Below, piece after piece: positions 1 to 64,000 of a DNA stretch of 64,000 nucleotides; position 1 is the first letter of the stretch, and every line of letters starts with the position of its first letter. The stretch comes from Cetorhinus maximus. Taxonomy: Eukaryota. Location of the stretch: the NCBI RefSeq assembly GCF_964194155.1, contig NC_135917.1:6386001-6450000 (forward strand), in the 5' to 3' direction. The notes beneath the pieces were generated by a model. That model ran no database searches. It had not been told where the DNA came from and saw only the letters and a program-made list of their open reading frames with translations. The translations under genes and the position numbers were made by a program.

Positions 1-276
1 TAGGAGACTCATAAAACTACATAATTCATAGTTCAAAGATGCATTTAGCACCCCAATGCAATCTTACTGGTATTACACAGATTAGAAAGATCGAGCGCAG
101 TCAAGATTGGGTGCTAACTGATCAGTGTGTTGAAACTAAAGGAGACCCGATCTGTACAAAGCTGCAACACCCACAAGTCTCTCCTTTCACTTCATATGCG
201 AGGCTACGATTCAGTGATCACTGTTTAAGCTGGACTGTGTTTTTGACATTCCTTGAAAACTAACAAGTATCTGTCC

Positions 277-535
277 ATGGACGCTGCACTTGATTGGAGT
301 GGAGAGGAGGAGGAGGAGAAGGAAAAAGAGCAGCAGCAGCAATGGCATCCTGTTGCAGGAATTGCAGGAAGGCTGCTGGAAGATGCAGCACCAGAGGGGC
401 AGGCACGCAGCAGGCCTTACCCAGCTCCCACTGTGTACAGACAGAGACTCAGCTTCCTTCAGCTGTACAAGGAGCAGTGTTTCAGGATGCTCCCATTGTC
501 AAGGCAGCTGGTCACGGACCTCTGCAGCCTCACCC
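277..535 (+). mobile_element. PIF/Harbinger transposase (HARBI1-like) N-terminal fragment; copies at about 16499-16757, 32852-33110, 44891-45150
   Basis: Translation RPYPAPTVYRQRLSFLQLYKEQCFRMLPLSRQLVTDLCSL resembles, from memory, the N-terminus of Harbinger/HARBI1-type nucleases (R-VYR-R-SFL-LSEEQC-RRLRLSR---DLC). It is cut off by a SINE. Confidence 0.55.
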
Positions 536-538
536 TAT

Positions 539-915
539 GGGGAGATGGTGGGGTAGTAGTAATGTCATTGGACTAGTGATTCAGAAGCCCAGGTGCGTAC
601 TCTGGAGCCATGGGTTCAAATCCCACCATGGCAGCTGGTGGAATTTCAATTCAATTAAAAAATCTGGAATATAAAACTCATCTCAGTAATGATGACTTTG
701 ACAGCTATTATTGATTGTTGTAAAATCCCATCTTGTTCACTAATGCTGATTAGGGAGGGAAATCTACCATCCTTGCCTTGTCTGGCTGATTTGTGAGTTT
801 GGAACCACAGAAATGTGATTGACTCTTAATTGCTGTCTGAAATGGTGTGGCTGGGCAGTTAGGGATGGAGAACAACTGCTGGACTTGCCAGCGATGTCCA
901 GATCCTGTGAAAAAA
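539..915 (+). mobile_element. tRNA-derived SINE; copies at about 16761-17120, 33114-33492, 45153-45530
   Basis: A-box-like tggggtagtagtaat, B-box GGTTCAAATCCC, a 3' tail resembling the 3' end of the LINE at 5717-7617, and an A-rich end. Confidence 0.75.
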
Positions 916-924
916 TAAGTGTTA

Positions 925-1260
925 TAAAGAGACAGGAAAGTAAAACAATTGTACCCAACAGGATAAGGCTACTGAAAAAACTATCTGACCTGAACTCTGA
1001 CAAGTCCCCAGCACCTGATGGACTTCACCCGAGATTATTGAAAGAATCGGCTGTTGAGATAGTTGATGCATTGGTTGTAATTTTCCCCTGATTCTGGAAA
1101 GGTCCCTCAGATTGGAAAATAGCGAGTACAACTCCTCTGTTCAAGTAAGGACGAAGCACAGAAAGCAGGACACTACAGGCCAGTTAGTCGGACATCTGTC
1201 ATGGGGAAAATACCAGAATTTATTATACGGGAGGTTATAGCAGGGCACTTAGAAAATTGT
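925..1260 (+). mobile_element. CR1 LINE ORF2 fragment (present in every unit)
   Basis: DKSPAPDGLHPRLLKESAVEIVDALVVIF followed by a VP-DWKIA motif; disrupted by stops. Confidence 0.75.
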
Positions 1261-1299
1261 ATTTTAGTTCCTTGAGGAAGGAACATGAATCGGAATGTA

Positions 1300-3370
1300 G
1301 GAAAAACAGAGGAATATAGAAGGTGGAGGAGGTCATTTGGTTCCTTCAAACCTGCTCCGCTATTTAACTTGATCATGGCTGATCTTTTACCTCAACACCA
1401 TCTTCCTGCACAATCCCTATATCCCTTAATGTCATTGGTATCTCGAAATCTATCCACCTCTGTTTTGAACATGCTCAATGACTGAGCCTCCACAGCTCTC
1501 TGGGTCAGAGAGTTACAAAGATTCACCACCCTCTGAGTGAAGAAATTCCTCCTCATCTCGGTGTTAAATGGCCTACCTCATATTCTGAGACTGTGTGCTC
1601 TGGTTCCAGAAGCCCCCAACCAGGGGAAATATCCTTCCTGCATCCACCCTGTTGACCTGTGTAAGAATTTTGTACACTTCAATGAGCTCACCTCTCATTC
1701 TTCTAAACTATAGAGATTACAGGCCCAGTGTCCTCAATCTCTCCTCAGAGGACAATCCCATCATCCCAGGGAATAATCTAATGAACATTTGTTACACTCT
1801 CTTCATGGCCAGTATATCTTTCCTTAGGTAAGGAGTCCAAACCGACACACAATACTCCAGCTGTGGAGTGATGCAGATCATCAGGTCCAGGGCATTTGTC
1901 AACTTTCTGCCCCAATAACTTCTCCAGCTTTCCTTTTTTACTAATATTAATTTCTTATAGCTCCTCAATCTCATCGGTCCCTTGACTCCCCAGTGTTTCA
2001 GGGAGCCTTTTTGTATCTTCCTCTGTGAAGACAGACACAAAGTAACTGTTTAGTTTCTCTGCCATTTCCTTATTCCCCATTATACATTCTCTACTCTCTG
2101 CCTGTAATGGGCCCACATTTGTCTTTACTCAGCCTATCCCTGTTACACACCTATAGATGCTTTTACACTCCATGTTATGTTCCTCGCTTACTTTCATAGT
2201 TTATTTTCCTTTTCTTTATCAATTTCTTGGTTCTCCTTTGCTGAATTTTAAAATGCTACTAATCCTCAGGCTTACTATATTTTTGGCAACTTTTTACGCC
2301 TCTTCTGTTGATCTCATAGAATCCTTAACTTCACTTGTTATCCATGGTTAGATCACTTTTCCTGCTAGTTTTTTGTGATATAAAGGAATGTAAATTTGTT
2401 GCAAACCATGTATTAATTCTTTAAATGGTGGTCATTGTCTGTCTACCATCATACCTTTTAATGTAGTTCCCCAGTCTACCTCAGCCAACTTGCCCCTCAT
2501 TCCATCATTGTTTCCTTTGCTTAGATCAAAGACCCTAGTTTTGGACTGAATGGCATATTATGGTTACCCTTCCCTGAAGGCTCCTTTACAACGAGATTAT
2601 CAATTAGCCCTTGCTCATTGCACAATACTGGATCTAACACAGCCCATTCTCATTATTACCTGTGAGACCCTTCTTTTAATTTAGCCCTGAGCTGCTCATA
2701 TTCTCTAAGCAGAATCTCCTACCTAGTCCTACTTATGTCATTGGTGCCTACATGGAGCATGACCACTGGATCCTCCTCCTGCCACTGCAAGTTCCCCTCC
2801 AGCCCAGAGCAGTTGTGCTGAATCCTGGCACCGGACAGACAACAGAGCCTTCTGGACTCTCGCTCTCAGCTGGAGGGAACTGTGTCTATCCCCCTCAATA
2901 TACTGTCCCCTATTACCCCTGCATTGCTGTTAACTCCTCCCGCTTGAATGGCTCCCTGTACCATGTTTCTATGGTCAGTTTGCTCACCCATCCTGCATTC
3001 CCACTCTCGTCCATACAGGTTGCAAGCACTTTGAACCTGTTGGACAATTTCAAGTGCTGAGGCTCTTCCACTTCTACTGTCCTGATCCCCTTACCTGCCT
3101 CACTTGCAGTCACAGCCTCCTGTCACTGAGCAAAACAGAAGACACTATCATAAGGGGCGTGGCCACTTCCAGATACAAAGTGTCCAGGTAACATATCCCC
3201 CTCCCTGCTCTGTTGCAGTGTCTGCAGCTCAGCCTCCAGTTCAATGACTCTGAGCCAAAGCTCCTCAAGCTGCTCACAGTTACTGCAAACGTGTGTTTGC
3301 CCTGGATCTCGCTGGCAATCAGGGGCCCCCACATCCGGCAGTCACAGCACATCACCTGCGGTGCCATCCT
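1300..3370 (-). mobile_element. Decayed, internally deleted CR1 LINE (3'UTR, ORF2 pieces, ORF1 zinc finger/coiled coil)
   Basis: Reverse-complement CR1 3'UTR near 1310-1390; PQLEYCVSVWTPYLRKDILA; ORF1-like MCCDCRMW...HVCSNCEQLEELWLRVIELEAELQTL and LKLSNRFKVL. Confidence 0.8.
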
Positions 3371-3807
3371 TATCGTATCTTAATTAAGTAACTAATTAAT
3401 TATTTCCTTAATTAAATTTGGATTAAGTTTATGCATCCTCTCACCCCACTTACTGTACTAATTTAAACCTTCGTAATACAATAAACGCTATCAGTTCAGA
3501 ATAAAAGAAATAATGCAATCACTACTTCCCTTCTGCTAGTGTCTCTAAATTAATTATGAGGTGGATATTTTAGGCATATATAAAAGTTTCATTATCTAAA
3601 TTCCAGCTCTATGCAGACAGTCCCTCACAGCAGTTACTCACTAACAAATAGACTTGTGGCTTTTCGCTGAGGTCATTGTTTGAATTCTGTGTCCCTCAAA
3701 CTCAGTGTTTGCTGGAAGCTGAAGCTGCGTTCGTCCACAGGTCACAAGCAGGTCCACCTCTCTGCCTCTGCTTCTCCCCGCTCCATCTGTGTAAGTGAGT
3801 TCTCAAT

Positions 3808-3927
3808 GAAGTCTTTCTCTTTACAGCCTCACTCTCCTTGCTGAAGTCTCGCTCTTTACAGCACCACTCTCCTTGCTGAAGTCTTACTCTTCATACCCCA
3901 CTCTCCTCACTGAACTCTTGCTCTTTA
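3808..3927. repeat. About 35-bp minisatellite (gaagtctcgctctttacagcaccactctccttgct), about 3.5 units
   Basis: Units start at 3808, 3843, 3878 and 3912 (partial). Also at about 20010-20130, and with one unit fewer at about 48040-48122. Confidence 0.75.
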
Positions 3928-3939
3928 TAGTCCTACAAC

Positions 3940-5050
3940 ATGTATAAAGGGGAAACTGTAGATGTGGTGTATAGGAATTTCAAAAAGGCATTTGATACGG
4001 TGCTATGTCAAAGGTTACCACACAAAGTAAGAGCTGATGGTGTAGGTTGTAACATATGAGCATGGATAGAGGATTGGTTAGGTAACAGGAAGCAGAGAGC
4101 AGGCATAAATAGGTCATTTACAGGTTTGCAAGCTGTAATTAATGGAGTGCCACAGGGATCAGTGCTGGGGCCTCAACTATTTACAACCTATAAGAATGTC
4201 TTGGATGAAAGGATTGAAAGTAGGGTGCCTAAATTTGCTGATGACACAAAGATGTCAGTAAGATGGAGAGTAAGTAGTGAGGAGGATGTAAGGAGCCTGC
4301 AAAGGGATATAGGTAGGTTATGTGAGTGGGCAAAGATTTGGCAGATGGAGTATAATGTGGGAAAATGTGGAGCTGTTCACTTTGGTGGGAAGAATAGAAA
4401 AGCAGCATATGATTTAAATGGAGAGAGATTGCACAACTCTGAGGTACAGAGGGGTCTGGGTGTCCTGCTACATGAATCACAAAATGTTAGCATGCAGGTA
4501 AAGCAAGTGATTAGGAAGGTAAATGGAATGTTGTTATTTATTGCAAGGCGAATGTCATAGGAAATTAGGGATCTTTTGCTGTAGTAGGGCAGGCTGTTGG
4601 TGACACCACATCTAGTTTTGGACTCCTTACTGAAGAAAGGATATAATGGTGTTTGAAACAGTTCCAAGAACGTTCACTCGACTCATTCCTGGGATGAGGA
4701 GCTTATCTTATGAGGAAAGGTTGAACATGTTGGGACTGTATCCTTTGGAGGTTAGAAGAATGAGAGGTAATCTTACTGAAACATTTACGATCTTGAAGGT
4801 AGTTGACGGAGGTGGTTATGAGAGAGACTGGAACTAGGGTCACAGTTTTAAAATGAGAAATCTCTCATTTCTGGAGACAGAATCAGTGAATATTTTTAAG
4901 ACTGAGATAGATAGATTCTTGATTGACAAGGGAGTCAAAGGGCATAAGGAAGTGGAGTTAAGGCCACAATCAGATCAGCCATGAACCTATCAAATGGTGG
5001 AGCAGCCTCGATTGGCTGAATGGCCTACTCCTGCTCCTAGGTCTGTTCGT
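3940..5050 (+). mobile_element. CR1 LINE 3' portion (RT domain and 3'UTR)
   Basis: FQKAFDTV, GVPQGSVLGPQLF, KFADDTK, WQMEYNVGKC, YEERLNMLGLYPLE; CR1 3' end gatcagccatga...aatggcctactcctgctcct. Confidence 0.9.
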
Positions 5051-5716
5051 ATGCTCATATGAAGTGATAAGGAAACAGGGTCTGTCAGTGAAGATGCCAG
5101 TGTGCAGTAGATGGTAGCTGATTTGGCAGGAGGTTTACCTGGATGCTTGTGGAGCTGACTTCAGGAAGGACACTAGCGTTTGTTTGAAAGACCTCCCATT
5201 GAAACCTGCTGAGAAATCAGTTCAGGATGAAGCATCGGCAGACAATGTGCCAAGGTCCCACCTTTGGGCAGAGCACTCATGAATGAATTAAATTCCTACA
5301 ATACTACAAGCAATGAGTTTGCAGGGATTAGGAATATTGCTTCTCCCAATTATCCATGCACAATGTAGTCACTTTGGATTTATCAAAAATGGGCACTCTT
5401 TGCCATTTCAATCCTTTTTTTGAAAAATATTTATTCCCCAAATTTCGCATTCTTAAACTTCACACTGGATGCAAAAATACGGACCAGGGACCCTGGTGAG
5501 TTTCCACATTCAAACAGCTGGTGGAACCCTTGGGACACAGCAGCCAGGGACTGCAATGCTCCTGAACAGTGGATTCTTTCAAGGGGCTCTCACACTCTTC
5601 TGCTATCTATATTCTGTCAACCTGAAAGAGCGCAAAACCAGTTTATACCTCAAACGCTTTTTGCCTAGGGACCGTGATTACAAGCAACAAACTTAAATTT
5701 ATATATCTATATTTCC

Positions 5717-7617
5717 TTTTATTCGTTGACGAGATGTGGGCTTCCCTGGCTGGGCCAGCATTTATTGCCCATCCCCAATTGCCCTTGTGAATGTGGTGGT
5801 GAGCTGCCTTCTTGAACCGCTGCAGTCCATGTGGTGTAGGTACACCCAGAGTGCTGTTAGGGAGGGAGTTCCAGGATTTTGACCCAGCGACATTGAGGAA
5901 CGGCGATATATTTCCAAGTCAGGATGGTGAGTGACTTGGAGGGGAACTTCCAGGTGATAGTGTTCCCATCTATCTGCTGCCCTTGTCGTTCTAGATGGTT
6001 GTGGTCGTGGGTTTAGAAAATGCTGTCTAAGGAGCCTTGATGAATTCCTGCAGTGTATCTTGTAGATGGTACACACTGCTGCTACTGTGCGTCTGTGGTG
6101 GAAGAAGTGAATGTTTGTAGATGTGGTGCCAATCAAGCGGGCTGCTTGCCCTGGAGGGTGTCAAGCTTCTTGGGCGTTGTGGGAGCTGCATTCCTCCAGG
6201 GAAGTGGGGAGTGTTCCATGACACTCCTGACTTGTGCCTTGTAGATGGTGGACAGGCTTCAGGAAGTCAGGAGGTGAGTTACTCATCGTTGGATTCCTAG
6301 CCTCTGACCTGCTCTTGTAGCCACAGTATTTATATGGCTGGTCCAGTTCAGTTTCTGGTCAATGGTAACCAACAGGATGTTGATAGTGGGGGATTCAGTG
6401 ATGGTAATATTATTGAATGTCAAGGGGTGATTGTTAGATTATCTCTTTTTGCGCATGGTCATTGCCTGGGTTTTGTGTGGCGCGAATGTTATTCGCTACT
6501 CGTCATCCCAAGCCTGCATATTGTCCAGGCCTTGCAGCAATTGGACATGGACTGCTTCAGTATCTGAGGAGTCCTGAATGGTGCTGATCATTGTGCAGTC
6601 ATCAGCAAACATCCCCACTTCTGACCTTATGAAGGGAGGAAGGTCATTGATGAAGCCGCTGAAGATGGTTAGCCTGAGGACATGACCCTGAGGAACTCCT
6701 GCAGTGATGTTCTGGAGCTGAGATGACTGACATCCAACAGCCACAACCATCTTCCTTTGTGCTAGGTATGACTCCAACCAGTGGAGAGTTTTCCCATTAA
6801 CTCCAGTTTTGCTAGGGTTCCTTGATACCACACTCAGTCAAATGCAGCCGTGATGTCAAGGGCAGTCAGTCTCACCTCAGCTCGGGAGTTCAGCTCATTT
6901 GTCCATGTTTGAACCAAGGCTGTAATGAGGTCAGGAGCTGAGTGGCGATGGCGGAACCCAAAATGGGCATCAGTGAGCAGGTTATTGCTAAGCAAGTGCC
7001 ACTTGATTGCACTGTTCATGAACCCCTACCATTACTTGACTGATGATGGAGAGTAGACTGATGGGGTGGTAATTGGCTGGGTTGGATTTGTCCTGATTTT
7101 TGTGTATCGGACATACCTGGCCAATTTTCAACATAGTCGGGTAGATGCCAGTGTTGTAGCTGTACTGGTACAGTTTGGCTAGGGGCGTGGCAAGTTCTGG
7201 AGCATATGTCTTCAGTACTATTGTCGGAATATCGTCAGGGCCCTTTGCCATTGCAGTATCCAGTGCCTCCTGCCATTTCCTGATATCACGTGGAGTCAAT
7301 CGAATTGGCTGGAGTGTCACACAACACGATGGAGGGTATCCTCAATGTGACTTTGTCTCCACAACGACTGTGAGGTGGTCACTCCTACTGATATTGTCAT
7401 GGACAGATGTGTCTGCGGCAGGCAGGTTGGTGAGGATGAGGTCAAGAATGTTTTTCCTTCTTGTTGGTTCCCTCACCACCTGGTGCAGACCCAGTCTAGC
7501 AGCTATGTCCTTTAGGGCTCGGCCAGCTCAGACTGTAGTGGTGCTACGGAGCTATTCTTGGTGATGGACATTGAAGTCCCCCAACCAGAGTGCATTCTGC
7601 GCCTTTGCCACCCTCAG
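5717..7617 (-). mobile_element. CR1/Jockey-group LINE (second family), 3' portion with internal deletion
   Basis: Minus-strand RT motifs KGPDDIPTIVLKTYAPEL, NYHPISLLS, ALDITAAFD, GVPQG and MFADD; 3' end gggcaattggggatgggcaataaatgctggcccagcc. Confidence 0.9.
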
Positions 7618-8351
7618 TGTCCCGATGGTTCACAAGACCATAGTCAGACATCATTTGACATGGAGCCACACTAAGGAGACTTCAGGCTAGAGGAATAGAA
7701 GCTCAGTCAAAGAGGTAGCCTTTAAAGAATTCAGTCAACGATTGGGTGGATAAAGTGGGCAATGTTCAAGGGGCCAGAGATAATATGGGATTGGAAGATC
7801 ACAGTGATGAAGGGAGCTGTAAACTCTCACCCCTCTCACACAGTCTCCGCTGTGTTGTTCTGCACTGAATTCTTCAAATGTCTTCGGCTTTAAAGCTGGT
7901 CAGGGCTCCAAAGCAAGTGAGCCACTTGTAAAAGGAGCAGGTAGAGGCACCCCAACCCTACCCCAACACTGGAAAGCACAGAATGATCCCTCACTGACAG
8001 ACTCTAATACTGTGAGCTGCTCTCTCCATTGACATTCATCATATCCACTGCATTTTCTGGCCTCTCAGACAGCTCCTTCACAGGGACCGTTTCAAGGCTC
8101 TTGGAGTCTCCCAGCCCCACATCCAGCTGATGATCTACAGGTTGGGGACGGAGCTGCTACCCAAAGCCACACATTGTTGCTGACTCCAGGTTGGCCAGCG
8201 GCAGGAACTGCAGGAACCAAGTGTTGCTGCTCCGCAAAGGGACAGGTTGGGACCCGTGGCAAAGGGCGGTGACTGGTTCCTCCCCTCTCTCGGTTTCTCC
8301 ATTCCCATTGCTGTTTTCTGACACCCTGACCAAGCCTCGATCCACACAGCT

Positions 8352-8358
8352 CATAAAA
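8352..8358 (+). promoter_or_regulatory. TATA-like box (CATAAAA) of keratin copy 1
   Basis: CATAAAA about 75 bp upstream of the ATG, conserved in all four copies. Confidence 0.7.
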
Positions 8359-8429
8359 GCAGCTGGGAGCGCCCTCAGTCCCAGCAGCCGTTCAGTTTCG
8401 CACTCCGGGTTCTCTCCAACAACCTCAAC

Positions 8430-11400
8430 ATGTCTCGTTCAAGTTTCTCCTACAGGTCCTCAAGCGGCAGCGGCAGCGTCAGAGGATTGAGCGGAACGGG
8501 AGGCAGATTATCCTCCGCACGGATTGTGAGCAGCAGCAGCAGCGGCGGCGGGAGTGCCTACCCCTTCCAGGGGAGAGCACAGAGTTTGATCCTAGGTCAA
8601 TCACGGAGAATATCGGCCCCGCTCCTCAGGAGCTCAGGTTATGGGGCGAGTTCGGGGTTTAGCAGCGGCTACTCGGGGGGGCTGATCCAGAAATCCACTA
8701 ACATTGACCTCAACAGCCCTCTCCCTCAAAATGACACCACCCTGCAGAGTGTCCGCTTGGAGGAGAGCAGACAGATCAAGGGGCTCAACAACCAGTTTGT
8801 CAAATTCATTGACCAGGTAAAGTTCCGAGCTGTCCAGGCGGCCGTGTCTGGAAGCCAGTCTTCTGTGTCTTTTCTCAATGACTTGGTGTGTCTCCAGAAA
8901 TGTCTCTTCTCACTTTGCAGCCCATTCCCTTCCGATGTAACTGTGTCTTCATTTTACACCGGCAGGTTCGTTACCTGGAGCAGGTCAATAAGAAACTGGA
9001 GGTCAAACTCAATCTCCTGAAAGAACAAGGAGATTACAAATCCAACATCGACAGCATGTTCCAGACTTACATCGACAACCTGAAAAGACAACTGGAAACA
9101 CTGGGGCAGGAGAAACTCAGGTTCGAGGCCGATCTTGTCCAAATGCAAGGTCTGGTTGAAGACTTCAAGGGCAAGTAAGTGCGCTGCTGCTGCTGGATTT
9201 GGGCAAGTTTTTCTCCCTATCCCTTGTCGTGTGTGAAGGAGACAAAGTCCCAGTTTGACATTAGGACCACTTTGACAGATTGATCAGGAGCTGGCAAAAT
9301 GACAGCTGGAGAAATAATCCTCAGGATGGTCATGTAGACTAAACTGCAGGAGTGAGGGGAAATGCCTGTACTCGTCCCCGTCACATTACTGGCTGCTGAG
9401 TCCGCTGTTTTCCCACTGGGATCCAGCTGGTTGCCGCATTTGGCATCAGTCGCCCTGCGTTGTGGAGATGGAAACATCAGTCAGCGCCCCCGGTCCCTGT
9501 AGGGTCACTTCTCCGGGACGGGGAAGTGTCCGACTGTGGGCATCTGGGCTGCGGACGATAGGACGGAGCAAGTAGCTGGGTCTGGAGGAGCTGTTTGCTG
9601 AACGAATCTGTTGGAAAGGTGGAGGAGCCTCCCAGAGCTGTGAAGGTCAGGGAGTGGGATGAGTGAATTGGGGTAATGGGGTGGGGTGGGGAGTTAGTGG
9701 GTTGGGTAAACTCGGGCTGCAGGGAAAGGTGATTATCTGGAGAGATATTTGATAAATAGGCAATGTAATGGCAACTGGGCAGTAAGATTGATTTCCACAG
9801 GATTCTCAGTCAAATAATCTGCTTCATTCCAGATACGAAGATGAAATTAACAAGCGCACGGAAATGGAGAATGAGTTTGTCCTGGTCAAGAAGGTGAGGT
9901 GACTCTATATATATATATATATATATATATATCTGTGTGCAGGCCGACAGCAAACGGCTCTCTTGAGAGAGTTTTTCAAAGTACTTTGTCCCTCTCCTCT
10001 TTAGGACGTGGATGACTCCTACATGAGCAAAGTAGAGCTGGAAGCTAAACTGGAAAGCCTGACCGATGAAATCGACTTCCTCCGATCAATCTTTGAAGAG
10101 GTAACAATGTGACATGGCCCAGCAATTGTCCTCTGCTGTTGAATCTAATCCAGTGTTATCCAATGCAGCTAGAACGCTTGTAATGACTTTTCAATCTTTT
10201 CTCCCGCCGATCTTTAGGAAATCCGTGAGCTGCAGGCACAGATTCAGAACACATCTGTCAGCGTGCAACTGGACAGTGGACCCAAACTGGACATCGAACA
10301 ACTCATTGCTGAAGCCAAAATTCAGTATGAAAACATGGCCAATCAGAGCCGTAAAGAAGCGGAGATTTGGAAACAGACTAAGGTTAAGATCCCAATCCTC
10401 ATGTCCCACATGGATTGATAGATCTGCAGTCGATGCTGAAGTGTGAAATCTTTTGCTAACTCCGTGTCAATGTTTCATTGTAGATGCAGGAACTGAGCAT
10501 GTCGTCTGGACAATATGGGGATGAGCTCCGTGTGACTACGGATGAGATTAAACAGATGAATCAGCGAATCCGTGCACTGAATAATGATATTGAGAGTCTG
10601 AGAAACGAGGTAGGCAAAGAAGTGAAAGCAACATGATAATGGGAACAAGTGAATCATTGTTGTGAATGGCGCTTTGTCTTTCTGGGTGTGTCTCATTCTC
10701 TCCCCCATCCTACCCCATCCAAAAGAACAATTGGACAAGAAGTGGTGGCGGGATCAGTGCAATCTTGCCTATTTCTGCCAGTCTTGCTCTCTCACTGATG
10801 GTGAGTTTCCGATACTGGTAAGGAAACATTCCAATGTGAATCCCTTGCCAGCCTGCAGTGCACACGACACTGCTGTTCCCAATTCATTGTCATGATGCCA
10901 CCAGCAAACACATCTTCCCTTCACCCCCTGCCTTTACCCAGGACTCGTTTTGAGCGCTGTTCTGATGCACAAAGTGTCGATGGAAGTGACCATGTTAATA
11001 TTTGTTTTACTTAGCGTCTCAAACTGGAGGCTTTAATCAAAGAAGCCGAGGAACGCGGCGAGCTGTCACTCAGAGGTGCAAAGGATAGGATTGAAGACCT
11101 GAAAAGTGCCCTGGCCAATGCACAACAACAGCTGATGAAACAAGTCCAGGAATATGAGGCGCTGCTGCAAGTCAAGTTATATCTGGATGTTGAAATTTCC
11201 ACCTACAAGTCTCTGCTGGAGGGAGAGGAGGAAAGGTAGGATATGGGGCAGTTACAAACTCCAGCCATCACACTGAGCACAGTGCATCATTTTATCTAGT
11301 GGCAGATTCCAATCTGTATTTGTGCTTTATTGATATCTGTTAATGGAATGAAGTGCAGGAACTCAGAGTGCCAGGGTATTCTACAAGAACTTTGGTTTAA

Positions 11401-13950
11401 AAGCTGCTCGGTATCTAAGGAGACACAAACATCACACTCACTCTCAGAATGAATCCCTGGCCTGTGAATCATTCTTCCTTTCATAGAGATAAACCAGTAA
11501 AGCTCTCCTGATGTCTCACTGGGTGTGGGCATTGTGGAACTGAGCTATACCGAGCAGAAGCTGAACCAAATCAGTGGTTGGGGCATTCAGTTGGGCTGTG
11601 GGTCCCAAGCGATGGGGGGTAAAAGCAACCCAGGAGCCTGTTCCTGATGGCTATACAGTGTGTTCTGCTTGAAGGTCTGGATCTCTCTGCCCCATGACCA
11701 AATGGCCTGCTGCCATTTGCAGCCTGTGGCCATACATGAAGAATGGGCACTTTGGGCGAGGGTCTGCAGGGTGATTGTGCCCATTCGACGCTGAACCCCA
11801 GCAGATGCTGGTGTTCCTGGGAGAGGGAGAAAATTGGTCAACTCAAGAGAAATCTGACTGTAAATATGCTGCAAATACCTGCTGTAACGTGATTGTGTTT
11901 CCATTATCAACAGGATGATAAGTGGGGTAAAAACCCTTAACATCCAGCAAGTACAGAACCAAGGTAAGAGAATTCCTAATTCCTAGTTTGCAGTAAGAAT
12001 TCCGGGAGGAAGAGCTAGAATTCCAAAACAAAAATGTGAAATTCTGTCATTTTCATTTGTTGAGAAGCGAATAGACAGGTTGTCATTTCAGCTCCCAGTG
12101 TGTGTGTTCTGAAGAAGGATCTATACAGTGCTTCCCAAACCATAACCTCTCTTTGTTCAGTTCCCAGAGGCTGATAGAATAGCTTTGTATTTCCATATTT
12201 CAGATCTCACTTTAGTCATGCATAAGTGTAAATAATGTCTCTGTGTTTAACGATGAGATCAATAGGTGTTCAATGTAAGTACTTCTAATACAGCTGACTA
12301 CACAACTTGCCCTCCTGACCCCCATGCTGGCTGATAATGTTTAATGATTCCTTCTCCTCTAGTACTGTCCCCCTCCAGTTCAAATCAACCACCATCACCC
12401 CCTATCACATAAACCCCACATTTCACCCTTTGTTCCTGCAAACTGCTGACCCATCTCCAACCTTGCTTTTCTCTTAAAGTCCTTGAATGTGTTGTTGCCT
12501 CCCAACGCAGTGTCCATCTCTTCTGCAACTCTATGCTCGATGCTCCTTAATCAGCTTTCTGCCCCTCTAAAAGCACTGATACAGTCCTGATCTAAGTCAC
12601 AAAAGACATCCAATGTGACTGTGACCACATATATCTCCTCATCCTTTTCTATCTGCATGTAACCATAGACATGTTTGACCACAGCAGTGTTCCTCCAGTA
12701 GCTCTTTTGCTTTGTCCACTGGTTGGGCCTTTGATTTAACATGGTGATGACCAAAGCCATTACCTTTGATCACAGCCACAAGCTACGTTCGCTATTCAAG
12801 AAATGCACCTCCTCCGTGGCCACTGCCTGAGGCTGAACCAGATAATTGCAACCTTGGTGTCGGACTCGACCCTGAGATCTGCTTCTGAACCCATAGCCAC
12901 TCCAACACCAAGACCACCCACTTCCATCTCCGTAATATCATCATTCTCCACAACTGCCTCAGCTCATCGAATGCTGAAAACCACACTCATGCCTTTGTCC
13001 CTTCCAGACTCAAATATTCCAATATTCTCATGGTCAGCAACCCAAACCCCACCCTCCTTAAACTCCTGCTCATCCAAAGTTCTGCTGCCCATAACCTAAC
13101 CTGCACCAAGTCCTGTTCACCCTTTGTGCTCACCGATCTACACTTGCTCCGAACCTGGCAGTGCCTTGAACTGATCATTCTCACCCTTGTGCTCAAGTTC
13201 CTCCAGGGCATCATCCCATTCCGTCTCTGTAACTTCTTCCAGCTTTACAATGCCCTGAGATCTCTGTGCTCCTGCAGTACGGGCCTCTTCCTCATCCCTG
13301 ATTTACATCACCCCACCAGGGGCGGCCACACTTTCAGTAACCAAGACTCAAAGTTTAGGAATTCCCTCCCTGAACCACTCCTCCTCTCTACTTCTCTGCC
13401 TCCTCCTTTAAGAGCTATATGTTTGAGCAAGCTTTTCATCGCCATCCTCATATGTGGCCTGGTGTCAAATATTTGTTTGAAAAAGGTCCTGGAAAGCACC
13501 TTGGGACATTTTACTGTGTTAAAGGTGCTATAAAAATGCAAATTACTCTTCTTGTTGCACTTGTTCTTTGAATTACTAATGTCCTTTAGGGAAGGAAATC
13601 TGCCATCCTTACCAGGACAGGCCCAAATGTTACTCCAGACCCACAGCAATGTGGTTGACTCTGAACTGCCTTCAGCAATGGCCAAGCAAGCTACTCAGTT
13701 CAAGGGCAATTAGGAATGGGCCATGATGCCCACACCCCATGAAAGAATAAAGAAAAGAAAGTGTAAGACCCAGATTATAAGAGGGTGTTTTTTTTCCTCT
13801 TTTACAGGTAATTTTCAGCAGTTCCGTGACATGAGTAGCGGATTAGAAAGTTCTCTCGGTTTAGGAAGCTCTGGTAGTGGCAGAAGTAGTCAAACGGTGA
13901 CTGTGAAATCAGTGGAGCAAAGCCGTGGTGGATATCTTTCTTCATATTGA
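8430..13950 (+). CDS. Type II cytoskeletal keratin (keratin-8-like), copy 1; 9 exons, 485 aa, tail exon 9A
   Basis: join(8430-8816,8966-9174,9833-9893,10005-10100,10218-10382,10484-10609,11015-11235,11914-11963,13808-13950). All introns GT-AG and the frame stays open (1458 nt). Internal exon sizes 209/61/96/165/126/221 are the canonical type II keratin pattern. Motifs [45 protein letters not shown] and [16 protein letters not shown]; Ser/Gly-rich head. Confidence 0.95.
9906..9931. repeat. (TA)n microsatellite in keratin intron 3
   Basis: (TA)13 in copy 1; (TA)8 at 26888-26903; (TA)12-A-(TA)7 at 38908-38946; (TA)15 at 54592-54621. Confidence 0.95.
12285..13555 (+). mobile_element. Decayed L2-type LINE in intron 8 of copy 1; copies at about 29248-30525 and 41298-42572; absent from copy 4
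   Basis: Remnants of [34 protein letters not shown] and an L2-type 3' tail (ttgggacattttactgtgttaaaggtgctataaaaatgcaa). Confidence 0.75.
13575..13760 (+). mobile_element. 5'-truncated SINE (same family as 539-915) in intron 8; copies at about 30545-30730 and 42585-42770
   Basis: ctaatgtcctttagggaaggaaatctgcc...aagggcaattagg...cccatgaaagaataaag matches the 3' half of the SINE. Confidence 0.75.
13808..13950 (+). CDS. Terminal coding exon 9A of keratin copy 1 (also 30777-30919 and 42816-42958)
   Basis: Acceptor tttttttcctcttttacag, phase 1. Encodes [47 protein letters not shown], followed by tandem AATAAA. Confidence 0.88.
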
Positions 13951-14144
13951 ATCATCAAGGGATAAACTAATGCCAGCGGAGTCTCTTACCAGCCCACTGA
14001 GTTGATTGTCAGAGCTCTATTTCCTCTCATTTCTTGGATCCTTTAAAATGGGAAATATCCCAAAGTTTTCGGTGCTGAACTCTGTTTCAATACTCTCTAC
14101 CATTTTGTATCGGGATCTGCATTTTATGATATTCCTGTTATATG

Positions 14145-14165
14145 AATAAACTTCTAATCAATAAA
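14145..14165 (+). terminator. Tandem polyadenylation signals (AATAAA x2), copy 1
   Basis: AATAAA at 14145-14150 and 14160-14165, about 200 bp after the stop, followed by T-rich sequence. Confidence 0.75.
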
Positions 14166-14737
14166 TCCGGACTGCTTTTTATTTCAGCACAATATGAAGT
14201 TAGTGGAAAAAAGAAGTTTCATCCATTCTTTTGAAATTGAAGATCTTTCAATTTTTATAACATTAAGTTTGGAGCAATATTGTGAAACATAGAAAGACAA
14301 GTTTGTGTATTCCACATAAGGAACACAGCACACCATCATTGAAACCAGTCAGTGCATGATATAGATACAGCAAAGTTTAGCAACAATTCAAATAATTTAA
14401 CTGCACCTCCTTTTCCTCCAGCAATCATATCACTTTTTCTGTCAGCTGAGAATACAAGCACTGGACATAGGTTATATTGGAATCTCCACAATGGAGTTTG
14501 TATATCATAAATGCAGGCCACCTCATAGCGATGTGATAGCGGGAGATATGTTGGGTTAGAACACTTGTCCTGGGCTATGTGTTGAAATATAGACCAGAGT
14601 GATTAAGGAAAGTATCCTCCATCTATTGAGTGTAAGTGTTGTACAGAAATTGATTTTGTGCAGTCTCTAACCCATTCCCAGTTAGTGTGGGACTACGTTA
14701 CGTTGTGGTCCCTAATTTGTAGTGCAGCCTCACTCAG

Positions 14738-15346
14738 TGTTGCGGAAAACAGAGTGAACACTCAGACCCAGGAGGTTTGTCTCGGAAGCATTTATTAAAT
14801 CGTGATATCACGGAGAGCCCAGCAGCATACAATGGAGCTAGCTGACACTCTGAGGAAGCATCAGAGCACACACGTATTTATCGTAAAAGTCGTACATATC
14901 AAAGAGCTTGAAGGTGATAAGACTGTCTAACCTTCAATAATTAATTACATTGAGAATCATTGTCTTTGGCATGCAACACACAAATAGTCTATTCCAATTT
15001 ATGACTATACAGGATATTGGGGGAAGCCCATCTGGTAATAAAAAAGTGAGACAGAGAATAGATAACCATGCTTGACCTTATCTTTAGTGCTAGGGGGTGT
15101 ACACTCTAGAGAACAGATGACCATTGCTTGATCCTGTCTCTTTGTGTTGGGGGCAGACATCCTAGCCTTGTCTCAAGGATTCCTTGAAGCTTGTTTATGG
15201 TACTCCTTTTCTCCTTTCCTGCTCAGTTAGCTGGCAGCTGCAGGTGTAGCTGCTAGAACAAAAGAGGGAACTGTGCTGTAGTATTCCACTACGGTTTTAA
15301 CTGTTTAACCCTTAGTTGTCCTGTAGATGTATTTTATTCTTCCACA
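14738..15346 (-). mobile_element. Solo LTR (609 bp), unit-1-specific insertion
   Basis: TGT...ACA termini and 5-bp TSD CTCAG (14733-14737 and 15347-15351). The empty site cactcagacagg is seen at about 31698 and 43738. Minus-strand AATAAA at 14791-14796. Confidence 0.85.
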
Positions 15347-15885
15347 CTCAGAGAGGTCACAGGATAGCTTGCGTGGGGAATAGAAAAATACTATACAGAT
15401 GTAATAATGCCTTCGGAACTGAGGCGTACTTCTGGACCCAAGAAGAGGAGCTCTTGTCTGGACCACATTAGGCTTCCCAAACTCAATTGGTCTTGTTCAA
15501 CATTGAATTTGCAATCAAAATGGAAAGTGTTCCATTCCTCAGCAGTACAGCTGTTTAGGTTAACCAACGGTAAAACTTGGGATCCAGAAGGAATGCTTCT
15601 GTGTAAAGACAAATGTCCCTCTGATGTAATAAGAACAATATAATAATTTGAGTATTGGTGTAAAAAGAGACATGCAGTCAAAGCTTTCTATCTTGCACTC
15701 ATCAGGACAGAATCACAACAGACCAAAGTTGAAAGGGAACAAAAGGAGTCTACTTGCAAACCAATCAACATCCTTTTTTTCATGCAGGAGATATTGTTGT
15801 TTCGTTTGGAGACTCTGCACCCTCTCCAAGGCCAATATATCCTTCCTGAGGTTCAATCCCTAAAACCCAACACAATGTTCTAAAT

Positions 15886-16073
15886 GAAAAGCAAAATACT
15901 GTGGATGCTGGAGATCTGAAATAAAAACAAAGTGCTGTAAAATCTCAGCATCTCTGGCAGCATCTGTGGCGAGAGAAACAGAATTCAGAGTCAAGTTGGT
16001 GTCGAAATGTTAACTCTGTTTCTCTCTCCACAGTTGATGCCAGCCCTGCGCAGTTTTTCTAGCACTTTCTGTG
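15886..16073. mobile_element. Foldback (inverted-repeat) short element, Penelope-like terminal-repeat derivative; copies at 32238-32425 and 44278-44465
   Basis: Arms ...ctcagcatctctggcagcatctgtggcgagagaaacaga / tctgtttctctctccacagttgatgccagcc..., flanked by the 14-bp direct repeat acaat(g/a)ttctaaat (15872-15885, 16074-16087). Confidence 0.65.
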
Positions 16074-17509
16074 ACAATATTCTAAATTTTGTCTTCCCGC
16101 AGGTAATATAACTTGTATCCCTTTGTATTTCAGCACTCTTGTGAGAGAGGCCAACATTACATTCACTTTTCCAATCATTATTTCCACATGCCCACTTTTA
16201 GCTTTTAGTAATTGACAAGAGGTAGGAGACTCATAAACCTACATAATTCATAGTTCAAAGATGCATTTAGCACCCCAATGCAATCTTACTGGTATTACAC
16301 AGATTAGAAAGATCGAGCGCAGTCAAGATTGGGCGCTAACTGATCAGTGTGTTGAAACTAAATGAGACCCGATCTGTACAAAGCTGCAACACCCACAAGT
16401 CTCTCCTTTCACTTCATATGCGAGGCTACGATTCAGTGATCACTGTTTAAGCTGGACTGTGTTTTTGACATTCCTTGAAAACTAACAAGTATCTGTCCAT
16501 GGACGCTGCACTTGATTGGAGTGGAGAGGAGGAGGAGGAGAAGGAAAAAGAGCAGCAGCAGCAATGGCATCCTGTTGCAGGAATTGCAGGAAGGCTGCTG
16601 GAAGATGCAGCACCAGAGGGGCAGGCACGCAGCAGGCCTTACCCAGCTCCCACTGTGTACAGACAGAGACTCAGCTTCCTTCAGCTGTACAAGGAGCAGT
16701 GTTTCAGGATGCTCCCATTGTCAAGGCAGCTGGTCACGGACCTCTGCAGCCTCACCCTATGGGGAGATGGTGGGGCAGTGGTATGTCAGTGGGCTAGTGA
16801 TTCAGAAGCCCAGGTGAATATTCTGGGGCTGTGTGTTCAAATCCCACCATGGCAGCTGGTGGAATTTATGTTCAATTAAAATATCTGGAATATAAAACTA
16901 ATCTCAGTAATGATGACTGTGACAGCTATGATTGATTGTTGTAAAATCCCATCTTGTTCACTAATGCTAAGTAGGGAGGGAAATCTACCATCCTTGCCTT
17001 GTCTGGCTGATATGTGAGTTTGGAACCACAGAAATGTGATTGACTCTTAATTGCTGTCTGAAATGGTGTGGCTGGGCAGTTAGGGATGAGCAACAACTGC
17101 TGGCCTTATGAAAAAATAAATGTTATAAAGAGACAGGAAAATAAAAGAATTGTAACCAACAGGTTAAGGCTATTGAAAGAACAATCTGAACTGAATTCTG
17201 ACAAGTCCCCAGCACCTGATGGACTTCATCTGAGATTATTCAAAGAATTGGCAGCTGAGATAGTTGATGCATTGGTGGTAATTTTCCCCTGATTCTGGAA
17301 AGGTCCCATCAGATTGGAAAATAGCGAGTACAACTCCTCTGTTCAAGTAAGGACGAAGCACAGAAAGCAGGACACCACAGGCCAGTTAGTCGGACATCTG
17401 TCATGGGGAAAATACCAGAATTTATTATACGGGAGGTTATAGCAGGGCACTTAGAAAATTGTATTTTAGTTCCTTGAGGAAGGAACATGAATCGGAATGT
17501 AGGAAAAAC

Positions 17510-19571
17510 AGAGGAATATAGAAGGTGGAGGAGGTCATTTGGTTCCTTCAAACCTGCTCCGCCATTTAACTTGATCGTGACTGATCTTTTACCTCAACAC
17601 CATCTTCCCGCACTATCCCTGTATCCTTTGATGTCATTGGTATCTCGAAATCTATCCTCCTCTGTTTTGAACATACTAAATGACTGAGTTTCCACAGCTC
17701 TCTGGGTCAGAGAGTTACAAAGAATCACCACCCTCTGAGTGAAGAAATTCCTCCTCATCTCGGTCTTAAATGGCCTACCTCATATTCTGAGACTGTGTGC
17801 CCTGGTTCCAGACCCCCCCAACCAGGGGAAACATCCTTCCTGCATCCACCCTGTCGACCTGTGTAAGAATTTTGTACACTTCAATGAGCTCACCTCTCAT
17901 TCTTCTAAACTGTAGAGATTACAGGCCCAATGTCCTCAATCTCTCCTTACAGGACAATCCCATCATCCCAGGAATAATCTCATGAACATTTGTTACACTC
18001 CCTTGTTGGCCAGTATATCTGTCCTTAGGTAAGGAGTCCTAACCGACACACAATACTCCAGCTGTGGAGTGATGCAGATCATCAGGTCCAGGGCATTTAT
18101 CAACTTTCTGCCACAATAATTTCTCCAGCTATCCTTTTTTACCAATATTAATTGCTTTTAGCTCCTCAATCTCATTGGTCCCTTGACTCCCCAGTGTTTC
18201 AGGGAGCCTTTTTGTATCTTCCTCTGTGAAGACTGACACAAAGTAACTGTTTAGTTTCTCTGCCATTTCCTTATTCCCCATTATACATTCTCTACTCTCT
18301 GCCTGTAATGGGCCCACATTTGTCTTTACTCAGCCTATCCCTGTTACACACCTATAGATGCTTTTACACTCCATGTTATGTTCCTCGCTTACTTTCATAC
18401 TTCATTTATTTTCTTTTTCTTTATCAATTTCTTGGTTTTCCTTTGGTGAATTTTAAAATGCTACTAACCCTCAGGCTTACTATTTTTTTGGCAAATCTAT
18501 AAGCCTCTTCCGTTGATCTCATAGAATCCTTAACTTCTCTTGTTAGCCATGGTTGGATCACTTTTCCTGCTGGATTTTTGTGACATAAAGTAATGTAGAT
18601 TTGTTGCAAACCATGTATTAATTCTTTAAATGCTAGTCATTGTCTGTCTACCATCATACCTTTTAATGTCGTTCCCCAGTCTACCTCAGCCAACTTGCCC
18701 CTCATTCCATCGTCATTTCCTTTCTTAGATCAAAGACCCTAGTTTTGGACTGAATGGCATATTATGGTTACCCTTCCCTGAAGGCTCCTTTACAACGAGA
18801 TTTTCAATTAGCCCTTGCTCATTGCACAATACTAGATCTAAAATAGACCAATCTCATTATTGCCTGTGAGACCCTTCTTTTTATTTAGCCCCGAGCTGCT
18901 CATATCAGCTAGGCAGAATCTCCTTCCTAATCCTACTTATGTCATTGGTACCTTCATGGAGTATGGCCACCGGATCCTCCTCCTGCCACTGCAAGTTCCC
19001 CTCCAGGCCAGTGCAGTTGTCCTGAATCCTGGCACCGGACAGACAACAGAGCCTTCTGGACTCTCGCTCTCAGCTGGAGGGAACTGTGTCTATCCCCCTC
19101 AATATACTGTCCCCTATTACCCCTGCATTGCTGTTAGCTCCTCCCGCTTGAATGGCTCCCTGTACCATGTTTCTATGGTCAGTTTGCTCACCCATCCTGC
19201 ATTCCCACTCTCGTCCATACAGGTTGCAAGCACCTTGAACCTGTTGGACAATTTCAAGTGCTGAGGCTCTTCCACTTCTACTGTCCTGATCCCCTTACCT
19301 GCCTCACTTGCAGTCACAGCCTCCTGTCACTGAGCAAAACACAAGACCCTATCATAAGATTCGCGGCCACTTCCAGATACAAAGTGTCCAGGTAACATAT
19401 CCCCCTCCCTGCTCTGTTGCAGTGTCTGCAGCTCAGCCTCCAGTTCAATGACTCTGAGCCAAAGCTCCTCAAGCTGCTCACAGTTACTGCAAATGTGTGT
19501 TTGCCCTGGATCTCGCTGGCATTCAGGGGCCCCCACATCCTGCAGTCGCAGCACATCACCTGCGGTGCCAT
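17510..19571 (-). mobile_element. Decayed CR1 LINE (unit 2 copy)
   Basis: Paralog of 1300-3370; EMAEKLNSYFVSVFTEED and ORF1 MCCDCRMW. Confidence 0.8.
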
Positions 19572-20139
19572 CCTTATCGTATCTTAATTAAGTAACTAAT
19601 TAATTATTTCCTTAATTAAATTTAGATTAAGTTTATGCATCCTCTCACCCCTCTTACTGTACTAATTTAAACCTTCGTAATCCAATAAACGCTATCAGTT
19701 CAGAATAAAATAAATAATGGACTCATTGCTTCCCTTCTGCAAGTGTTTCTAAATTAATTATGAGGTGGGTATTTTAGGCATATATAAAAGTTTCATTTTC
19801 TAAATTCCAGCTCTATACACAGTCCCTCACAGCACTTACTCACTAACAAATAGACTTGTGGCTTTTCTCTGAGGTCACTGTTTGAATTCTTTTTCCCTCA
19901 AACTCAGTGTTGGCTGGAAGCTGAAGCTGCATTCCTCCACAGGTCACAAGCAGGTCCACCTTTCTGCCGCTGCTTCTCCCCGCTCCGTCTGTGTAAGTGA
20001 GTTCTCAATGAAGTCTTTCTCTTTACAGCCTCACTCTCCTTGCTGAAGTCTCGCTCTTTACAGCACCACTCTCCTCACTGAAGTCTTACTCTTCATACCC
20101 CACTCTCCTCACTGAACTCTTGCTCTTTACACTCCTACA

Positions 20140-21320
20140 ACATGTATAAAGGGGAAACTGTAGATATGGTGCATAGGAATTTCCAAAAGGCATTTGATAC
20201 GGTGCTATGTCAAAGGTTACCACACAAAGTAAGAGCTGATGGTGCAGGTGGTAACATATTAGCATGGATAGAGGATTGGTTAGGTAACAGGAAGCAGAGA
20301 GCAGGCATAAATAGTTCATTTACAGGTTAGCAAGCTGTAATTAATGGAGTGCGTCAGGGATCAGTGCTGGGGCCTCAACTATTTACAACTTATAAAAATG
20401 ACTTGGATGAAGGGATTGAAAGTAGGGTGGCTAAATTTGCTGATGACACAAAGATGTCAGTAAGATGGAGAGTAAGTAGTGAGGAGGATGTAAGGAGCCT
20501 GCAAAGGGATATAGGTAGGTTATGTGAGTGGGCAAAGATTTGGCAGGTGGAGTATAATGTGGGAAAATGTGGAGCTGTTCACTTTGGTGGGAAGAATAGA
20601 AAAGCAGCATATGATTTAAATGGAGAGAGATTGCACAACTCTGAGGTACAGAGGGATCTGGGTGTCCTGCTACATGAATCACAAAATGTTAGCATGCAGG
20701 TACAGCAAGTGATTAAGAAGGTAAAGGGAATGTTGTTATTTATTGCAAGGGGAATGTCATAGGAAATTAGGGATGTTTTGCTGTAGTTGGGCAGGCTGTT
20801 GGTGACACCACATCTAGTTTTGGACTCCTTACTTAAGAAAGGATATAATTGTGTTAGAAACAGTTCCATGAACGTTCACTCGACTCATTCCTGGGATCAG
20901 GAGCCTATCTTATGAGGAAAGGTTGAACATGTTGAGACTGTATCCTTTGGAGGTTAGAAGAATGAGAGGTAATCTTACTGAAACATTTACGATCTTGAAG
21001 GGAGTTGACAGAGTGGTTATGAGAGAGACTGGAACTAGGGGCACAGTTTAAAAATGAGGAATCTCTCATTTAATGATGAGGAGGCGTTTTTTTCTCTCAG
21101 AGAGTTGTTAACCTGTGGAATTCTGTTCCCCAGAGAGCAGTGGAGACAGAATCAGTGAATATTTTTAAGACTGAGATGGATAGATTCTTGATTGACAAGG
21201 GAGTCAAAGGGCATAAGGAAGTGGAGTTAAGGCCACAATCAGATCAGCCATGAACTTATCAAATGGTGGAGCAGCCTCGAGTGGCTGAATGGCCTACTCC
21301 TGCTCCTAGGTCTGTTCGTA
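20140..21320 (+). mobile_element. CR1 LINE 3' portion (unit 2 copy)
   Basis: QGSVLGPQLF, KFADDTK and CR1 3'UTR. Confidence 0.9.
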
Positions 21321-21869
21321 TGCTCATATGAAGTGATAAGGAAACAGGGCCTGACAGTGAAGATGCCAGTGTGCAGTAGATGGTAGATGATTTGGCAGGA
21401 GGTTTACCTGGATGCTTGTGGAGCTGACTTCAGGAAGGACACTAGCGTTTGTTTGACAGACCTCCCATTGAAACCTGCTGAGAAATCAGTTCAGCATGAA
21501 GCATCGGCAGAAAATGTGCCAAGGACCCGTCTTTGGGCAGAGCATTCATGAATGAATTAAATTCCTACAATTCTACAAGCAACCAGTTTGCAGGGATTAG
21601 GAATATTGCTTCTCCCAATTATCCATGCACAATGTAGTCACTTTGGATTGATTAAAAATGGGCACTCTTTGCCATTTCAATCCTTTTTTGAAAAATATTT
21701 ATTCCCCAAATTTCGCAATCTTAAACTTCACTCTGGATGCAAAAATACAGACCAGGGACCCTGGTGAGTTTCCACATTCAAACAGCTGGTGGAGCCCTTG
21801 GGACACAGCAGGCAGAGACTGCAATGCTCCTGAACATTGGATTCTTTCAATGGGCTCTCACACTCTTCT

Positions 21870-22044
21870 AAAACAAAAACAGAATTACCTGGAAAAACTC
21901 AGCAGGTCTGGCAGCATCGGTGGAGAAGAAAAGAGTTGACGAGTCAACTTCTCCGCCGATGCTGCCAGACCTGCTGAGTTTTTCCAGGTAATTCTGTTTT
22001 TGTTTTGGATTTCCAGCATCCACAGTAGCTTTTTGTTTTTATCG
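21870..22044. mobile_element. Young foldback element (Penelope-like terminal-repeat derivative), unit-2-specific
   Basis: 59-bp inverted arms 21870-21928 / 21948-22006 with one mismatch; 12-bp TSD tca(c/t)actcttct at 21858-21869 and 22045-22056; empty site in the other three units. Confidence 0.8.
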
Positions 22045-22169
22045 TCATACTCTTCTGCTATCTATATTCTGCCAACCTGAAAGAGCGCAAAACCAGTTTA
22101 ATCCTCGAACGCTTTTTGTCCAGGGAACTTATTTACAGACAACAAACTTGAATTAATGTGTAAATATTT

Positions 22170-24625
22170 CTGTTTATTCGTTCACGAGATGTGGGCATCG
22201 CTGGCTGGGCCAGCATTTATTGCCCATCCTTAATTCCCCTTGAGGAGGTGGTGGTGAGCTGCCTTCTTGAACCACTGCAGTCCATGTGGTAAAGGTACAC
22301 CCACAGTGCTGTTAGGGAGGGAGTTCCAGGATTTTGACCCAGCGACATTGAGGAACGGTGATATATTTCCAAGTCAGGATGGTGAGTGACTTGGAGGGGT
22401 ACTTCCAGGTGGTGGTGTTCCCATCTATCTGCTCCCCTTGTCATTCTAGATGGTAGTGTTCGTGGGTTTGGAAGATGCTGTCTAAGGAGCCTTGATGAAC
22501 TCGGTGCATTGTTTCTTGTAGATGGTACACACTGCTGCTACTGTGCGTCGGTGGTGGAAGAAGTGAATGTTTGTAGATTTGGTGCCAATCAAGCGGGCTG
22601 CTTGCCCTGGAGGGTGTCAAGCTTCTTGACCGCTGTGGGAGCTGCATTCCTCCAGGGAAGTGGGGAGTGTTCCATGACACTCCTGACTTGTGCCTTGCAG
22701 GTGGACAGGCTTCGGGAAGTCAGGAGGTGAGTTACTCATCGGTGGATTCCTAGCCTCTGACCTGCTCTTGTAGCCACAGTATTTATATGGCTGGTCCAGT
22801 TCAGTTTCTGGTCAATGGTAACCAACAGGATGTGGATAGGGGGGGATTCTGTGATGGTAATATTATTGAAAGTCAAGGGGCGATGGTTAGATTGCCTCTT
22901 GTTGCACATGGACATTGCCTGGCTTTTGTGTGGCGCGAATGTTACTCACCACTTGTCAGCCCAAGCCTGGATATTGTCCAGGCCTTGCTGAATTTAGACA
23001 TGGACTGCTTCAGTATCTTAGGAGTCACGAATGGTAATGAACATTGTGCAGTCATCAGCAACCATCCCCACTTCTGACCTTATGATGGGAGGAAGGTCAT
23101 TGATGAAGCCGCTGAAGATGCTTGGACTGAGGACACTACCCTGAGGAACTCCTGCAGAGATGTTCTGGAGTTGAGATGACTGACATCCAACAACCACAAC
23201 CATCTTCTTTTGTGCTAGGTATGACTCCAACCAGTGGAGAGTTTTATCATTAACTCCAGTTTTGCTAGGGTTCCTTGATGCCACACTCAGTCAAATGCAG
23301 CCGTGATGTCAAGGGCAGTCAGGCTCACCTCAGCTCGGGAGTTCAGCTCATTTGTCCATGTTTGAACCAAGGCTGTAATGAGGTCAGGATCTGAGTGGCC
23401 CTGGCGGAACCCAAACTAGGCATCAGTGAGCAGGTTATTGCTAAGCAAGTGCCAGTCGATTGCACTGTTCATGAACCCCTTCCATTACTTGACTGCTGAT
23501 GGAGAGTAGACTGATGGGGCGGTAATTGACCGGGTTAGATTTGTCCTGCTTTTTGTGTATCGGACATACCTGGCCAACTTTCAACATAGCTGGGTAGATG
23601 CCAGTGTTGTAGCTGTACTGGTACAGTTTGGCTAGGGGCACAGCAAGTTCTGGAGCATAAGTCTTCAGTATTATTGTCGGAATATCATCAGTGCCCTTTG
23701 CCTTTCTGCCATTTCCTGATATCACATGGAGTGAATCGAATTGGCTGGAGACTGGCATCTGTGATGTTGGGGATCTCCGGAGGAGAATGAGATGGATCAT
23801 CCACTCGGCACTTCTGGCTGAAAATTAAAGCAAATGCTTCAGCCTTATCTTATGCACTGATGTTCTGGGATCCCCCATCATTCAGGATGGGGATATTTGT
23901 GGAGCCTCCTCCTCCAGTAAGTTGTTTCATTGTGCACCCCCATTCAAGACTGGATATGGCAGGACTGCAAAGCTTAGATCTGATACGTTGGTTATGGGAC
24001 CACTTAGCTCTGTCTATCACTTGCTGCTTATGCTGTTTGGCATGCAAGTAGTCCTGTGATAAAGCTTCACCAGGTTAACAGCTCATTATTAGGTATGTCT
24101 GGTGCTGCTCCTGGCATGCCCTGTATTCTTCAATAAATCAGGGTTGATCCCCTGACTTGATAGTAATGGTAGAGTGGGGGATATGCTAGGCCATGAGGTT
24201 ACAGATTGTGTTCAAATACAATTCTGCTGCTGCTGATGGCCCACAGCACCCCATGGATGCCCAGTCTTGAGTTGCTAGATCGGTTTGAAATCTACCCCAT
24301 TTAGCATGGTGGTAGTGCCACACAACACGATGGAGGGTATCCTCAATGTGAAGATGGGACTTTTCTCCACAACGACTGTGAGGTGGTCACTTCTACTGAT
24401 ACTGTCATGGACAGATGCATCTGCGGCAGCCAGGTTGGTGAGGATGAGGTTGAGAATGTTTTTCCTACTTGTTGGTTCCCTCACCACCTGCTGCAGGGCC
24501 AGTCTAGCAGCTATGTCCTTTAGGGCTCGGCCAGCTCAGACTGTAGTGGTGCTACCGAGAAACTCTTGGTGATGGACATTGAAGTCCCCCACCCAGAGTA
24601 CATTCTGCGCCTTTGCCACCTTCAG
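22170..24625 (-). mobile_element. CR1/Jockey-group LINE (unit 2 copy, longer)
   Basis: RT motifs NYRPISLLS, GVPQGSVL and VADD, plus endonuclease-region VREPTSRKNILNLILTN. Confidence 0.9.
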
Positions 24626-25333
24626 TATCCTGATGTTTCACAAGATCATAGTCAGACATCATTTGACATGGAGCCACACGAAGCTCAGTCAAAGAGGTAG
24701 CCTTTAAAGTATTCAGTCAATGATGGTGTAGATAAAGTGGGCAATGTTCAAGGGGCCAGAGATAATATGGGATTGGAAGATCACAGTGATGAAGGGAGCT
24801 GTAAACTCTCACCCCTCTCACACAGTCTCCGCTGTGTTGTTCTGCACTGAATTCTTCAAATGTCTTCGGCTTTAAAGCTGGTCAGGGCTCCAAAGCAAGT
24901 GAGCCACTTGTAAAAGGAGCAGGTAGAGGCACCCCAACCCTACCCCAACACTGGAAAGCACAGAATGATCCCTCACTGACAGACTCTAATACTGTGAGCT
25001 GCTCTCTCCATTGACATTCATCATATCCACTGCATTTTCTGGCCTCTCAGACAGCTCCTTCACAGGGACCGTTTCAAGGCTCTTGGAGTCTCCCAGCCCC
25101 ACATCCAGCTGATGATCTACAGGTTGGGGACGGAGCTGCTACCCAAAGCCACACATTGTTGCTGACTCCAGGTTGGCCAGCGGCAGGAACTGCAGGAACC
25201 AAGTGTTGCTGCTCCGCAAAGGGACAGGTTGGGACCCGTGGCAAAGGGCGGTGACTGGTTCCTCCCCTCTCTCGGTTTCTCCATTCCCATTGCTGTTTTC
25301 TGACACCCTGACCAAGCCTCGATCCACACAGCT

Positions 25334-25340
25334 CATAAAA
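25334..25340 (+). promoter_or_regulatory. TATA-like box of keratin copy 2
   Basis: CATAAAA at the same spacing from ATG 25412. Confidence 0.7.
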
Positions 25341-25411
25341 GCAGCTGGGAGCGCCCTCAGTCCCAGCAGCCGTTCAGTTTCGCACTCCGGGTTCTCTCCA
25401 ACAACCTCAAC

Positions 25412-28400
25412 ATGTCTCGTTCAAGTTTCTCCTACAGGTCCTCAAGCGGCAGCGGCAGCGTCAGAGGATTGAGCGGAACGGGAGGCAGATTATCCTCCGC
25501 ACGGATTGTGAGCAGCAGCAGCAGCGGCGGCGGGAGTGCCTACCCCTTCCAGGGGAGAGCACAGAGTTTGATCCTAGGTCAATCACGGAGAATATCGGCC
25601 CCGCTCCTCAGGAGCTCAGGTTATGGGGCGAGTTCGGGGTTTAGCAGCGGCTACTCGGGGGGGCTGATCCAGAAATCCACTAACATTGACCTCAACAGCC
25701 CTCTCCCTCAAAATGACACCACCCTGCAGAGTGTCCGCTTGGAGGAGAGCAGACAGATCAAGGGGCTCAACAACCAGTTTGTCAAATTCATTGACCAGGT
25801 AAAGTTCCGAGCTGTCCAGGCGGCCGTGTCTGGAAGCCAGTCTTCTGTGTCTTTTCTCAATGACTTGGTGTGTCTCCAGAAATGTCTCTTCTCACTTTGC
25901 AGCCCATTCCCTTCCGATGTAACTGTGTCTTCATTTTACACCGGCAGGTTCGTTACCTGGAGCAGGTCAATAAGAAACTGGAGGTCAAACTCAATCTCCT
26001 GAAAGAACAAGGAGATTACAAATCCAACATCGACAGCATGTTCCAGACTTACATCGACAACCTGAAAAGACAACTGGAAACACTGGGGCAGGAGAAACTC
26101 AGGTTCGAGGCCGATCTTGTCCAAATGCAAGGTCTGGTTGAAGACTTCAAGGGCAAGTAAGTGCGCTGCTGCTGCTGGATTTGGGCACGTTTTTCTCCCT
26201 ATCCCTTGTCGTGTGTGAACGAGACAAAGTCCCAGTTTGACATTAGGACCACTTTGACAGATTGATCAGGAGCTGGCAAAATGACAGCTGGAGAAATAAT
26301 CCTCAGGATGGTCATGTAGACTAAACTGCAGGAGTGAGGGGAAATGCCTGTACTCGTCCCCGTCACATTACTGGCTGCTGAGTCCGCTGTTTTCCCACTG
26401 GGATCCAGCTGGTTGCCGCATTTGGCATCAGTCGCCCTGCGTTGTGGAGATGGAAACATCAGTCAGCGCCCCCGGTCCCTGTAGGGTCACTTCTCCGGGA
26501 CGGGGAAGTGTCCGACTGTGGGCATCTGGGCTGCGGACGATAGGACGGAGCAAGTAGCTGGGTCTGGAGGAGCTGTTTGCTGAACGAATCTGTTGGAAAG
26601 GTGGAGGAGCCTCCCAGAGCTGTGAAGGTCAGGGAGAAGGATGAGTGAATTGGGGTAATGGGGTGGGGTGGGGAGTTAGTGGGTTGGGTAAACTCGAGCT
26701 GCAGGGAAAGGTGATTATCTGGAGAGATATTTGATAAATAGGCAATGTAATGGCAACTGGGCAGTAAGATTGATTTCCACAGGATTCTCAGTCAAATAAT
26801 CTGCTTCATTCCAGATACGAAGATGAAATTAACAAGCGCACGGAAATGGAGAATGAGTTTGTCCTGGTCAAGAAGGTAAGGTGACTCTATATATATATAT
26901 ATATCTGTGTGCAGGCCGACAGCAAACGGCTCCCTTGAGAGAGTTTTTCAAAGTACTTTGTCCCTCTCCTCTTTAGGACGTGGATGACTCCTACATGAGC
27001 AAAGTAGAGCTGGAAGCTAAACTGGAAAGCCTGACCGATGAAATCGACTTCCTCCGATCAATCTTTGAAGAGGTAACAATGTGACATGGCCCAGCAATTG
27101 TCCTCTGCTGTTGAATCTAATCCAGTGTAATCCAATGCAGCTAGAAAGTTTGCAATCACTTTTCAATCTTTTCTCCCGCCGATCTTTAGGAAATCCGTGA
27201 GCTGCAGGCACAGATTCAGAACACATCTGTCAGCGTGCAACTGGACAGTGGACCCAAACTGGACATCGAACAACTCATTGCTGAAGCCAAAATTCAGTAT
27301 GAAAACATGGCCAATCAGAGCCGTAAAGAAGCGGAGATTTGGAAACAGACTAAGGTTAAGATCCCAATCCTCATGTCCCACATGGATTGATAGATCTGCA
27401 GTCCGTGCTGAAGTGTGAAATCTTTTGCTAACTCCGTGTCAATGTTTCATTGTAGATGCAGGAACTGAGCATGTCGTCTGGACAATATGGGGATGAGCTC
27501 CGTATGACTAAGGATGAGATTAAACAGATGAATCAGCGAATCCGTGCACTGAATAATGATATTGAGAGTCTGAGAAACGAGGTAGGCAAAGAAGTGAAAG
27601 CAACATGATAATGGGAACAAGTGAATCATTGTTGTGAATGGCGCTTTGTCTTTCTGGGTGTGTCTCATTCTCTCCCCCATCCTACCCCATCCAAAAGAAC
27701 AATTGGACAAGAAGTGGTGGCGGGATCAGTGCAATCTTGCCTATTTCTGCCAGTCTTGCTCTCTCACTGATGGTAAGTTTCCGATACTGGTAAGGAAACA
27801 TTCCAATGTGAATCCCTTGCCAGCCTGCAGTGCACACGACACTGCTGTTCCCAATTCATTGTCATGATGCCACCAGCAAACACATCTTCCCTTCACCCCC
27901 TGCCTTTACCCAGGACTCGCTTTGAGCGCTGTTCTGATGCACAAAGTGTCGATGGAAGTGACCATGTTAATATTTGTGTTACTTAGCGTCTCAAACTGGA
28001 GGCTTTAATCAAAGAATCCGAGGAACGCGGCGAGCTGTCACTCAGAGGTGCAAAGGATAGGATTGAAGACCTGAAAAGTGCCCTGGCCAATGCACAACAA
28101 CAGCTGATGAAACAAGTCCAGGAATATGAGGCGCTGCTGCAAGTCAAGTTATATCTGGATGTTGAAATTTCCACCTACAAGTCTCTGCTGGAGGGAGAGG
28201 AGGAAAGGTAGGATATGGGGCAGTTACAAACTCCAGCCATCACACTGAGCACAGTGCATCATTTTATCTAGTGGCAGATTCCAATCTGTACTTGTGCTTT
28301 ATTGATATCTGTTGATGGAATGAAGTGCAGGAACTCAGAGTGCCAGGGTATTCTACAAGAACTTTGGTTTAAAAGCTGCTTGGTATCTAAGGAGACACAA

Positions 28401-30919
28401 ACATCACACTCACTCTCAGAATGAATCCCTGGCCTGTGAATCATTTCATCGAGATAAACCAGTAAAGTTCTCCTGATGTCTCACTGGGTGTGGGCATTGT
28501 GGAACTGAGCTATACCGAGCAGAAGCTGAACCAGATCGGTGGTTGGGGCGTCCAGTTGGGCTGTGGGTCACAAGCAATGGGGGGTTAAAGCAGCCCAGGA
28601 GCCTGTTCCTGAATGCTATGCAGTGTGTTCTGCTTGAAGGTCTGGATCTCTCTGCCCCATGACCAAATGGCCTGCTGCCATTTGCAGCCTGTGGCCATAC
28701 ATGAAGAATGGGCACTTTGGGCGAGGGTCTGGAGGGTGACTGTGCCCATTCGACGCTGAACCCCAGCAGATGCTGGTGTTCCTGGGAGAGGGAGAAAATT
28801 GGTCAACTCAAGAGAAATCTGACTGTAAATATGCTGCAAATACCTGCTGTAACATGATTGTGTTTCCATTATCAACAGGATGATAAGTGGGGTAAAAACC
28901 CTTAACATCCAGCAAGTACAGAACCAAGGTAAGAGAATTCCTAATTGCTAGTTTGAAGTAAGAATTCCGGGAGGAAGAGCTAGAAATCCAAAACAAAATG
29001 TGAAATTCTGTCATTTTCATTTGTTGAGAAGCGAATAGACAGGTTGTCATTTCAGCTCCCAGTGTGTGTGTTCTGAAGAAGGATCTATACGGTGCTTCCC
29101 AAACCTTAACCTCTCTTTGTTAAGTTCCCAGAGGCTGATAGAATGGTTTTGTATTTCCATATTTCAGATCTCACTTTAGTCATGCATAACTGTAAATAAT
29201 GTCTCTGTGTTTAACGATGAGATCAATAGGTGTTCAATGTAAGTAATTCTAATACTGCTGACTACACAACTTGCCCTTCTGACCCCCATGCTGGCTGATA
29301 ACGTTTAATGATTCCTTCTCCTCTAGTACTGTCCCCCTCCAGTTCAAGTAAACCACCATCACCCCCACCACATAAATCCCACATTTCACCCTTTGTTCCT
29401 GCAAACTGCTGCCCCATCTCCAACCTTGCTTTTCTCTTAAAGTCCTTGAATGTGTTGCTGCCTCCCAAAGCGGGGCCCATCTCTTCTGCAACTCTATGCT
29501 CCATCCTCCTTAATCTGCTTTCTGCCCCTCTAAAAGCACTGAAACAGTCCTTATCTAAGTCTCAAAAGACATCCAATGTGACTGTGACCACAGTAACATA
29601 TATCTCCTCATCCTTTTCTATCTGTCTGCAGCCATAGACATGTTTGACCACAGCAGTGTTCCTTCAGTACCTCTTTTGCTATGTCCACTGGTTGGGCCTG
29701 TGATTTAACATGGCGATGACCAAAGCCATTACCTTTGATCACAGCCACAAGCTACGTTCGCTATTCAAGAAATGCACCTCCTCCGTGGCCACTGCCTGAG
29801 GCTGAACCAGATATTCGCAACCTTGGTGTCGGACTGGACCCTGAGGTCTGCTTCTGAACCCATAGCCACTCCAACACCAAGACCACACACTTCCATCTCC
29901 GTAATATCATCATTCTCCACAACTGCCTCAGCTCATCGAATGCTGAAACCCACACTCATGCCTTTGTCACTTCCAGACTCAAATATTCCAATGTTCTCAT
30001 GGCCAGCAACCCTAACCCCACCCTCCATAAACTCCAGCTCATCCAAAGTTCCGCTGCCCATAGCCTAACCTGCACCAAGTCCTGTTCACCCTTTGTGCTC
30101 ACCGATCTACACTTGCTCCAAAGTTGGCAACGTCTTGAACTGAGCATTCTCATCCTTGTGCTCAAGTTCCCCCAGGGCATCATCCCTTTCCGTCTCTGTA
30201 ACTTCTTCCAGCTTTACAATGCCCCGCGATCTCTGTGCTCCTGCAGTACTGGCCTCTTCCACATCCCTGATTTACATCACCCCACCAGGGGCGGCCACAC
30301 TTTCAGTAACCAAGACTCAAAGTTTAGGAATTCCCTCCCTGAACCAGTCCTCCTCTCTACCTCTCTGCCTCCTCCTTTATGAGCTATATGTTTGAGCAAG
30401 CTTTTCATCGCCATCCTCATATGTGGCCTGGTGTCAAATATTTGTTTGAAAAAGTTCCTGGAAAGCACCTTGGGACATTTTACTGTGTTAAAGGTGCTAT
30501 AAAAATGCAAATTACTCTTCTTGTTGCACTTGTTCTTTGAATTCCAAATGTCCTTTAGGGAAGGAAATCTGCCATCCTTACCAGGACAGGCCCAAATGTT
30601 ACTCCAGACCCACAGCAATGTGGTTGACTCTGAACTGCCTTCAGCAATGGCCAAGCAAGCCACTCAGTTCAAGGGCAATTAGGGATGGGCCGTGATGCCC
30701 ACACCCCACGAAAGAATAAAGAAAAGAAAGTGTAAGACCCAGATTATAAGAGGGTGTTTTTTTTCCTCTTTTACAGGTAATTTTCAGCAGTTCCGTGACA
30801 TGAGTAGCGGATTAGAAAGTTCTCTCGGTTTAGGAGGCTCTGGTAGTGGCAGAAGTAGTCAAACGGTGACTGTGAAATCAGTGGAGCAAAGCCGTGGTGG
30901 ATATCTTTCTTCATATTGA
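25412..30919 (+). CDS. Type II cytoskeletal keratin (keratin-8-like), copy 2; 9 exons, 485 aa, tail exon 9A
   Basis: join(25412-25798,25948-26156,26815-26875,26977-27072,27190-27354,27456-27581,27987-28207,28879-28928,30777-30919). GT-AG introns, open frame, near-identical to copy 1. Confidence 0.95.
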
Positions 30920-31113
30920 ATCATCGAGGGATAAACTAATGCCAGCGGACTCTCTTACCAGCCCACTGAGTTGATTGTCCGAGCTCTATATCCTCTTATT
31001 TCTTGGAACCTTTAAAATGGGAAATATCCCAAAGTTTTCGGTGCTGAACTCTGTTTCAATATTCTCTACCATTGTGTATCGGGATCTGCATTTTATGACA
31101 TTCCTATTATATG

Positions 31114-31134
31114 AATAAACTTCTAATCAATAAA
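31114..31134 (+). terminator. Tandem polyadenylation signals, copy 2
   Basis: AATAAA at 31114-31119 and 31129-31134. Confidence 0.75.
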
Positions 31135-33884
31135 TCCGGACTGCTTTTTATTTCAGCACAATATGAAGTTAGTGGAAAAAAGAAGTTTCATCCATTCTTT
31201 TGAAATTGAAGATCTTTCAATTTTTATAACATTAAGTTTGGAGCAATATTGTGAAACATAGAAAGACTAGTTTGTGTATTCCACATAAGGAACACAGCAC
31301 ACCATCATTGAAACCAGTCAGTGAATCATATAGATACAGCAAAGTTTAGCAACAATTCAAATAATTTATCTGCAGCTCCTTCTCCTCCAGCAATTTATCA
31401 CTTTTTTCTATCAGCTGAGAATACAAGCACTGGACATAGGTTATATTGGAATCTCCACAATGGAGTTTGTATATCATAAAGGCAGCCCACCTCATAGCGA
31501 TGTGATAGTGGGAGATATGTTGGGTTAGAACACTTGTCCTGGGCTATGTTGAAATATAGACCAGAGTGATTAAGGAAAGTATCCTCCATCTATTGAGTGT
31601 AAGTGTTGTACAGAAATTGATTTTGTGCAGTCTCTTACCCATTCCCAGTTAGTGTGGGACTACGGTACGATGTGGTCCCTAATTTGTAGTGCAGCCTCAC
31701 TCAGACAGGTCACAGGATAGCTCGCGTGGGGAATGGAAAAATACCATACAGATGTAATAATGCCTGCGGAACTGAGGCGTACTTCTGGACCCAAGAAGAG
31801 GAGCTCTTGTCTGGACCACGTTAGGCTTCCCAAACTCAATTGGTCTTGTTCAACATTGAATTTGCAATCAAAATGGAAAGTGTTCCATTCCTCAGCGGTA
31901 CAGCTGTTTAGGTTAACCAACAGTAAAACTTGGGATCCAGAAGGAATGCTTCTGTGTAAAGACAAATATCCCTCTGATGTAATAAGAACAATATAATACT
32001 TTGAGTATTGGTGTAAAAAGAGACACGCAGTCAAAGCTTTCCATCTTGCACTCATCAGGACAGAATCGCAACATACCAAATTTGAAAGGGAACACAAGGA
32101 GTCTACTTGCCAACCAATCAACATCCTTTTTTCATGTAGGAGATATTGTTGTTTCCTTTGGAGACTCTGCACCCTCTCCAAGGCCAATATATCCTTCCTG
32201 AGGTTCAATCCCTAAAACCCAACACAATGTTCTAAATGAAAAGCAAAATACTGTGGATGCTGGAGATCTGAAATAAAAACAAAGTGCTGTAAAAACTCAG
32301 CATCTCTGGCAGCATCTGTGGCGAGAGAAACAGAATTCAGAGTCATATTGGTGTCGAAATGTTAACTCTGTTTCTCTCTCCACAGTTGATGTCAGCCCTG
32401 CTGAGTTTTTCCAGCACTTTCTGTGACAATATTCTAAATTTTGTCTTCCCGCAGGTAATATAACTTGTATCCCTTTGTATTTCAGCACTCTTGTGAGAGA
32501 GGCCAACATTACATTCACTTTTCCAATTATTATTTCCACATGCCCACTTTTAGCTTTTAGTAATTGACAAGAGGTAGGAGACTCATAAACATACATAATT
32601 CATAATTGAAAGATACATTTAGCACCCTGTATGCAATCTTACCGGTATTACACAGGTCAGAAAGGTTGAGCGCAGTCAAGATTGGGCGCTATCTGATCAG
32701 TGTGTTGAAACTAAAGGAGACCCAATCTGTACAAAGCTGCAACACCCACAAGTCTCTCCTTTCACTTCATATGCTTGGCTCCGATTCAGTGATCACTCTT
32801 TAAGCTGGACTGTGTTTTTGACATTCCTTGAAAACTAACAAGTATCTGTCCATGGACGCTGCACTTGATTGGAGTGGAGAGGAGGAGGAGGAGAAGGAAA
32901 AAGAGCAGCAGAAGCAATGGCATCCTGTTGCAGGAATTGCAGGAAGGCTGCTGGAAGATGCAGCACCAGAGGGGCAGGCACGCAGCAGTCCTTACCCAGC
33001 TCCCACTGTGTACAGACAGAGACTCAGCTTCCTTCAGCTGTACAAGGAGCAGTGTTTCAGGATGCTCCCATTGTCAAGGCAGCTGGTCACGGACCTCTGC
33101 AGCCTCACCCTATGGGGAGATGGTGGGGCAGTGGTAATGTCAGTGGGCTAGTGATTCAGAAACCCAGGTGAATATTCTGTGGCCGTGTGTTCAAATCCCA
33201 CCATGGCAGCTGGTGGAATTTCAATTCAATTAAAAAATCTGGAATATAAAACTAATCTCAGTAATAATGACTGTGACAGCTATTATAGATTGTTGTAAAA
33301 TCCCATCTTGTTCATTAATGCTAATTAGGGAGGGAAATCTACCATCCATGCCTTGTCTGGCTGATATGTGAGTTTGGAACCACAGAAATGTGATTGACTC
33401 TTAATTGCTGTCTGAAATGCTGTGGCTGGGCAGTTAGGGATGGAGAACAACTGCTGGCCTTGTCAGTGATGTCCAGATCCTGTGAAAAAATAAATGTTAT
33501 AAAGAGACAGGAAAATAAAACAATTGCACCCAACAGGTTAAGGATATTGAAAGAACAATCTGAACTGAATTCTGACAAGTCCCCAGCACCTGATGGACTT
33601 CATCCGAGATTATTCAAAGAATTGGCTGCTGAGATAGTCGATGCATTGGTTGTAATTTTCCCCTGATTATGGAAATGTCCCATCAGATTGGAAAATAGCG
33701 AGTACAACTCCTCTGTTCAAGTAAGGAGGAAGCACAGAAAGCAGGACACTACAGGCCAGTTAGTCAGACATCTGTCATGGGGAAAATACCAGAATTTATT
33801 GTAAGGGAGGTTATAGCACGGCACTTAGAAAATTGTATTTTAGTTCCTTGAGGAAGGAACATGAATCGGAACGTAGGAAAAACA

Positions 33885-34308
33885 GAGGAATATAGAAGGT
33901 GGAGGAGGTCATTTGGTTCCCTCAAACCTGCTCCGCCATTTAACTTGATCGTGGCTGATCTTTTACCTCAACACCATCTTCCCACACTGTCCCTGTATCC
34001 CTTGATGTCATTGGTATCTCGAAATCTATCCACCTCTGTTTTGAACATACTCAATGACTGAGCTTCCACAGCTCTCTGGGTGAGAGAGTTACAAAGATTC
34101 ACCACCCTCTGAGTGAAGAAATTCCTCCTCATCTCAGTCTTAAATGGCCTACCTCATATTCTGAGACTGTGTGCCCTGGTTCCAAAAGCCCCCAACCAGG
34201 GGAAATATCCTTCCTGCATCCACCCTGTTGACCTGTGTAAGAATTTTGTACACTTCAATGAGCTCACCTCTCATTCTTCTAAACTGTAGAGATTACAGGC
34301 CCAATGTC
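33885..34308 (-). mobile_element. CR1 3' end, truncated by a unit-3-specific deletion
   Basis: Paralog of 1310-1732, joined directly to sequence homologous to 5175 onward. Confidence 0.75.
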
Positions 34309-34849
34309 AAGCGTTTGTTTGACAGACCTCCCATTGAAACTTGCTGAGAAATCAGTTCAGGATGAAGCATCGGCAGACAATGTGCCAAGGACCCGTCTTT
34401 GGGCAGAGCACTCATGAATGAATTAAATTCCTACAACACTACAAGCAACCAGTTTGCAGGGATTAGGAATATTGCTTCTCCCAATTATCCATGCACAATG
34501 TAGTCACTTTGGATTTATCAAAAATGGGCACTCTTTGCCATTTCAATCCTTTTTTTGAAAAATATTTATTCCCCAAATTTCGCATTCTTAAACTTCACAC
34601 TGGATGCAAAAATACGGACCAGGGACCCTGGTGAGTTTCCACATTCAAACAGCTGGTGGAGCCCTTGGGACACAGCAGCCAGAGACTGCAATGCTCCTGA
34701 ACAGTGGATTCTTTCAAGGGGCTCTCACACTCTTCTGCTATCTGTATTCTTTCAACCTGAAAGAGCACAAAACTAGTTTAATCCTCGAACGCTTTTTGTC
34801 CAGGGAACTTGGTTACAGACAACAAACTTGAATTAATGTGTATAGATTT

Positions 34850-36748
34850 CTTTTTATTCGTTCACGAGATGTGGGATTCCCTGGTTGGGCCAGCATTTAT
34901 TGCCCATCCCTAATTGCACTTGAGAAGGTGGTGGTGAGCTGCCTTCTTGAATCACTGCAGTCCATGTTGTGTAGGTACACCCACAGTGCTGTTAGAGAGG
35001 GAGTTCCAGGATTTTGACCCAGCGACATTGAGGAATGGCGATATATTTCCAAGTCAGGATGGTGAGTGACTTGGAGGGGAACTTCCAGCTGATAGTGTTC
35101 CCATCTATCTGCTGCCCTTGTCGTTCTAGATGGTTGTGGTCGTGGGTTTGGAAGATGCTGTCTAAAGAGCCTTGATGAACTCGATGCAGTGTATCTTGTA
35201 GATTGTACACGCTGCTGCCACTGTGCGCCAGCGGTGGAGGGAGTGAATGTTTGTGGATGTGGTGCCAATCAAGCGGGCTGCTTGCCCTGGAGGGTGTCAA
35301 GTTTCTTGGGCGTTGTGGGAGCTGCACTCCACCAGGGAAGTGGGGAGTATTCCACGACACTCCTGAATTGTGCCTTGTAGATGGTGGACAAGCTTCGGGA
35401 AGTCAGGAGGTGAGATACTCATCGTTGGATTACTAGCCTCTGACCTGCTCTTGTAGCCACAGTATTTATATGGCTGGTCCAGTTCAGTTTCTGGTCAATG
35501 GTAACCAACAGGATGTGGATAGTGGGGGATTCAGTGATGGTAATATTATTGAAAGTCAAGGGGCGATGGTTAGATTGCCTCTTGTTGCACATGGACATTG
35601 CCTGGCTTTTGTGTGGCGCGAAAGTTACTCGTTACTCATCAGCCCAAGCCTGGATATTGTCCAGGCCTTGCAGCATTTGGACATGGACTGCTTCAGTATC
35701 CGAGGAGTCCTGAATGGTGCTGAACATTGTGCAGTCATCAGCAAACATCCCCACTACTGACCTTATGATGGGAGGAAGGTCATTGATGAAGCAGCTGAAG
35801 ATGGTTAGCCTGAGGACACGACCCTGAGGAACTCCTGCAGTGATGTTCTGGAGCTGAGATGACTGACATCCAATTACCACAACCATCTTGCTTTGTGCTA
35901 GGTATGACTCCAACCAGTGGAGTGTTTTCCCATTGACTCCAGTTTTACTAGGGTTCTTTGATGCCACACGCGGTCAAATGCAGCCGTGATGTCAAGGGCA
36001 ATCAGTCTCACCTCAGCACGGGAGTTCAGCTCATTTGTCCATGTTTGAACCAAGGCTGTAATGAGGTCAGGAGCTGAGTGGCCCTGGCGGAACCCAGACT
36101 GGGCATCAGTGAGCAGGTTATTGCTAAGCAAGTGCCTCTTGATAGCACTGTTCATGAACCCCTTCCATTACTTGACTGATGACAGAGAGTAGACTGATTG
36201 GGCGGTATTGGCCGGGTTGGATTTGTCCTGCTTTTTGTGTATTGGACATACCTGGCCAATTTTCAGCATAGCAGGGTAGATGCCAGTGTTGTAGCTGTAC
36301 TGGTACAGTTTGGCTAGGGGCGTGGCAAGTTCTGGCACAAGTTCAGTATTATTGTCGGAATATTGTCAGGGCCCTTTGCCTTTGCTCTATCCAGTGCCAT
36401 CTGCCATTACCAGATATCACGTGGAGTCAGTCGAATTGGCTGGAGTGCCACACAACACGATGGAGGGTATCCTCAATGTGACTTTGTCTCCACAACGACT
36501 GTGAGTTGGTCACTCCTACTGATACTGTCATGGACAGATGTGTCTGCAGCAGCCAGGTTGGGGAGGATGAGGTCGAGAAAGTTTTTCCTTCTTCTTGGTT
36601 CCCTCACCACCTGGCGCAGACCCAGTCTAGCAGCTATGTCCTTTAGGGTGCGGCCAGCTCAGTCTGTAGTGGTGCTACCGAGCCGCTCTTGGTGATGGAC
36701 ATTGAAGTCCCCCACCCAGAGTGCATTCTGTGCCTTTGCCACCCTCAG
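34850..36748 (-). mobile_element. CR1/Jockey-group LINE (unit 3 copy)
   Basis: ALDITAAFDRVWH, GVPQG and MFADD; same internal deletion as unit 1. Confidence 0.9.
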
Positions 36749-37353
36749 TGTCCCGATGTTTCACAAGACCATAGTCAGACATCATTTGACATGGAGCCAC
36801 ACTAAGGAGACTTCAGGCTAGAGGAATAGAAGCTCAGTCAAAGAGGTAGCCTTTAAAGAATTCAGTCAAGGATGGGGTGGATAAAGTGGGCAACGTCCAA
36901 GTGGCCAGAGATAATATGGGATTGGAAGATCACAGTGATGAAGGGAGCTGTAAACTCTCACCCCTCTCACACAGTCTCCCCTGTGTTATTCTGCACTGAT
37001 AGACTCTAATACTGTGAGCTGCTCTCTCCATTGACATTCATCATATCCACTGCAGTTTCTGGCCTCTCAGACAGCTCCTTCACAGGGACCTTTTCAAGGC
37101 TCTTGGAGTCTCCCAGCCCCACATCCAGCTGATGATCTACAGGGTGGGGACGGAGCAGCTACCCAAAGCCACACATTGTTGCTGACTCCAGGTTGGCCAG
37201 CGGCAGGAACTGCAGGAACCAGGTGTTGCTGCTCCGCAAAGGGACAGGTTGGGACCCGTGGCAAAGGGCGGTGACTGGTTCCTCCCCTCTCTCGGTTTCT
37301 CCATTCCCATTGCTGTTATCTGACACCCTGACCAAGCCTCGATCCACACAGCT

Positions 37354-37360
37354 CATAAAA
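37354..37360 (+). promoter_or_regulatory. TATA-like box of keratin copy 3
   Basis: CATAAAA at the same spacing from ATG 37432. Confidence 0.7.
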
Positions 37361-37431
37361 GCAGCTGGGAGCGCCCTCAGTCCCAGCAGCCGTTCAGTTT
37401 CACACTCCGGGTTCTCTCCAACAACCTCAAC

Positions 37432-38907
37432 ATGTCTCGTTCAAGTTTCTCCTACAGGTCCTCAAGCGGCAGCGGCAGCGTCAGAGGATTGAGCGGAACG
37501 GGAGGCAGATTATCCTCCGCACGGATTGTGAGCAGCAGCAGCAGCGGCGGCGGGAGTGCCTACCCCTTCCAGGGGAGAGCACAGAGTTTGATCCTAGGTC
37601 AATCACGGAGAATATCGGCCCCGCTCCTCAGGAGCTCAGGTTATGGGGCGAGTTCGGGGTTTAGCAGCGGCTACTCGGGGGGGCTGATCCAGAAATCCAC
37701 TAACATTGACCTCAACAGCCCTCTCCCTCAAAATGACACCACCCTGCAGAGTGTCCGCTTGGAGGAGAGCAGACAGATCAAGGGGCTCAACAACCAGTTT
37801 GTCAAATTCATTGACCAGGTAAAGTTCCGAGCTGTCCAGGCGGCCGTGTCTGGAAGCCAGTCTTCTGTGTCTTTTCTCAATGACTTGGTGTGTCTCCAGA
37901 AATGTCTCTTCTCACTTTGCAGCCCATTCCCTTCCGATGTAACTGTGTCTTCATTTTACACCGGCAGGTTCGTTACCTGGAGCAGGTCAATAAGAAACTG
38001 GAGGTCAAACTCAATCTCCTGAAAGAACAAGGAGATTACAAATCCAACATCGACAGCATGTTCCAGACTTACATCGACAACCTGAAAAGACAACTGGAAA
38101 CACTGGGGCAGGAGAAACTCAGGTTCGAGGCCGATCTTGTCCAAATGCAAGGTCTGGTTGAAGACTTCAAGGGCAAGTAAGTGCGCTGCTGCTGCTGGAT
38201 TTGGGCACGTTTTTCTCCCTATCCCTTGTCGTGTGTGAACGAGACAAAGTCCCAGTTTGACATTAGGACCACTTTGACAGATTGATCAGGAGCTGGCAAA
38301 ATGACAGCTGGAGAAATAATCCTCAGGATGGTCATGTAGACTAAACTGCAGGAGTGAGGGGAAATGCCTGTACTCGTCCCCGTCACATTACTGGCTGCTG
38401 AGTCCGCTGTTTTCCCACTGGGATCCAGCTGGTTGCCGCATTTGGCATCAGTCGCCCTGCGTTGTGGAGATGGAAACATCAGTCAGCGCCCCCGGTCCCT
38501 GTAGGGTCACTTCTCCGGGACGGGGAAGTGTCCGACTGTGGGCATCTGGGCTGCGGACGATAGGACGGAGCAAGTATCTGGGTCTGGAGGAGCTGTTTGC
38601 TGAACGAATCTGTTGGAAAGGTGGAGGAGCCTCCCAGAGCTGTGAAGGTCAGGGAGAGGGATGAGTGAATTGGGGTAATGGGGTGGGGTGGGGAGTTAGT
38701 GGGTTGGGTAAACTCGGGCTGCAGGGAAAGGTGATTATCTGGAGAGATATTTGATAAATAGGCAATGTAATGGCAACTGGACAGTAAGATTGATTTCCAC
38801 AGGATTCTCAGTCAAATAATCTGCTTCATTCCAGATACGAAGATGAAATTAACAAGCGCACGGAAATGGAGAATGAGTTTGTCCTGGTCAAGAAGGTGAG
38901 GTGACTC

Positions 38908-38938
<31 letters not shown>

Positions 38939-41900
38939 TATATATATCTGTGTGCAGGCCGACAGCAAACGGCTCCCTTGAGAGAGTTTTTCAAAGTACT
39001 TTGTCCCTCTCCTCTTTAGGACGTGGATGACTCCTACATGAGCAAAGTAGAGCTGGAAGCTAAACTGGAAAGCCTGACCGATGAAATCGACTTCCTCCGA
39101 TCAATCTTTGAAGAGGTAACAATGTGACATGGCCCAGCAATTGTCCTCTGCTGTTGAATCTAATCCAGTGTAATCCAATGCAGCTAGAAAGTTTGCAATC
39201 ACTTTTCAATCTTTTCTCCCGCCGATCTTTAGGAAATCCGTGAGCTGCAGGCACAGATTCAGAACACATCTGTCAGCGTGCAACTGGACAGTGGACCCAA
39301 ACTGGACATCGAACAACTCATTGCTGAAGCCAAAATTCAGTATGAAAACATGGCCAATCAGAGCCGTAAAGAAGCGGAGATTTGGAAACAGACTAAGGTT
39401 AAGATCCCAATCCTCATGTCTCACATGGATTGATAGATCTGCAGTCCGTGCTGAAGTGTGAAATCTTTTGCTAACTCCGTGTCAATGTTTCATTGTAGAT
39501 GCAGGAACTGAGCATGTCATCTGGACAATATGGGGATGAGCTCCGTATGACTAAGGATGAGATTAAACAGATGAATCAGCGAATCCGTGCACTGAATAAT
39601 GATATTGAGAGTCTGAGAAACGAGGTAGGCAAAGAAGTGAAAGCAACATGATAATGGGAACAAGTGAATCATTGTTGTGAATGGCGCTTTGTCTTTCTGG
39701 GTGTGTCTCATTCTCTCCCCCATCCTACCCCATCCAAAAGAACAATTGGACAAGAAGTGGTGGCGGGATCAGTGCAATCTTGCCTATTTCTGCCAGTCTT
39801 GCTCTCTCACTGATGGTAAGTTTCCGATACTGGTAAAGAAACATTCCAATGTGAATCCCTTGCCAGCCTGCAGTGCACACGACACTGCTGTTCCCAATTC
39901 ATTGTCATGATGCCACCAGCAAACACATCTTCCCTTCACCCCCTGCCTTTACCCAGGACTCGCTTTGAGCGCTGTTCTGATGCACAAAGTGTCGATGGAA
40001 GTGACCATGTTAATATTTGTGTTACTTAGCGTCTCAAACTGGAGGCTTTAATCAAAGAAGCCGAGGAACGCGGCGAGCTGTCACTCAGAGGTGCAAAGGA
40101 TAGGATTGAAGACCTGAAAAGTGCCCTGGCCAATGCACAACAACAGCTGATGAAACAAGTCCAGGAATATGAGGCGCTGCTGCAAGTCAAGTTATATCTG
40201 GATGTTGAAATTTCCACCTACAAGTCTCTGCTGGAGGGAGAGGAGGAAAGGTAGGATATGGGGCAGTTACAAACTCCAGCCATCACACTGAGCACAGTCC
40301 ATCATTTTCTCTAGTGGCAGATTCCAATCTGTACTTGTGCTTTATTGACAACTGTTGATGGAATGAAGTGCAGGAACTCAGAGTGCCAGGGTATTCAACA
40401 AGAACTTTGGTTTAAAAGCTGCTTGGTATCTAAGGAGACACAAACATCACACTCACTCTCAGAATGAATCCCTGGCCTGTGAATCATTCTTCCTTTCATA
40501 GAGATAAACCAGTAAAGTTCTCCTGATGTCTCACTGGGTGTGGGCATTGTGCAACTGAGCTATACCGAGCAGAAGCTGAACCAGATCAGTGGTTGGGGCG
40601 TTCAGTTGGGCTGTGGGTCCCAAGCAATGGGGGGTAAAATCAGCCGGGGAGCCTGTTCCTGATGGCTATACAGTGTGTTCTGCTTGAAGGTCTGGATCTC
40701 TCTGCCCCATGACCAAATGACCTGCTGGCATTTGCAGACTCTGGCCATACATGAAGAATGGGCACTTTGGGTGAGGGTCTGGAGGGTGACTGTGCCCAAT
40801 CGATGCTGAACCGCAGCAGATGCTGGTGTTACTGGGAGAGGTAGAAAATTGGTCAACTCAAGAGAAATCTGACTGTAAATATGCTGCAAATACCTGCTGT
40901 AACATGATTGTGTTTCCATTATCAACAGGATGATAAGTGGGGTAAAAACCCTTAACATCCAGCAAGTACAGAACCAAGGTAAGAGAATTCCTAATTGCTA
41001 GTTTGAAGTAAGAATTCCGGGAGGAAGAGCTAGAATTCCAAAACAAAAATGTGAAATTCTGTAAATTTCATTTGTTGAGAAGCGAATAGACAGGTTGTCA
41101 TTTCAGCTCCCAGTGTGTGTGTTCTGAAGAAGGATCTATACAGTGCTTCCCAAACCTTAACCTCTCTTTGTTCAGTTCCCAGAGGCTGAAAGAATGGTTT
41201 TGCATTTCCATATTTCAGATCTCACTTTAGTCATGCATAAGTGTAAATAATGTGTCTGTGTTTAACGATGAGATCAATAGGTGTTCAATGTAAGTACTTC
41301 TAATACTGCTGACTACACAACTTGCCCTCCTTACCCCCATGCTGGCTGATAATGTTTAATGATTCCTTCTCCTCTAGTACTGTCCCCCTCCAGTTCAAAC
41401 AAACCACCATCACCCCCCACCACATAAATCCCACATTTCACCCTTTGATCTTGGAAACTGCTGACCGATCTCCAACCTTGCTTTTCTCTTAAAGTCCTTG
41501 AATGTGTTGTTGCCTCCCAAAGCAGTGTCCATCTCTTCTGCAACTCTATGCTCGATCCTCCTCAATCAGCTTTCTGCCCCTCTAAAAGCACTGAAACATC
41601 CATATCTGAGTCACAAAAGACATCCAATGTGACTGTGACCACATATAGCTCCTCATCCTTTTCTATCTGTCTGCAGCCATAGACATGTTTGACCACAGTA
41701 GTGTTCCTTCATTACCTCGTTTGCTATGTCCACTGGTTGGGCATGTGATTTAACATGGTGATGACCAAAGCCATTACCTTTGATCACAGCCACAAGCTAC
41801 ATTCGCTATGCAAGAAATGCACCTCCTCCGTGGCCACTGCCTGAGGCTGAAACAGATATTTGCAACCTTGGTGTCAGACTGGACACTGAGATCTGCTTCT

Positions 41901-42958
41901 GAACCCATAGCCACTTCAACACCAAGACCACCCACTTCCATCTCCGTAATATCATCATTCTCCACAACTGCCTCAGCTCATCGAATGCTGAAGACCACAC
42001 TCAGGCCTTTGTCACTTCCAGACTCAAATATTCCAATGTCCTCATGGCCAGCAACCCAAACCCCACCCTCCTTAAACTTCAACTCATCCAAAGTTCCGCT
42101 GCCCATATCCTAACCTGCACCAAGTCCTGTTCACCCTTTGTGCTCACCGATCTACACTTGCTCCCAACCTGGCAACGCCTTGAACTGATCATTCTCATCG
42201 TTGTGCTCAAGTTCCTCCAGGGCATCATCCCTTTCCGTCTCTGTAACTTCTTCCAGCTCTACAATGCCCTACGATATCTGTGCTCCTGCAGTACTGGCCT
42301 CTTCCACATCCCTGATTTACATCACCCCACCAGGGGCGGCCACACTTTCAGTAACCAAGACTCAAAGTTCAGGAATTCCCTCCCTGAACCACTCCTCCTC
42401 TCTACCTCTCTGCCTCCTCCTTTAAGAGCTATATGTTTGAGCAAGCTTTTCATCGCCATCCTCATATGTGGCCTGGTGTCAAATATTTGTTTGAAAAAGT
42501 TCCTGGAAAGCACCTTGGGACATTTTACTGTGTTAAAGGTGCTATAAAAATGCAAATTACTCTTCTTGTTGCACTTTGAATTACTAATGTCCTTTAGGGA
42601 AGGAAATCTGCCATCCTTACCAGGACAGGACAAAATGTTACTCCAGACCCACAGCAATGTGGTTGACTCTGAACTGCCTTCAGCAATGGCCAAGCAAGCC
42701 ACTCAGTTCAAGGGCAATTAGGGATGGGCAGTGATGCCCACACCCCATGAAAGAATAAAGAAAAGAAAGTGTAAGACCCAGATTATAAGAGGGTGTTTTT
42801 TTTCCTCTTTTACAGGTAATTTTCAGCAGTTCCGTGACATGAGTAGTGGATTAGAAAGTTCTCTCGGTTTAGGAGGCTCTGGTGGTGGCAGAAGTAGTCA
42901 AACGGTGATTGTGAAATCAGTGGAGCAAAGCCATGGTGGATATCTTTCTTCATATTGA
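37432..42958 (+). CDS. Type II cytoskeletal keratin (keratin-8-like), copy 3; 9 exons, 485 aa, tail exon 9A
   Basis: join(37432-37818,37968-38176,38835-38895,39020-39115,39233-39397,39499-39624,40030-40250,40929-40978,42816-42958). GT-AG introns, open frame. Confidence 0.95.
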
Positions 42959-43152
42959 ATCATCGAGGGATAAACTAATGCCAGCGGACTCTCTTACCAG
43001 CCCACTGAGTTGATTGTCAGAGCTCTATTTCCTCTTATTTCTTGGATCCTTTAAAATGGGAAATATCCCAAAGTTTTCGGTGCTGAACTCTGTTTCAATA
43101 CTCTCTACCATTTTGTATCAGGATCTGCATTTTATGACATTCCTGTTATATG

Positions 43153-43173
43153 AATAAACTTCTAATCAATAAA
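43153..43173 (+). terminator. Tandem polyadenylation signals, copy 3
   Basis: AATAAA at 43153-43158 and 43168-43173. Confidence 0.75.
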
Positions 43174-45924
43174 TCCGGACTGCTTTTTATTTCAGCACAA
43201 TATGAAGTTAGTGGAAAAAAGAAGTTTCATCCATTCTTTTGAAATTGAAGATCTTTCAATTTTTATAACATTAAGTTTGGAGCAATATTGTGAAACATAG
43301 AAAGACTAGTTTGTGTATTCCACATAAGGAACACAGCACACCATCATTGAAACCAGTCAGTGCATGATATGGATACAGCAAAGTTTACCAACAATTCAAA
43401 TAATTTAACTGCACCTCCTTCTCCTCCAGCAATTTATCACTTTTTCTATCAGCTGAGAATACAAGCACTGGACATAGGTTATATTGGAATCTCCGCAATG
43501 GAGTTTGTATATCATAAAGGCAGCCCACCTCATAGCGATGTGATAGCGGGAGATATGTTGGGTTAGAACACTTGTCCTGGGCTATGTGTTGAAATATAGA
43601 CCAGAGTGATTAAGGAAAGTCTCCTCCATCTATTGAGTGTAAGTGTTGTACAGAAATTGATTTTGTGCAGTCTCTAACCCGTTCCCAGTTAGTGTGGGAC
43701 TACGGTACGATGTGGTCCCTAATTTGTAGTGCAGCCTCACTCAGACAGGTCACAGGATAGCTCACGTGGGGAATGGAAAAATACCATACTGATGTAATAA
43801 TGCCTTCGGAACTGAGGCATATTTCTGGACCCATGAAGAAGGGGTCTTGTCTGGACCACGTTAGGCTTCCCAAACTCAATTGGGCTTGTTCAACATTGAA
43901 TTTGCAATCAAAATGGAAAGTGTTCCATTCCTCAGCAGTACAGCTGTTTAGGTTAACCAACAGTAAAACTTGGGATCCAGAAGGAATGCTTCTGTGTAAA
44001 GACAAATGTCCCTCTGATGTAATAAGAACAATATAATAATTTGAGTATTGGTGTAAAAAGAGACATGCAGTCAAAGCTTTCTATCTTGCACTCATCAGGA
44101 CAGAATCACAACAGACCAAAGTTGAAAGGGAACAAAAGGAGTCTACTTGCCAACCAATCAACATCCTTTTTTCATGCAGGAGATATTGTTGTTTCCTTTG
44201 GAGACTCTGCACCCTCTCCAAGGCCAATATATCCTTTATGAGGTTCAATCCCTAAAACCCAACACAATGTTCTAAATGAAAAGCAAAATATTGTGGATGC
44301 TGGTGATCTGAAATAAAAACAAAGTGCTGTAAAAACTCAGCAGCTCTGGCAGCATCTGTGGAGACAGAAACAGAAGTCAGAGTCATATTGGTGTCGAAAT
44401 GTTAACTCTGTTTCTCTCTCCACAGTTGATTCCAGCCCTGCGGAGTTTTTCTAGCACTTTCTGTGACAATATTCTAAATTTTGTCTTACCGCAAGTAATA
44501 TAACTTGTATCCCTTTGTATTTCAGCACTCTTGTGAGAGAGGCCAACATTACATTCACTTTTCCAATCATTATTTCCACACGCCCACTTTTAGCTTTTAG
44601 TAATTGACAAGAGACAGGAGACTCATAAACCTACATAATTCATAGTTCAAAGATGCATTGAGCACCCCAATGCAATCTTACTGGTATTACACAGATTAGA
44701 AAGATCGAGCGCAGTCAAGATTGGGCGCTAACTGATCAGTGTGTTGAAACTAAAGGAGACCCGATCTGTACAAAGCTGCAACACCCACAAGTCTCTCCTT
44801 TCACTTCATATGCGAGGCTAAGATTCAGTGATCACTGTTTAAGCTGGACTGTGTTTTTGTCATTCCTTGAAAACTAACAAGTATCTGTCCATGGACGCTG
44901 CACTTGATTGGAGTGGAGAGGAGGAGGAGGAGGAGGAAAAAGAGCAGCAGCAGCAATGGCATCCTGTTGCAGGAATTGCAGGAAGGCTGCTGGAAGATGC
45001 AGCACCAGAGGGGCAGGCACGCAGCAGGCCTTACCCAGCTCCCACTGTGTACAGACAGAGACTCAGCTTCCTTCAGCTGTACAAGGAGCAGTGTTTCAGG
45101 AGCCTCCCATTGTCAAGGCAGCTGGTCACGGACCTCTGCAGCCTCACCCTATGAGGAGATGGTGGGGTAGTGGTAATGTCAGTGGGCTAGTGATTCAGAA
45201 ACCCAGGTGAATATTCTGGGGCTGTGTGTTCAAATCCCACCATGGCAGCTGGTGGAATTTATGTTCAATTAAAATATCTGGAATATAAAACTAATCTCAG
45301 TAATGATGACTGTGACAGCTATGATTGATTGTTGTAAAATCCCATCTTGTTCACTAATGCTGATTAGGGAGGGAAATCTACCATCCTTGCCTTGTCTGGC
45401 TGATATGTGAGTTTGGAACCACAGAAATGTGATTGACTCTTAACTGCTGTCTGAAATGCTGTGGCTGGGCAGTTAGGGATGAGCAACAACTGCTGGCCTT
45501 GCCAGCGATGTCCAGATCCTGTGAAAAAATAGATGTTATAAAGAGACAGGAAAATAAAACAATTGTACCCATCAGGTTAAGGATATTGAAAGAACAATCT
45601 GAACTGAACTCTGACAAGTCCCCAGCACCTGATGGACTTCATCCGTGATTCTTGAAAGAATTGGCCGCTGAGATAGTTGATGCATTGGTTGTAATTTTCC
45701 GCTGATTCTGGAAAGTGTCCCATCATATTGGAAATTAGCGAGTACAACTCCTCTGTTCAAGTAAGGAGGAATAGACAGAAAGCAGGACACTACAGGTCAG
45801 TTAGTCGGACATCTGTCATGGGGAAAATACCAGAATTTATTATTAGGGATGTTATAGCAGGGCACTTAGAAAATTGTATTTTAGTTCCTTGAGGAAGGAA
45901 CATGAATCGGAACGTAGGAAAAGC

Positions 45925-47600
45925 AGAGGAATATAGAAGGTGGAGGAGGTCATTTGGTTCTTTCAAACCTGCTCCGCCATTTAACTGAATCATGGCTGAT
46001 CTTTTACCTCAACACCATCTTCCCGCACTGTCCCTGTATCCCTTGATGTCATTGGTATCTCGAAATCTATCCACCTTTGTTTTGAACATACTCAATTACT
46101 GAGCTTCCACAGCTCTCTGGGTCAGAGACTTACAAAGATTCACCACCCTCTGAGTGAAGAAATTCCTCCTCATCTCGGTCTTAAACGGCCTACCTCATAT
46201 TCTGAGACTGTGTGCCCTGGTTCCAGACCCCCCTAACCAGGGGAAACATCCTTCCTGCATCCACCCTGTCGACCTGTGTAAGAATTTTGTGCACTTCAAT
46301 GAGCTCACCTCTCATTCTTCTAAACTGTGGAGATTACAGGCCCAGTGTCCTCAACCTCTCCTCAGAGGACAATCCCGTCATCCCAGGGAATAATCTAATG
46401 AACATTTGTTACACTCTCCTCATGGCCAATATATCTTTCCTTAGGTAAGGATTCCAAACCGACACGTTATCTTTATCAATTTCTTGGTTCTCCTTTGCTG
46501 AATTTTAAAATGCTACTAACCCTCAGCTTTACTATTTTTTGGGCAACTTTATATGCCTCTTCCGTTGATCTCATAGAATCCTTAACTTCTCTTGTTAGCC
46601 ATGGTTGGATCACTTTTCCTGCTGGTTTTATTTTCTATAAAGGAATGTAAATTTGTTGCAAACCATGTGTTAATTCTTTAAATGCTAGTCATTGTCTGTC
46701 TAGCATCATACCTTTTAATGTAGTTTCCCCAGTCTACCTCAGCCAACTTGCCCCTCATTCCATCATCGTTTCCTTTGTTTAGATCAAAGACCCTCGTTTT
46801 GGACTGAATGGCATATTATGGTTACCCTTCCCTGAAGGCTCCTTTACAACGAGATTATCAATTAGCCCTTGCTCATTGCACAAAACAAGATCTAAAATAG
46901 CCTATTCTCATTATTACCTGTGAGACCCTTCTTTTAATTTGGCCCCTAGCTGCTCATATCCTCTAGGCAGAACCTCCTTCCTAGTCCTACTTATGTCGTT
47001 GGTACCTACATGGAGCATGACCACTGGATCCTCCTCCTGCCACTGCAAGTTCCCCTCCAGCCCAGAGCAGTTGTGCTGAATCCTGGCACCGGACAGACAA
47101 CAGAGCCTTCTGGACTCTCGCTCTCAGCTGGAGGGAACTGTGTCTATCCCCCTCAATATACTGTCCCCTATTACCCCTGCATTGCTGTTAGCTCCTCCCG
47201 CTTGAATGGCTCCCTGTACCATGTTTCTATGGTCAGTTTGCTCACCCATCCTGCATTCCCACTCTCGTCCATACAGGTTGCAAGCACCTTGAACCTGTTG
47301 GACAATTTCAAGTGCTGAGGCTCTTCCACTTCTACTGTCCTGATCCCCTTACCTGCCTCACTTGCAGCCACAGCCTCCTGTCACTGAACAAAACACAAGA
47401 TCCAGAAACAAAGTGTCCAGGTAACATATCTCCCTCCCTTCTCTGTTGCAGTGTCTGCAGCTCAGCCTCCAGTTCAATGACTCTGAGCCAAAGCTTCTCA
47501 AGCTGCTCACAGTTACTGCAAACGTGTGTTTGCCCTGGATCTCGCTGGCATTCAGGGCTCCCACATCCGGCAGTCGCAGCACATCACCTGCGGTGCCATC
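45925..47600 (-). mobile_element. Decayed CR1 LINE (unit 4 copy)
   Basis: Paralog of 1300-3370 with an extra internal deletion near 46465. Confidence 0.8.
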
Positions 47601-48134
47601 CTTATCGTATCTTAATTAAGTAACTAATTAATTATTTCCTTAATTAAATTTGGATTGAGTTCATGCATCCTCTCACCCCACTTACTGTACTAATTTAAAC
47701 TTTAGTAATCCAATTAACGCTATCAGTTCAGAATAAAAGAAATAATGGACTCATTGCTTCCCTTCTGCTAGTGTCTCTAAATTAATTATGAGGTGGGTAT
47801 TTTAGGCATATATAAAAGTTTCATTTTCTAAATTCCAGCTCTATGCAGACAGTCCCTCACAGCAGTTACTCATTAACAAATAGACTTGTGGCTTTTCTCT
47901 GAGGTCACTGTTTGAATTCTTTGTCCCTCAGACTCAGTGTCTGCTGGATGCTGAAGCTGCATTCCTCCACAGGTTACAAGCAGGTCCACCTCTCTGCCTC
48001 TGCTTCTCCCCGCTCCATCTGTGTAAGTGAGTTCTCAATGAAGTCTTTCTCTTTACAGCCTCACTCTCCTCACAGAAGTCTCACTCTTCATTCCCACTCT
48101 CCTCACTGAAATCTTGCTCTTTATGCTCCTACAA

Positions 48135-49315
48135 CATGTATAAAGGGGGAAACTGTAGATGTGGTGCATAGGAATTTCCAAAAGGCATTTGATACGGTGC
48201 TATGTCAAATGTTACCACACAAAGTAAGAGCTGATGGTGTAGGTGGTAACATAATAGCATGGATAGAGGATTGGTTAGGTAACAGGAAGCAGAGTGTAGG
48301 CATAAATAGGTTATTTACAGGTTAGCAAGCTGTAATTAATGGACTGCCACAGGGGTCAGTGCTGGGGCCTCAACTATTTACAATCTATAAAAATGACCTG
48401 GATGAAAGGATTGAAATTAGGGTGGCTAAATTTGCTGATGACACAAAGATGTCAGTAAGATGGAGAGTAAGTAGTGAGGAGGATGTAAGGAGCCTGCAAA
48501 GGGATATAGGTAGGTTATGTGAGTGGGCAAAGATTTGGCAGATGGAGTATAATGTGGGAAAATGTGGAGCTGTTCGCTTTGGTGGGAAGAATAGAAAAGC
48601 AGCATATGATTTAAATGGACAGAGATTGCACAACTCTGAGGTACAGAGGGATCTGGGTGTCCTGCTACATGAATCACAAAATGTTAGCATGCAGGTATAG
48701 CAAGTGATGAGGAAGGTAAATGGAATGTTGTTATTTATCACAAGGGGAATGTTATAGGAAATTAGGGATGTTTTGCTGTAGTTGGGCAGGCTGTTGGTGA
48801 CACCACATCTAGTTTTGGACTCCGTACTTAAGAAAGGATATAATTGTGTTAGAAACAGTTCCAAGAAGGTTCACTCGACTCATTCCTGGAATGAGGAGCT
48901 TATCTTATGAGGAAAGGTTGAACATGTTGGGACTGTATCCTTTGGAGGTTAGAAGAATGAGAGGTAATCTTACTGAAACATTTACGATGTTGAAGGGAGT
49001 TGACAGAGGTGGTTATGAGAGAGACTGGAACTAGGGGCACAGTTTAAAAATGAGAAATCTCTCATTTAATGATGAGGAGGCTTTTTTTCTCTCAGAGAGT
49101 TGTTAACCTGTGGAATTTTGTTCCCCAGAGAGCAGTGGAGACAGAATCAGTGAATATTTTTAAGACTGAGACAGATAGATTCTTGATTGACAAGGGAGTC
49201 GAAGGGCATAAGGAAGTGGAGTTAAGGCCACAATCAGATCAGCCATGAACTTATCAAATGGTGGAGCAGCCTCGAGTGGCTGAATGGCCTACTCCTGCTC
49301 CTAGGTCTGTTCGTA
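48135..49315 (+). mobile_element. CR1 LINE 3' portion (unit 4 copy)
   Basis: LGPQLFTIYKNDLD, KFADDTK and YEERLNMLGLYPLE. Confidence 0.9.
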
Positions 49316-49979
49316 TGCTCATATGAAGTGATAAGGAAACAGGGCCTGACAGTGAAGATGCCAGTGTGCAGTAGATGGTAGCTGATTTGGCAGGAGGTTT
49401 ACCTGGATGCTTGTGGAGCTGACTTCAGGAAGGACACTAGCGTTTGTTTGACAGACCTCCCATTGAAACCTGCAGAGAAATCAGTTCAGGATGAAGCATC
49501 GGCAGACAATGTGCCAAGGACCCACCTTCGGGCAGAGCACTCATGAATGAATTAAATTCCTACAATTCTACAAGCAACCAGTTTGCTGGGATTAGGAATA
49601 TTGCTTCTACCACTTATCTATGCACAATGTAGTCAGTTTGGATTGATTAAAAATGGGCACTCTTTGCCATTTTAATCCTTGTTTGAAAAATATTTATTCC
49701 CCAAATTTCGCAATCTTAAACTTCACTCTGTTTGCAAAAATACGGACCAGGGACCCTGGTGAGTTTCCTCATTCAAACAGCTGGTGGAGCCCTTGGGACA
49801 CAGCAGCCAGAGACTGCAATGCTCCTGAACATTGGATTCTTTCAATGGGCTCTCACACTCTTCTGCTATCTATATTCTGTCAACCTGAAAGAGCGCAAAA
49901 CCAGTTTAAACCTCGAACTCTTTTTGTCCAGGAAACTTGGTTACAGACAACAAACTTAAATTTATATATATATATTTCT

Positions 49980-52432
49980 TTTTATTAGTTGATGAGATGT
50001 AGGCTTCTCTGGCTGGGCCAGCATTTATTGCCCATCCCCAATTGCCCTTGTGAAGGCGGTGGTGATCTGCCTTCTTGAACCGCTGCAGTCCACAGTGCTG
50101 TTAAGGAGGGAGTTCCAGGATTTTGACCCAGCTACATTGAGGAACAGCGATATATTTCCAAGTCAGGATGGTGAGTGACTTGGAGGGGAACTTCCAGGTG
50201 GTGGTGTTCTCATCTATCTGCTGCCCTTGTCGTTCTAGATGGTTGTGGTCATGGGTTTGGAAGATGCTGTCTAAGGAGCCTTGATGAATTCCTGCAGTGC
50301 ATCTTGTAGATGGTACACACTGCTGCTACTGTGCGCCATTGGTGGAAGACGTGAATGTTTGTAGATGTGGTGCCAAACAAGCGGGCTGATTGCCCTGGAG
50401 GCTGTCAAGCATCTTGGGTGTTGTGGGAGCTGTACTCCTCCAGGCAAGTGGGGAGTATTCCATCAAACTCCTGACTTATGCCTTGTAGTTGGTGGACAAG
50501 CTTCGGGAAGTCAGGAGGTGAGTTACTCATCGTTGGAATCCTAGCCTCTGACCTGCTCTTGTAGCCACAGTATTTATATGGCTGGTCCAGTTCAGTTTCT
50601 GGTCAATGGTAACCAACAGGATGTTGATATGGGGGATTCAGTGATGGTAATATTATTGAAAGTCAATGGGCGATGGTTAGATTCTCTCTTGTTGCAGATG
50701 GTCATTGCCTGGCTTTTGTGTGGCACAAATGTTGCTTGCCACTTGTCAGCCCAAGCCTGGATATTGTCCAGGCCTTGCAGCAATTGGACATGGACTGCTT
50801 CAGTATCTGAGGATTCCTGAATGGTGCTGAACATTGTGCAGTCATCAGCAAACATCACCACTTTTGACCTTATGATGGGAGGAAGGTCATTGATGAAGCC
50901 GCTGAAGATGGTTAGCCTGAGGACATGACCCTGAGGAACTCCTGCAGTGATGTTCTGGAGTTGAGATGACTGACATCCAATAACCACAACCATCTTCCTT
51001 TGTGCTAGGTATGAGTCCAACCAGTGGAGAGTTTTCCCATTAACTCCAGTTTTGCTAGGGTTCCTTGATGCCACACTCGGTCAAATGCAGCCGTGATGTC
51101 AAGGGCAGTCAGTCTCACCTCAGCTCGGGAGTTCAGCCCATTTGTCCATGTTTGAACCAAGGCTGTAATGAGGTCAGGAGCTGAGTGGCCCTGGCGGAAT
51201 CCAAACTGGGTGTCAATGAGCAGGTTATTGCTAAGCAAGTGCCACTTGATAGCACAGTTGATGACGCCTTGCATTACTTGACTGACGATGGAGAGTAGAC
51301 TGATGGGCGGTAATTGGCCGGGTTGGAATTGTCCTGCTTTGTTTTGTATTGGACTTACCTGGCCAATTTTCAACATAGCTGGGTAGATGCCAGGGTTGTA
51401 GCTATGCTGGAACAGCTCAGCTAGGGTTGGGGCAAGTTCTGGGGCATAAGTCTTCAGTACTATTGTCGGAATATTGTCAGGGCCCTTTGCCTTTGCAGTA
51501 TTCAGTGCCTTCTGCCATTTCCTGATATCATGTGGAGTGAATCGAATTGGCTGGAGACTGGTATCTGTGCTGCTGGGGACTTCTGCAGGAGGACGAGATG
51601 GATCATTCACTAGGCACTTCTGGCTGAAGATTGTGGCAAACGCTTCAGCCTTATCTTATGTACTGATGTGCTGGACTCCCCCATCATTGAGGATGGGGAT
51701 ATTTGTGGAGCCTCCTCCTCCAGTGAGTTTTTTAATTGTCCATCACTATTCACGACTGGATATGGCAGGACTGGAGAGCTTAGATCTGATCCACTGCTTA
51801 TGGGATCGCTTAGCTCTGTCTATCAATTGCTGCTTATGCTGTTTGGCACGCAATTAGTCCTGTGTGAAAGCTTCACCAGGTTGACAGCTCATTTTTAGAT
51901 ATGTCTGGTGCTGCTCCTGGCATGCCCTGTATTCTTCAATGGATCGGGGTTGATCTCCTGGCTTGATAGTAATGGTAGAGTGGGGGATATGCCAGGCCAT
52001 GAGGTTACAGATTGTGTTCAATTACAATTCTGCTGCTGCTGATGGCCTACAGCAACCCATGGATGCCCAGTCTTGAGTTGCTAGATCTGTTCAAAATCTA
52101 CCCCATTTAGCATGGTGGTAGTGCCACACAACACGATGGAGGGTATCCTCAATGTGAAGATGGGACTTTGTCTCCACAACGACTGGGAGGTGGTCACTCC
52201 TACTGATACTGTCATGGAGAGATGCGTCTGCGGCAGGCAGTTTGGTGAGGATGAGGTTGAGAATGTTTTTCCTTCTTGTTGGTTCTCTCACCACCTGCTG
52301 CAGTCCCAGTCTAGCAGCTATGTCATATAGGGCTCAGCCAGCTCAGACTGTAGTGGTGCTACCGAGCCGCTCTTGATGATGGACATTGAAGTCCCCCACC
52401 CAGAGACCATTCTGCGCCTTTACCACCCTCAG
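49980..52432 (-). mobile_element. CR1/Jockey-group LINE (unit 4 copy, longer)
   Basis: 201-aa and 160-aa minus ORFs with QFGFRQGHS, ALDITAAFDRVWHQG, GVPQG and MFADD. Confidence 0.9.
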
Positions 52433-53037
52433 TGTCCCGATGTTTCACAAGACCATAGTCAGGTATCATTTGACATGGAGGCACACTAAGGAGAGTTCAG
52501 GCTAGAGGAATAGAAGCTCAGTCAAAGAGGTAGCCTTTAAAGAATTCAGTCAAGGATGGGGTGGATAAAGTGGGCAACGTCCAAGTGGCCAGAGATAATA
52601 TGGGATTGGAAGATCACAGTGATGAAGGGAGCTGTAAACTCTCACCCCTCTCACACAGTCTCCCCTGTGTTATTCTGCACTGATAGACTCTAATACTGTG
52701 AGCTGCTCTCTCCATTGACATTCATCATATCCACTGCAGTTTCTGGCCTCTCAGACAGCTCCTTCACAGGGACCTTTTCAAGGCTCTTGGAGTCTCCCAG
52801 CCCCACATCCAGCTGATGATCTACAGGTTGGGGACGGAGCTGCTACCCAAAGCCACACATTGTTGCTGACTCCAGGTTGGCCAGCGGCAGGAACTGCAGG
52901 AACCAGGTGTTGCTGCTCTGCAAAGGGACAGGTTGGGACCCGTGGCAAAGGGCGGTGACTGGTTCCTCCCCTCTCTCGGTTTCTCCATTCCCATTGCTGT
53001 TATCTGACACCCTGACCAAGCCTCGATCCACACAGCT

Positions 53038-53044
53038 CATAAAA
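53038..53044 (+). promoter_or_regulatory. TATA-like box of keratin copy 4
   Basis: CATAAAA at the same spacing from ATG 53116. Confidence 0.7.
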
Positions 53045-53115
53045 GCAGCTGGGAGCGCCCTCAGTCCCAGCAGCCGTTCAGTTTCGCACTCCGGGTTCTC
53101 TCCAACAACCTCAAC

Positions 53116-54588
53116 ATGTCTCGTTCAAGTTTCTCCTACAGGTCCTCAAGCGGCAGCGGCAGCGTCAGAGGATTGAGCGGAACGGGAGGCAGATTATCCT
53201 CCGCACGGATTGTGAGCAGCAGCAGCAGCGGCGGCGGGAGTGCCTACCCCTTCCAGGGGAGAGCACAGAGTTTGATCCTAGGTCAATCACGGAGAATATC
53301 GGCCCCGCTCCTCAGGAGCTCAGGTTATGGGGCGAGTTCGGGGTTTAGCAGCGGCTACTCGGGGGGGCTGATCCAGAAATCCACTAACATTGACCTCAAC
53401 AGCCCTCTCCCTCAAAATGACACCACCCTGCAGAGTGTCCGCTTGGAGGAGAGCAGACAGATCAAGGGGCTCAACAACCAGTTTGTCAAATTCATTGACC
53501 AGGTAAAGTTCCGAGCTGTCCAGGCGGCCGTGTCTGGAAGCCAGTCTTCTGTGTCTTTTCTCAATGACTTGGTGTGTCTCCAGAAATGTCTCTTCTCACT
53601 TTGCAGCCCATTCCCTTCCGATGTAACTGTGTCTTCATTTTACACCGGCAGGTTCGTTACCTGGAGCAGGTCAATAAGAAACTGGAGGTCAAACTCAATC
53701 TCCTGAAAGAACAAGGAGATTACAAATCCAACATCGACAGCATGTTCCAGACTTACATCGACAACCTGAAAAGACAACTGGAAACACTGGGGCAGGAGAA
53801 ACTCAGGTTCGAGGCCGATCTTGTCCAAATGCAAGGTCTGGTTGAAGACTTCAAGGGCAAGTAAGTGCGCTGCTGCTGCTGGATTTGGGCACGTTTTTCT
53901 CCCTATCCCTTGTCGTGTGTGAACGAGACAAAGTCCCAGTTTGACATTAGGACCACTTTGACAGATTGATCAGGAGCTGGCAAAATGACAGCTGGAGAAA
54001 TAATCCTCAGGATGGTCATGTAGACTAAACTGCAGGAGTGAGGGGAAATGCCTGTACTCGTCCCCGTCACATTACTGGCTGCTGAGTCCGCTGTTTTCCC
54101 ACTGGGATCCAGCTGGTTGCCGCATTTGGCATCAGTCGCCCTGCGTTGTGGAGATGGAAACATCAGTCAGCGCCCCCGGTCCCTGTAGGGTCACTTCTCC
54201 GGGACGGGGAAGTGTCCGACTGTGGGCATCTGGGCTGCGGACGATAGGACGGAGCAAGTATCTGGGTCTGGAGGAGCTGTTTGCTGAACGAATCTGTTGG
54301 AAAGGTGGAGGAGCCTCCCAGAGCTGTGAAGGTCAGGGAGAGGGATGAGTGAATTGGGGTAATGGGGTGGGGTGGGGAGTTAGTGGGTTGGGTAAACTCG
54401 GGCTGCAGGGAAAGGTGATTATCTGGAGAGATATTTGATAAATAGGCAATGTAATGGCAACTGGACAGTAAGATTGATTTCCACAGGATTCTCAGTCAAA
54501 TAATCTGCTTCATTCCAGATACGAAGATGAAATTAACAAGCGCACGGAAATGGAGAATGAGTTTGTCCTGGTCAAGAAGGTGAGGTGA

Positions 54589-54624
<36 letters not shown>

Positions 54625-57295
54625 GTGTGCAGGCCGACAGCAAACGGCTCCCTTGAGAGAGTTTTTCAAAGTACTTTGTCCCTCTCCTCTTTAGGACGTG
54701 GATGACTCCTACATGAGCAAAGTAGAGCTGGAAGCTAAACTGGAAAGCCTGACCGATGAAATCGACTTCCTCCGATCAATCTTTGAAGAGGTAACAATGT
54801 GACATGGCCCAGCAATTGTCCTCTGCTGTTGAATCTAATCCAGTGTAATCCAATGCAGCTAGAAAGTTTGCAATCACTTTTCAATCTTTTCTCCCGCCGA
54901 TCTTTAGGAAATCCGTGAGCTGCAGGCACAGATTCAGAACACATCTGTCAGCGTGCAACTGGACAGTGGACCCAAACTGGACATCGAACAACTCATTGCT
55001 GAAGCCAAAATTCAGTATGAAAACATGGCCAATCAGAGCCGTAAAGAAGCGGAGATTTGGAAACAGACTAAGGTTAAGATCCCAATCCTCATGTCTCACA
55101 TGGATTGATAGATCTGCAGTCCGTGCTGAAGTGTGAAATCTTTTGCTAACTCCGTGTCAATGTTTCATTGTAGATGCAGGAACTGAGCATGTCGTCTGGA
55201 CAATATGGGGATGAGCTCCGTATGACTAAGGATGAGATTAAACAGATGAATCAGCGAATCCGTGCACTGAATAATGATATTGAGAGTCTGAGAAACGAGG
55301 TAGGCAAAGAAGTGAAAGCAACATGATAATGGGAACAAGTGAATCATTGTTGTGAATGGCGCTTTGTCTTTCTGGGTGTGTCTCATTCTCTCCCCCATCC
55401 TACCCCATCCAAAAGAACAATTGGACAAGAAGTGGTGGCGGGATCAGTGCAATCTTGCCTATTTCTGCCAGTCTTGCTCTCTCACTGATGGTAAGTTTCC
55501 GATACTGGTAAGGAAACATTCCAATGTGAATCCCTTGCCAGCCTGCAGTGCACACGACACTGCTGTTCCCAATTCATTGTCATGATGCCACCAGCAAACA
55601 CATCTTCCCTTCACCCCCTGCCTTTACCCAGGACTCGCTTTGAGCGCTGTTCTGATGCACAAAGTGTCGATGGAAGTGACCATGTTAATATTTGTGTTAC
55701 TTAGCGTCTCAAACTGGAGGCTTTAATCAAAGAATCCGAGGAACGCGGCGAGCTGTCACTCAGAGGTGCAAAGGATAGGATTGAAGACCTGAAAAGTGCC
55801 CTGGCCAATGCACAACAACAGCTGATGAAACAAGTCCAGGAATATGAGGCGCTGCTGCAAGTCAAGTTATATCTGGATGTTGAAATTTCCACCTACAAGT
55901 CTCTGCTGGAGGGAGAGGAGGAAAGGTAGGATATGGGGCAGTTACAAACTCCAGCCATCACACTGAGCACAGTGCATCATTTTATCTAGTGGCAGAATCC
56001 AATCTGTACTTGTGCTTTATTGATATCTGTTAATGGAATGAAGTGCAGGAACTCAGAGTGCCAGGGTATTCTACAAGAACTTTGGTTTAAAAGCTGCTCG
56101 GTATCTAAGGAGACACAAACATCACACTGACTCTCAGAATGAATCCCTGGCCTGTGAATCATTCTTCCTTTCATAGAGATAAACCAGTAAAGTTCTCCTG
56201 ATGTCTCACTGGGTGTGGGCATTGTGGAACTGAGCTATACCGAGCAGAAGCTGAACCAGATCGGTGGTTGGGGCGTCCAGTTGGGCTGTGGGTCACAAGC
56301 AATGGGGGGTTAAAGCAGCCCAGGAGCCTGTTCCTGAATGCTATGCAGTGTGTTCTGCTTGAAGGTCTGGATCTCTCTGCCCCATGACCAAATGGCCTGC
56401 TGCCATTTGCAGCCTGTGGCCATACATGAAGAATGGGCACTTTGGGCGAGGGTCTGGAGGGTGACTGTGCCCATTCGATGCTGAACCCCAGCAGATGCTG
56501 GTGTTACTGGGAGAGGGAGAAATTTGGTCAACTCAAGAGAAATCTGACTGTAAATATGCTGCAAATACCTGCTGTAACATGATTGTGTTTCCATTATCAA
56601 CAGGATGATAAGTGGGGTAAAAACCCTTAACATCCAGCATGTACAGAACCAAGGTAAGAGAATTCCTAATTCCTAGTTTGAAGTAAGAATTCCGGGAGGA
56701 AGAGCTTGAATTCCAAAACAAAAATGTGAAATTCTGTCATTTTCATTTGTTGAGAAGCGAATAGACAGGTTGTCATTTCAGCTCCCAGTGTGTGTGTTCT
56801 GAAGAAGGATCTATACAGTGCTTCCCAAACCTTAACCTCTCTTTGTTCAGTTCCCAGAGGCTGACAGAATGGCTTTGTATTTCCATAATTCAGCTCTCAC
56901 TTTAGTCATGCATAACTGTAAATAATGTCTCTGTGTTTAATTATGAGATCAATAGGTGCTGCAGATTGGGTCAGCCGAAATTCCTTGTAATGCTGCTGCT
57001 TTTTGGCTGCTCCTGTGTCGATGAAAGGGGATTTTTCGAAACTGATCCTCCATGGAGGACCTTTTTTGATGACCACACCTGTCACACATTTGAAGTTTGT
57101 ATTTTTTATTTGCTTTCAGGTTATGTTTTGGGGTCTAATGCCATCAGCTATGGAATGCCTTCAAGTTTCGAAACCTCTCATTTCAGTTCAGGAATCTCGA
57201 CAACTGGCTCTAAAAGCACAAAACGTCTGCTTGTGAGGGAAACTGAGCAGGTAGATGGAATTACAGTGTCTTCAACTACAACACCATTGATCTAA
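53116..57295 (+). CDS. Type II cytoskeletal keratin (keratin-8-like), copy 4; 9 exons, 496 aa, different tail exon 9B
   Basis: join(53116-53502,53652-53860,54519-54579,54695-54790,54908-55072,55174-55299,55705-55925,56604-56653,57120-57295). Exons 1-8 match the other copies. The last exon follows a strong acceptor (ttttttatttgctttcag) and is phase-compatible with exon 8. Confidence 0.9.
57120..57295 (+). CDS. Unique terminal coding exon 9B of keratin copy 4 ([58 protein letters not shown])
   Basis: Polypyrimidine tract plus CAG at 57117-57119. A phase-1 join gives G+GT=Gly. Ser/Gly-rich sequence ending in a motif like the K8 tail (VVVKKIETRDGKLVS). AATAAA downstream at 57924. Confidence 0.85.
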
Positions 57296-57923
57296 TGGAT
57301 AGAAAGCCTTGTCCACTCTCTGGTTCTGGCCTCCAGACAAATCAATTTTCATCCTACATCTTCGCCTGAAAGTTCAGTTCTAGATTTGCATATTTGGGGA
57401 GCCTTCTTTCTGTACTAACACTGGTGAATCAGCAAATCCACAGTCGTTTAAGTCTTAAGGGATTTGTTGGGTAAGAACTTGTCCCAGTCTGTCGACATTC
57501 ATAAAAATTACTCATCAGTCTGCCTCATACATGCAGCATGGTTGTCACATTAATTAATTCTCCTTGTGACTGCCATGTGACCCCAGTAGCATTGCATCCG
57601 ACTATTTGTTCGTGACTTCACCATTTGGCTGGGAGTATAAATTTGACATCACCAAAAATCTGGTGGGCAGACATATTTTGGGATTAATTAGTGTGAATAC
57701 TCAGTATCTCCTTGACGTTCTGTGACTTTGATCTGGAAAGATAGATATCTAGCTCCTTAAAGGTTATTTTGGGCTTACAGGAAAACTACCTAAGATACTT
57801 TACTTTAATTGTTGGGCTCTTTAGAATAGGAAATGATCCAATGTTTTCTGTATGGATCTGTTTCACATTCTATATCTCCTTGTACCAGAGAATTATCTTT
57901 TCATCACATTCTGTGAAATATTG

Positions 57924-57929
57924 AATAAA
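57924..57929 (+). terminator. Polyadenylation signal of keratin copy 4 (exon 9B 3'UTR)
   Basis: AATAAA about 630 bp after stop 57295, followed by a T/GT-rich downstream element (ttgtttttttctctgtt). Confidence 0.6.
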
Positions 57930-59099
57930 TATGTCTTTTGCAATTCCAAATTGTTTTTTTCTCTGTTCCGCATATCTATCTCTCTGTTTGATTCTCCTGC
58001 ACTGATTTTTTCCCCCATCATGCTTTAGATGTTACATATTTGTACTTCAGAATTTCTGAGCCACACTTGTTCTGAATCTATTCATAAAAAAGCTACAGCT
58101 GAACAGGCAAGACATATACCAAGCACAAATATATAAAAGGACATACAGAATGAGTGAGAATCAGAATACCACGCTCAGTAAAAAAAAATGAATGATTTGG
58201 GTTGCCAGTTTAGCTTAGCAGTGTCATTAAAATGAGATCTCTCATCCCAGAAAGAGATCAAATAAAGTTATGTACAGACTCTTTTTTGTTTCAATGTTTT
58301 CATGCATACTCTTCAGTATGTTAGAAACTGAAGTGTAGACTTCCCCCAAGTCCTCCAGTGAACAAGATCAAAGCCATACTGCAGTCACCCAGATGCACCA
58401 GTGTCATTGCCAGATTACAATTCTCAGAAAAAACTACCTCACTTTCTCTCCTCCAAACAAGTCAAAGAAGGTGAGGCATTAACATGAATTCCAGCTTGCC
58501 CTGATTATGATAGCAACCATATTTTTAAAATTCTGGCACTTGATTGTGCTTCAAGAAATCCCAGCCAGAACACCCCTATCTAGGTATTTATTTACACATG
58601 GATACATTTTCTGGTGACTCACATTTGTCTTATAATATTCCACTTCATTAATTAGCTCAAAGCGGCAATTCAGAGCTCAGATGGCATGAAACAGATAAAT
58701 CAAAAGTAAGGAATGAGGCTCTAAAATTATTACAAAAAGCAAATAAACCAGATATTGTATTCTCAAACTTAATTTCAGACAAGTTGCATGCATAAAGTAT
58801 GATAATCTACTCAATTGTTACACCATAGTTAGATAGCAACTGTGAATAGTAAAACCAGTGGTTTCTTTTTGTTAACATAAAAAGAACAAAGATTCTTTAC
58901 TATTTTCTCAGTGGAATTGTTCAAGAGTATTTCAGTTTGTTTTTCCAAATTATCTCAACCTAGCTGGAAGGTGCATTTGAATTATTGCGTTCCTCACTAT
59001 TGGCTGCTCCCTCCATCAATCACATTCACCATCACACTTAGTTCCAGCCACAGGCAACAACACCTATCCACTGGTAGGATTTAATGACTCTTATGATAG

Positions 59100-59196
59100 A
59101 TGACACATCTGACAGTGTAGCACTCCCGCAGTGTATGTCCCTAAGTCTCTGAACCCACAAACTTCTGACTCAGAGGTGAGAGTGCATCCATTGAGT
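59100..59196 (-). mobile_element. 5' fragment of a Deu-type SINE
   Basis: The reverse complement resembles the tRNA-like head and body start of the SINE at 63545-63980. Confidence 0.45.
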
Positions 59197-59209
59197 TTAG
59201 GCTTACTTC

Positions 59210-59826
59210 TGATATACTGTGGCTACAAGAGCAGGTCAGAGGCTAGGAATCTGACAATGAGTAACTCACCCCCTGACTCCCCAAAGCCTGTCTGCCATTT
59301 ACAAGGCACAAGTCAGGAGTGTGATGGAATACTCCCCACTTGCCTGGAGGAATGCAGCTCCCATAACATTCAAGAAGCTTGACACCATCCAGGACAAAGC
59401 AGTCTGCTTGATTGGCACCACATCCACAAACATTCACTCCCTCCACCACCGACACACAGTAACAGCAATGTGTACCATCTACAAGGTGCACTGCAGGAAT
59501 TCACCAAGGCTCCTTAGACAGTACCTTCCAAACCTACAACCATACCATCTAGAAGGACAAGGGCAGCAGATAGATGGGAACACCACCACCTGGAAGTTTT
59601 CCTCCAAGCCACTCATCATCCTGACTTGGAAATATATCGCCGTTCCTTCACTGGTGCTGAAGTCCTGAAACTCCCTTCCCAACAGCACTGTGGGTATACC
59701 TACACCACATGGGCTGCAGCGGTTCAGGAAGGCAACTCACCACCACCTTCTCAAGGGCAACTGGGGATGGACAATAAATGCTGGCCCAGCCAGCGAAGCC
59801 CACATCCCGTGAATGAATTTTTAAAA
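59210..59826 (+). mobile_element. CR1/Jockey-group LINE 3' end
   Basis: MEYSPLAWRNAAPITFKKLDTIQDKAVCLI; 3' tail gggcaactggggatggacaataaatgctggcccagccagcg. Confidence 0.88.
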
Positions 59827-59992
59827 AATCCCTTGCATAGGTTTTGTTATTTGTAACTATTTCAAAAAATCTGAACACCATCCACAGTATTTTGCTTTCA
59901 ATAAATCTGAATATGGCACTCGCTCAGGAATCAGGTTTTCTCTCAGAACCTGAAAGCTCCTTGTGGTGTTGCAGCCATTTCTGTTATTCAAG

Positions 59993-60935
59993 TGTTATGA
60001 CATGGCAGATGATGCGTGCCAGGTGGAACAAATCCACAAGGGAAACTTGGTCACACTATCACAATGGTTTTGTAATTTGTACTTATTACGAGAAGATGTG
60101 CGCACTGAATTCAGAAGTAATGAGTCCCCCAGGACATTTAGAGATTTTAAAAAAATTAAATTAAAATACTTATTAACAAAATAAAAGATTTCAAGCACAT
60201 ACACAAGACTACAATTACTTGCTACTATAACAAATCCTAAAATTCCTAATTGACCTGACTCTCAGTTACACCCCCTTGAGGGCAATGGTCCCAAAATAGA
60301 TTTTAGATTTTAAACAAAGCCAGTAAATTAACACAATATCCACTTGACAGTGGAATTCCAAATGGCTTTTCCCCAACTTCAGTTACTTTACAAGGCAGAC
60401 TTATGCACAAATGGCTGGAGGCTTCTTGGAGGCCTGTTAGATCTTACATGGTCTTCTTTACATAGCCTTTCATTCTCCTTTATATAGGTTTCTCTCTCTT
60501 TAATATGTAAATTCTATTGTTCCATATGTCTTTGAAACTGTAACCTCATAATATAAATTTCATGTTGCCAATATTGTCAGTAACCTTTGGGAAAAATAAA
60601 CACTTAGCCTTGCTTATCTGGTTAGTTGTAAACGGATTGTAAACGGTTGTAAACAGTTGTAAACAGTTGTAAACGGATTTCCCTTCGAAATCCAAACAAT
60701 CCCTTCATTTATCTAAAAATGCAAATTCCCTTCACACCTTACATGCTAAGCCAGCATCCATGTTTACTCATTAGCATGTCAAGCACATTTCTATACCTAG
60801 CTTCTTTTGATGATTTCAACTTGCAGTCTACTTGACTCCAAATGTAATTACATCACACAGAACCACCTATACTTACCCCCATAAACCTACTTCACAATAA
60901 ACCAGAAAAATATTATGAAAATTATACTTTCAACA
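59993..60935 (-). mobile_element. Probable solo LTR (about 940 bp)
   Basis: TGTTATGA...TTCAACA termini, imperfect 4-bp flanks (caag/caaa), minus-strand TATA (cctatataaagg, about 60477-60488) and an internal tandem repeat. Confidence 0.5.
60624..60674. repeat. Tandem repeat (RGTTGTAAAC) x5
   Basis: agttgtaaac ggattgtaaac ggttgtaaac agttgtaaac agttgtaaac read directly. Confidence 0.85.
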
Positions 60936-61189
60936 CAAAGTGTCAGCGCTGGTACAAAGTCAGTTGGTGAACCCAGCTCTGTTTATGTTTCAGCGAATTC
61001 TACAAACCTTTCAAGTAAATATCTGTTGGACAATAAAGAAGGTGGGGACAAATATATTCACTTTGAAATCCTAGAAGAACCAGTTTATTAATGAAAACAG
61101 TTACTTGAGGCCTCTCAAGTTTCATTTATTTCCAGTGACAGTCACTTTTTTATGTAACTGGGAAAGAAAATTAGCCTTGTCCAACTTTT

Positions 61190-62130
61190 TAAAAATGCAT
61201 TTATGGGATGTGGGCATCACTGGCTAGGCCAGCATTTATTGCCCATCCCTAATTGAGAAGGTGGTTGTGAGCTACCTTCTTGAAATGCTGCAGTCCATGT
61301 GGTGTAGGTACACCCACAGTGCTGTTAGGGAGGGAGTTCCAGGATTTTGACCCAGCGACAGTGAAGGAACAGTGATATATTTCCAAGTCAGGATGGTGAG
61401 TGGCTTGGAGGGGAACTTCCAGGTGGTGGTGTTCTCATGTATCTGCTGACTGTGTCCTTCTAGATGGAAGTAGTTGTGGGTTTGGAAGGTGCTGTCTAAG
61501 GAGGCTTGGTGAATTCCTGCAGTGCATCTTGTAGATGGTACACACTGCTGCTACTGTGCGTCAGTGGTGGATGTTTGTGGATGTGGTGCCAATCAAGCAG
61601 GCTGCTTTGTCCTGGACAGTGTCAAGCTTCTTGAGTGTTGTGGGAGCTGCACTCATCCAGGCAAGTGGGGAGTATTCCATCACACTCCTGACTTGTGCGT
61701 TGTAGATGATGGACAGGCTTTGTGGAGTCAGGAAGTGAGTTACTCGTCACAGGATTCCTAGCCTCTGACCTGCTCTTGTAGCCATAGTATTTATATGGCT
61801 AGTCCAGTTCAGTTTCTGGTTAATGGTAACCCCCAGGATGTTGATAGTGGGGGATTCAGTGATGGCAATGCCATTGAACCTCAAGGGCTGATGGTTAGAT
61901 TCTCCCTTGTTGGAGATGTTCATTGCTTGTGTGGTGCAAAAGTTACTTGCCATTTGTCAGCCCAAGCCTGGATATTGTCCAGGTCTTGCTGCATTTGGAC
62001 ATGGACTGCTTCAGTATCTGAGGAGTTGCGAATGGTGCTGAACATTGTGCAATCATCAGCGAACATCCCCACTTCTGACCTTATGATGGAAGGAAGGTCA
62101 TTGATGAAGCAGCTGAAGATGGTTGGGCCA
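61190..62130 (-). mobile_element. CR1/Jockey-group LINE 3' portion
   Basis: Minus-strand FNGIAITESPTINILGVTINQKLNWTSHIN and the same 3' tail as 5717-7617. Confidence 0.88.
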
Positions 62131-62299
62131 AAGATAAATAACCCAAGCTCTCGTTATCAGATCATAAGATATATATTAATTCACCCAGAAAATAGCTATT
62201 GATCCCTCCATTGTAGCATTTAACTTCTTCATTTATTCAGCTCGATGTTGTCAATGGGGAGTTAGGGTGGAGTGATTGTTGACTTTTTTCTGGATGAAT

Positions 62300-62705
62300 G
62301 AGCTCTTATATAAGCACAGAAAAGGATGTTAGTCAAGAAGGGGTAAGGATGTTTAGAACTGAAAAATACCATCTTTGTAACTGGCAGTGAATGAATGGCA
62401 CAGAAGCTTAACAGGTATTTTGTCTCAATTTTCAAAGGGAAGCTGAAAGTCGGAAGCTGGGTGTATTGGGGAGGCACCACTACAGGAGATAAATCTTAAA
62501 AGGAGCAATTTAAAAAATCTTATGGACTGCAAGTAGAAAAGGCATGCAGCTCAGATGATTGGAGGAGGTTGGGAAGAGATAGAGGAGGCTCAAACTGTAA
62601 TTTTCCCAAAACCTTCAGAAACAGGAATTGTTCCACAGGACCAGAGGGTAGTAGGTGTAACACTATTGCTTAAGGAAGGGAAGTGGGAAAGAAGCAGGAA
62701 ATTAT
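62300..62705 (+). mobile_element. Highly decayed CR1 fragment
   Basis: MAQKLNRYFVSIF-like and IFPKPSETGIVPQD-RV--VT-L-K-G remnants. Confidence 0.5.
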
Positions 62706-62739
62706 ACGAAAACCATGAACAACTTGGTGAAAACAGTCA

Positions 62740-62935
62740 GTTTTTAGGAGAGTCTTAAAGGACAAGAGGCAAGTTTAGAGGCAGAAGGGTTTCGGGAGGA
62801 CAGCTCAGAGCACACAGGTGAGACCACTGAACGTAGACCTGCCAAGGGTGGGGTGAGGAAAGGGAGGAATACACAGGAGATCAGAGGAACAGAGAGTCGA
62901 AGAGTGCTGTAGGGCTGGAAGAGTTTATTGAAGTA
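62740..62935 (-). mobile_element. Decayed L2 3' fragment
   Basis: The reverse complement resembles 13230-13420 (ttccagc...ccctcc...cctctaaac...cctttaagac). Confidence 0.45.
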
Positions 62936-63544
62936 GGCAAGCACACCGGGCAAGAAGCATTAGTGCTGATGATGTATCAGGAACAAAAGGACCAACGGAA
63001 AACCTGACAGGCTGACTTCCCTCCATTTACAATGGCAGTTGGATTCTTCTGGGCGCAGCTTCTGTCCATTCTGGAGCCAACAGGAAACATTTGAGAGATC
63101 GGGGGCCACACTATTTCCCACCCCTTTCAGTGCTGTCGTGCCAGAGAGACATATCTGTGCACATGCCATGCATCAAAGTGCCTTTTGAGGGCATGTGTGT
63201 GCAACACAAAACTGGGTGCTCTCATCTGTCATATGAATATTAAGTAGCAAATCTCCCATGGCATGACTCATGGTGAGTTATGATTCAAATTTACAGTTTG
63301 ATGAGTCTGCTCCACAGCACTAGCTAGTGGCCAGAGACTGTAACCACACAGAGACTCAAATTTACTGCAGAGTTACATGGGCATGAGTGGGAAAGAGAGT
63401 TGATGGACCTGAGTGTACTAACTGGAGAAAAACCTTCTTTAGTACCATCAGTGGTTGAAAGATCTGTCTTAACTGCTACAGGGTTAAAAACATCCCTGTC
63501 AATGCCCAGGCTTTTGAGACTGGCTGAGAGGTTCCATAAAAATT

Positions 63545-63980
63545 GGTTTCATTGTGGCTCTTGCCTCTGAATCACAAGGTTCTGGGTTCAAGTCCCACTC
63601 CAGAGACTTGAGCACAAAATTCAAGGCTCACACTGCGGGAGCACTACACTGTTGGAGGTGCTGTCTTTCAGATGAGATGTTAAGACCCATTTGCTTTCTC
63701 AGATGGATGTAAAAGATTCCATGGCACTATTTTGAAGAAGAACAGGGGAGTTCTCCCTGATGCCTTGGCCAATATTTATCCTTCAATCAACATCACTAAA
63801 ACAGATTATCTGGTCATTATCACATTGCTGATTGTGGGAGCTTGCTGTGCACAAATTAGCTGTTGTGTTTTCTACATTACAACAGGGGCTACATTTCAAA
63901 AAGTATTTCATTGGCTGTAAAGTGCTTTGTAATGTCCTGAGATTGTGAAAGGCACTTGCAGAAATGCAAGTCTTTTTTAA
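63545..63980 (+). mobile_element. Deu-domain SINE (SacSINE1/AmnSINE1-like) with L2-type tail
   Basis: B-box GGTTCAAGTCCC; Deu core gtgggagcttgctgtgcacaaattagctg...ttcattggctgtaaagtgcttt; tail aaaggcac...aaatgcaagtctttt. Confidence 0.8.
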
Positions 63981-64000
63981 AATTGTAATGAAGGCACTGA

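Follow-up and report, generated by a model that had tools for sequence, protein, structure and literature searches.

A tandem array of type II keratin genes in Cetorhinus maximus very probably derives from an ancient pair of paralogues, A and B, that differ in their last exons and share a block repeatedly homogenised, lineage by lineage, through gene conversion and unequal crossover. The repeats of this array most likely extend an old two-tail arrangement instead of encoding new hybrid proteins.

One keratin body with two tails

The window (i.e., the whole 64,000-nt stretch analysed) contains four intact type II keratin genes on the forward strand, with start codons at 8430, 25412, 37432 and 53116 and GT-AG boundaries in every intron. 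Alignment of their exons 1-8 revealed 1-4 differences in 1,315 nt. The first three (A genes; 8430-13950, 25412-30919 and 37432-42958) encode 485 aa each and end in exon 9A (13808-13950, 30777-30919 and 42816-42958, respectively), which codes for 47 aa and is associated with two AATAAA signals. The final gene of the array (gene B; 53116-57295, 496 aa) matches Pfam Filament and P0009, a 496-aa database protein with tail 9B. Its exons lie at 53116-53502, 53652-53860, 54519-54579, 54695-54790, 54908-55072, 55174-55299, 55705-55925, 56604-56653 and 57120-57295. Exon 9B with its 3'UTR spans 57120-57950 (coding 57120-57295, a 58-aa tail); an AATAAA is found at 57924, and a contig of run X2 has a poly(A) loose end at 57950. 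Both terminal exons are phase 1, and a genome search found 9B in single copy. The initial annotation had described this anatomy correctly, with four near-identical exon 1-8 bodies, three joined to 9A and one to 9B, and the reading frames are intact.

The four genes have in common a 4.3-kb block running from the promoter into intron 8, after which three continue to 9A and one to 9B. Self-BLAST and alignments place this block in copy 4 at 52678-56958 on the forward strand, where it takes in ~440 nt of promoter together with exons 1-8 and reaches 305 nt into intron 8, in agreement with the ~300 bp of shared intron previously noted. Copy 4 is 98-99% identical to the other copies over the block. 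The rest of each 12-17 kb repeat unit is a repeat-rich spacer, unstranded (14176-24973 and likewise 1-7991, 31145-36993 and 43184-52677); spacers are 93-95% identical to one another and carry private indels.

Several features identify the encoded proteins as type II keratins, which form heterodimers with type I keratins. The Pfam Filament rod domain covers residues 111-422, scoring ~305 bits (cut-off 40), and the nine exons measure 387, 209, 61, 96, 165, 126, 221 and 50 nt plus the terminal exon. Rod exons of 61, 96, 165, 126 and 221 nt are standard for type II keratins. Among the best 120 of 3,498 database matches, named relatives are mostly type II keratins, under names such as "keratin, type II cytoskeletal 8-like" and, for one catshark relative, "epidermal keratin type II". 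We considered whether the array genes are orthologues of keratin 8. Like keratin 8, they are type II genes with nine exons and adjoin a K18/K8 pair, and tail B retains a K8-like end motif. However, the position head-to-head with a type I (K18-like) gene is occupied by another type II gene (C547:119019-142373), so that the array genes are paralogues of this K8-like gene and orthology was rejected. The head-to-head krt18/krt8 arrangement itself is reported in section 3.2 of bioRxiv 10.1101/2020.05.06.063123.

Block edges and the array beyond the window

Exons 9A and 9B had been described as devoid of nucleotide similarity; we found faint DNA homology between them. The ends of their 3'UTRs align (13957-14168 with 57738-57947, both on the forward strand; 123/206 nt identical, z 6.6, 0/1000 shuffles), as do their coding parts (73/132 identical, z 3.8, 2/1000 shuffles). 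As a control, the 3'UTR test run against the UTR of the neighbouring K8-like gene gave z 1.0 and 0.3. On the upstream side, the flank of the inner copies (7642-7955, forward strand) shows collinear relic homology, at 64%, to the sequence lying 5' of the first array gene (C547:156829-157146; 185/289 identical, z 7.7, 0/1000 shuffles), a flank that the genome search found to be unique and single-copy. The block thus has abrupt edges with older homology outside on both sides (60-64% flanking versus 98-99% within). Past the poly(A) sites no relic homology was detected (z -0.3), and the 3' ends of intron 8 showed none that was convincing between A and B (z 1.9).

In the A copies, old dispersed repeats occupy intron 8 (12282-13750, forward strand, in copy 1) and begin ~14 nt beyond the shared block; their initial segment resembles what we take to be a broken LINE reverse transcriptase. 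Outside the array lie 33 of the 40 scored genome matches to this repeat, at 70-76% identity, and the corresponding end of B intron 8 is single-copy. The intron-8 junction is therefore the edge of a homogenised block beside an old dispersed repeat, and not a recent duplication breakpoint.

Across the whole genome, the search recovered seven bodies, seven 9A exons and one 9B exon; these counts are lower bounds, as satellite may hide further copies. A headless A relic accompanies the single B gene and at least six A genes in the array, which is interrupted by a scaffold gap and satellite. Three further array genes lie on the unplaced contig C547, which likely fills the upstream assembly gap. No overlap was found between the beginning of C547 and the 140 kb of C40 ahead of the gap, so its upstream join is tentative. 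The first array gene (C547:157790) differs from copy 4 at 6/1,312 nt and has the same body joined to tail 9A, where a different body joined to 9A had been predicted. Likewise, the gene upstream of it, which does have a different body, is the K8-like keratin and carries its own tail instead of the expected 9A. Immediately outside the window, on its upstream side, is an orphan 9A exon preceded by satellite. On C40, no keratin exon was found in the 150 kb that precede the window. The breaks in the array could suggest that it is an assembly artefact or that C547 is an alternative haplotype, yet spacers that differ by 5-7% with private indels, a K8-like gene on C547 that is single-copy in the genome search, and a white shark complement of four A proteins and one B make this the least probable of the readings we considered.

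Differences among the seven copies in the genome are mosaic. Incompatibility was seen for 835 of 2,145 informative site pairs, which recurrent mutation can also produce, and the incompatible fraction grows with distance, from 0.12 for sites <50 nt apart to 0.49 for sites >2 kb apart. Adjacent sites were more compatible than permuted ones (1/2000), and the closest partner of copy 4 shifts along the gene.

The A/B pair across cartilaginous fishes

Annotated proteins revealed A and B keratins with near-identical bodies in 14 of 16 cartilaginous-fish species, while Mustelus and Rhincodon yielded A proteins only. This evidence consists of predicted proteins gathered via 90%-identity clusters, so the sampling favours near-identical bodies, and A/B labels were initially assigned by eye from the end motif. 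Within species, A and B bodies are 98.8-100% identical in all 40 comparisons over the 14 species, while tails are 20-48% identical. Between species, bodies are 50-79% identical in 88/91 pairs; the three remaining pairs, all close, are at 87-95%. Each of the 14 species has one B protein, and distinct A proteins number 1-6 per species. These counts exclude the 630-aa Stegostoma model P0145, the partial or redundant entries among those from chimaera (10 of 12), the partial sequence P0034, the unnamed P0018 and P0032, and P0029 (short tail, nearer B, 59 vs 30). Used alone, the 9B peptide matched none of 85 candidates and the 9A peptide recovered one cluster; the relatives were recovered with the whole-protein query. 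Accession order was dropped as a proxy for gene order since it disagrees with position in this genome. Spliced contigs from related organisms contain both junctions that had been proposed as a check, exon 8 to 9A in X2 and X4 (with loose ends in X1) and exon 8 to 9B in one contig of X1. In addition, one contig of a relative in run X3 continues from a short B intron 8 into 9B.

Bodies and tails tell different histories in quick trees. In the body tree, A and B are sisters in 14/14 species, including within Mobula and between two lamniforms, and grouping the B sequences in one clade is rejected with the body data (p-AU 0.0001) but not with the tail data (p-AU 0.56). The tail tree, built from short sequences of low complexity, requires 2 label changes versus 9.6 after shuffling (0/500). 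Leave-one-lineage-out HMMs assigned 29/30 tails to the expected type; orectolobiform A tails were placed by margins of only 1-3 bits, and the B tail of the chimaera went to the wrong type. Tails thus group by type across sharks and rays, weakly so for orectolobiform A tails, which bears out the earlier suggestion that 9A and 9B are anciently diverged paralogues. An ancestral order of A then B is also supported.

According to the initial annotation, copies 1-3 would be new chimeric keratins, created when a recent duplication whose breakpoints fell in intron 8 placed body B in front of the tail exon of a distinct gene, A. The inner copies, as products of unequal exchange between A and B, do combine B-type upstream DNA with an A tail; this part of the proposal stands and the intron-8 breakpoints do not. 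The orphan 9A could also be read in its favour, but it follows satellite and not a different gene body. Moreover, the body-tail combination claimed as new is already present at the first array gene and in outgroups, with the body joined to A in all 16 species and to both tails in 14. Instead of being native to one tail in outgroups, as had been anticipated, the body is native to both. We therefore rejected a new chimeric gene, and regard this reading as extremely unlikely. It is slightly less remote, though still highly improbable, that elsewhere a single gene uses A and B as alternative last exons and the two became separate genes only in this lineage. In three of the 40 comparisons the A body matches the B body of the species letter for letter, so these three might come from one gene with two last exons; the other 37 differ by substitutions or indels, indicating separate loci, and none of the source names contains "isoform".

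Recent duplication of the body onto pre-existing tail exons, independently in each lineage and without long-term conversion, would likewise produce identity within species and fits the variation in A copy number among species. It would require the same event in 14/14 species, sister species included, and leaves unexplained both the mosaic tracts and the 60-64% relic homology flanking a 98-99% block. Since it also means, in effect, that one body repeatedly replaces the other, as in the ancient, repeatedly homogenised pair that we favour, we consider it very unlikely as a separate explanation.

Probable homogenisation, possible selection and known systems

For the homogenised pair, an ancient tandem duplication reaching from the upstream flank to the poly(A) site would have yielded A followed by B. 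Non-allelic recombination would then keep the bodies alike, halting at an upstream indel and at the repeat insertion in intron 8. Unequal crossover between bodies would duplicate solely the intervening DNA, i.e., tail A and a spacer, and because only tail A sits between bodies, A alone would amplify (A×n, B×1). The reciprocal product, a lone B-tailed gene, was found in none of the 14 species with B, and selection thus likely keeps both tails. The same promoter, head and rod would permit co-expression of A and B and a shared type I partner, with the tail and 3'UTR differing. More tentatively, exon-bounded conversion might have held a selected two-tail system since the shark-ray ancestor, possibly in all cartilaginous fishes, with co-assembly needing the same fast-evolving head and rod and A copy number setting the proportion of A to B tails in the filament network of the skin. 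If so, A copy number would be a dial on filament properties.

The mechanism is already known from Siglec pairs and the mammalian K6/K81 groups, and the long-lived keratin case is new to the literature searched. That search, which covered openly accessible papers, found no report of a long-lived shark two-tail keratin pair. Conversion in paired Siglecs affects the 5' part, and their tails are distinct. Passages of PMC6288428 describe concerted evolution of SIGLEC5/14 and SIGLEC11/16 via repeated partial gene conversion, a resemblance in that adjacent paralogues are partly kept alike in separate lineages. Siglecs, however, are primate immune receptors with a pathogen-driven rationale, whereas the present case concerns a structural protein in sharks and rays with one partner amplified. 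Closer in protein family, K6A/B/C, K81/83/86/87 and K31/33A/33B/34 cluster by species and are read as concerted evolution, with conversion confirmed in only 3/19 groups (passages of PMC5540548). The shark pair resembles these groups in its pattern of clustering by species, with no orthology implied; the groups are confined to mammals, and the passages describe neither an exon-bounded block nor orthologous tails. KRTAP1 repeats show concerted evolution of the coding region and normal radiation of the flanks; the transitions are abrupt, and the pattern is ascribed to gene conversion (parts of bioRxiv 10.1101/282418). As described there, KRTAP1 is homogenised over the whole coding region, whereas the edge of the shark block falls inside intron 8, and the two protein tails persist for this reason.

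The human red/green opsin array is also built of two tandem paralogues, with end genes that have unique outer flanks; unequal crossover there produces hybrids and alters how many copies of one class are present. That array is young, primate and differs throughout its exons, whereas in the shark array the proximal class is amplified and a single terminal exon differs.

Gene conversion is generally expected to wane as duplicates diverge, and the shark-ray split dates to roughly 250-300 million years ago. The tails predate this split and the bodies are 20-50% apart between lineages, yet bodies are ~99% identical within species. The pair is not evidence of a new route for making genes; it offers a many-species test bed for the lifespan of conversion, where tracts stop and the role of selection. 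In rod-based keratin trees, so old a pair would pass for numerous recent duplications specific to single lineages, and de-duplication at 99% identity can mask it.

Four keratin genes with a common body and two last exons

Self-comparison of the window revealed that a 12-17 kb unit is present four times, and this repeat is real. Every unit contains one intact type II keratin gene of nine exons (ATG at 8430, 25412, 37432 and 53116), with GT-AG at the introns of all four genes and a Pfam Filament match of ~305 bits for the window keratin. The last exon is 9A in copies 1-3 (A genes), encoding 47 aa and with two AATAAA, whereas copy 4 (the B gene) uses 9B, encoding 58 aa and with AATAAA at 57924; the two exons are both in phase 1. 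In copy 4 the shared block spans 52678-56958, with its 3' edge 305 nt into intron 8. The anatomy described in the initial annotation is correct. Its claim that 9A and 9B lack DNA similarity was not borne out, as both the 3'UTR (123/206 nt identical, z 6.6, matched by 0/1000 dinucleotide shuffles; the same comparison against the neighbouring K8-like UTR gave z 1.0 and 0.3) and the coding part (73/132 identical, equalled in 2/1000 shuffles) retain faint homology.

Splicing was assessed in contigs of four runs (X1-X4) from three organisms other than C. maximus, whose RNA status is guessed. These contigs skip six of the keratin introns at GT-AG ends. The exon 8-9A join occurs in two X2 contigs and one X4 contig, X1 has loose ends with exon-8 letters at the 9A and 9B acceptors (one contig for 9B), and poly(A) is found at 57950 in X2. 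These junctions and loose ends indicate that, if the runs are RNA, A and B forms are both spliced in relatives.

Extent of the array and traces of recombination

Genome searches recovered at least seven bodies (exons 1-8; four on C40, the contig carrying the window at 6386001-6450000, and three on the unplaced contig C547), at least seven 9A exons and at least one 9B, all being lower bounds. Just upstream of the window (C40:6384201-6384343) lies an orphan 9A exon, its frame open. It at first resembled the upstream gene predicted by the initial annotation, but what precedes it is at least 6.2 kb of 10-bp satellite running into a scaffold gap, with no other gene body. This satellite also makes up the last 3.2 kb of the 209,633-nt C547, beginning 281 nt before the expected position of the next ATG. 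In total, the satellite (C547:206463-209633 and C40:6376320-6382571, at least 9.4 kb, upstream of the window) stands in place of one unit's body; the replaced stretch starts 281 nt ahead of the ATG and stops ~215 nt inside intron 8, and the same 9-mer is present once at each outer edge. It also interrupts the assembly. We infer that C547 likely fills the gap at C40:6376120-6376319 and that the body of one unit gave way to satellite. C547 bears a head-to-head K18-like/K8-like pair, and because this K8-like gene is single-copy in the genome search, C547 is not an alternative haplotype. The order would then be type I (K18-like), K8-like, A, A, A, headless A, A, A, A, B and an opposite-strand type II keratin. 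The K8-like gene ends in a tail of its own, and the first A gene, whose 5' flank is unique beyond about -475, differs from the other array bodies at only 2-7 of 1,312 nt. Thus, the prediction that the array begins with a different-bodied gene fails.

Across the seven copies, 835/2,145 informative site pairs failed the four-gamete test. The incompatible fraction rose from 0.12 at <50 nt apart to 0.49 at >2 kb, and adjacent sites were more compatible than permuted sites (1/2000). The best partner of copy 4 is copy 3 in introns 2-4 and copy 2 in intron 7, and B-to-A distance is no greater than A-to-A distance. Exon 1 through exon 2 (53116-53860 and equivalents, ~745 nt) contains one substitution and one 3-nt indel over all seven copies; mean divergence there is ~0, against 1-2.5% for introns 2-6, 3-4% for introns 7-8 and 5-7% for spacers. 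This climb toward intron 8 makes a conversion hotspot near the promoter possible. An old dispersed repeat begins ~14 nt beyond the 3' block edge of the A copies, where B sequence is unique; outside the 5' edge, the flank of the first gene retains 64% collinear identity with inner flanks (z 7.7). Repeated conversion of an ancient duplicate predicts just such a near-identical block within far older homology on either side. Another dispersed repeat recurs at 49989-52400, 59214-59827 and 61186-62126; its several copies lie in both orientations and are 84-88% alike, and the spacers carry unit-specific insertions and deletions.

A/B pairs across cartilaginous fishes

In the 90% cluster of the A protein, seven entries carry the label Cetorhinus maximus and five that of Carcharodon carcharias, the latter being four A and one B. 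The best 120 of 3,498 hits from a search with the whole protein, together with two cluster look-ups, provided the predicted proteins of 16 species, with clustering biased toward similar bodies and A/B labels first assigned by eye. Both tail types were found in 14/16 species, each of which has a single B protein and between one and six distinct A proteins; among the database proteins of Mustelus and Rhincodon, only A proteins and no B tail were found.

Same-species A and B bodies were 98.8-100% identical in 40/40 comparisons, versus 20-48% for their tails; across species, body identity was 50-79% for 88/91 pairs and 87-95% for the three closest. The body tree places A and B as sisters in 14/14 species. 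With the chimaera excluded, a clade of B bodies was rejected (p-AU 0.0001), a clade of B tails was not (p-AU 0.56), and tail labels changed twice, versus 9.6 times in shuffles (0/500). Profiles trained without the tested lineage assigned 29/30 tails to their labelled type, the exception being the chimaera B tail; four orectolobiform A tails were correct by only 1-3 bits. Because A bodies differ from their own species' B body in 37/40 cases, most A and B are separate loci rather than alternative last exons. The claim that copies 1-3 are new chimeric keratins is wrong. The pattern is older and broader: in sharks and rays, a keratin pair has most likely undergone exon-bounded concerted evolution.

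In carpet sharks the A tails (P0020, P0141-P0144, P0152-P0160) bear scant likeness to A tails elsewhere, and remodelling or replacement may account for this. In the chimaera (P0163, P0167) and horn shark (P0132, P0133), the first part is common to both tails (47-48% identity), as if the conversion edge had once extended into exon 9 in these lineages.

Origin of the pattern and neighbouring loci

Behind the observed identity pattern, tail grouping, mosaic and block edges would lie an ancient duplication giving A then B, with conversion holding the block uniform. Unequal crossover between bodies would copy only the segment separating them, so that A multiplies while B remains one; in 14/14 species having B, a single B is accompanied by one to six A (predicted proteins). 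The hybrid nature of the inner copies is limited to B-type upstream DNA, and they encode ordinary A proteins. A lone B-tailed gene, which would be the reciprocal product, was not seen among the 14 species with B, which suggests selection for both tails. A common promoter, head and rod would favour co-expression and the same type I partner, and homogenization may be either selected in itself or a by-product of tandem position.

Reported cases of concerted evolution include mammalian K6 and K81-group keratins (PMC5540548), KRTAP1 (10.1101/282418) and paired Siglecs (PMC6288428). A survey of ancient-fish keratin clusters includes a single cartilaginous fish and kept one of any sequences >99% similar; its main text contains neither 'conversion' nor 'concerted' (10.1101/2020.05.06.063123), and a term search of a keratin family review returned neither 'conversion' nor 'shark' (PMC8733776). 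We found no published description of this keratin pair; subscription papers and supplements, outside the search, may bear on novelty.

Tail to tail with the array lies a minus-strand type II keratin (L011-L012, C40:6459673-6469148), ~45% identical in rod exons. Finally, an intermediate-filament gene (L043) is found at C40:6127827-6132366, ~245 kb before the gap, and its exons read like what is presumably a type III protein (peripherin/desmin-like).
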